Below, piece after piece: positions 1 to 56,594 of a stretch of 56,594 bases of DNA. Source of the DNA: Mesotaenium endlicherianum. Taxonomy: Eukaryota. The notes below the pieces were generated by a model. It searched no databases. It was not told the DNA's origin and worked only from the letters and a program-made list of their open reading frames with translations. The stretch's first letter is position 1; each line of letters begins with the position of its first letter. Location of the stretch: NCBI GenBank assembly GCA_009602735.1, contig WELA01002119.1, positions 470,965 through 527,558 of the forward strand, written 5' to 3'. A program made the position numbers and the translations under genes.

Positions 1-318
1 CCCCCTTTCTATATTTCATGGGGCCTACTTTCTGTCCCCGTTGCTTTTGATGAGCTGCCGGAGCCAGAGGTATTACACCCCCTCCCCCAGAAGTGATGCA
101 CCCTCTCGCTTTAAATCATGCCCTCCCCCAACCCCCACCTTTTCCTGACATCTTGGCTAAGGCCCGCCTGCATGAGACAGAGAGACGTTCATCCGGAACC
201 TTATTGCCGTTCTGCGGATCAAAAGTTGACCAGGCTTGCCGGGCGGGGTCGGAATCGGGGTTGGCGTTTGGGGTGGGTGTTTTTTGGGGGGGGGGGTTGC
301 ACGCGAGCGAACGAGCAG

Positions 319-3300
319 GATCTGGCGAACCTGGGCACCATTGTGGAGTGGGTGGCGTGGGCGGAGCCCGAGTACAACTTCCGGCCCGTGCTTGACGAGT
401 GGGCCTCCGAGGTCCCCAAGGAGCTCAACTTTGTCACCGAAGCCGGTCCGTTGTGTTGCCCTGCCCTGCCCCGCCCCGCCTTGCATCCCTCTCCTGCTTC
501 CTCGTTGTTGCATCCGTGCCGGTGCCGGTGCCTGTGCCGGTGCCGGTGCCGGTGCCCTCCATACCCCCCTGTGTACCCTCTTGCCTGTCTGTTCTCCCTC
601 TCCTTCTCCCTGTCCCTCTGCCTCTGCCTCTGCCTCTGCCTCTGCCTCTGCCTCTGCCTGAACGTGTGCCAGTCCCTGTGCCTCTGCCGGTGCCAGTGCC
701 TCTGTGTCACTCTCTCCTCATCTTCTTCCTGTTTGCTCCTCCCCTTCTGCTCCCTTCCTTTCTTTTGGAGCAAGCGCATGGCCTAATGGAACCCATTGAC
801 ACCGTGTGCAATGACGCAGTGAAGGCAGAACACTCTTTTGGAAAAGCAGCTTACTGAGGCGAACCACCTCTCTGCCTCTTCATCTCTCTTACAGTCGCTC
901 TTCGATCCCGTCCCTCCCTCGCCCTCTCGCCCTCGCTCTCGTCCATGCTCGCGTTCTCGCTCTCATCTGCGATCTTGCTCTTGTGCTGCCATGTGGCCCT
1001 CTTCTTTAGGGTTTGGCTTAATGTGGGGCTTGCATTCAAGGTTAGGCTTACTTAGAGTTGGCCTTTGTTAGAGTCTCGCGTGTACTTAGGGTTAGTCTCA
1101 GTTTGGGTAGGGTTGGGCTTGCTGGTAAACTTCTATTAGGGGTTTGCGATCATGTAGGGGTTTGCGTTTTCTCTCAGGGTCAGTATCGAGTTCCAGGTCA
1201 GGCGTAGGGTGGGGGACTGCTTCTTGGTCGGTTTGGTTAGGGTTTAGTGGGCGGGTCCTTGGGCCAAGTTCCCTATGAGTGCCACTGCTCAAGGCCAGGC
1301 TGAGGAGAGGGCCGGGGCCAGGTGACGTATGAGCAGCAGGGTCATCAGCAACCTAAGACTCCTTGGGGTTTCCCTCACAGGGGGAGGGGGGGGGGGGTAT
1401 AAACAGGAGACCCTGCGTGCTGCTTGTCGCTGCCCCATCCCGCTTCTCCGCAAAGCCTCCTCTCTTAGCTGCATCGACTTGCTGGGCACACTTCTCGCAT
1501 TCGAAGACACCGCGGCCCCTGGCAGAGCCTAAAGTGGGCTGGCTGGCCTGGCCCTTTGCTTGGTGCTACTTTCTTGCCCCTGCTGCCACCTGGCCGGCCT
1601 GGCCTGGCCTGGCCTGGCCTTGCCTGCTCTCCTCCTGGCTTCTGTGTGGAGCTGTGGACGTAGAGGTGTGGGCGCGAGTGGCTCCAGGGTGTGACTCTGG
1701 GTGTGGGTGTGCGGTGGTGGTGTTGATGCGTGGGTGTGCATGTGGGTGTGCGTGTGGATTCTCTGGGGGGCGGCGGTCTGCAGAGAACACGCGCGCAGTG
1801 GCGGCCAATCTAGACTACAGCAGCAGCAGCAGCACAAAGAAAGCAGATGCGTTCACGCGCGTCGATGTGCTGCTGCCCTCTGTCCTCCAGGTGTGCCGCC
1901 TCCTCCTCCTCCTCCTGCAGCAGCAGCAGCAGCAGCACCAGCTGTGCCATCTCCTTGTGTTCCGGGCCGCCGCTATTTGCCCTTCCCCCTGTCTGCAGCA
2001 GGCTGCCTGTCCGCCTGCTCCATCTGTAAGACCTGTTGGAAATTTTGGGGAAATAAAGAGGGAAGTGAAAGCATCTTCGGTGAGGCGAGGATGAAAACGA
2101 GAGGGGTGAAGGCATCAAGGGTTATGCTTGTGCTGGCTGAGTGCGTACACGCGGCTGAAGGCTCGCACCGGGTTGTTCCGTCGTGGGTGTGTTATTCTCA
2201 ACGCCCTCTTGCTCTTTCTCTGTTGGGAGTGAATGAATGGGAATGTGTGCCTCTTGTGCGTGACGGTGTGCGCACAAGTGTGCGTGTGCGTACTTGCGTG
2301 CGTGTGTGTGTATGTGTATGCGTGTGTGTGCGCGCGCGTGCGCACGTGCCTCTGCCTGCCCGGGCATCATCACCATCGTGGGCCCACACAGTCCCTGCGT
2401 GCTGAGTGCATGCGCAGGCGACAGAGCGGGTGCTGGTGATGACGTACATGGACGGCGTGCGGCTGGGCGACATCGCGGGGCTGGACGGGCTGGGCGTGGA
2501 TAAGCACGAGCTGGTGGAGAGCATCACGCGCGCCTACGCGCACCAGATCTACGTCGACGCCTTCTTCAACGCCGACCCCCATCCTGGTACGGTTTCCGCA
2601 GCTCTCTCTCTCTCTCTCTCCCTCTCTCTCGCTCTCTCTCTCCCTCCCTCCCTCTCTCACCCTCTCTGTCCTGTTACACGCCCGTGCTCGCCTCGGACGC
2701 TCGGGTGTGCGCCATCTGTTGCGCCGCCTGGCTCTCCGCAATGCACGCTCTGCCCTCCTCCATCGTCTCTCACCCTGGCAGTTTCTGATTGCCTGCCACC
2801 TGCCACGCCAGCCTTTTGATACGGGGGGTGAAGTGGCCGAAGGGTCAGAGGGCACACTGGCTGAAGCTGGCCCCCAGGGGCCTGCTGGGCTGGGGGGCCG
2901 CGCGCTGCGCTGATGCCGGTTAGCACTAACCCCGTGCTTGCTCTCTGCAGCTCTCTTAGGGCGTGAGCTGTCTGGGCGCACCCCTCCATCACAGTGCCTC
3001 GGGGTCTGGGATTGCTCCGCTCACAAGATTCACACCATCTCCAGAGTATGGATGTTAATAGCTGGGCATGTCAGTGCGAGCATGAGTGCTATAGCATGTC
3101 CATCCGTCCCTGGCATGTGTACCGAGAGAGAGCGAGAAATAGTAACTTGAATGGTTGTTTGCATGAGAGTGACCCAGACCTGCGGGACCTTGGTTTTGGG
3201 GGGGGGGGGGGGGNNNNNNNNNNNNNNNNNNNNNNNNNNNNNNNNNNNNNNNNNNNNNNNNNNNNNNNNNNNNNNNNNNNNNNNNNNNNNNNNNNNNNNN

Positions 3301-6300
3301 NNNNNNNNNNNNNNNNNNNNNNNNNNNNNNNNNNNNNNNNNNNNNNNNNNNNNNNNNNNNNNNNNNNNNNNNNNNNNNNNNNNNNNNNNNNNNNNNNNNN
3401 NNNNNNNNNNNNNNNNNNNNNNNNNNNNNNNNNNNNNNNNNNNNNNNNNNNNNNNNNNNNNNNNNNNNNNNNNCCCCCAATTCCCCCTTGACTATCTTCA
3501 ATGGAATCTACTTCTTGTTCTTCTGTGCCGCGAGCGAGCATGGTGTCTGAGGATACGCAGTGATATTTCTTCATGGCTCTAGGGTAGGGAGAGCAGGGTC
3601 TGTTTGTGCCTGTAGGATGCTCTCTTCATCCCGTTTGATTTTCTGAAAAGGACCTGGTAGCTCAAGAGGAGCAGCTGCGGGCTAGCCACCTGTATCACCC
3701 TCCTCCCATTCGGCCCCTTGTCATAGTGCCTGGCAGGCGCCTCCTACTTTTCCCCCCCACCTGCCCTCTTTAAGGGTCCCCCCCCCNNNNNNNNNNNNNN
3801 NNNNNNNNNNNNNNNNNNNNNCCCCCCCCCAACTTCCCCTGGGGAAACGATGCGGTGGCACTAGAGCCCTTTGAACGCGCGAGTGCGCCCCGATCTGATG
3901 CCGACCGTCAATCAATGCGATCGTGTGATTGTACGTGTGTGTGTATGCGCATGTGTGTGTGTTCGTGTGTATGTGTCTGTGTGCGTGTGTGGGCGCGTGT
4001 GTGTGTGCGTGTGCGTGGAGCTGGAGCACCGTCCAGAGCGACTACGCCATGCTGCTGAGCTCGTTTGCAGAGATGGGGCTGCGGCTGCGCATGGACATGC
4101 CGGACGACGCCATGGCCGTCACCTCCTTCTTCTTCCGCCGCGCTGCGCCCCCCAAGGAGTCCATTGTACGCCCTTCCCCCCTCTCTCCTTCCCTCCCTCC
4201 CCTTTGCCCTCCCACCCAGCTGCTCCGAAATTCTCATCAGCAACTCACTAGGCTAGGCTAGGCTAGGATAAGCTCTTTTAGATTGCAGTGCGCACGCGCG
4301 CGCACGCGAGCTTTTCCGTGAGGCCATGTCCTTGCGCGCGCTTGCGCATATGTGCGCTAATGCGTGTGTGTGCCGTTTGCGTGACGGCGTGCGTGTCCTC
4401 GTGCGTGTGCGTGCGTTCTGCGTGCGTGCATGCGTGCGTGTGCGTGTGCGTGTGCGTGTGCATGTGTGTGGGTGGTGCAAACGGGCAGGAAGAGACGCGG
4501 GCGCACTTCAAGGAGAGGGAGGAGCGGCGCAAGGAGCTGGAGGAGCAGGCCAAGGAGGAGTCCGGCGAAAAGAGCCTCCGCCGCAACCCGGTGCGTGTTC
4601 CCTTCACTCCCCTCCCAACTCTCTCCCCTGCCCAGGCTCTCCCCGGTGGTGCTCATCCACAACCTCCTGCCCTCATATGTATGCCCCCTGCTCCTCTCTC
4701 GCCCGGGCTCCTTGTCCCCCTCTTTTGCCCCACTTCTTTTCCCAATCCCACCTGCACTCTCTTTGCTCCACTCTCGCCCGCGCTCTCTTGCACACTCTTG
4801 CCTGCACTCTCAGTCCCTCCCTAACTGGCACTCTGTCTTGTCCCCCGCTGGCTTCTTCCGCCTTCTCTCCCACTCTTACCCTCCAGAAGCAGCCAAGCCG
4901 GGGTTGACACGGGGTTCTTCGCTTTCTGGGAGTGCGTGGGAGAAGCAAGCTCAAGTAGGAGATGGCGGAGGAAGGGACTCATCAGGCATCAGTAGAGGAC
5001 AAATTCTGAGAATCGCCTCACTAGAGGCCAAAAGAGGGTCATTAGAGGACAAAGAAAGCAGAGTGTGCCGCACGAGAGCACGGAGGCGGAGTTTGTTGCG
5101 GTCTGTGCTGGCGAGGGCTGCAGGTTACAGGTGTCAACTCATCGCTGCCCATGGGCTGTTTGTGGGGGCACGGGGGGAGACTTGCAGCCTGTCTTTGCCC
5201 CCTGCGTCATCGAGTTTGTTTCTCCTTGCTGTCGTGGGACGTGCTGCGGCCTTCTTCTGAAGAGCAGAGACGGCGGCAAAAGGCTTGCGGGCGGATGCAT
5301 CTCCACCTCGACCTCTCGACGGCGTTCCGTTTGATTTTGATGTCATTGTGTCTGTTGGTACAGGCCATCCGGAGATGCAACTGCGGCGGTTGCCTTCGAG
5401 TCATTGAGTGCTTGAGATCTGACATCTAGCCTTTTGTTTGGTTAATATTGTGCTGCATGCGTAAAGTGGGGGGAGTTTGCAGGGCCAAGGCAACCTTGGG
5501 TGGGGTCGGGCAATTAGCAGGGGCACGTCTGACGATGTGCGATGCGTGGTGTGGGTGCTGTGGCGGGGGGGTGGCACATGTGAGACCTGGTGCAGGTGGA
5601 CGCGTTTCCGGGGGAGCTCGTCTTCTTCATGCGCGTGCTCAATCTGCTGCGAGGTCTCCCCGTCCCCCCTCCCTCCCTCCCTCCCTCCCCCTATCCCTCT
5701 CTTTCTCCCGTCCCTGCACACGGCACGGCTCCAGCCCTTGCTTTTCTGCATGGCAATATGAACTCACCTGCACCTTGTGTCCTGCAGCAGGACCCCATGA
5801 GCGCATGGTGCAATCTTTCTCTCGCACGCACGCGTGCGCGTGCACACTCACCACCCCCCCTCAGATGCCTTGCAGTCGGAGAGCTGCACGTGGCTGCAGC
5901 ACACCTGCCCCATTGAGACAAGCCCTGTGTCATGTGAACGCGCGCCAGCGAACAGCAGAGCGGCATCTCTGAGCCCGGGTCTGCTGCTGCTGCCCACTGG
6001 GGGTAGACTTTTGCTGCCGCTGCTGCTTGCCCGCTGCCAGTCACGGGCCAGCTGTATTGCTCACCAGCTTGACAGCTGGCTTGTGAGTATAACATAAATG
6101 TCAAGACTTGGAACTTTTCAATATGACACTAAGAGGGGAGTGGGGCTGTTGCTACATGCGCTGGCTGGGCTGATCTCAGCGTGTGCTGCGAGGGCCGAGT
6201 GGCGCAGCATAGAGTTGCAATTGAGCGCACTGCTGACAGCTGGCACAGGGGTGTGGGTGGGTGCATGGCGGCGTGCCACGTGGCGGCAGGCGTGTCGTCA

Positions 6301-6553
6301 ATGCTGGGCGCGCGTGTCGCCTACCTGGACGTCATGCGGCCGTTTGCTGAGGCTATCCTCTCCAGGCACGTGTCGACCTGCCCTGTTTGTGGTTCCCCCC
6401 TTCACTTGGGCCCCTCCCCCCTCTCATGCGATACCCTGTCACGGTGCGCACACACGCACGCATGCACACATATACAAGCAGAGCCTGAAGGCTTGCACGT
6501 GCGGGCACAGGGCCAGGCACGATGTTTTAGAAAACGCACACACACACACACAC

Positions 6554-6584
<31 letters not shown>

Positions 6585-9500
6585 TGCATGCACACACACA
6601 TGTCTGTCTTTGCGTGCGCTTTTTTGCTGTTTGAGTGCTGCCTGCTGCTCTTTCTTAACATGTTTGTTACATGTAGGGCCTGGCTTAGGGTTTGGGCGAA
6701 GACTTGGGACTTCTCACTTGTTGTTGATCACGAGTCCAGCCTCCCTTTCGCTGCACTCGCAGTCTCTCTTTGATCTCTGAAGAGGTGGAGACAAAGTTGT
6801 GCTCTTACCTATGCTCATATCGCCTGAGTGGAGAATTCTCACGCGTTTGTTGCCCCAGAAGATCGAAGGGGAAGTGAGGGGATAACATGAGCGAGACTCT
6901 ACATGCTTACTCATCAGCAGTTAACTTATCGCTTTCACCTTTTTTAGTGCTATATCTGAAAGCTTTGCTAATGTTTATCCTGAACTAACTATCCAGAATA
7001 CGTGCGCGGGCCTCTCTTTACGCGGGGAACAGCGCGCACGTGCTGGCAGACAGCCGGCACCTGAGCTCGGAGGGGTGGGTGCGCGATTCGCCCCTGCTGG
7101 GCCCTCTGGACGCCAAGGTGCGTGCGCTCCTGGTGGACCTCGGGCGGCGCGGCAAGATGCTGGGCATGCAGGTGGGTGCCCCCCCCCCTTCCCCCTCCCA
7201 TCCCCTCTCTTCTCCTCCTCTGTGTATTACGTCTCTCTCCCTCTTGCTCCCTCTCGCTCCCTCGCACTCACACGTTCATGCGAACACGCACACATACTTG
7301 CTCTTGCAAGGGCAGGGCAAGCTCGCTCGTCCTTGTATAGTGTGTTGCAATGTCGTGATACTCGCAGTGGGGGCACGTGCACGTGGAGTTCACGAAGGTG
7401 CGCACGCACGCATCGGGCTACAGTGCGCGGGCTAAAGCGCTAACTTGGTGCTCCACTTCTTGTACAGTCTGGCACCCCACGGCCGCGACAGCAACGGCAA
7501 ATGCCAGGACGTGGGCACCTTTTCTCCTTGCGGTTCGTGCCGTCGTCGCGCAGTGCAGCCAGAGGATCATCACAGATCTATTCGAGCGCCTCTATCTCTC
7601 TCTTAGCATGTGCACCCGGCCTTTGAAGACACCAGATCTTGAGCTTTTGGTTGTTGGCACAATCCTGCCACGTGTACTCCCATCATACTTCATGCGGGCC
7701 ACACGCATGTACCCAAAGGCTTCTCCTCCTCCTGGTTACGGCTGGGATCCCCTCCATCTGCTGGCTGCTGCAGCAACAGCACAATGGGCGCCCAGACGCC
7801 CTTGGCCAGAAGCAAGTTACGAGAGAGTCAGCGACAACTTACCAGGGGTGCACAAAAAAAGAATTGGTGGAGAGGTGCAGGGAAGCCAGAGAACACCCGG
7901 GAAGTTGCCCATGTGTCGTGTGGCAGTGCATCTATGCATGTGCAAGTCGTACGTGCATAAGCGTGTGTGCGTGTGTGCGTGTGTGTGCGTGTGTGTGCCT
8001 GCAGGTGTGTGCGTACAAGGACGGGCGGGTGGTGGTGGACGTGGCGGCGGGCGTGATGGGCAAGTACGACCCGCGCCCGGTGCAGCACTCCTCGCTCTTC
8101 TCCGTCTTCTCGGCCACCAAGGGCGTGGCCGCCGCCCTCGTGCACTGGCTCATTGCTCGCAGGTGCACCATACTGCCCCTGCTTCTGCTGTTAAGAATGT
8201 CGAATCTTGTGCTTGCCCTTTGTGACAAGCAGCACGTAAGAGGGGGGGCAGCCCCATTCATGCGGAGTATGTCCGCCTAGCGCCCGCCGTTGCCACGCGC
8301 CCTCTGCGAGTGCAAATGCGCGTGTAGGCAGAAGTGAAGACTAGGTCTGTGCGTGCGTGCTTGTGTGTGTGTGTGTGTGTGTGTGCATGTGTGTGTGTGT
8401 GCGCACGTCTGTGTATGTTGCCTATGTCTGCCTCGATGTGTAATGTGTGTGTGTGCGTGCGCACGTGTGTATGTGTATGCGTGTGTGCATGAGTGCGTGT
8501 GACATGCAGGAAGGTGGAGCTCACGGCGCCTGTGGCGTCCGTGTGGCCTGCATTTGGCACCAACGGAAAGGCTGCCTGCACTGTGAGTCCATTTTCTCTT
8601 CCTCTCCTCCTCTCTCCTTTGTGCTGCCTGTTGGGAGCACCCCCCCCCNNNNNNNNNNNNNNNNNNNNNNNNNNNNNNNNTCCTCCCGGGCCCCCCCTCC
8701 CGGGCCCCCCCTCTCCCCTCCCTCACGTTGCCGCCCTTTCACCATCCCTGCGCTTCCTGCCAGGGAAGTGAGCGTTGTTCGCTGCAAGTACATATTGGAA
8801 CCAGTAGTTGCCAGCTGGCTGTTGCGAGAAGCTCAGGCGCTAAGATGGCAGCGCCTGAGCCCCGTGTGTGTTCGTGTGGCGTGCTTGCGCGGGAGCGTTC
8901 ACGCGTGCTTGCGTGCGTGCCCAACAGGTGGCGCACGTGCTGACGCACACGGCGGGCCTGGAGAACGCGCTGGCAGCGGAGCTGCTGCCACAGCCCATGA
9001 AGATGTGCAACTGGGCCGACATGCTGGCCAGGCTGGCGGCCGCCACGCCCGCGAGCGCGCCGGGCGAGAAGGAGGCCTACCACTACCTCACGTTTGGCTG
9101 GCTCACGGGCGGCATCGTCGAGGTGCGCTTCTGCTCCTGCTGCACTTTGAGATGGTGTGCGGTCCCGGCCCGCTAGGGGAAGCAGGTGACGAGTGGGGAC
9201 TTGCCTGAGCTGTTTTCCATCCTGCATCTTTCTCACCACAGGGATGCTCACACAGGGTGCTTGGTGCATCTTGCTGACATGTGCGAATGGGGGATTTTAT
9301 TGGATGTCGGGCAGGGTGCAACAGGGCAGCCGTTCCAGCAGGTGCTGCAGGAGGCCTTCATCCGGCCCCTGGGGGTCGACGGGGAATTTTACATAGGCAT
9401 TCCCTCGGGTAAGCGCACGCGCGCACTCACGCACTCCCTCTCTCCCTCTTCCTCCCCCGATCTCCCTCCCTTGTCCTCTCCGTTTCTCTCTCCTCTTCTC

Positions 9501-11410
9501 CCTCCCTTTCTCCCCTTGTTTTCTACCCCCCTCTCTCCCGTATGCACAAAATGCCAACAGTATCCAGGAGGCCAGCAAGAGAGAGCCTTTTCGTCCCCCT
9601 CCTCCTCCTGCAGCTTCTGCTGCTGCCCTGCTGCTGCTGCCCTTGTTCTGCTGGTGCTGCTGGTGCTGGTGGTGGTTGCCACTGTCACATTCTAGCCTGA
9701 GTCTTTTGCTCGGTCACCTACGACGCTAAGGCTCCAATGGCTCCCTAGATGGATCCATCTGCCCCTTCTCCTAGGCGGTAGCAGACATAGCCTGGGCCCA
9801 GGGCGCGCGAATTTACCTTTGGAAGGGGGGGTTGAGGATGGGAGGGTGGGGCGAGGAGTGGAGGGTAAGATGGAGGCAGTTTCTTGGGCTCCGTGGAGAT
9901 GACGTACTAGAGATGCGTATGCCCTGCATCAAACACACCACAGGGTAGCAGAGGTTTGTAAAAGCACACGTGTGCGCGGGCGCGCTCGTGCGTGTGTCGA
10001 CCAGGAGCCTTCCTGCTAGATCTTTAATCTTCTGCACCCGCCTGGCGTGCTGGTGCCTGTCATCCTGCAGGGGTAGAGTCCCGGCTCGCCACGCTGGCGC
10101 TCGACCGCAAGGAACCGGCAGCGCTGCCGCAGGGCCAGGAGCAGGGCCAGGCCCAGCAGCTGCAGCAGGGTGCTGCCGCCCGTGCGCAGCAGCAGCAGCA
10201 CCACCACACGCCGTCCACGATCCAGGACGACGTCACCGACGAGTACGCGGAGCAGCACCCTTTCAACCCCCTGTCGCTTCCTCCCACCTCCTCCGCCTCC
10301 TCCTCCGCCGCCCCCCGCAGCGCCTCTGCTGCCGCTGCCGCTGCGGCCCATCTCCAGCAGAACGCTGGCAGGGCCAGAGCAGCAGCAGCAGCCGGAGCAG
10401 CGGAAGCAGCAGCATCTGGAGCAGCGGGAGCAGGGGCGGTGGCAGGTGGCAGCAGTGCCAGCGGCATCCCCAGCCCCGACCCCAACCCCAACTCGTTTCT
10501 GGACCTGGCGCAGTCGGCTTCAACGCTGCCGCTCATCTTCAACGCGCTTTTCATCCGCCGCGCCGTCATCCCCGCAGCCAACGGCCACTTCTCCGCGCGC
10601 GCGCTCGCGCGCTTCTACGCGGCGCTCGGCGCGGGGGGGGCCATCCCGTCCCTGCCGTCCTCGAGCGACCCGCCACTTGGCAGCACGGGGAGGCAGAAGC
10701 AGGAGGAGGACGAGCGGAGGAAGCGCGAGGACGAGGAGCATGCGGAGAAGCAACGGCAGAAGAAGGACAGGTGGAAGGTCTGGAAGCGCATCGGACCAGG
10801 TGGCAGCAGCAGGACGGGCCCATCCCCGGGGGGCTCCCCTGCCACCGCAGACCCCCAAGGGAGGACAACTAAGCCCCGAAGGGACGTCGCGTCGCCCAGC
10901 AGTGCGCCGGGCAGCGACGCCAGCAGGGCTCTCCTCGACGGCTACGTCGCCACGCCCGGCGCACGCGACCCTGCCGCCACGGCAGGTGGCGGCTCCTTGT
11001 TCCCCGGCTCCCCAAATCCGGCCCCCGGCTCCCCTCACATCATCGACGAGTTTGTGGGCGAGGGCGAGTTCCAGCACTTGTGCATGCCCGGGGACAAGTT
11101 CGGACTGGGCTTCCTCAAGTTCCCCTCTTCCGAGCAACCCCCCCGGAAGGGGGAGTCCTCCCTCTCCCCCTCCCCCTCCCCCTCCTCGCTCACGCTCACG
11201 CCCCTGCCCTCGCCGCCCTCGGCCAGCCGGCGGTGGCCGGCCTTCGGGCACACGGGCATGGGGGGGTCGGTGGGCTTCACGGACCCCGAGCACGGCTTTG
11301 CGATCGCCGTCACGCTCAACCAGCTGTCGGCGGAGAATGAGGCGGCAGCCGCTGTCGTGCGGCTTGTGTGCACGGAGCTGGGTGTGCCCGTGCCAGCTCG
11401 CTACGAGTGA
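319..11410 (+). CDS. ABC1K11: ABC1/UbiB atypical kinase fused to a serine beta-lactamase-like domain (plant ABC1K11-like); multi-exon, 5' end outside window, one exon probably hidden in the N gap
   Basis: Exons spliced by hand in phase: 319-445, 1784-1890, 2418-2586, [missing exon, probably in gap 3214-3473], 4037-4165, 4489-4590, 5596-5653, 6290-6365 (GC donor), 7054-7171, 8005-8162, 8510-8582, 8928-9122, 9315-9408, 10071-11410 (TGA). Motifs: ABC1 'ELNFVTEAENTR', 'VLVMTYMDG', 'FNADPHPG'; lactamase SxxK 'FSATKG', 'VLTHTAG', 'YHYLTFGW', 'FGHTGMGG'. Confidence 0.9.
516..700 (+). repeat. Intronic hexamer microsatellites (TGCCGG)n and (TGCCTC)n
   Basis: Directly visible tandem repeats; they generate the spurious CRCRC/CLCLC/VPVP/ASAS ORFs. 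Confidence 0.9.
3214..3473. other. Assembly gap probably containing the missing ABC1 kinase exon (GN..DFG)
   Basis: N-run flanked by a G-run on the left and a C-run on the right. The phase-1 donor at 2587 cannot join the phase-0 acceptor before 4037, and the DFG motif is not seen elsewhere. Confidence 0.7.
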
Positions 11411-12256
11411 AGAGCTAAGGGGCGGTAGCTTGCGGGCGGGCGGGCGGGCGTCGTTGCTCGGCTGCTGCTCGTGCAGTCTGCATGCAGTTGCCGATTGTAT
11501 AGGAGACGTAATTTGATTGATCGCGTAGTCATTGGTACAGTCTTGATTGTTCTCTTAGCGGTTCTTATGATATCGTAATTGTGTGTAGGCATTATTTTGA
11601 CATTCAATGGGGGATTCTGCAGCAGCAATTTTACCTCATATTTACTGATTTTAATCGTGGGAGACAAGCAAGCATTTTTTTTGTGCCGGGAAGTCAGATC
11701 ACTGCTCAATAGAGCTATCTTTCCAAGGGGAGGTCAACAGGACATTGAATGCAACAAGTCAAAGTCAACAAGGCGTTGTGCAAGGAATGTTTGATCTCAA
11801 CATTGTGAACATCAATTTTAGGGCAAAAGGGTCATAAACATTGACATGCAGTGAGGTGTGTATTGGCATTACTTTTGAACTGACAATGTTCGGATAGTCC
11901 TCCGAATATGCTGAAGCTTTGCTTAAACATTTTACGCCTGCTTATCTGCAACCACTCTTGCTGTATAACATATTTCATACAGTCCCCATCTGAAGCAGAA
12001 TCCTGCAGTTTGACAAACGCATGGCAATTATAATGTGATCCTGCGTTCCAACTTGGCCATCCCTAGCAAGGAGTTGCCCTTGTCTGCTCTGCTCGTGCTT
12101 GGGACTTACAGCACCCAGGAAGCTTCAAAGTGACTCTGACAAGCTGTCGTCACAAACATAAGGAGTGGCCACTTGACAAGCTTTTGAGGTTAAAAGCCAA
12201 GCAATACTCCACTCAGGAAGCATCAAATTCTTGATCAAACTGGCCCAATGCACTTA

Positions 12257-12261
12257 CGTGT

Positions 12262-12306
<45 letters not shown>

Positions 12307-12310
12307 CGCG
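12257..12310 (+). repeat. (GT)n microsatellite
   Basis: Directly visible. Confidence 0.9.
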
Positions 12311-15109
12311 CCTTAACAAACCAGGCCTTTGTCACTACTTGACATGCACCTACAGTCCTATCTACTGCATGCAGAGAAAGTATATTTGCAAGCTTAGTCA
12401 GGCTATAGGCAAATATGAATTAACCCGGTTTGCAGTCCTCCCACCTGTTAAACTAAACTTCAAAGCCCGAGGCTGGAATTCAACCTCAATGTAAGAAGCA
12501 TCCACCCCCAGGGTTGACAGTCCATTGTGATGGCTCTAGTGTGCCTCCTGCCCTTGGAGTGGTGGCGCACAATCAAGCTAGTAACCATCACAAGCAAACC
12601 GGGTCAACAACGACAAAGTGTCTATCTTCTGAGTGTCAGCCTTGAGAGGACACTTAGGGCAGGAGCAGGCTAGGGTTCACGAGGCATCACGAGCGAATTG
12701 GCCCAACCATGACGGAGAGTGAGCCTGAAGAAACGAGACCCGCGACACTGTGGAAATTGAAGTGACATGCCCCTGGCCATAGCTGCATGCTCACGTGCAT
12801 CACTGAAGCAGTTCTGAAATGCGACTGCCTCACAGCCCTGCCCTGCTCTACCAGACCCACCTGGCAACGCACAGAGCAATAACATCCTCTGTCGGAGAGA
12901 TGGGGTGACGCGCCGAGGGCCCTGTGTGGAGCGTGGAGACCTCTTCACCCCGCTTCAGGCTTTCACTAACGTCTCCCTCACCTGCCAGAGCAGAGCTCAA
13001 GAGCTTGACTCCGCCTGACAGCTGGCGCCGCATCGTACCTGCGCGCAAGAAGCTCGCGCTCCACCTCCGCCACCTGGCAGAGCGCAAACTCCTGCTCCAT
13101 GCGGTCGCCCTGAAGTGGCCCCACTTTGCTTGCCCCCCCCCTCCCCCCCNNNNNNNNNNNNNNNNNNNNNNNNNNNNNNNNNNNNNNNNNNNNNNNNNNN
13201 NNNNNNNNNNNNNNNNNNNNNNNNNNNNNNNNNNNNNNNNNNNNNNNNNNNNNNNNCCCCACCCCCTCCCTTCCTCCTCCTCTCCTCCCTTCTTAAGGGT
13301 CCCCCCCGAGAGCTAAGTACGCCGTGCGAATGACAATACTTAGAAGGGACACAGCGAGGGAGTGATGGCTGGTGGCGCCATAGATGACATGACAGGGGCA
13401 CAACCGACACAAACTGGAAAGAGGGGCGGGGAGGGGTTTGCGACCACACACAGCCTCACACACAGTACACCCACACCCACACCCACACACACACACATGC
13501 AAGCACGCACACACTGGGCCAGGTTTTGCTCGCCTCCAGCCTGCATAGGACAGAAGTACACGCACAAGCATACACAGCGGGAGGTGCAAGGAAGTCCGGG
13601 GAGGCAAGCATGACAAGGACGAGGATGGGGCTGCTGCTGAGAGAGGGGTACCTTCCATTGTGCAGCTAGGGACCGGACGGACAGCTGGCACGCTGCAGGC
13701 AGATGGTTGCCGTCGTGCAAACCGGCAAACAAGATGGCCTGGCGGGGCTGCCACGCCCTTCTTGCCCCCCATACAAGAGCATGCCAACGCACCAACTGAG
13801 CTGGCCTGGCCACACCCCCAAAGCTCTCTGGCACACCCCCTTGCCCCCCAGCTCCAGCTTCCCCTGCATGGGCCCGCACAGCAACTGGGCCCAGTACTCC
13901 ACAGCCGGCTCTGTGCCCAAATACTCGGAGGCTGGAGCGTAGAGCCTAGACCCTAGCCAGGGCCTCGCGTAGCTGCTGATAAAACCCGCATCAGCAGCCT
14001 CTAGAGGAGTCATCGCGTGGGGGTGGGAGGGAGGGACAGAAAGAGTCCAGAAGGGGAGGAATGCATGACTCCGCCCCCCAGGACCACGACAAAGACAAGC
14101 AAGCAAGGCAAGCGGGATGCCTGGTCCAGCCTTTTGCACGGCGGGTGGCGACACACGCAGGCGCTGAAAAAGCGCAGGCTGCTTGGGTCCGCTCCCTCTC
14201 CCTCGCTCCCTCTTGCACTCCCACGACTGCTGGGCTGCTCAGCCGGCCCTCAGCAGCCCTGAGGTGGGCGCACTCGAGCCCACACACAAAAACGGCAAAG
14301 CCAGCACACGCTGCCCTTCCTGCAGTCGCCCCCAAGCACGAGTTGGCACCCCCTTATGTTGATCAAATCAAATCAGAAGGGGGTGAAGGGCGGGGACGGA
14401 ATGGGGAAGTAGCAGCAGCTGCTCTGTGCTGCCTGCTTCCTCCCTCCCTCTCTTCTGAGTCCCGCCCCTGAGCTGCTGGCTACGCTGTGCAACTGACAAC
14501 TATCCGGAGGGGGATGTGGGGTTTGTGGTTGGCGTCGCACACTCCAGCCTGCAGGCGTAGGCAGGTTTGCCACCTGGCAGGCGCATGCCACGCCCTTCTT
14601 GCCTCCCATGCAAGAGCATGCCGACGCACCACCTGACCTGGCCTGGCCACACCCCCAAAACTCTCGAGCACACTGCCAGGTGGCCACCATCCCCCTTGAC
14701 CTCCCAACCCCCCCGCCCCCCCCCACCAACCCTGATGCAACCATCCTTCCTGCTGCCACCTGGTCCCCCGTGCCCCTGCTCTTCTTGCGCCCCCCAGCAG
14801 AAGGATGGAGGGAGGGAGAGACTCAGTGGGTACTTGCAAACAAAAAAGAGAACCCATTGACAGGAGGTATGAAAGAACACCGCTTGCATGGAAATAAACT
14901 TGGGAACAAGTGGCAATGGTGCCAATAAAATAATGGTAGACTAGCAGAATAACGCTATCGTCCTACTCTTGCACTAAGAAGGAAGTAGCCAGACTTAAAG
15001 CGTGACAAATGGCGCCACTGAAACACATAGTGCTAGTGCAGGAGAACTATCATCCTGACTATGTCCTGAGGGGGACCTAGCTGACTAGACCTAGCAGCTG
15101 CCGCTATGA

Positions 15110-15510
15110 GCATTGGCCTTCACCCTACGGGAGGCGCCCCTGGCGTTTCTTGCCCGTGCCTGACCTCCTACACCTGTAGTTGGCTAATCTTATTTGCCTG
15201 ACACTGTGCCAGTGACAGGTGTCTACTCTACTCTTCTCTGGAAGCGAGGGCCTCCCTAGAGCCAGAGGGAGGCGCCTCTGGCTCATCTCGCCCTGCCATG
15301 ACATCCTACAGCTTTAATTGACCCTATTCTTATATGCCTGACACTGTGCCAGCGGCAGGTCTCTACCTTAATGTGGGGGGGAGGAGCCAAAGACAGGCCC
15401 CTCCTCGAGCCGCCGATGGGCGCCTCACCCTTGCTTGACCTCCTAGACCTGCAATTGACGTCTAAAGAAGTATCTGGCACTGTTATAGCGACAGGTCTAC
15501 GCTCTACTTT
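15110..15510 (+). repeat. Degenerate ~140-bp tandem repeat (about 3 units); second array at ~25870-26270
   Basis: Core 'CTGACACTGTGCCAG(T/C)G(A/G)CAGGT..CTAC' and a diverged variant recur at ~15197, ~15337 and ~15475, with GGGCCTCCCTAGAGCC..GGCGCCTC-like motifs between them. Confidence 0.7.
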
Positions 15511-16123
15511 AGTGCGGGAGTGCAGGGGGTGCGGGGGGGGNNNNNNNNNNNNNNNNNNNNNNNNNNNNNNNNNNNNNNNNNNNNNNNNNNNNNNNNNNNN
15601 NNNNNNNNNNNNNNNNNNNNNNNNNNNNNNNNNNNNNNNNNNNNNNNNNNNNNNNNNNNNNNNNNNNNGGGGGGGAGGGGGGTGGTGCTGGCCCCTGGCG
15701 GTGACGCCTCCCTGGCCACTAGCTCTAGCATGCGCCGCCAGAACCATTGAGTCCTGGCTTTGGATCGATCTAGGTGGGGAAGACATTATGCGGCGGCATG
15801 CGTGGCAGGGTGGCCGGAGTGGGGAGGAGAAGAGAGAAGAGAAGGGGAGAGGAGAGGAACGGAGTGCACCCACCCAGCCCGCCCCCTGCTTGCTGCGCAG
15901 TCTACATGGCAGCAGTCCCCACAGTGTGCCGGGCATGGTCTACCTTTATGCACTCTTTCAGAATCGTGAACTTGCTAGCTGATTTTCCATCTTCTCTAGC
16001 TATCATCTTGCGGGGTCCTGTCTCTGCCTTTCTTCTCTTGCGGCCCCGGGAAGGAGCATGCTTCTTCTTCTTCTTCTTCACCTTCCAGCAGACGACGCCG
16101 GCAGGCGTGTGCAACACTGGACT

Positions 16124-18865
16124 CTAGTGGCTGCCTGCGGCTCTCCGCGCCCGCTGTGGGTGCTGCTGCTGCCTGGGAGGAGAAGGGCGGGGGAGGCGCC
16201 AGCTGTACTCGGGCACGGCCGGCAAGGGGTGCCGGGGAGGGGGGAAGGTCACGCAGGGCAAGCTGCTGTCCCGCGTGGCGAAGGGGGCCTGCACACACCA
16301 CAGCGGCCACGGGCGCCGACAGCTGTCAGGCCCTGATTGCAGGCTCTCAACCCCAGGGTGGGGTGGGCTCGGCTAGGCTGAGCAGCAGGGTTGGGCTCAG
16401 AGAGAGTGTCCAGGGAGGCCTCACTTGGAGAGAGAGAGAGAGAGGGAGAGAGAGAGAGAGCGAGAGAGAGAGAGGGAGAGGCAAGGGTACCTTGGAGGGG
16501 GAGCCCGTAGGAGCCCGCTACCTGGAGGGCGGCTGGAGCGCGCCAGCGACTCCCTGTGCCACTGTGAGTGCCGCAGACTTGGCAGCGGCCCGGGCAATCT
16601 GCCACACGAGAGAAAATAAAGCGGTCAGCCATGCAGGCGTACACCCACCGGTGGGATGTACCGGAGACATTAGAGGAAAGCACCAGGGCAGCCCTGGGGC
16701 GGGAGGGAGGGCAAAAGGGAGGGGGGGCTCACCAGCTTGGCAGCCGCGCTTGTGCCAGGCGCAGGCCCAAATGCGGTGCACGGACAGCTGTTTTCCCTCA
16801 CACAGAAACGTGCCTTGCAGGGGGGTCCGGCCACCGCCCGCATCCTGGAGGGTGGTGCGAGGGCGCCCGCGACGCCCTTTTCTACAGCCTGGGCGGCAGA
16901 CCTGGCAGCGGCCTGCGCGTTCTGCCACACCACAAGAAACAGAGACAGACGGCGCAGGAAAACCGATCAGCACCCGGACATGCACCCACCCCCTGCTTGC
17001 TCACAAGAACGCACAAGAGGGACGAGTGAAACAACCGTGCACCCCCAGCTGGCGTGCTAAGAGCAATTCTCACCTGCCTGGCGGCCCGGGTGGGGGCGGC
17101 GGGCGGAGCAGGGGGGCCGAACAAGGCCCCCAGGGGGGGGGTCGCCACGCTGGCGGCGGCCCGCTTGATGCGCGCAGCCTGGGAGCGGCGCTGCTGCCGG
17201 CGGCTGTTCAGCTCTCGCAGGGTCTGGCTCCTGGCCGCCCGGGTCGCGCGCGCGGCCCTCTGCGCCGCCTGCACTCACAGGCACTCGCGTGACGCAAGGG
17301 GTCAGACATCGGGGGCTGGGGTGGAGTCTCAGGGAAGGTCGCCACAGGTCCCCCCCCCCGCCCCCCCTCCCCCACGGGCCCCTCCACATGCATCAGCATT
17401 TATTGCGATGTGCGAGTCAGAAAGTGTCACATCAGCAAACGGGCTGCAAAGCATTTACCTTTCGGTCGTCGACAGGTGGCAAAATGTTGGCGGGGAAAAG
17501 GGGCCTGGGGTGGGTGGAGGTGAAGTGCCTCCTCCGCTCCTGCTCACATCAACGCGCACATCAGCTCACAGTGAGTGAGTGTCTGACTGAGCAGCAACCA
17601 GAGGGATGCATAGGCACCCCAAACATCCGTGAACTGCTGGACTCTTTCTCGCCACGACTGGATGCATGAGAAGGGCACCTACTGGGTGCTGGGAGGCGCG
17701 GGGAGTGCCACCTACCAGGGCTGCCGACAGTATCCTCAGGCGCCGTTCCTGGGCGTGCAGGACCAGAGCCAGGGAGGCGCTGGGGTTGACCTCCCTGCAG
17801 GCGTCCAGAGCAGCCTGCAGAAGAAGGCGCGCACGCAAGCGCCCGAGAGACCAGAACGCGTCAGCCGGTCGTCGGAAGAACTTCAGGCTTGGCCCGGTAC
17901 GCAACGAGAGCCCAGGTCAGAGTACGCATGGAGGGAGCTGAGGCAGATGAGGTGGGCACCTGTTTCTGCTCGGGGGCCGGCAACTTCGGGGCCGGAGGGA
18001 AGACGGGCCGGGGGTGGGAGGCGGTGCAGAACACGTCCCTCTCGCCGTCCTGCGGTGTACCACAGCATGGCCCTTGAGTCTGAGATTAAGCCCAACGTAC
18101 AGTGCAGCTCTTGGGCAAGCCCCTCCAACTTCTCCTCGCTACTATCGCTACTGCTTCAACTGGAGCTAAGTGAAGCTAATGCAGCCCCCGCTTTCTCCCT
18201 CTCTCCATGTTCTCCCCCTCACCCATGTTGAATCATTCCAACTTCTCCTGCTGGTGTCTATGAAAGCACAGTTGCAGAGGGAGCTAGCTGCAAAGCTGCT
18301 ATTGCAAGGGTTTGTGGTAAAAGATGAAATCTAAAACACGAACCAAAACCACCACACTTTGACATACCCCAGACCCCAGTTCTACGTGAAGACAAATTTA
18401 CCACCAGATTAGAGGCGTGCAGACACATTCCCACGGTCAAAAGTTGATAGCATACTACCTCTTCCTACAAGAGAAACTAACATCACTTCCAGTGCTATTT
18501 GTGAATTTATGAAGAAAAAAAGCCAAACTTCTCAGCTCCCAGCAGTGAAGACTGACATGTCTATCTGGAAAAGCTTCGATAGACAACAACACCACCTTCT
18601 CACCAACAAAATATTCCTCTAGGCCACAGACACCCTTCTCCTTCTTCTTCCCTCTCGCGCTTTCGCGCATCGTCGATATAGCTGTGTTCAACGATCTCGG
18701 ATAATTATGAGATGAAGATTACCATACCTTTCTTGGAGAATACCGCAGGCGCGACTTCACGAAAAGGTTTCCCGGGGTCGAAGGTAGACATCTAGGCCCA
18801 CGACCTTGTGCGCAAAAGAGTGCCGCAGATGAAATGGAGGTCCTCATCAGGATTGATGACGCCAT
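16124..18865 (-). pseudogene. Unrecognised 8-exon gene, copy A (~354 codons, Pro/Ala/Arg-rich, internal repeats, transit-peptide-like N-terminus); one in-frame TAG in exon 7
   Basis: Exons (minus): 18865-18728 (MASSILMRTSISS..), 18049-17960, 17814-17716, 17539-17459, 17268-17074, 16921-16733, 16598-16491 (TAG at 16520-16518), 16288-16124 (stop). All GT-AG, all phase 0, lengths multiples of 3. Splice sites conserved in copy B while introns diverge. Confidence 0.65.
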
Positions 18866-20013
18866 CTTTGATGAGCCAGAAGTACTACTAATGAACTTGT
18901 ATTTGATGCTTTCAACTCCAAAGCAAAGTATGAGAGAGCATTAACGTAATCCTAGAAACAAGCGGTGAAGTATTGAGAAAGAGGGTAGCGGCGGCTATGA
19001 ATCAAAAGCACTCCTGTAAGGTGAGCCTTTTATTTCTGTTAGCTTCTCTTTGTGTGCAAGTCCTAGTGAAGCCTCTCCTCATGAAGCGAGGCCAAGCACC
19101 AACTGCCGGTAAGCCCTGGGCGAAGCTAGTTGCGCGCCATTGTTGCTAGCTAGTCGACCAGCCGGTAGAGCGCGCCACCTGGCCCTTGGATTAAGGTTGA
19201 GTTTGACCACTAGTGTGTGTGGACTTTTCTCGGCAACCAAAGGCCACCGATGTTGACCCATCTGGAGCCTCTCAGAGGCCGTCTAGAGTTTGTCCCCCGG
19301 TGGGAGGCTACGCTAGTCTACGTGGCTCCGATGTCAAGCCATTATTTTTTGAAACAAACAATAAAAAAGCACTCGTCTACCTAAAACTGACAATTGAACA
19401 AGTCAGAATGAGTTTTTTAAAGCGCAGTAATTCTCCACTTTTTCACATGCACCTCAATCTCGAGGCACTTTAAGGTAACACTTCTCGAGAATAGTCAAGA
19501 CTTTTTCCTCTCTGTATATAAGCAGTATAGTAAGATGGCAGAAACATTGAAGTGCATATACACTGTGTTGCTATTGCACTTGGAGAGTTTTACTCTATGT
19601 TCATACCTGCATCATATCTGTTCATTTGCATTATCCTTCTATTTGCAAGTTTACGATATTGCAAATGTGTAAAATTTCAAGCATTCAAATCTGCAAATTC
19701 GGGGACAAGGGTCCATAAAAAATGTCCTTTAAAATGTCCGGCCTGTTATTTCATGTGAAAAAGGAGAAGCAGCCGTGCTGCCGTGCAGGCTTCTTAAGAC
19801 CACTTGGAAGGTACTCTATAAATCAGACCAGGGTGAAGGTGGGTCATGGTTAGATTCTCGTTATCCACCTTTACACTCCAGCCTAGAAAGATGCAGAGAA
19901 CAATTGCTACAGTATCACTGGTACATCTTGCATTGGATGCATCCAAGCATGCAATTCATACATCTCATATACTGACAACTGGTCGTCGAGCGAATTACAC
20001 CCTCGTTGCTGCC

Positions 20014-20084
20014 TTGGGACTTATCATCTATGGATACGGAGACCTCAGGTCTCAGCCCAGGAGGGCGATTGTCCTCGTTTGCAT
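20014..20084 (+). pseudogene. Orphan duplicated GST-theta exon 1 (start ATG changed to TTG, 6-nt insertion, no downstream exons seen)
   Basis: Translates LGLIIYGYGDLRSQPRRAIVLVC versus MGLIIYGDLMSQPTRAIVLFC at 30581; homology ends ~20215. Confidence 0.85.
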
Positions 20085-23000
20085 GTAAATTTGCAGCCAT
20101 GACAGGCCATGGCACCTCATGACAATACACGGTATCCAACGTCATTCAAATTTAGTCTTCCGGTACTTTCCTCTCTGGCCTCTCTGGCCTCAATAACAGC
20201 AGGGCGGGAAAGGTAGACACGATGAACGCAATATAAGAGACGATGTATAAATAGAGGAATCATGCAAGTTATAAACGTTAAATTGACATAGAACATATCA
20301 AGTAGATATTTGGAAATAGGATACATAGAATTCAAGGAGGGAGCTTCACTATCCTCATATACACTACTTTCTTTCTTCAATATAAGCGTTCATCCTTTTT
20401 TCTTACCTATTACTTTTCATTCTTTTATGAGAGATAAAATACGTCCCAACCCATGGTGGTTCATCATGTCATGTTGACATTGCGTGGCTATGCCCGTGCT
20501 ATTCTTTCTCCGTCATGACACTTTCCAGCAAATAGAATGCTACTCAAGTCCATAACAAAGTTGCTTTCAATTGCGCGTACAAATATGGACTATTCTACCC
20601 TATTCTCTTCTTCAATATTTAGTCAATTTGAATCTTCTTTCATCATTCTATGTTTTGCAGTATAAGCATATATGGTATATGTAAGATGTATTGACTTGCT
20701 AAAAGAAGAGGCCTTGAGACATAGGTTGTACCTCAGCTATCTCCATCTACTTTACATACACGAGGTTACTTCGGCGTGTTCCTTTTAAGATACTATAATA
20801 ACGGGCAACACTTGGTACCTCAACCTATGATGCGAGACAAGATCTGCACCCAACTTGTGCAATTTGGACATGGCTACGACAGATCATCCACGTTTTCTTA
20901 TAATACCACAATTTTGATCGGAGTGCTTACAAACACGAAGCAGTGATAACAAAGTTTTTTGGGCCGCTCAATAAATTTGTGCACAAAGGTATGACACAGA
21001 CTACCAGATGCTTTGCATTGAACTTGCTCCTTTTTGGAACGGAGAGTTGAGAGTAATAATTCGTAAAAATTCATGGTTTTTTCCCCTACCAATCTCTTCA
21101 AAAATGACGTGTTAAAGGGTAAGGGACTGGCCAGAGGGCCGAAAACCACATGAAATATTTGGCTACTTTGTGGCATGCAGTTGCAATAAGGGGTTTCAAA
21201 TCGAGAAGACTCAAGACTACAAAAAGAATTGAGATTGAGTAAACTTTGTCATTGCAATTTGGCATTAGACGACCACATATTTTAACCAGAACCTAAAAAA
21301 ATGGCTTGATGAACTTCGTGTGCATTTCGTGTACCCGACTTATGAAGGAACAGGTCTTGGATTCCAATTTGTGGTATTTTTGGCGATTGCCACACCGGTG
21401 TCTACTTTTAACGAAGAGCTAGGGTGTAGATCTAGTCTCGCGTCGTCAATTGATGGTAAAAGTTTCTATTTCTATTTAGTAACAAGATTGTGCAGCTGCG
21501 AGCCTCCCAATGCTGCAGCCCTCACCCAAGACATGCTCTAAGGAGAAGGAGATATATTGCCCGAGGTTTGGTGATCTGAACAAGTATGTTATCGAGCTAG
21601 CAAGCATCCGCGACATCATATTTGAGAAGAGATCGCTATTATCGATGATGCCCAAATGTGCGTGGATAGTATCATGCAAACCTGCTCCATTCCAGATGGT
21701 GACATAGAAATGCTACATTTTCTTGCAGTTACTTGACGACGATAGCATGCTCATGCACTTGTGACGTCTTCAGGGTCCAAGTCTGACCATTCTTTACTTG
21801 AAAGAAAGACTACATACTGCATGCGAGTCGTGCACAGAAAGGATACTCGAGGAAGCTGTTCTGATGAAAATTGCATGTTCAAGAATCTGCGTTCTACACA
21901 CTCGTCTACTTTGGATTTTTCCATTAGCTACTGGGTTTCTACAACACTTCCTGTTAGTTTGTATACTTTGTGGTTATCGTAGCTGCTAAGAATGTTCCCC
22001 CTTGATTATGCATGATATTATTGCATTAGTGACGTACCCACTGATCACATTTCAAAGGGCAATCAAGAATCAGCATCTTGTCTATATCTCTTAGTTTGCA
22101 GACTGAAGTAACTTGCTGTAGTACATAGAATTGTAATTGGAACTAGGTCAAGCGTGTTTCACTGTACACAAAGATGACTGTCCTCAAAGCGCACGTATAC
22201 GTCCACGAGGGGGCTGGAGACTGAGTGCGTATGTTTCTCTAGCAACAAGGAATGTCGCCACAAGTTTGCCCATTCATGGCATACATTGCAAGCATGCAAA
22301 AGTCTTAATCCTATCGCAATTGGACGTTGCTTGATGCTCGTGAACTTACAATTGCATATGAAAGTCTCATGAGTGCAAAATATTTTGTGACAAGCAAGTA
22401 GAATCAGCCAGACATTACACCAAGGATCTGCATCAAGTCGTCCAAAGCATCCACTGGTGCTAATTGCACAACAATCTCTGAGTGACTGCAGACCTGAACA
22501 GAAAAACATGCGTGCAATACCACGTACCAAGAAGTGTAGATCGAGAAGAACACTATGTCGACAGAAAAAGGTCCGGGTATGTGTCCCGGACTGATGTTGC
22601 TTCTTCCAAAGCATGTGCTCGGCATAGTCACCAAGCATACCTGAAGGGGAGCAATGGCCAGTCGGCAGGCACGTCGCCAGAATCCGCGGCCTCAACAGCT
22701 AGGCATGGTCCCTCGAGTCAAAGCTTCGCTTGAGTGGACCTTATTCTGCACTCTCCCTCATCCTAGCTCCGCCCCTGTTGACACACACACACACACATAC
22801 ACACACACACACACTCAGAGTCCGTCCCACCCCTTTGCCCGCTTCCAGCCTGCATCGAAGAGAGGCACACATGCATCCAAGCGTATGCAGCGGAGACTGC
22901 AAGGAGGTCGCAAGGAGACTGCTGGGCAGCTGGGGCGCACCTTTCTTCTCGCAGCTGATGGCCGGACTGCTGGCACGCTGCATGCCCGTGGTCGCGCTCA

Positions 23001-25119
23001 TGCGCTGTAGCCTCGGGGCGGCGGCGGCAGGACCGCCACCTGGCAGCCGCTTGCCATGCCGCTTCTTTCCCCCCCTGCTGCAGCACGCCGACGCCCACTA
23101 AGGCCGGCCTGGCCACATCCCCAGGCTCTCCAGCACACTGCACAGGTGGCCATCCTTAACCTTCTCACTCCCCCACTCTGGTGCAACCCCCCTACCCCCA
23201 CCAAAAGCCACCTGGTGCAACCCCCCTCCCTGTTGCCGTCACATCTGCCTCCCCCCATCTTTGTGAGCTGGTCATGCGCATCCCAGCAGCTCCCTCGGTA
23301 CCCACGCCGCAGCCGCTTGCGATGACGAGCAGAAGCATCCATCTGACGTCACACACGAAGCAGATCCAGGCTCTGCCGTCAACGCACCATGAGCAGGCAT
23401 GTGTCAGATCACAGGCGCATGTCCAAGACGATGAGGCCATGCACTCATGAATAATTGCAAGTGGTAGAACGGCAGACCTGAGATTGGTGGGCAGCTAAGT
23501 CAGCCCTCATCAGTCCTGAGGTGAACATACGCGTGTGGACTGACACGCCCTCTCAAAACCATCAAGGGACTGTTCCGCAGCCCCACCACCTGAACGCTGT
23601 CCTCTCCTGATGTAAGTCAAGGGGAGGGGGGAGGAGGGAGGGGGCACGCGCGGCACAAGGAGAGACTGCTTTCTGCTGCCTGGCCAACAGATGAGAACGG
23701 CCAGCAGCCAAGCCTGTTCCAAAGCAGACTCGAGGAGGGAGGAGAAGAGGGGTGCAAGGGCAGGAAAAAGGCCGCGGCTCATCGATGGGAACACAAGATA
23801 AGCTCCCTCTCCCTCTCCCTCTCCCTCTCGCGTTTCCTCTCGCTTACGCTCTCTCGCTCTCTCTCACACACTCTCTCGCTCCCTTTCTCCCTCCCTCCAT
23901 CCCTCCCTCCCTCCCCCTCTCTCTCGTGCTATTCCTCTCGCGCTCTCCCTCGCTTGCTCTCTCGCTCGCTCTCTCTCGCTCTCGCTCTCCCACCCATCCA
24001 CAAGCTTGCTGCGACACGCAACTGACTGCTTTTGGAAGGGGTTGAGAGAGCGGGCGAGGGGCGGCAGCGGCGCGCACTGCGCAACAAGGGCACGCGCACA
24101 AGGGGCCGCAATGGGGAGAGGGGGCCGGGGGCAGTGGAGGGGTGTCCTTTGGGACAATGTCCAGGCAGGAAGATGCAGGGAAGGCCAACTGCAGCATTCA
24201 CGACAGCAAAGACATACCCCAGGCCTTCACAGGCAGCATCCCCTCTAGCCCAGGCTCGGCCCAGAGTGGGACCTGATCCCACCACAACCATGGCCGGACT
24301 CATGAAGCTCAAGTACAAGCATGCAATGCAGAGAAATAGAGGAGGCCAGGGGGGGGAGAGAGGGAGAAGGATGAGGATGGGGCTTCTGGGCCTGTCGTAC
24401 CTTCCTCTTTGCAGCAACAGGAGCCCGATAGCCGGCCTGTTGCCCACAAATGCGGTTGTGCACTGCAGCCGGCAGGCGTAGGCAGCACCGCCACCTGGCA
24501 GGCGCTTGCCACGCCGCTTTACCCCCCCCNGGCCGCCGCCCACCTCAGGCGGCTTGGCCCCAATCACAGGAACACATGACAATGGCGCCAATACTCACAA
24601 ATAGATCGATAGTGCTATCATGCTCAGGAGGACCTAGCTAGACCTAGCGCTAGATAGTTTAGCCTTATTCTGAATAAATGATGTCAGTCCCCTATTTACA
24701 TGCTGAGGGGGACCTGGCAAGACCTAGCACCTGAGCCGATGAGCGTTACGCTTCGACCTAGACCTATGGGCACCGAGCGGCACCGCGGCCAGTCATCAGG
24801 CAGCTGGCTCGCTCTTGCTCTCTCGCTCTCTCCCTCCCTCCCTCTCGCTCTCGCTCTCCCGCTCTTCCACTCCCTTCCTCTCCCTCCTTCCCTCCCTCGC
24901 TCCCTCTCTCTCCCTCCCTCCTCCCTCTCCCGCCCACTCCCTCCCTCTCCTTCCTCCCTCTTCTCCCTCCCTCCCTCTCCCTCCCTCCCCCNAAGGAGAT
25001 GCGCGAATGACACCACGAAGGAGCATGTGAGAGAATGGGGAGGGGGTGGGGGCGAAGGAAGACTGTCTTAAGGAACTACGGTGAGCCATGCCAGATAATT
25101 TTGAAGGCAAACTGCAACA

Positions 25120-28100
25120 CACGTCACGTACAAACGTACATCAGAGAAAGAGAGGTGAGGAGGAGGAGAGGCGGAGGGTGATGACGATGGGGCTGCTGCT
25201 AGGAGTGGGGTACCTTCCATCTCACAGCTGGGGACCAAACGGACAGCTGGCACGCTGCAGGCCAATGGTTGACGTCGTGCTAACCGGCCAAGACGGCCAC
25301 CTGGCAGGGCTGCCACACCACTTCTTGCCCCTCATGCCGCAGCATGCCGGCGCCCCACCCGAGCTGGCCTGGCCACACCCCCAAACTCCTCCGGCACACT
25401 GCCAGGTGGCCACCACCCCCTTGACCACCAACCCCCCCGCCCCCCCCCGTCCNNNNNCCCGTCCTCACTCCCCCCACCAACCCTGATGCAATCATCCTTC
25501 CTGATGCCACCTGGTCCCCCGCGCCCCTCCTCTTCTTGCGCCCCCCAGAAGAAGGATGGAGGGAGGGAGAGACTTAGAGGGCACTTGCAAACCAAAAAAA
25601 AAACCATTTGACAACAGGTATGAAAGAACGATGCTTGCATGGAGATAAAGTTAGGATTAAATCGCAATGGCGCCAGTAAAGAAATGCTAGTCTAGAAAAC
25701 TAACGCTACCATCCTACTCTTACACTATTAAGGACCTAGCCAACCTTAGGGCGTGACGAATGGCGCCACTAAAAACACAGTGCTAGTGCAGGAGAACTAT
25801 CATCCTGATTATGTTCTGACGGGGACCTTGCTAGCCAGACCTAGCAGCTGCCGCTATGAGCACTCCAGCGCTCCGGCCTTCACCCTACGGGGGGCACCTC
25901 TGGCCTTCGTCACCCTTGCATAATTACCTAGACCTCTACTCTACTCCTCATTCGCCTGACACTGTGCCAGCGACAGGTCCCTACTCTACTCTGGGGGCGA
26001 GGGCCTCCCTAGAGCCAATGGGCGGCGCCTCCGGCTCTTCTCGCCCTTGCTTGACCTCCTACACCTTTCATTAGACCCTATTCTTATTTCCGAAACACTG
26101 TGCCGGCGGCAGGTCTCTACCCTAATGTGGGGGGGAGGGGCCAAAAAGTGGGCCCTCCTAGAGCCGATGGGCGCCTCACCCTTGCTTGACCTCCTAGACC
26201 TGCAATTGACCTCTAAAGAAGTATCTGGCACTGTTATAGCGACAGGTCTACGCTCTACTTTAGTGCGGGAGTGCAGGGGGTGCGGGGGGNNNNNNNNNNN
26301 NNNNNNNNNNNNNNNNNNNNNNNNNNNNNNNNNNNNNNNNNNNNNNNNNNNNNNNNNNNNNNNNNNNNNNNNNNNNNNNNNNNNNNNNNNNNNNNNNNNN
26401 NNNNNNNNNNGGGGGGGAGGGGGGTGGTGCTGGCCCCTGGCGGTGACGCCTCCCTGGCCACTAGCTCTAGCATGCGCCGCCAGAACCATTGAGTCCTGGC
26501 TTTGGATCGATCTAGGTGGGGAAGACATTATGCGGCGGCATGCGTGGCAGGGTGGCCGGAGTGGGGAGGAGAAGAGAGAAGAGAAGGGGAGAGGAGAGGA
26601 ACGGAGTGCACCCACCCAGCCCGCCCCCTGCTTGCTGCGCAGTCTACATGGCAGCAGTCCCCACAGTGTGCCGGGCATGGTCTACCTTTATGCACTCTTT
26701 CAGAATCGTGAACTTGCTAGCTGATTTTCCATCTTCTCTAGCTATCATCTTGCGGGGTCCTGTCTCTGCCTTTCTTCTCTTGCGGCCCCGGGAAGGAGCA
26801 TGCTTCTTCTTCTTCTTCTTCACCTTCCAGCAGACGACGCCGGCAGGCGTGTGCAACACTGGACTCTAGTGGCTGCCTGCGGCTCTCCGCGCCCGCTGTG
26901 GGTGCTGCTGCTGCCTGGGAGGAGAAGGGCGGGGGAGGCGCCAGCTGTACTCGGGCACGGCCGGCAAGGGGTGCCGGGGAGGGGGGAAGGTCACGCAGGG
27001 CAAGCTGCTGTCCCGCGTGGCGAAGGGGGCCTGCACACATTACAGAGGCCAGGCCACGGGCGCCGACAGCTGTCAGGCTCTTGACTGCAGGCTTTCAACC
27101 CCAAGGTGGGCTGGGCTACAACCGGCAGCAGCATGGAGCTCAAAGAGAGTGCTAAGCTTTACTTGGAGAGAAATAGAGAGGCGAGTGTACCTTGGAGGGG
27201 GGCCCTGCCGGAGCTGGCTTCCTGGGGGCCGGCGTGAGGGGGGCAGCAACTCTCTCTGCGACGGCGAGAGCGGCGGAATGGGCAGCGGCCCGGGCGTCCT
27301 GCCACGCACGAAGGGAGATGAAAATGCATGAAGGGAGATGAAAATCAGGGAAGCATGTACAACTGTCAGCCGCGCAGACGTGCATCTCAGGACCGGAGAC
27401 ACTAGAGACATCGAAGGAAAAGGACCAGGGCGGGATGGAGGGGGGTGGGGGGGGCTCACCCGCTTGGCGGCCGCGCTTGTGCCAGGCGAAGGCCCAAATG
27501 TGATGCACGGACAGCTGTTCTCTCTCACGCGGAAACGCGCCTTGCAGGGGGGTCCTGCCACCGCCCGCACCTTGGAGGGCGGTGTGAGGGCGGCCGCGAC
27601 GCCCTTTTCTACAGCCTGCACGGCAGACCTGGCAGCAGCCTTTGCAGTCTGCCACACCACAAGGAACAGAGACCGACGGCGCAGGAGACCTGATCAGCAC
27701 CTAGGCTTGCAACCACCCACTGCTTGCTCACAAGCACGCGCAAGAGGGACGAGTGAAAACACCGTGCCGCCCAGCTGGCGCGCTAAGAGCTCTTCTCACC
27801 TGCCTGGCGGCCCGGGTGGGGGCGGGGGGCGGAGCAGGGGGGCCGAACAAGGCCCCCAGGGGGGGGGTCGCCACGCTGGCGGCGGCCCGCTGGATGCGTG
27901 CAGCCTGCGAGCGGCGCTGCTGCCGGCGGCTGTTCAGCTCTCGCAGGGTCTGGCTCCTGGCCGTCCGGGGTGCGCGCGCGACCCTCTGTGCCGCCTGCAG
28001 TCACATTCACACACGTGATATGGAAGGTCAGAGATATGGCGCTGCAGTGGAGGTCAGGGGGGCAGCTTTGGGCCGGCTTCTCCCTCCACATGCATCGTTG

Positions 28101-30770
28101 TCAACCCTAGTCGTGCACGGCAACGAGCGCATGTCACGCCATGATAAGGGTTGCATGCCACGGGGGATTACCTTGCGGTCGCCAACAGGTGGCAAGAAGC
28201 TGCGGGGAAGAGGGGCCTGGGATGGGTGGAGGTGAAGTGCCTCCTCCGCTCCTGCTCACACCAGCTCACAGAAAGCAGCAGCAGTCAGCATCTCAACGGC
28301 ACAGGGGCAGTAGGTACTAGGCTCTTCCGCAACACAAGTGGGTGTGGATGCATATGAGAAAGGGGCGCGGGGAGTGCCACCTACCAAGGCTGCCGACAGC
28401 GTCCTCAGGCGCCGTTCCTGGGCGTGCAGCACCAGAGGCAGGGAGGCGCTGGGGTTGACCTCCCTGCAGGCATCAAGAGCAGCCTGCAGAGGAAGGCACG
28501 CATACAAGCGCCCGAGAGAGACCAGAACGCGTCAGTCGTCATTCATCGAAAGAATTTCGGATTTGGCCCGGAACGCAACGGGAGCCCAGGTCAGAGTACG
28601 TATGGAGGGAGCTGAGGCAGATGAAGTGGGCACCTCTTTCTGCTGGGGGGCCGGCAACTTCGGGGCCGAAGGGAAGACGGGCCGGGGGTGGGAGGCGGCG
28701 CAGAACACGTCCCTCTCGCCGTCCTGCGGTGCACCACAGCATGGCCCGACACCGCGTGCCCTACATGGTCAGTCCTGGCAAACCCAATCACTGATTCAAG
28801 TGGTGGATGGGTGCGGCAGCCCTCCCCTATTCAAACTGCCTCCTCCCCCTCCTCTCCCTCCTCCCCCTCACCATTTGCCCTTGCCACTCCCACCCTCCTG
28901 TCCGTTTCTTGCGTTTGGAATGTTCTGCGGCATGCACCTCACTGCTTAGGTATTCTACCTTCTGGCAATCCTGTAAGATAGCATATGGAATCAAGCAGCG
29001 CCCCTACTCTTTCTTTCCAGCTGCTTAGGTGTGAAGCTGGAAGAAAAGGGTGGCTGAGTTTGACTTCGTAAAAATGCTAGGGTTGCTACCTTACCAGTCA
29101 ACTATACAAGCACTGTGTATGAATCCAAAGGACAAAACCACAGTGACATATCTCGAGCATAGTACGCCCTAAAATTACTCATGCACGCTATGTTCTCCCA
29201 CTAAAAGACTCTCACTCTGGCAACTAGTCCTCTACGTATCGCATGACTTGCAAGGCACTAGATACTGCATATGTAAGGAGGCAGCCAACGCAGCAAACGT
29301 TCTCAGCACGTCCGCCAAAATGTACGACCCTCCAGTTATGACAATCAGCCCGCTCCAGAAGCCCCATCCTCAGCGCTCAATCCTTCTACCCTTCCTTCTC
29401 CCTTATCTCGGAAGTCACGCAGCTGCGCAGAGCCGTAATGAATCATGCTGCAGATCACACCAGGAACAAGAAAGTTGGAGGCAGACGCATTTACCTGTCT
29501 GGGCCGATAACGAAGGCGCGACCTCACAAAGAGGTCGCCTGAGATTGAAGGCAAGTGTGTTGCTCCTCGCGTCCAGCGGAGGAGCAGGGAGGGCACAGAT
29601 GCCCTCATCAACATTGAAGACGCCACTTCTATGCCAAATATAAAGTAGAAACTGCTCCTAAACTATGCTCTGCGGTAGGATTCTCGAAGAAATTGCAGAA
29701 GTCACCGAAATTGGGCTAGATGCGGCAAGTTAGGGATAACTTTGACCAGTATACACTCTGTAAGTCGTAAGTTGCAGGTAGTAGCAGCGCGCTCTTCACT
29801 CTTGTGTTGCTTTGTGCAGAAACCTAGAAACAAGCAACGAAGTTGATAGAAACTAGGTAACGGCAGTTACGAATCACCAGCACTTCTTGTAAGGTGAGTT
29901 TTTTATTGCTGTTAGCTTCTCTTTCTGTGCAAGTCCGAGTGAAGCCTCTCCTCTTGAAGCGAGGCCAAGCACCAACTACCGGTAAGCCCTGGGCAAAGCT
30001 AGTTGCGCGCCATTGTTGCTAGCTAGTCGACCAGCGGCTGCTCGCCACCTGGCTCTTGGGGAAAGGTTGAGTTTGACCACTAGTGTACATAGACTTTTTA
30101 CGGCCACTGAAGGCCACCGATGTTTCTCGATCCGGAGGCTGTCGGAGGCCGTCAAAGAGTCTAGCCCATTTACGAGTCTACGCAAGTCTACGTGGCTCCT
30201 ACGACCATCCCCACTTTTTTAAAAACAAACAATAAAAAAGCACTCGCCACCTAAAATTTGTAAATATTGGCAAGCGGCCTTTGCAGAGCTGTTGCAGGGC
30301 AACAGTATCCTGCCTCGCGTTATTTCATCAGAAAAAGGAGCAGCCGTGTATGCCTCTCAAGGCGCACGGCACTTGGAAGGCATTTTGTAAGTCGGACCAG
30401 AGTGATTGTGGTTATAATTTGAATCTCGTTATCTACCATTTTGACATTCAAGCACTTGCAAGCTGCATAGAACACTTGCTACAGCAACACTGCTATTTTC
30501 TGCGTTGCATCCCGTCACGCAGTAAAATATCTCATAGATTGGAGACTGACCGTCGGGCGACTTATACCCTTGTTGCTGCCATGGGTCTAATCATCTACGG
30601 AGACCTCATGTCTCAGCCTACGAGGGCGATTGTCCTCTTTTGCAAGTGAGTTCGCAGCCATGGCAGGCCATGGCACCTCATGCCCATTCACGCTATCCAA
30701 CGTCTGTCAAACCTAGTCTTCCTGCACTTTCCTCTCTGGCGTCAAAAACAGTAGGGCGGAAAAGGCATTT
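25120..30770 (+). repeat. Segmental duplication, copy B (paralogous to ~13580-20215)
   Basis: See copy A; includes upstream region and exon 1 of the intact GSTT. Confidence 0.9.
26866..29626 (-). pseudogene. Unrecognised 8-exon gene, copy B; start GTG instead of ATG and a 1-nt deletion in exon 4
   Basis: Exons (minus): 29626-29495, 28723-28634, 28483-28385, 28251-28172 (80 nt vs 81 in copy A, frameshift), 27994-27800, 27648-27460, 27298-27191, 27030-26866. Exon 1 is 132 nt vs 138; the other six match copy A in length. Confidence 0.65.
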
Positions 30771-31225
30771 GGTGCTGCTCCTAAGCTGTTTTGTGAGCAA
30801 GAGCAGGGGGAGAGCCTTTTTTTGGCAACGTGCCTCGCTCGCTGCTTTTGGATGACAAACATACGTGCCAGAAGCATCATCATGGTAGCAATGGTTGTTG
30901 GTCTGTGGTGGCTGCAGACTAATCAATGTTGAAGCAGAATTCCGCCCGGTGAAGTTGAGGGAGGGGGAGCACAGGACGCCAGAATTCAAGGGTATGCTCG
31001 ATGACCCAAGCCTTCCCTCCTTTCTGCGACACCTGTCCTTGCCCTTGCCATGCCCCTATACATCTGTCTGAGTATAGAGCGTATACTTGTCTATGAATCC
31101 CTCCTCATACACGTAGACAGCACCAGTAGCAGATGAGCTGCCAGGCCCCCTGCTCTGCCAATGGGTCTTGGCCAGTCTGCATAGCCCCAACACCTTTGCA
31201 TTGTGCTTGGCCACTTTCTTGCATG

Positions 31226-31260
<35 letters not shown>

Positions 31261-34200
31261 ACGCACACACCAAACAGACAGACATGCATACGCACACGTG
31301 CCCATTCACATGCATGCACACACTTTCACACACTGACGTGCTTATACGCAAGGGACTCGTGTACGGACTCATGTACTCAAAGAGGGGAGGCTGTGGCGGT
31401 GGGGGTGTGGTTGTGCAGCCCTGAGTCCCCTGGGGAAGGTGCCTGTGATTGACGACAGCGGGTTCCGCCTTCAGGAGAGGTGGGTGCTCCTTCTCTTGCG
31501 CTGGACTTTGCGGCTTTGTCGTCTTCTCAGCCTTGTCAATTGGAGGGCTTTGCGAGCCTGCCGTCGTCTATCACAGAAGCTGGTGGCTGCGCAGCCATTG
31601 TACCTAGGGCGTACTATGACACTCCTCAGTCACATTCTGGTCCCTGAAAGTACGTCGGGGCGTGTGCGCGTGGGGCGGTGCACACAGCCATGCCATCTTA
31701 CGCTATCTGGCGACCACGCGCTCCTGCGCTGACACCTGGTGCGTCCTCTCTTTCCCCTCTGCTCTCCCTCCCCCTCTCTGTCTCCAGTCCCCATCCTGGC
31801 CCCTTCTCCTTGATGGGACTCAAGCCTGCCCCCCTAACTCCAGCATGCGCATGCCTCCCTCGCCATTCAATTTCCTCACTCTCTCTAGCTTGAGAGTTGG
31901 CACGTCCAAGGTGCTCTCCTCCCCCTCAGTTGGCCTCGAGTCATGCAAGGCTGGTCAAGGCTTGGTCAAGGCTTGGTCAAGGTGCCATATTTGGCGTCTA
32001 CTCCCCTGGCTCCAGGGAGCCCGAGCTTTCTGGAGCTTCTGCTCCACCCGTCTCACCCGGTGGAGTCAACGCCGGTCAACTGCACTTCCAACCATTTATT
32101 CAGCAAGGCTGGCTGCTCTGTTGACAGTGCTGGCAATGAACATCCGTGTTTCACACGTGAGCGTGCCTGAGCCTGTTGAGTTCAGTTTGGGGCCTCAAGT
32201 ACCGCCCGGATCCCTCAAGGGCTCGCAGGCCCTTCTTTTGTGAGTAAGCATGACGTGGTTGTTGGACAGCCTTGACTTCTCAGAAAGAGCATGTCGGAAA
32301 GGCCCACTGCTCGCGTTCCCACTCTTTCCTCGAGCCCTCTTTCGTTTCCGCACTCAGCAGGGGAAGGGGCGAGCTTTTTGCAAGGACGGGGACACTTGGC
32401 AGGCTCTCAGCTGCTGCTGCTGCCGGTGCCGTAAAGGCAAGGAACTGTGCCTGACCTAACCCGCCATCAGAGCCCGCTTCTGTCTGGCGCATCTACGAAA
32501 CCTGGTGTGCTTTCCACCTCCGGAACCTAACCCTAAATGCTCAAGCCCAACAACACTCAGGCCCCCAAGCCCCCAAGCCCTCAAGCCCTCAAGCTTCCAG
32601 GGCTACAGACGGGCACTCAAGCTGGGGGGCCAGCTGTCCAGGAGGAGGACCCGGAGGGGCAAGCGCAGTACTGGAGGCGCTGCTAATAGTGAGTTTGTCC
32701 TCCTCCTCCTTAGGGCCTGCAGGGGATGATTTTGTGCTTGTGGGGGCGGGGCTTGGCTGGCAGGTACCCGGCGGACAGCGCAGCGAGGGCGCGCGTGGAT
32801 GCTGTGCTCGACTGGCACCACAGCAACCTCCGCATGGGCTCTGGTGCGTCTCTCTCTGTGTGTGTGTGTATGTTTCGCTGTGTTTCTATGTGCGATTGTC
32901 TCTGTTTGTATGTGTGTCTCTGTGTGTGTGTGTATCTCTGTGCGTGTGTCGTGGTGTGTGTCTCCTTGTTTGGTTTGTGTGTGTGTGTGTGTCTGTGTGC
33001 GTGTGTCGTGGTGTGTGTCTCTAGATTTTTGCATATGTGTTTGTTTTTGTGCGTGCGTGCGCGCGTGCGTGTGCGCGTGCGTGCGCAAGCTTCTTGCTCT
33101 TTCTCTTGCCCCGTCTTCGCTGGCGGATCATTTCTGAGTCTATACAGTCACGTGAACGTATGTAAAGATCAAAGATGAAGTCCTGGAGCAGTCAACCACC
33201 AACCCTCTGCCACCCGGAACGGGCTGCTGCTTCCCGAGCTCGCCAGCTGCTGCTAATTCCCACAACTACACCCATTGCCAGCCTCCAAGCCTCGTCGCAA
33301 GCCCTGCACACTTGAATCCTGTTATACATACCTCTCTCACTTCTTTGGACACGCGCAGCTTGTTCCCGGATTTAAGATCTCAATTTTCCGTGAGGGGGAC
33401 GCGGAAAGGGCCCCTTGTTGGTCTGCAGCAGGCCTCGTGTTGCTTACGCAGTTTCTTGCGTGTGCCTGGTTTGCTGCCGGAATGGGGGGTTGGGGGGGTG
33501 GGGGGAGTTTGACGGCGGCGGCAGCGGGCCTGGTGATGAACAGGGTGCTGGCGCCAGCGCTGGGGCTGCCCCTGGACGCGCGCAAGTGCGAGGAGGCGCG
33601 CGCACTGCTCGAGCGCTCGCTCCAGACCATCGACTCCGTGTGGCTGCACCCCGACCGCCCCTTCCTGGCAGGCTTCTCGGCGCCGTCGATTGCCGATCTC
33701 AGCCTCGCGTGCGAAATCATGCAGCTTGAGGTGCGCTCTCCCCCTCCCCCCTCTCCCCCGTCAAACTCGAACACCTGAAAGCCCCTTCCCCCCCCCTCAA
33801 AAAATCTCAATCTTTTTCAACCTCCTGGCCTGTTCTTAAAACCCCCCTGTGTTGTTCCTGTCTCGACGGCTCTGATATTGTGCAACCTTCGGATATGAAC
33901 ATCAAGGTTGAACCCAGGGTGCAGGCACTACCATTAATGTCGTTCCAAGTGGACCTTGGTGTTAGTCTCATCATGCGTCTGATGTAACACGTGCTGAATG
34001 GCCAGGCTGTGTGGGGGACCTCCAGTTGTCACCCTTGCAGGCCTCTGTGCGGAGACGGGTTGGGGGGGGGGGCAGATCAATTTAATTCGAGGGACTGCCT
34101 TGAGGTTTGAGTTGCCTTGAGATTGAGCTGCGTCCTTAGGCTATCAGAGGAATCTTGGGCGTAAGAGACGAGCCTGTCGGTGGAGGGATGTTTAAAGGGA

Positions 34201-34682
34201 CCCGGAAAGGGAGAGGGAGGGACTTGAGACGCGAGGGAAAGCAGCATGCAAATGGGGAGGCTTTCAGCGAGGCGGGGATGGCTGGAAGGAACCACGCACA
34301 CAACCGGCATGGGGGTCTATAGCTGCGTGGGCATGCATGTCTAGGCATTGTCACAAATAAAGTCCAATAAGTTTGAGCAACTTAGGACAGGGGGCTAGCC
34401 ACGCATAGGATGCGCATGCAAGTGCGGGGTATGCAATAGCATTCGGCTTAATGGCGTGTGCCCTGGCTGTGGGTGCACCACAAATTTTGTGCGCAGCTGC
34501 TTGGACCTGAGGAGCGCCAGGCCCTCCTTGAGAGGCACAAGCAGGTGCAACGCTGGCTGACAGCTGTTCAGAAGCTGGCAGCGCCGCACTTTGAAGACGT
34601 GCACGATCTGCTCCGCAGAGCTGCCACACGCGCGCACCAACGCCGCAAGACTCAGCGCGTGGACCCCGCCTCTCGTCTCTGA
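30581..34682 (+). CDS. GSTT: Glutathione S-transferase theta class, 240 aa, C-terminal PTS1 (-SRL)
   Basis: Seven exons in phase: 30581-30645, 30918-30991, 31419-31479, 31688-31738, 32764-32843, 33525-33730, 34497-34682 (723 nt). Motifs: 'MSQPTRA' (catalytic Ser), 'PLGKVPVI', 'ESHAILRYL', 'LDWHHSNLR', 'SIADL'. Confidence 0.93.
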
Positions 34683-35930
34683 GCCGGTTGTCACTCCCCA
34701 AGTGCAACGGCTCGACCAGAGGATGAGCGAGTCAGCCATGTGTCAGCACTTCCCTGTCTTCTTGTTGTTGTTCAATATTGAGATCTGGGAGTATGTAATT
34801 GCTTTTCTAGAGTTGTTCATAAGGTTACTGAAGAGGGGCTAGTTGTGTGACAAGTGTTGGCCCCTCGGCCCGTTGCCGCCTGCCCTGTACATATATACAC
34901 ATATATCGTGTTGCATGCCTCGAGGGTCTTCATATTTCTACTTAATCTTACCATTGTCCAGCTCTGCAAGTCAGGAGGTGATTGCTTGTGCTGCACTGTT
35001 CCAGTGGCAATGAGGCTTTCAAACTACTCCCTTTTGCCCTCACAAAAAGTGTACAATAAGAAGCTTCAAGTGTGCAAGTATAGTAATATGCATTGTTATG
35101 GAGCAGGCACTTCATTTATACCACTTATTTGAAGTTTTCTGTCTCAGTGTTAGAGAATATGTTCATCTTACCTTGCTTTGGCGACAGGTTGTTTACATTG
35201 GCGCCCTCGTGCTTTGGGCCCATGTTACTGCCGCCCTAAATCGCCGGTGGAAATCCTTACATTTTGCGTTATGTGTGGTCAGTCTACACAGGTTATATGA
35301 TGTGTCAACGGAAATAACGTTTTGGGTTTGTCAATTGAAATTTTCACCAGACATGCTACTTCAGAATGTCATTGTAGTGTTGTGGTATCCTTGGCCCCTC
35401 GTCGATTTTATATCTTGTCGCGTATATCAAACATTACTCTCTAGGGAAATTCATTTTTTTTGCACAATGCAGACATCTACCATGTGGTTAATTTAAAATT
35501 TTGAAGGTGCAACCATTTTTAAGGGTCACCGCTCATGGAATAGCTCATATTGACTTCCCTTGTTCAATACATGCACCCCAAAGTGCCTTTTATTAGACAC
35601 TTAACTTATTTTTTAGATAAAAACCGATGGTTTTTATTAAATCTGGAACAGTAAGTTTTAATGGGTAGGCATTTGTATTCCACCCACTTTCTCAAAGTTT
35701 CAGACTGTAATATGAAATAATTTGGGAGATATTCCATTTTTTCTCATCATTGACCACAATGGTAAAAATATTTACAATTACCACTTTGTGCAGCACTCAC
35801 TACAGTTACCACCCCATACTCAATATACATTGGAATGGGCTCAAATTTGGTATGATGATAGGTGACCCTAATTTAAAGACATGGGAGGTAAAAAAAATTG
35901 AATTCCAATAAAAGAGCAGTAAGCTATGTC

Positions 35931-36342
35931 CTCCCAAACTTTGACAGGTGTCCAGCTTCGCATGCTTTAAGCTGGTGCGGCCGCAAAATGCGGCAAACAT
36001 GCTGGAACAGCAAGAATTTTAGTACATGACCTTCATAAGGTTCAAAGTGAAGTACTCACAGAATCTTAGGCTTGTTGGATATGTATTGGATGAGATATGC
36101 AATTTTTTAGACTCAGAAAAATCTGTCGATAACGAGCAAAAGTACAACCTCTAGTGTGACTTTAGCAGTCATGGCAGGTTGTCCAAAGAGTACCATAATG
36201 ATCCAATGGGACTGAAAACTTGTATGTGTACAGAAACTCTTTTACGAACAACCCAAACAAAAAAAATTGGTGTTGAATAAACAGTGAATTACTTATGACC
36301 CCTCAAAGTTGGACATGTGTCCAGCTTCGCACACTTGAAGCT
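35931..36342 (+). repeat. Pair of diverged ~43-bp direct repeats (35931-35973 and ~36300-36342)
   Basis: CAAACTTTGACAGGTGTCCAGCTTCGCATGCTTTAAGCT vs CAAAGTTGGACATGTGTCCAGCTTCGCACACTTGAAGCT. Confidence 0.7.
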
Positions 36343-37230
36343 CCTATGTCCCCAAAAGCCGGAGATTAACATTGACTACTGACCACTTTACATCTGTTGG
36401 TTTCTGAGGTGTAAATATAACTACTGTTAAAGTATCAGATATGAAGGATGATTATTGATTGAGATGTGCAATATCTCAAGTGCTTCAAAAAATGTGCGTT
36501 AGATGTGCATTTTTCAAAACAGTGTCATTATTTCACAACTTCATAGCACTATAATTTCTCACCATTGTTATTAGATACTTTCATTGTTGGTCCTACAACT
36601 CCTGGGCATATTAAAAACTCCTCAGAAGTTGGAAGAGTAAATTTGGTGACATTTAAAAAGAGTTGTGTTGTACCAAAGTAAGAAAAAAATGAACTTTTTC
36701 AAAAGTAATATGGCATTTTGTTGCAGTCTTCAACATTGCATGTACACATTGGAAGGTAAGGTTCTCAGTCTCTCTGTATTGTATTGAATGCATCCTACAC
36801 AGTACATACATAGAGATACCTATTTTGTATTTCAAAGATAGAAGGTGATTTATTGTATTTAAATGAAGATAGGAAACCTTATCTTAGATTGCCTGTATAA
36901 AATCATTCTTACCTACCAGGCTGAGTACATATACCCACTGCACTACCAAAATAGCCCTTTTCATTTGTGTAGCCTTTGCATGTGTAGCTAGATCTTCAAC
37001 TGTCCTTAGAATCCACCATCTGTCACCTCCATCTCGACCCAAAAGCAACATGATCAACTTTTTAGAATGACAATAACCAAGCCAGCACATAATCCTAATC
37101 AAATAAGAGTAGGGGGCAAATTTGCAAAGACTAAGACACTCATACCCCAGAATGTAGCGTGTGGATCTATTGACAGAGGGTCCAGATCTGAGAAGAAGGC
37201 GTAACAGTATAAAAAACTTTCACGAAGTCG

Positions 37231-39320
37231 GTGGAAGAAAATGTGCAGCTGAAAGATAAGATAGCACTCAAGTTTGTTGAGCATAGGGAAGAAGTATTGC
37301 AGCTCAAGCAAGACAATGCAGCCCACATGCAAGAGAATTTGGCTCTTAAGAAACAAATTCAATACCTCAAAGCCAAGAACTTGCCTGCAACGCGCCCCGC
37401 AGCTCCACGTCAAAGAGTAGGGAGTAGCTCTACAAGAACATGGGACAGAATGGCTGCTGATGTTCAGGATTATATGGCTGGTAGGTTTCAGTCTGATGAG
37501 GCTATGGGTATGCTTTGGCAACCTATCTTCATGGGAAAGAAATTGAAGGTTTGCTGGACTCTCTCACGGCTGACCTTGACCTTAAGCACACTATAGAAAA
37601 GGCAACGGTGCAATATATACAAAAACAATGGGACTCTAGAGTGGGCTTAGCTATTATGTACAGGCTAGGACTGTCGCAGGAGAAATACCAGCTTCTTCTA
37701 AATCTCTTCTCTAAGACTTACAACGCTGAGACAGGACTATGGAATCCCAACGTAGTATCAGATAGCTGCTCCCTAGAGATGCCCAAGTTGGCTTTAAAAA
37801 AATCTATTGCAGAAATGAAGGCTGATGTGTATGCAAAGATGGATCTTAGACAGGAAGCAAGCGGAAATAGAGTCACCCAATCATTGGAGGAGACAGTTAG
37901 ACAGAGAATCATCACTCTAGGGTTGTTGTGCCCAGAGGGCCGTGTGGTGAGAGTGCAATTCATAGGAGATGCTTTGGATTGGTATCAAAAGGTAAACCAA
38001 ACCATTATGGCATGCAAGCTATTGACATAAAACAACAGGTATATGGCAAATTCTGCATTCAACAATTGCACCATCTTGGTATTTGAAGGCGACGATGACT
38101 ACATTAGCATTGCAACTCATGCCGAGCGACTCTTAGAGGAGTTGGAGCTACTAAGGAAGAATGGTGTGATGTTTGAAGGCGTGAAGTACATCATTAAGTT
38201 CTACCAAATAGGAGATTATAAGTTCAGCAATGGGCTCTTTGGACTAAGTGGAGCTACCTCAACATACCCTTGCCTCTGGTGTTACGCCACGAGTGAAGAC
38301 ATCAAGGAGAGATGCGGGGCCGGCCAACCTCGCACCTTGGCTAGGATGCAAGCTGCAGCTCTCTGTGCGAATCATGACAGTCTTCTGATGACCTGTCCAC
38401 ACTGTGCCAAGACTTTCTCAAACTAAGTCAGACTTGCAAGGCGACACAATGAAGACAACACGAGGCAAACTTGAGAAAGAAAGCACTCATGCTCAACCAC
38501 AGTATCATAAGGTGCACAAAGGACAGCGTCATAAGAAGGCACCATTGCTAAAAATTGAACCTGCTGATTATGTCCCATGCATTCTCCATTTGCTACTGAG
38601 AGTAATTTCAACACTCTACGAGAGAACCATTCATCCTCATATTCCGCCGGGAGCAGATGCAGCTCAAATTTTTTTTGATGTACTACAGAAGGAGGTGGGA
38701 GTGACAATGTCTACGACAGCAGTTGCAGCTTACGCAAAGACAGAGATCAGAAACAGGGCCCCGAAGCCTACCTTCATTGGTCGAGAGTGTCGCCTACTCA
38801 TCGAGCAGGTGGAGGAGGTGACGAAGAACCTCATTTCTTCGCCGGATGATGCTGCACTGAAACAAGACACACAGGAAACATGGGATTGCTATCGTGAGTG
38901 CATGCGTGCCCTACTAGATCCTTTGCCGGAGACGAACTCGCAAGAAGCGAGGGAAGCAAAAGCTGCAAGGGTCCAACAACTAGCAGTAGAGTTTGAAGAG
39001 GCATATGTGAAGGCGGCAGCCGCACATCACATTACGAGGTATATGCATATCTTGAAAGCACACATACCAGCGATGATAGTAAGGCACGGAGACTTAGATC
39101 AGTTTAGTGGTGAGGGCATTGAGGCTTTACATCACTGGAGAAAACAGCAAATACAGATAGAAGGAAATGTGGAGTGGACAAGCTAGACAAGCCATACACA
39201 GTGGGTAGGCTTGCACAAAGTACAAGGCAAGAGGCATGTAGAAGAACCATAGCAGGTATGGTATCACTGTCCAAAGATGAACGACGAAAGAGGAAAAGGG
39301 TGCAACCTGCTATGCAGTAG
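37231..39320 (+). pseudogene. RAG1-core/Transib-like DDE transposase, disrupted by frameshifts (~37515, ~38420, ~39140) and an in-frame TAA (38028-38030)
   Basis: Motifs in RAG1 order: 'GLAIMYRLGLSQEKY' (DDBD-like), 'FIGDA' (D600-like, 37968), 'NSAFNNCTILVFEGDD', 'GDYKF' (D708-like, 38214), 'GLSGATSTYPCLWC' (ZnC2), 'ILHLLLR', 'FIGRECR', 'YMHILKAHIP' (ZnH2, HxxxxH), 'GDLDQFSGEGIEALH' (E962-like, 39121). A shifted frame continues KTANTDRRK..MQ to a stop at 39320. Confidence 0.85.
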
Positions 39321-39526
39321 CTAAGTATAGCAAGTCATATCTTATACAGGAGCAGGAGAAGCAGAGATGTTCAGTAGTCTAAATTAACGAGCTCATACAT
39401 ATGCATTTACATACATGCACATATACATATTCACATTGCATATTAAAATTATATTACATATGTATACGTGGCTGTTTCATATTTATTCAAAGACAATATG
39501 CAAAGGTAAATGTGGCAACATGAAAT

Positions 39527-40426
39527 TTACAAGATACAAAGAGGCTTGATTGTTACCTGTGATGCTATTTTTGCTCTCTTCCTTGTCTCGCTCTCCGTAC
39601 ATGAGGAGCAGATTTGAGGTGGTTTAAAAGAGTACTTTGCAGCAACATTAGCCCGAATTTCATTCATCAGTACCCTCGCTTGTAAGTTAGCAACTCTAGC
39701 AGCTGAGAGAAGTTGAGGTTGCCACATTTTGGATCTCTCAACTGCCCTCTTCTCATCACTCACAAGTGATCTCTTCACATCTGCTTCTAAGTCCCTGGAA
39801 GCTCTTCTTTTAGCTTCAGCCTTTTTTGCTTCAAGTACACTCCTTTCACTCCTCTCCTTTTCTCTCTGGAGATCCTCTATTTCCAATTGCAGTAGACCAT
39901 GCTTAGCTCGCAGACCTGCTTGTAACATGTAGCCCTTCACATGCACCCCATGCTCTAGCATCTGCTCTAGATAACATGCCATCCTAAGCACTATATGCCT
40001 CCTACAATCACCTATGTCATGAGTAGCATTCCATTTCAATCTGTCATAACACTGATCAGGTCCTAAAAGAACACATTCCTCTCTGTTTAAAAGAGCAAAG
40101 GAGAATTTCAGTGTAAGACTTACTTGACCAGATTCATTTCTCCTCCAATCAATACAAAATGGAGAAACAATTCCTACTATCTCACTAGACCCGCGCAATA
40201 TTTTAGCAGCACTCCACCCAATCCCTATTTCAACAGGGTGAAACTCACGCAGAGTGTTCATATTCTGCAGTGACCACCACACCCTCCTTATTGATCTTAA
40301 AATAAATGGGTCACTCCTAAAAGTATGGTGAGCAACCTCTTCACCCAACTTTTCAATCACTTCCTGGAATAGCTCTTGTGGCACATTGACATCCTGTATT
40401 CTGACAATTCTCTGCGGGACCGCGTC
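39527..40426 (-). pseudogene. Convergent partner ORF of unknown function (~300 aa when rejoined), interrupted by the LTR retrotransposon
   Basis: Open for 900 nt up to the LTR boundary. Removing the LTR element and one TSD restores ..KR-M(47089-47087)-DAVPQRIVRIQDVNVPQELF.. The C-terminal half is E/K/R-rich (coiled-coil-like) with a CxxC near the end. Confidence 0.7.
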
Positions 40427-40925
40427 TGTAGTGAAACAGATAGATAAAGTACTTAGTAAAATAGAATACTTTATTCAAGACAAGGATCTTTGAACACAAG
40501 TGGTAGCTTCTTGAAAGAGAGATGGCTTCTTGAAAGTTAATATATTTCTGGATTTTGGCAAGTACAAGAGTGATTCTCAAATGTCTTTCTATGTTCTAGC
40601 TCTTGTTTATATACTTGCTACATAAGTAATTTCTAGGAAGGTGTATGTTGATGTGTTGGCACCCAACACATCCCAAAACTTGCCACCTCTTTCTAGAATA
40701 ATGTACACATGTCCTTTTGACCTAAAAATGGCACATTTGACTTTTGCCACATGGAGTTCTTCTAGGTCTTTCCTCTAACTTCGAAAATGCCTTGGAAGGT
40801 TCAAAGGACATGAACCAAGTTACTAGAGTACCTATTCACACTTGACTCCACACAATACTACTCCAAATATATTTGAAAACATTAAAATATATGCAAACTA
40901 ATATATAATAACTCAAATCACTACA
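40427..40925 (-). repeat. 3' LTR (499 bp)
   Basis: TGTAGTG...CACTACA; differs from the 5' LTR by about 12 substitutions, a 13-nt indel and two 1-nt indels (hand count). Confidence 0.96.
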
Positions 40926-40935
40926 TCACCCCCCC
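40926..40935 (-). promoter_or_regulatory. Polypurine tract (GGGGGGGTGA on minus strand)
   Basis: Abuts the 3' LTR. Confidence 0.85.
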
Positions 40936-40961
40936 GATAGAAAAAGCGACGTCTCGGCGCG

Positions 40962-41088
40962 TCAAGTCAGGTCTTACACATGTGGAGCAAACTAGTCAAC
41001 AGTTTCAAGTCAGATGCCACACATGTGAAGAGGACTAGTCAAAGGCGCCAAGTCAGGTGCTACACATGTAAGGTAGACTAGGCAAGGT
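40962..41088. repeat. Three degenerate ~44-bp tandem repeats in the retrotransposon 3' UTR
   Basis: CAAGTCAG..ACACATGT..ACTAG.CAA repeated three times. Confidence 0.75.
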
Positions 41089-41691
41089 CGTAGGTGATGT
41101 GACCTTATTGGCTAGCCTACTCCTTAATGATAAAGAAAATTGTACAAGTTGGCGCAGAATCTGCCACGAATTCAAAAATTCATAGCGTCCACAGAACTGC
41201 TCCAAATCTAAACATTTGAGTGCCAGACGGACCGCGTTGGAGAACTCTACCGAGTCACCAAATTTGAGAGCATTCTAATTTCTGAAGTGTCGTTGAGAGC
41301 TGAGAGAGTAGGCACTCCAAATCTGTGCAGAAACTTCTGAAAATCATAAGTCCTTCTATACTTCTCCAAATTTTGCAAAGTAAGTCTCCAAATGGGCGCT
41401 GTAAGATGTTCTACCAAAGTCTTGAGTTTCACAGCATTCCAAGTTCAGGGGAGGGCACAATGTCAGAAGGCATATTCTGCCCTAACAATGCCAGCAGCCT
41501 GACCCCCTTCTACTTAGAGCATCATATCTCTCTCACCAGTGCTCCAAATTGAGCAAACTTGGACTCTAAATGACCGGCTACTCATGGACTACAGCCAGGT
41601 AAATTTTCAGAATTTATTATGCAGAGACCTATCACCAGTACCAGTTTTTGTTTTCTGTCCAGAAACTGCAAGAAGAGAAAAGTGTCTAATG

Positions 41692-44600
41692 TCAATTTTT
41701 CCTCTTTGTGGTTCTTGCAGGCTGCCTCCAAGGGGTCTTCTGCTGCTTCTTGATGGTGGCAGGCTGCCTCCCTGAAGTCTTCGGGCTTCTAGTAGAGAGA
41801 CTTGGGGCTGGTCCAAGATGGGGGTTGGCGGCATGGAAGCGCTTCAACTTTCTCTGAACTTTGTCAAGGTAGTGCGCCGCCACCCAACTATTCTCCGAAT
41901 CTGGATATCCTTTCCACTTGATCAAGTATTGCTGCTGTCTCCTGAAATTTCTCATAGCCACTATGTCTTCCACTTCGTACTCCAAATGATCATCCACTAT
42001 TGTTGGGGCTGGTGGGGTTGTCACACGTCCTGGGAACTTGTTGTCGGGTTGCACATATGGCTTGAAGAGGGAAGCGTGGAATACGGGGTCGATGTGCATA
42101 GTCTGGGGAAGTTCTAGCTTGAAAGCAACGGGGTTGACTTGCTGGATAATCTTGAAGGGTCCCAAATACTTGGGAGAGAACTTGCTGCCGGCAGGCCTGT
42201 TGTTCAGGGAAATGTTCTTGGATGATAGTAACACGTTGTCACCCACTCTGTACGTAATTTCTCTTCTGGATCTGTTCGCCACTCTTGCTTGAGCATCTTG
42301 CGCGTGTTGTAGAGCTTTCTTCGCTGCTGTAAGGGCTGCTTCTAATGTCTCCATAAAATCTGTGGCTGCAGGTACTTCATCATGGCCAGCCGTGAAGCTC
42401 AGTGGCGTGGTCGGATGGAAGCCATAGTTGAGGAAGAATGGGGACTCTTGGGTAGAGGCCTGCGTAGTGTTGTTGTAGGCAAACTCGAGGGGGGTCAAGT
42501 ACATGTCCCAGTCTTGCTCGAGGGTAGACACGTAGGCCTTCAGAGAGGTCTTTAGGGTACGATTCAGACGCTCGGTTTGCCCATTTGATTGTGGGTGGTA
42601 GGCGGTAGACATATCGAGCGATGTACCCAAGTTCTTGAAGAGATTTTTCCAGAAATGGCTTGTGAATCTTGGATCTCTATCTGACACAATTCTTGATGGT
42701 AGTCCATGGAGTCGGAAGATGTTGTCAAAGATGAGTCTTGCAAGTTGTGGTGCTGTAGCCTTAGTCGTCGTGGGAATAAAATGAGCCATCTTGGTAAGTC
42801 TGTCCACCGCCGTGAGTATTGCATTATGGCCTCGAGGTGTCACGGGCAAGTCCACGATAAGGTCCATTGAGATGTCCGTCCATTGTCTTTCGGGGATTGG
42901 TAGTGGTTGGAGGAGTCCTCCCGCCTTTTGCGATGATGGCTTGATTCTTTGGCATGTGTCACAGCTCCTGCAGTACTCCTTGACTTGCTTAGACATGCCT
43001 GGCCAACAATAAGTCCTGGCTAGAACGCTTGTGGTCTTTAGGATTCCAAAGTGTCCTCCAAGAGGGTTGTCATGTGCTTCTCGTAGAAGCAAGAGCCGGA
43101 GGTCTAAGTCATTAGGAACACATCTCTGGCCCGTATCTTGCCTCACCCAATAATTGCCTTCTTGCTTCTTGCATGGGTCCAAGGCTGCTTCTCCGTTCTT
43201 GTAGTAAGGGTCTCTTTCATAGGCGGCTGAAAATCGAGCTTCCAGATCTGTCTTCAGGGATGTCATCACGGCGTTTAATTGCAGTCTTGAGAGGGGCTCA
43301 GCCGGGTTTGTCTTGCCGGGCTGGTACTGAATCGTGATGTTGTATTGTTGCAAGTATCCGCTCCATCTTGCTTGTCTCCTTGAAAGATACGGCTGCGTCT
43401 GGAGGTGCTTCAACGCCTCGTGGTCCGTGGTGACCAGTACCTTGCGTCCTTCAACGTAGCAGCGCCAAACCTTCAAGGCATGTACAATCGCCAATGCCTC
43501 TCGCTCCGTGGTTGTATAATTTTGCTCGGCCGGATTCAGCTTTCTTGACTTGTAGGCAATGGGCTGCAGTCCCTTGCCGTGGTCTTGAAGCAGGATTGCT
43601 CCTATTGCATAGGAAGATGCATCGGTGATGACGTGGAAGGGCCAATCTGGGTTTGGACTTGGGAGTGTGAGCACCGAGGATGTGGTCAATCTTCGCTTTG
43701 ACTCTTGAAATGCCTCTTCCTCTTTCTTGGTCCATGTATAAAGCCTGTCCTTCTTGAGTAGATCTGTCAGGGGGGCTGCTATGTGCGAGAAGCTTTGGAT
43801 GAATCTCCTGTACCAATTGGCAATTCCGAAGAATGACTGGAGTTCTTTCTTGGCCGTGGGGTTGGCCATTCCTCCACCACCGTGGTCTTCTTGGGGACCG
43901 TCTTGATGCCATCAGCAATCACGTGGAGACCTAGGAACTCCACTTCTTGTTTGGCAAACTCGCACTTTGACTCCTTCGCAAATAGCTTGTTTTGCTTCAA
44001 TACTTCCAGGACTTCTTTCAAGTGTCTCGCATGCTCTTCAAGGGTCTTGCTGTAGATAAGGATGTCATCGATGAATACCACCACAAATCTGTCCAACATG
44101 GGCTGAAATATGGTGTTCATCATAGTCATGAAAGTTGCTGGCGCGTTGGTGAGTCCAAATGGCAGGACCATGAACTCAAAATGTCCATATCTTGTCCTGA
44201 ATGCCGTCTTCTCTATGTCCGGTTCTGCGATGCGAATCTGGTGGTAGCCGCTCCGTAAGTCAATCTTCGTGAAGTACTTGGCTCCAACCAGCCGGTCCAT
44301 GAGCTCATCCATGCGCGGCAGCGGGTATCGATTCTTGATGGTGATCTTGTTGAGGGCGCGATAGTCCACACACATCCTCAAGGTACCATCTTTCTTCTTG
44401 ACAAATAGCACCGGGGCTCCAAATGGCGACTTGCTAGGTCGAATGAAGCCATGCTCCAGTAGCTCCTTGATTTGCTTGTTGACTTCGTCTAGCTCCGTGT
44501 ATGACATTTTGAACGTAGGCCGAGAGATGGGCTTGCTTCCGGGCTCCAACTCTATCTTGTGGTCTACGAATCTCTTTGGGGGTAAGCCCTTGGGCAATTT

Positions 44601-45356
44601 CGGAGAGAATACTTTTTTGTAGTCCTCTAAGACTTCTCGTATCTCCTTGGGAACGGGGCTGCCTTCTTGACTCTCGATGTCTTTCTTGATGTCTTTTGGC
44701 GTGATCAAGGCCAAAAGAAGCTCGTGTCCCTTCCTCACAAGTCTCTTGAGTTGGAGGGCGGACAATAGTATCTCGTGTGCCGGCTTCTGGATGTCTTGGG
44801 TCTGGATATTCTGGATTGCGCGCAAAATACAGATTCTTGAAGTGATGTCATTCTTGATCTTGATAGTACCGGTCCTCCAATCAACTTGGGGGTTGTGCTT
44901 GGTCAACCAAGGCGTCCCTAGGATGACGTCGTACTTGCCCAATTGCATGGGGGAGAACACTACTCTATCCTTGAAGGACTTGATAGAGAGTGCCAAGGGG
45001 TACGTCTTCTTGGAAGGGGTAGTATAGGAGAATCCGTCGGGCATCATAATCTCCTCGTCGTGGTCAAGAGTTCGCATAGTAATACCGTGCTTGGTGGCAA
45101 AATCTGCAGCAATGAAGTTGCCTTGAGCTCCGCTATCCACCAAGATGTGGACCTTCTCTCCTCCAAGGTTACCTCTCAAACTCATTGGGGCTGGGACGTC
45201 GTCTCCAACGGGGGTCTCCACCTCACTTGGCGTGTTGCCTTCTCGTGAAGTGGGTCTTGGGGTGGTAGGCTCCTGGCCTACCGGCGCTGTCCGTTTTTTG
45301 ACAACTTTTTGGGGCATGAAAGTGCACGATGGCCCTTTTCCTTGCAATAGAAGCAT
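41692..45356 (-). pseudogene. pol: pol polyprotein: aspartic protease, RT, RNase H, integrase, chromodomain; one frameshift at ~43860
   Basis: 'LVDSGA', '[10 protein letters not shown]', 'FIDDILIYS', 'TDASS', HHCC 'HDNPLGGH..CDTC', 'SMDLI/SDRD/TERLN', 'YEVEDIV..YLIKWKGYPDSENSW'. ORFs 43779-45356 and 41692-43869 join at [15 protein letters not shown]. Confidence 0.95.
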
Positions 45357-46558
45357 AGTCCAGCCGTCATGAGAGCTTCTTTTTCAGCCGGGGAGAGTCT
45401 TGCTTTCACTCCTTGCTGGTTTCTTGCATCATAAGTGTCATTGGAGGGTCTTCCACTCTTCCGAGCAGCCGCGGGGTCCCTTTTAATAGCTCCGATTTCC
45501 ATGGGTGTGGGTCCAGATTCGGATGTGGAAGGGGCTGCGTACACCCGCGTCGTCGGTACCCGTGAAGATGAAGGCACGGAGTGCTTGAAATCCAAGGTAT
45601 CCACCTTTTGGGCCACTTCAATGATCTTTGAGAAGTCCGTCAAGTCGCGTAACTCCACTTCCTTTGCCACCTTGGGTTTGAGGCCAAAGATGTAACGGTC
45701 AATCTTCTCCTCGAGAGACATGTTGGGGATCTCAAGAGTGAGGGCGTGAAATCTGGATGTATACTCTTGAACGGACGTCGTTTGCTTGAGATGGTGGAGC
45801 TTTCCTCGGGCAATCTTCTCCGCATTGATGGGCATGAATTGCTTCTTGAGGGCCTCACGAAAATCTGCCCATCTTGCATATGATGGTGGGGGCTCTTGGC
45901 CGAGCATGGGGTGCGCCATAGCTTGATATATAGCCGCTTGATAGTTACGCCACCATGATGTTGCTGCTCCTCTAAGTAAGGTAACGGCAAAGGGAACGTA
46001 GTCCTCCTCGGGTACTTCAAGGAACGCGAGGTACGTCTCCACTTGGTAGAGCCATAAATTCAGGTTGGCACCTTTCCCGGGGTTGAAAGTGTCGGGTTTG
46101 CCGGGCTTGATGAGTTTCCTTGCTCTCGTTGGCTCTTGTGGAGGCGCTTGAGCCGGGGCTGGATTTTGAGCATTGCTCGCAATAGGGGCAACCATGGCAG
46201 CCATAGCTTCTCTTGACGCTTGCACGGTTGCTTCATAGGTGGCCAGGCCCACTTGGTTGTGGACGGTCATTAGGAAGGCTGCCCACTAGTTTGCGAGAAC
46301 TCCTTGTGGTGGGGTTAACTTTGCTATAGCGGCTGCCACGGGATTTGACGGTGCTCCTCCTTGCGGTGCTTCTTGTTGTTGCAGATTTCCTTGAGTAGGC
46401 TCTCCCATCGACGCTGGAGGAGGGTGTGCTCCTCCTTGTGGTGCTTCTTGTTGTTGCAGATTTTCTTGAGTGGGCTCTCCCATCGGCGCTGGAGGAGGGT
46501 GTCTTGGAGAGGAAGGGCTTCCTTCGAAAGCTTGCTGTTGGTCTTGAGGATCGGCCAT
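45278..46558 (-). pseudogene. gag: gag with Zn knuckle; in-frame TAG at 46288-46286
   Basis: ORFs 46286-46558 and 45278-46270 are in the same frame; retrotrans_gag-like 'LLRGAATSWW', 'LKQTTSVQEY'; CCHC '[14 protein letters not shown]'. Confidence 0.9.
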
Positions 46559-46582
46559 CTTCTTGTGCTACCAAAGTGCCTA

Positions 46583-46594
46583 GCTCCGATACCA
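46583..46594 (-). promoter_or_regulatory. Primer binding site TGGTATCGGAGC (initiator tRNA-Met type)
   Basis: 1 nt inside the 5' LTR boundary; one mismatch to the canonical TGGTATCAGAGC. Confidence 0.9.
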
Positions 46595-46595
46595 C

Positions 46596-47081
46596 TGTAG
46601 TGAAACAGATAGATAAAGTACTTAGTAAAATAGAATACTTTATTCAAGACAAGGATTTTTGAACACAAGTGGTAGCTTCTTAAAAGAGAGACGGCTTCTT
46701 GAAAGTTAATATATTTCTGGATTTTGGCAAGTACAAGAGTGATTCTCGAATGTCTTTCTATGTTCTAGCTCTTGTTTATATACTTGCTACATGAGTAATT
46801 TCTAGGAAAGTTTATGTTGATGTGTTGGCACCCAACACATCCCAAAACTTGCCACCTCTTTCTAGAATAATGTACACATGTCCTTTTGACCTTAAAATGG
46901 GCACATTTGACTTTTGCTACATGGAGTTCTTCTAGCTTCGAAATTGCCTTGGAAGGTTCAAAGGACATGAACCAAGTTACTAGAGTACCTATTTACACTT
47001 GACTCCACACAACACTACTCCAAATATATTTGAAAACATTAAATATATGCAAACTAATATATAATAACTCAAATCACTACA
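46596..47081 (-). repeat. 5' LTR (486 bp)
   Basis: Direct repeat of 40427-40925, followed by TSD GCGTC. Confidence 0.96.
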
Positions 47082-50000
47082 GCGTCCATTCTCTTGACAA
47101 TCGCTTTTGGTAGTTCTTAAGCCATACATAGGGGTTGACCTCCACGGCAGTTGTGAACAACTAACCACAAGCACAACTTCTAGCCTCCAAAAATCGCTGA
47201 ACACCACAGTTGCTGCAAAACTTAGGTACTCTAGCCATGAGAGAAGTCAAACTATACTTTGGCACCACTCTAAATCCTAACTGTCGGGTGAATAAGAGTC
47301 TATTATGCTTTTTACCTAATTTTCTGGCCCCAAATATTTTTTCTGAATTTGTTTGACTTCATGGTAGAGAATTAGTCACATATGAAGAGTCTATCTCACA
47401 CACTACGTACCCTTCAGTGCTAAGAAGTTGATTGTGCTGGCTACTGAAAATTATCCACTATTTTGTTCGGCACAAGAGGGAAGAACTCTAAGAGAAAGCT
47501 TCAAAAACGAAACGTTTAGCATATAATTGAGAAACACTAAAGTTTGTACGTGAAGGAGATAGAAAGAAACGCCATGGAACCCACTCTCACCCAAGATTCT
47601 CCCTTAACCGGCCTTCTTCTACCTAGTAGTACAGAATGTGTGGCAAAGTTTATTTATGTGCAGACTATGTAGACTCGCACAAAAGAATGCTCTGTTAGCA
47701 CGTAAAAAGTATGAGGCCTGCTTAGAACACAGTAGTCGTAATTAAAGTTTAATGCACGCGAGTGCAAGGACTTCTTAAGGCGTCGGGAAAGTGGCGCGGA
47801 ATTTAAAGAATTGTGACGATAAGTACGTTCGACGCGAAAGTTTGGTGTTCGTAATTTGGCCCGCCTGGGATGCATGTAAAAGTATAATACTAATGCCCTT
47901 TAAATGGCTATAGCTTAATGATGTAACATGCCCCCACATTTTTGTCTTAAGTTCTTGCATCTGACTTGCTTATCCTCTTGAGATACGCGGTGTTGTATGT
48001 ACCATATATGATTGGAGCAGCAATAAGCATTGCACCTCTTAACAGCATATACTTGATCACGACTCTATTGGCTACATCAACAAAGCAGATAAATACAAAG
48101 AAGTATAAGTCTTTCATATCGTGATTGTTTAGAAAGCACCCAAGCATAAAAAGTCGAGTTTTCTCAGTCCTTCAATTAGACGTCCCCCATACATGCAAAA
48201 AACAATATCTTATATATTCCAGGAAGCAATGGGGACTTTAACTCAATAAGGTGTACACGACACTTCAATTTCTGTCAAGGCTATATCTCCTGTAGCTACC
48301 AAACTCCGCTCAAAGACTCTCTCATGTTTGCTGTACAATTGGGTGCATATAGCAAGTGCCCATGGACGCCAACGCAGATAGCTGTTTGTCGATGGAACAT
48401 TCAGACGTATTTATCTGTACGTTACAAAAGCCAGAGCTGCGTGTAACTTCCACGTACATTTGTATAGTTTGTATGCCATTTCACTGCTTTACGTCGATGA
48501 ATGCATTGTCTCGACTGTGTCGACTCAATACAGAGCACTTCTCAAATGAAGCTAGATATGGATAGATTAACATATTACTTCCTCTGTCTGCATAATTATG
48601 CATCGATCTCCACCAATTTCTTGGGGATCTGATTGCAATTAATGTTCGATCATCTCTATTAAATATTCTAAGTTATTTACTTAAAATTGACAATTTGACT
48701 GGAGTCTGAAAAGTGCATAAAATCTGCATGTATACATGTGACCTCAAAGCTTCTCTAACTAGTATAATCCCTAAGCATGATTTTTCATTTTTCAAAGCAA
48801 CAAATGCAATAGAGTAGACAGAAGTGAACTAGAGAAGTCTTTTCTATATAAGAGAGCTACATCAGATAGAAAATTCATTGTAGTGCAAATACACATATAT
48901 AGTGCTGGTAGAGCCCACCCACCCACCCTTCAAGTAGGAGGCAAAGGAAGTACTATGCTAGCAGCACTCTCAGAGGGTAGCAAAAACAAGAGAAGATGTC
49001 TCCAATAGTCTTAATTGAGCCAAAATAGACGCTTTCTCCAAAGAGTATACAGGCAAATTACATTAAGTTGACCTAGGATTAAAGTAGGTCCAGAGGTCAC
49101 TAGAAGTCTAGTGTCCCAAAAACCTTACGTGCGCACTCCGTGCACTTGTAGATTATGACCTTATTCAAACCTGCATCATCATTCATCAGATGATATGAAA
49201 ATGCAAAATTTATGCACTATCAAGCTAAAAGTGTTCTGGGGTCCAGGGCAGTCTAGGGTCCGTCATTAACTTGCGTGTCGGGACAGCCCTTAGCTCCGCG
49301 TTCTGAGAGCGACTTGGTCACAGTCGCTCACTTGTCACTTCAAGAAATCTTGATAGCGAAGTGCCGAAGCAGCCAACTCGATAGCGACTGCCGGACTCAA
49401 CGAACCTCACGATGTCATGAACCGATAGGAAGCAAAACGCAGTATGCAGCAGGATGTGTCTCGATCGGTCTCGATCGTCTCAATGCAGCACTAAACGTGT
49501 GATGATAGAGTTTTACTAAAGGCTCATAGGATCGATGGGTGCCACATATGGCCCCAAGCCAGCACATGCATTTCGTTCGAGCCTTCTTTCCAAAGAGGTA
49601 CAATGTTGTACAATTGTTGGTACAAGTCGCAAGAGCCCACGGCTTGAAGTGGGCGTGAAGTGAAGCACAAAGAGCGCTGGCAAACGACGGACCACCATGG
49701 CCACCAAGTACGTGACCAAATATGACCAACGATCGGAGGAACTCCCTCTCGTTCCCCCCTATACTCCGTTACTCATCAACTACCATCATCTTCATCGATC
49801 TCAATCGCGAGGGACTTACGGCAGCACCTGCAGCAACGTTTCTTTATCTTTCACTCGTCTCGTCGTTCCGACAGTGAAAGTTTTTGTTGGCTCTTATTTC
49901 TCGACTGTCCCTGGTTTACAGTATTTTCCTTTTGCAGGTACTTTGTTCGTGGTATTGAGCGTGTGCTGTATATGGGGATGGTGTGATGTAGATTAGAAGC

Positions 50001-50206
50001 CACTCAATAACTTTGTTCACGAAGTGTAGGCTGTTAGTTTCTAGTACTGCATCCAGCCTCTGACGAGATAAGTTGCACTACTGGAGTCAGTCAAGATCTG
50101 AAGTATTTACTACTGTACAATCGTGGAGAAGGCATGGTGGAGGCACACGCTCGGTCGTGTATGCGGGGCGGCCTTCGCCTGTGCCCTCAGGCGACCCGCC
50201 GCTGCA

Positions 50207-53200
50207 ATGGCCACTAACTGGCGGGACATACTGGATGAGAAAGATCAACAGATTCTTGCTCTACGTGAAGGTTAGTGTGTATCTCATACTATTTTTTTGG
50301 GGGGGGGTTTGCCAAGTCTAGGAGTCTCAGGTTACAAACGTGTGCTTCAGGCACTGTGACTCTAGTGTAAGGGGAGGGGCTCGTCAGCCTGATTTTGCTT
50401 GATATAGATTACTGTAAGGTCAAACTTAATATAGAGAAGCTTTGGCATTTGATACTCAGGACGTGATTGACTTTTTTCTGCTTCGTTGTCTCCAGATTTG
50501 AAGCAGGCACTTTCTACATTACCACCTGCACTCCAGGCTGTCCCATCAGCCATTCTCGTTGCAAATATTGCACCTCTTTTGAAGAACTGCGCCGAGCCAT
50601 CTGCATCTCCAGCTGAGTTAAAGTAAGCGGCTGCATCTGTGCTTGTATGTTGTGTAACTTTTCTTTTTACCCACTGGCGCTGGATGTCCTGTCTGCTTGA
50701 GGTCAGAAGAAAGCGGTGGGTAGTGGATGGGAGTCTTGCATATTTGTGTGTAAAAGCTGCATTGTGTTTGAGCTTTAGTTTCAGTGAATCGAGTGGACTA
50801 CCACTAAATTGATTTGCAGCCATTTCTTGTACTGATATCTTCCCCCTATTTTGGGGGTTCTTGGGGTCAGTTTCTCAGGTGCTGAAGTAAGAGGCAGGGA
50901 TGGGTTTATGACCCTGCTGGATAGAGCCATAGCTGGGGTCGAGAACGGCTTAAACACTGGTGCATTAGGTATTATTTACTGTCAATTTTGCCCGCATGAG
51001 CGTCACTGAGGATTCTGTAGCCTTGCTGACAGCTCTATACAGAAGTGATAATTGCTCCCTTTCTTTTCCCTCGTCCTGTTTTTTGTTGTTCTTTTCCTCG
51101 TACGTCATTGTTCTTTTCTGGCTTTACTCTTAGTTTTGTATGATAGGCCTGTAATCGGACGCACCATCCAGAAAAGCGGCTGGCGACATTTTTTTGTGGC
51201 AATGTCAAAGACATGACTGGTGTACACTTTCGTTTACTGAAGTAGATGTAGAAGCACCGAACATCAGGTTGCATATTTATGGCTGCCTTGCTTTTGAGTC
51301 ACCCGTTTCACACAGGTCTGCAGTCTAAGCACGGGTGTTGGGAAGAAACTCTGCTGATGTGTGCAGCTGGTGTAATGCCTGCAGAGAAGCACTCGAAGGT
51401 CGCTCCGGCGCTGCGCCTTGTGCGCGCGGAGATGATGGATGCCAACGAGCCAAACTTCCTGGAGGAAGAAGGTATGAAGCTGCAGCTTCTAGAGCAGCTG
51501 TCGCCCGCTCAGCAGTCCAGCTGTGCACAGGACAATTTTCTGTTGCTGCCTGCCTGCTGGCCGTGTAAGGCTAGGGTGCTTGTAGCGATGGCAGGGTTGC
51601 CAGTTAGCTGGAAGATACAGTGAAATCTGGTTGCATGCCTCCTGCTTTGTACGATGCAACAGATGGAAAGTATCAAACATGCGAGCTGGCTGCCGTCAGC
51701 ATTATACGCGTAACATTGTATCTAGTGTTTCGCTGTAGGCACATAATAGTGTGAGCTTGCATCGCTGATGCTGCCTTGTGATGTGGCATGAATGAATGTG
51801 GTGATGCAGATATGCACATCTTCGACGAAGCGCCTCTCTCCGACAAGCTCTCTCTGGTACGTGACACGCCTCTCGCCTCTCGCCGTGTGACACGTGACCC
51901 GGGCAAGGTTGCATGGTCTTTGTGTTTGGACAATAAGCTCATGTGTACGGAAGGGTGAAGGAGATGAAGAGAGGGAAGAGGGTGGTGTTGGAAGGCTTCC
52001 GGGTTACCAGGTACATGTGGAAGGGGACACTGAGGGTCGTGGTGCCTGAGGCAAGTGCACATGTGTCACTTGCCGCTCTCTTTCTCTGTATCTTCTGAAG
52101 GCTAGAGAAGGCTGGTGGCTGGTGCTGACAGGGAGCCGTACGGGGCCTCTGGTGGGTGTGCAGGTGGTGTGCAACAACTGCCAGAAGCCGGTCAAGGAGA
52201 GCCAGTACCCGGCTCATCTAGGTACCATCCTCATGCAGGATGTATGCATACGATTGCACTCATGCATGTGTCGCTAGGCATGAACATTGATGGGTACACA
52301 CATGCGCATGAGTTTATGCATCTGTTTTGTATGTGTGTTATATTCTTCTTTGCTTTTTCCAAAAATATGTGCACGTACTCGTACGCACAAACACTGATCT
52401 GCACGGATGAAAGATATGTGTATGCGTGTGGTCCCTGGCAACAAGCCACTGGTTACAGGGGTATCCGGTTTCAAAAGGTCAATCTTGCTACGGACGCTCA
52501 TCATATTAACAGCACGCCACTCTAGTCCCCTCCCGCAGCTTCTCTGCCAATGGCAGACGGGTGTCGCTCTCCCCGTGCTGCTGATTGGAACTATGTGCTG
52601 CGTTCCCTAACTCACCTAAAAAATACGTAAAAAAACCGATACGCAGTACGACAGGAGCTGCTGGCAAGCCTGCCCCAAGTGTGCCTCCTGTTGCCGGGGG
52701 ACATACTACCGCTTCTGGGTGCCGTTCGCACTGACACATGCGTGCTGTGGCTGCCTGGTTTTCCGCTAACAGGATAAGGCTTGGGGTTTTTGTTGTGTTC
52801 TTTTGCCTGCAATCAGAGAGGTGCCAGGCCCTGGCGGCTGCCGCTGCTGCGACTGCTGCAGCCTCCGCAGAGGGAGAGCAGCCAGAGGCCGCCGGTGCCG
52901 GCGCCACCATGAAGCCCCCCCGAAAGGGCCGCAGGAAGAAGGACTGTATCCTCCTTTCTCTTTCTCTCTCCGAAGACTGCACCCTCCAGACCTGTCGGCC
53001 ACTTTCCCTTTGCGGCCCTTCTGTCGGACCCTGTGGTCTTGTCATTTTGAGGCCTGCAGTCGTCTTGGCAAAAAATTGAGCAGTGCAAGTGGTCTGACTT
53101 GCCTGTCAGCATTTTGACTTTGCGATGCTTCCAGAAACCTGCTGAGGCAAGGGCTCCTCCCTCCTTCCCTTTTTTTGCTGAAAGAAGGGAGCCTAGGCAA

Positions 53201-55194
53201 GCGCTTGCGCTCAGGCGTCACCTGGCACTTGGCTCGGATCAAAGCAGCGGGCTGTGCACACGGCACAAAGCTCCCTTTGAAGTATATATCGCGACATGGA
53301 GCTCTGCCGCGCAATGAGTAGAAAGAAGAGCGTTCAAAGAACCAAACGAGTGCGTCTTTGAGTGGCCAGGGGGGGAAAGTACGACAGGGCCAAGGTCATG
53401 CGTGTCATTTTGTGCCGCTTTTTGTATGGTCGCCCTTGACTACTGTCATCTTAACAACCCAACGCCAGTGCCACCTGGCCCCGGCCAGCTGAAGGGAGGC
53501 CACACACTGAAGGGAGGCGAGGCAGGTGCGGGATCAGGGGCTGCTGCCACCCCACCTGCTGCTGCTGCTGTGGTTGACGACTCCAGCGCTCCTTCCGCAG
53601 CTTCTGCCGCTGCGGCCGCTGCGGCCGCCGCTGCAGCAAAGAACAAGTCGCGCAAACGTAAGTTGAATCTGATGCTGCACTTTGTTGGCCAGCATGTCCG
53701 AGTTTGACTTGCGCTCCCTCTCGCCCTCCCTGTTTCTCAAATGTAGGGTCCATAGCAGCTGGTGCAGTTGGTGTGGCCCTTTTGTGTGTTTGATGGGCTC
53801 TGTGTGGGGCCGACCCCACATGGCACTTCCCACCCGATAAAAATGGAGAATGGCCAGCCTGGAGAACACCGTTGCTTGTGTTCTTGTCTGCCCTATGTTT
53901 TCATAGCTGACTCCTTGCACTACCATGCTAGGCGTTATTGGGCAGGTGGATCGCGCGAGCTCAGCAGAGGGTCTTCATTTGTAGTATAGAGCCTGTTTTT
54001 CACGAATGCCTGGACATGCCTGTGGCTAAATCTCTCAGTGTGCATGAAGTGATAGTCGCTGTGCTGGAAGATGTGATGATCACCAGAAGCTGTTACCTTT
54101 CTGGGCTGGGCTGGGCTTGGCCGGGGCACCACAAGACACCGCAAGAGGGTGCGCCGGCCGTCAGGATGTTTGAAAAGGAGCAAGGGAGCGTATTCTAGAA
54201 GGAAAGGGAAGGACGTGCCTGATTGGTTTGTGGTCTGGGTTTTGGCGGTGGCTCCAATTTCTTGGAGTTGTTGGCTTGCAGGGCCGCTGAGCCTGCTGGA
54301 GAGGGCGCCGGCAGGGGCAGGGCCAGGGGCAGGCGCAGCAGGCGCGGCGTCTAAGGCTGCACGCACCAAGAAGCTGGGCACCCCCTCTGCCACGTCAGAT
54401 CCTCATATTGCTGGTTGGTGCACGCTTTTCCCCTTGCCCCCCCCGTCCCCCCTTTCCCNNNNNNNNNNNNNNNNNNNNNNNNNNNNNNNNNNNNNNNNNN
54501 NNNNNNNNNNNNNNNNNNNNNNNNNNNNNNNNNNNNNNNNNNNNNNNNNNNNNNNNNNNNNNNNNNNNNNNNNNNNNNNNNNNNNNNNNNNNNNNNNNNN
54601 NNNNNNNNNNNNNNNNNNNNNNNNNNNNNNNNNNNNNNNNNNNNNNNNNNNGTCCCCCCTGCCCCCCGGCGTTCCCCCTCCTTCTGTATCTATTACTCTG
54701 TCTCTCTCCTTTTGTCTCTCCCTCTCCCACGCGCACATGCATGCATGCATCAGCTCTGTCTTGTGTGACTCGTGTCTCTGTCCAAGCAGTCAGCCTCTGT
54801 GCCCCAAGCACCAGGACTCCCCGAGCCGTTGATCGAGCCCACCATCCATCCGTCTCGACAGTGGTGGCTGTACCCCCGTGGGCTGATGGCGGCGCTTGCG
54901 CCATGGTGGTGGTGGTGGTGGTGTTGCTGTGCCTGTGTGCTTGTGTGGCGGCTTTACGGCCTGACAGATGTCGTGGTGCCGGCGTGGGGAACGCGGCGCA
55001 GGGGCAGGGCAGCCGTTGCCGCCGCCGCCGCACTGCCGGCCCTTGTCGGGGATCGAGACGGGCTTAGCCTCCCCAGTGGGAGCAGCCCTCCTGGAGGGGG
55101 AGCCTTTGGGCAGCACATCGCCGCCAGCTGGCACCCACACCAGCGGCGGCGGACCAGCATCTGACCCCAGCGCCATCCGCAAGCGTGCCAAGCT
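50207..55194 (+). CDS. Putative SAGA deubiquitination-module subunit SGF73/ataxin-7-like protein (N-terminal CCHC Zn finger); 3' end unresolved or outside window
   Basis: In-phase exons 50207-50270 (uncertain), 51367-51471, 51810-51856, 52164-52221, 52817-52945, 53469-53657, 54282-54413, 55002-55194 give 'NFLEEEDMHIFDEAPLSDKLSLVVCNNCQKPVKESQYPAHLERC', resembling the ATXN7/Sgf73 N-terminal finger as recalled. Confidence 0.7.
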
Positions 55195-56594
55195 GTACGT
55201 CCGTGACCTGTCCCCTTCCGCATTGGTGTCATGTGTCTGCTGCATGTGTTCTGCTTGCATGGAAAGCGCATTAGTGAATACACTTGTCCAGTTCGTACTT
55301 GTGAACACAAGCATTCTTCTTCTGCTTGTAAGCGTGTGTAAGTGTGCGCGCGCATGTACTATTGTGTAGGTGTGCGTCTGTGTGGTGAAAGGAGCGGCCC
55401 TTTTTGCAAGTGTCATCTATTGCTCGCATTATCTTCAGTGGACCTACATAGCTTGCGCTGTAGCCCTCACTCAGATAGTGAGCTTGAAGCTGGCGGCATG
55501 GGTGTGTGCGCTCGCTTGCACTGGCCAAGATGGTCAAGCTTGCACTCGTCGTTCTCGGATGCAAGGACGGTGGCTTGCTTCAATGCATGCCAGGTGGCGT
55601 GTGTTGCGGGGCACTTGCCACACTGGGACCTTGACAGTATCACAGTGTCAATGGGTGCAACCCTTGAGCACAACATGCTGCCGCCTTGAAGGGGTTCTTA
55701 ATGCTCATTTTCACCTCCTCTACCACCCCCCCCCNNNNNNNNNNNNNNNNNNNNNNNNNNNNNNNNNNNNNNNNNNNNNNNNNNNNNNNNNNNNNNNNNN
55801 NNNNNNNNNNNNNNNNNNNNNNNNNNNNNNNNNNNNNNNNNNNNNNNNNNNNNNNNNNNNNNNNNNNNNNNNNNNNNNNNNNNNNNNNNNNNNNNNNNNN
55901 NNNNNNNNNNNNNNNNNNNNNNNNNNNNNNNNNNNNNNNNNNNNNNNNNNNNNNNNNNNNNNNNNNNNNNNNNNNNNNNNNNNNNNNNNNNNNNNNNNNN
56001 NNNNNNNNNNNNNNNNNNNNNNNNNNNNNNNNNNNNNNNNNNNNNNNNNNNNNNNNNNNNNNCCCCCCCCTTCAGGGTGCTTGCATCTCAAATCTCAGAA
56101 GAAACAATAGCTTACCTGTGTCTTTGCAGGCAAGTACCATCCTGATGAGAGTAAGCGTGCTGTGGTGGGCCGGCGCCAGCCGTATCTGGTGCTGCTGCAT
56201 GAATTCCAGTCTGAGGGAGGAAGCGTGCCCACTCCCAGAGGTCAGCAGCTTCCTTACCCTCCTTCCCTGCCTAGCGTGAACTTTACTGCCCCTTGGATGG
56301 CCCCCATGCTGCCTTCTCTTCTAGATGCCACTGTGGCCTGCTCCCACCCTGTAGATGCTCTATTGCAGAAGCTCGTCAGACTGCCTCCCTCCTGCTGTCG
56401 TGCACAGTGCGTGGCATGGCGTGGCCTTGGAGTGGAGCAGTCCGTTTTGCATCTCACTGCTGCCTTCTGCGCATGCTGGGGTGTGATGAGGTAAGAATGA
56501 GGTCGAGATTGTGCATTCAATACGTGCACTCATCAAGGTGTTTGTGCATGGGCGTGGGCTCGGTGTGCTGTGTCTGTGTGTTGGGGAGGAGGGG

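Follow-up and report, generated by a model that had tools for sequence, protein, structure and literature searches.

In current models, a one-gene Transib transposon captured RAG2 once to give rise to RAG, and the tail-to-tail gene pair is the signature of that capture. Tao et al. (2022) distinguish subgroups I and II of Transib. The mudrA and mudrB genes are also convergent. According to PMC12973397, MURB binds MURA and loss of MURB inhibits transposition. Transib carries one gene (PMC7204232), and the broad Transib superfamily comprises Transib, TransibSU, Chapaev and Chapaev3 (PMC4411706). For the CMCT clade, PMC12730594 describes CA..TG-type termini with a duplication of 2-5 bp, the motifs C(2)C and H(3-4)H and, in some lineages, extra genes. 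An algal setting, counted as part of the novelty in the original prediction of the element studied here, is not new as such: AanRAGL, with its genes in tandem, is known in Aureococcus, and Transib-like proteins are known in plants (PMC9435367); in one supplementary file of that paper, searched as text, none of six algal names occurs.

Here we describe an element within a 56,594-nucleotide stretch of Mesotaenium endlicherianum contig WELA01002119.1 (the window, whose numbering is used throughout). The locus is probably one decayed member of a repeated family of DNA transposons with two genes, a predicted RAG1/Transib-fold transposase and a convergent, non-RAG2 gene that likely encodes an accessory factor. 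That the two genes belong to one transposon family is very probable, and the source of the element is likely a green alga; Pfam matches of 36 flanking ORFs gave no clue to the host lineage. A literature search yielded no published description, in agreement with the suggestion that the element was undescribed.

The element resembles RAGL/ProtoRAG transposons in its RAG1-type catalytic core (Z 21.9-24.6), in holding two genes between short inverted ends, in the convergent gene order of ProtoRAG and in a long ZnC2 segment, as in RAGL. In contrast to those elements, whose RAG2L is a kelch propeller with a PHD, the partner here has neither, and the 5-bp duplication made by RAGL/ProtoRAG is absent in the window copy. 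Their CxxCxxxGHxxxxC tail is missing from all 12 long homologs checked, a set that includes C-terminally truncated ones, and is also unseen in the C-terminal piece in the window; a coiled-coil N-terminus replaces their C1-C3/RING, and ZnC2 bears an extra H-CxxC-H. Transib shares the fold (HzTransib, Z 21.3), the D/D/E, CxxC and H-x4-H residues, short ends, low copy number and likely the CAC-type ends of other copies, and differs in that here a second gene lies inside the ends and the window copy has no 5-bp duplication. Compared by description, ESTA, Chapaev/Chapaev3, Plavaka, Lanisha and EnSpm share C(2)C, H(3-4)H and perhaps CA..TG-type ends with the element, and extra genes occur in some of these lineages; the element lacks the TET/JBP gene of ESTA and the Chapa domain of Chapaev/Chapaev3, and its other copies speak against a fixed TA duplication as in ESTA. 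MuDR likewise combines a transposase with an unrelated accessory protein, but its transposase is of another superfamily. The element probably belongs to the Transib/RAG superfamily as a variant.

Extent and termini of the element

The element was originally delimited as 37231-47238, of which 6.66 kb is a Ty3/gypsy retrotransposon; its true extent is 35568-47878, or 12,311 bp including the nested LTR element and 5,651 bp without it. The left boundary is marked by a rise in the depth of DNA run X1 near 35570-35680. On the right, five X1 contigs and one each in X7 and X8 part from the window after 47877. The 12-bp ends were found via read junctions, general inverted-repeat scans having missed them. 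At the right end, the inverted repeat (47867-47878, minus strand, TACATGCATCCC) is matched at 11 of 12 positions by its counterpart on the left (35568-35579, plus strand, TACATGCACCCC). Within 33500-37200, the 12-nt right end has a single match at one mismatch or fewer, at 35568, and any match was obtained in only 2 of 300 shuffles. Inside the left end lie two subterminal direct repeats of ~84 bp that are 75% alike (35890-35973 and 36259-36342; self-BLAST E 8e-7) and are likely protein-binding sites. The AT-rich island noted initially is marked only on its left side, where GC drops from 0.52 in the flank to 0.416/0.414 inside the element; the right flank (0.415) equals the interior.

Inspection of the termini reveals that both ends of the window copy start TAC, not CAC. 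The last base is G in the consensus of the five X1 right-end contigs and also in the X7 and X8 contigs, and the terminus of other copies appears to be CAC-type. The flanks TTGTTCAA and AAAGTATA have only AA in common, such that no 5-bp target duplication is found in this one old copy. Two readings fit the ends: CATG termini next to TA, or CAC-type termini bordered either by AA or by a degenerate 3-mer (CAA/AAA).

A decayed transposase with a predicted RAG1-like fold

The transposase gene occupies 37067-39320 on the plus strand, as reconstructed from ORF pieces and homologs; its start (37067) and a probable break close to 37200 were placed by eye. Its pieces lie at 37213-37596, 37500-38030, 38031-38426, 38392-39186 and 39123-39320. 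Frameshifts are present near 37510, 38400-38430 and 39140 and a stop at 38028, and other copies differ from the window at 37510, 38028-38031 and 39140. Stranded reads across the gene are mainly antisense and derive from other copies. The residues put forward as RAG1-core hallmarks do occur in order (D 37968, D 38214, CxxC 38271/38280, LH 38587, G-R 38782, H-x4-H 39046/39061 and E 39121), but CxxC with H-x3-4-H is CMCT-wide (PMC12730594).

The fold was examined on the intact homolog P0002 (pLDDT 85.7) and with family profiles, both tied to the window by homology. Foldseek matched P0002 to RAG1 (1.6e-16), HzTransib (4e-10), BbRAG1L (1.5e-9) and the P element (3.7e-4). Structural alignment (VIA) gave Z 24.6 for RAG1 (rmsd 3.8, 453 aligned), 21.9 for BbRAG1L (rmsd 3.9, 462 aligned), 21.3 for HzTransib (rmsd 4.1, 412 aligned) and 11.3 for the P element (rmsd 6.1, 355 aligned). 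The family sequence profiles match RAG1 and BbRAG1L at 5e-14 to 3e-10; among the matches listed for the family profile at E <= 10 (31 of 31; best 60 of 61), RAG1 is present and HzTransib absent. Predicted fold and profiles together bear out the assignment of a RAG1/Transib-type transposase. Homologs of the transposase amount to 261 matches, the named relatives are prasinophyte algae, and intact relatives occur in Pterosperma (transcript, 762 aa) and Cymbomonas (protein, 674 aa). A single window piece found no relative in the PDB, a word-index search with the N-terminal half among longer proteins returned nothing, and scans of viral contigs (5/5) and prokaryote genomes (2/2) gave no confirmed locus.

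Homolog alignments and C2H2-finger matches reveal a lineage-specific insertion of a putative H-CxxC-H zinc finger in the ZnC2 segment (38355-38520, plus strand). Scored by alignment columns, the H/C/C/H set is present in 32/32 insert-clade rows versus 0/12 others; the first His column is Leu in the window copy. This predicted extra finger marks the lineage.

The element may instead come from elsewhere in the CMCT clade, resembling Chapaev, ESTA or Lanisha and lying no nearer to RAG1 than they do, with the RAG1 matches reflecting which structures have been solved; we consider this possible though rather unlikely. The catalytic motifs are common to the whole clade and identity to RAG1 averages only 12-15% within the structural alignments, yet the sequence profile on its own reaches RAG1 and BbRAG1L. 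No Chapaev, ESTA or CACTA chain stood among the fold matches to compete, and DUF1280 is matched by 10 of 62 aligned homologs; on the other hand, P0161 lies near RAG1-domain clusters by Atlas features (score 0.91-0.92), and intact homologs have no Cys-rich Chapa/RING N-terminus. The N-terminal 200 residues of P0002 are without Cys and are modelled as helix, with no Chapa zinc finger found. As to the ends, the window copy has no 5-bp duplication and can be read as TA[CATG...CATG]TA, as in ESTA, with TA flanking both ends; the five X1 junction contigs, in contrast, diverge at the A without a continued TA.

A convergent partner gene split by a retrotransposon

The ~300-aa ORF reported beside the transposase has 299 codons (39527-40426, minus strand) and is only the 3' part of a gene whose ATG lies at 47238, beyond the Ty3/gypsy insertion. 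The 3' part encodes an alpha/beta region, a long coiled coil and a C-terminal CxxC, with a pI of 9.3. The 5' part (47087-47238, minus strand), read from the window and from X1 contigs, encodes a zinc-ribbon-like CxxC..CxC, and has one stop, where seven X1 contigs show a different base, and one frame break ahead of the main ORF. P0183 and P0184 likewise start with paired CxxC motifs. From its sequence, the partner appears to be a zinc-ribbon and coiled-coil protein that is not RAG2 and is in no database family. Pfam searches with the partner and its homologs gave no TET/JBP family at E <= 10 and, for the partner itself, no significant family of any kind, and the best E in PHROGs and NCBIfam was 0.019. 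When the partner model, which is of low confidence (pLDDT 49.7), was searched by fold, coiled coils alone were returned (best Z 7.2), a word-index protein search with the partner alone returned nothing, an Atlas search with P0184 gave no usable match, and comparison of partner and transposase profiles revealed no homology.

The insertion is a 6.66-kb Ty3/gypsy chromodomain LTR retrotransposon (40427-47081, minus strand) with gag, protease, RT, RNase H, integrase and chromo regions. Its LTRs (40427-40925 and 46596-47081, minus strand) differ by 12 mismatches in 485 aligned bases, and a GCGTC duplication flanks it (40422-40426 and 47082-47086). It is younger than its host transposon, and five X1 contigs hold the uninterrupted insertion site. 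This later insertion, together with stops and frameshifts, broke the window copy.

Pairing of the two genes in other copies and on a metagenome contig

The two stops, at 39320 and 39527, are 207 bp apart, as the original tail-to-tail placement (~200 bp) had it, and the convergent pair lies within the terminal inverted repeats, which upholds the ProtoRAG-like layout. The predicted co-occurrence within shared ends also holds, since other same-species copies, ~10-20% diverged, have both genes tail-to-tail. X1 record 7 (1,282 nt) and an X8 contig (3,521 nt) span the 3' end of the transposase and the partner; the X8 contig joins the right end, an uninterrupted partner and the transposase, with a flank different from that of the window.

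Outside the source species, linkage was found on one metagenome contig, L001, which repeats the pairing; a second locus, L002, is at 1,362 nt too short to bear on it. The L001 transposase shows 33% and 35% identity and is accompanied by a convergent ORF, which matches the window partner at 24 of 93 positions with a score of 77 (shuffled 29.9 +/- 4.4; 0/2000 reach 77). A search of 1,119 window ORFs with the L001 partner puts the window partner at the top (E 7.9e-5). Comparison of the window partner with P0183 was not significant (31/1000 shuffles reach the score) and that with P0184 was weak (6 and 0 of 1000 shuffles; E 2.8 by BLAST). With a profile built from three outside partners, the window partner came first at an E of only 0.13. 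By these comparisons, the apparent partner homology outside the species is remote. Cymbomonas encodes a partner homolog as well as transposase homologs, the latter seen under 14 locus tags; CYMTET_20700 is not numbered adjacent to any of these 14. Only three partner homologs were found versus 261 transposase matches, which suggests that many relatives may lack the partner. A complex prediction for the L001 transposase halves and L001 partner, run without alignments and with an uncertain partner fold, scored 0.00 and is given no weight in either direction.

Possible roles of the partner

By analogy with RAG and Transib, the transposase would bind the CAC-type ends as a dimer and cut via a nick and hairpin with its D/D/E residues, after which the element would be inserted elsewhere. 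The basic zinc-ribbon/coiled-coil partner might bind DNA or the transposase, promoting complex assembly or integration in the way that MURB does in MuDR. Its most likely docking site would be the finger-bearing ZnC2 segment, since this is where RAG2 makes contact in RAG1; ZnC2 of RAG1 faces RAG2 according to PMC13056857. We lean towards a partner that helps transposition in some way, and regard its being a bound subunit at ZnC2 as doubtful.

A less probable account is that the second gene is carried but acts outside cutting and joining, either on the host (anti-silencing or VANDAL-like chromatin targeting) or through a convergent transcript that represses the transposase. Unrelated cargo, for instance TET/JBP, is known from CMCT elements (PMC12730594), and HzTransib is active without a second gene (PMC10629977); the pair is nonetheless kept among transposases only 33-35% identical. 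Stranded polyA reads (X14) cover partner and transposase on the minus strand at low depth, as such a transcript would, but this RNA may be host read-through, since the X8 contig continues 1.15 kb past the element end.

It is very improbable, and largely refuted, that the partner ORF lies beside the transposase by chance or forms a nested element of its own: the locus already has one nested element and the Cymbomonas partner homolog was not seen beside a transposase, yet both genes lie within one pair of ends, other copies hold both, and L001 has the same pairing and orientation. A decayed RAG2 within a true RAGL/ProtoRAG transposon would suit the tail-to-tail order and RAG1-like core but is scarcely credible, as the original non-RAG2 reading implied, given no GG dipeptide in 299 residues, ~100 residues predicted as one helix with only five predicted strands, partner profiles that match neither a RAG2 nor a kelch chain among PDB entries (E <= 10), and Pfam searches that yield no family of the kelch or PHD type.

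Implications for RAG-like transposons

Returning to a partner that acts in transposition, its fullest form, which we offer as a tentative and rather unlikely proposal, is that a RAG1-fold lineage of green algae acquired a second subunit independently, in the form of a zinc-ribbon/coiled-coil protein from a new family that docks on the inserted finger at the surface used by RAG2 on RAG1. If true, a RAG-like transposase with two subunits encoded tail-to-tail would have originated a separate time. With its remodelled ZnC2 and a convergent partner of another kind, the RAG1-fold lineage described here indicates that partner capture can recur. It offers a natural setting in which to learn what a second subunit contributes to such an enzyme, a question that the intact relatives in Pterosperma and Cymbomonas make testable at the bench. 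The locus further brings to light a protein family that has no name and a transposon lineage absent from algal annotations.

Architecture of the locus and the nested retrotransposon

Inspection of the reading frames places the transposase on the plus strand in five pieces (37213-39320), with the main frame of the partner gene (315 codons) ending at 39527 on the minus strand. The residues that the original prediction had listed (D, D, CxxC, LH, G-R, H-x4-H and E) occur in the window in that same order. The same prediction had read its entire span as a single two-gene transposon, which must be revised: most of that span is a nested Ty3/gypsy retrotransposon (40427-47081) carrying gag, protease, RT, RNase H, integrase and a chromodomain, bounded by its two LTRs (40427-40925 and 46596-47081), with GCGTC duplicated where it inserted. 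This retrotransposon interrupts the partner gene, whose ATG lies at 47238. It is near-intact, and because its LTRs differ at 12 of 485 aligned bases (~2.5% divergence), its insertion is more recent than the divergence seen among the DNA element's copies. The primer site, TGGTATCGGAGC, is of the initiator-Met-tRNA type. The LTR is very abundant in the DNA run X1, where depth reaches hundreds of thousands versus 65, and is also present in RNA reads.

Boundaries and ends of the DNA element

Boundaries were mapped against the window from public runs carrying the same species label. Summed contig depth in X1, which does not equal copy number and comes from a run that may be the window's own source, is ~65 to the left of 35570 versus 210-1,110 across 35588-40285; at the right boundary it drops from 340-630 (as far as 47969) to 58. 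Five X1 contigs diverge from the window after 47877, and their flanks are mixed (agreement 0.5). The 12 bases of the right end have a single match in 33500-37200, at 35568 with 11/12 identities, where shuffled controls gave any match in 2 of 300 cases; one further match lies at 27359 on the opposite strand. The depth steps, junction contigs and 12-base match together therefore define an element at 35568-47878, with a length of 5,651 bp without the retrotransposon.

Both ends of the window copy begin with TAC. The right ends shown for other copies finish in G, suggestive of CAC-type termini. No 5-bp target duplication is present at the flanks of the window copy, and a TA target duplication fits this copy but does not fit the five other junctions. 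A 9-bp inverted repeat (ATAAAAACC-gat-GGTTTTTAT, 35617-35637) lies 49 bp inside the left end and may be a chance occurrence; it differs by one base from the RSS nonamer, and no counterpart was seen at the right end.

Spliced, expressed host genes with GT..AG joints lie on both sides (33524-34921 and 49769-52221, +), so the insertion is intergenic. Elsewhere in the window, segments at ~14700-17300 and 25470-28020, ~10.7 kb apart and 76-93% alike in N-free blocks, form a duplication that is probably a tandem host gene pair. Pieces of one spliced host gene at 7627-8277 and 10028-11407 (+) carry a beta-lactamase-family (PF00144) serine-hydrolase domain, and a 31-bp stretch at 48899-48929, which recurs in further transcripts of runs X7, X8 and X17, is possibly a small repeat.

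Other copies and expression

Other copies in the same species differ at the lesions of the window copy: at the stop at 38028 (five X1 contigs), the frame breaks at 37510 and 39140 (three contigs each) and the stop in the 5' part of the partner (seven contigs). The uninterrupted site lacking the LTR element is seen in five contigs. Within the transposase frame at 37500-38426, 18 of 34 listed differences fall at third codon positions (p 0.014), the 34 being the tool's best-supported subset of more than 1,200. One X1 record (record 7) and a 3,521-nt X8 contig carry the transposase 3' end and the partner tail-to-tail at ~83-87% identity, and the latter includes the right end plus a flank differing from that of the window. 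The expectation that the partner co-occurs with the transposase inside shared ends was borne out, with both genes within one pair of ends here and the tail-to-tail pair repeated in X1 and X8 copies. The element has defined ends, two genes and multiple copies, and is decayed.

Few raw RNA reads cover the element, and those that do derive from diverged copies. In X14, a stranded polyA run whose strand convention was set by the neighboring spliced host gene, reads over the partner and transposase are mostly minus strand, that is, antisense to the transposase. An X8 contig continues 1.15 kb beyond the element end, such that the minus-strand reads may be host read-through.

The transposase is predicted to adopt a RAG1-type fold

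The N-terminal half of the transposase, read through its stop as X, was searched against 1.84 billion representatives and returned 261 relatives at E <= 0.001. Among the 150 listed, the closest was P0002, an intact 762-aa Pterosperma transcript homolog (31% identity) that also matches the C-terminal half (7e-33). Organisms were looked up for 28 clusters, picked from top matches and finger-bearing ones; 8 of the 28 carried names, all prasinophyte green algae (Pterosperma, from the transcript, and Cymbomonas, 14 locus tags), so that a green-algal host is likely. A 62-sequence profile matched zebrafish RAG1 (5e-14) and BbRAG1L (2e-12), and HzTransib was absent from its 31 matches. The insert clade (homologs with an extra zinc-finger insertion) yielded a 36-sequence profile whose best match was BbRAG1L (3e-10).

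The predicted P0002 structure (pLDDT 85.7), for which Foldseek also retrieved RAG1, BbRAG1L, HzTransib and the P element, supports the proposed RAG1 fold, where comparison gave Z 24.6 with RAG1 (rmsd 3.8, 453 aligned), 21.9 with BbRAG1L (rmsd 3.9, 462 aligned) and 21.3 with HzTransib (rmsd 4.1, 412 aligned). The next match after HzTransib was the P element at Z 11.3. A basic G-[KRT]-F-[AS] motif, found by eye near the transposase N-terminus in the window (~37100-37130), in the metagenome contig L001 (230-260) and in P0002, is possibly a DNA-binding hook.

A quick tree was built from 61 rows: the window, L001 and the 59 of 177 profile matches that remained once coverage had been filtered and 9 near-duplicates dropped. 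It places the window and L001 in a group of 40 rows set apart from the remaining 21 (SH-aLRT 97), a split among homologs only, as no labeled RAG1, Transib or Chapaev is included. Extra ligands H, C, C and H between CxxC and LH are present in 32 of 32 clade rows of the homolog alignment, with a CxxC-to-LH spacing of 87-155 residues; all four occur in 0 of 12 non-clade rows, where spacing is 52-74 with one at 151. By profile comparison the insert, located in the ZnC2 segment, is similar to a C2H2 finger's first half. In three homologs (P0027, P0028 and P0026) the ZnC2 insert is far longer (143-155 residues from CxxC to LH), indicating that the ZnC2 surface is widely variable.

The partner gene is not RAG2

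The partner sequence alone found no relative in the protein search. A metagenome scan by transposase motif matched 129 stretches, two of which were confirmed (L001 and L002, the latter too short for neighboring genes to show). The transposase on L001 (3,099 nt) shares 33% and 35% identity with the window halves and is closest to Cymbomonas proteins (41%); a convergent ORF lies just past its stop. This ORF shares 24 of 93 identities with the window partner, a score reached by 0 of 2000 shuffles, and when it is used as a query against the 1,119 ORFs from all six frames of the window, the partner ranks first (BLAST 7.9e-5, phmmer 3.6e-4). The two-sequence partner profile retrieved P0183 and Cymbomonas CYMTET_20700 (P0184), which share 58% and 61% identity with the L001 partner protein and both open with paired CxxC motifs, as does the 5' piece of the window partner. 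Direct comparison of the window partner gave no significant similarity to P0183 and weak similarity to P0184, and a three-sequence profile ranked it first but at an E of only 0.13. The CYMTET_20700 number adjoins none of the 14 Cymbomonas transposase tags seen.

Searches of Pfam, PDB, PHROGs and NCBIfam gave the family no significant match. As originally suggested, the partner is unlike RAG2: it has no GG dipeptide and no significant Pfam or PDB match, and a helix of ~100 residues is predicted from a poor model. We conclude that the partner is not RAG2.

Proposed mechanism and relation to known transposons

From its fold, the element would move by cut-and-paste via nick and hairpin, the route described for RAG, BbRAGL and HzTransib (PMC10629977). 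On balance the partner probably assists transposition, for which MURB of MuDR offers a functional model (PMC12973397). The main alternative is that the second gene serves as cargo or in regulation and has no part in catalysis. In RAG1, ZnC2 projects toward RAG2 and touches it (PMC13056857, PMC10579426); the partner might likewise be a subunit bound at the ZnC2 finger, a less probable form of the assisting role.

Comparison with known transposons also drew on PMC4411706, PMC7204232 and PMC8245031. The transposase would be expected to work like the RAG/Transib type. In contrast to RAGL, the element is without RAG2L, the C-terminal motif CxxCxxxGHxxxxC and the 5-bp duplication, and it differs from strict Transib in having two genes. 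No description of this two-gene family was seen among the literature matches listed (25 of 1,297 for one broad query), drawn from a collection largely without subscription journals and without Repbase. The element is best read as a variant of RAG/Transib transposons.
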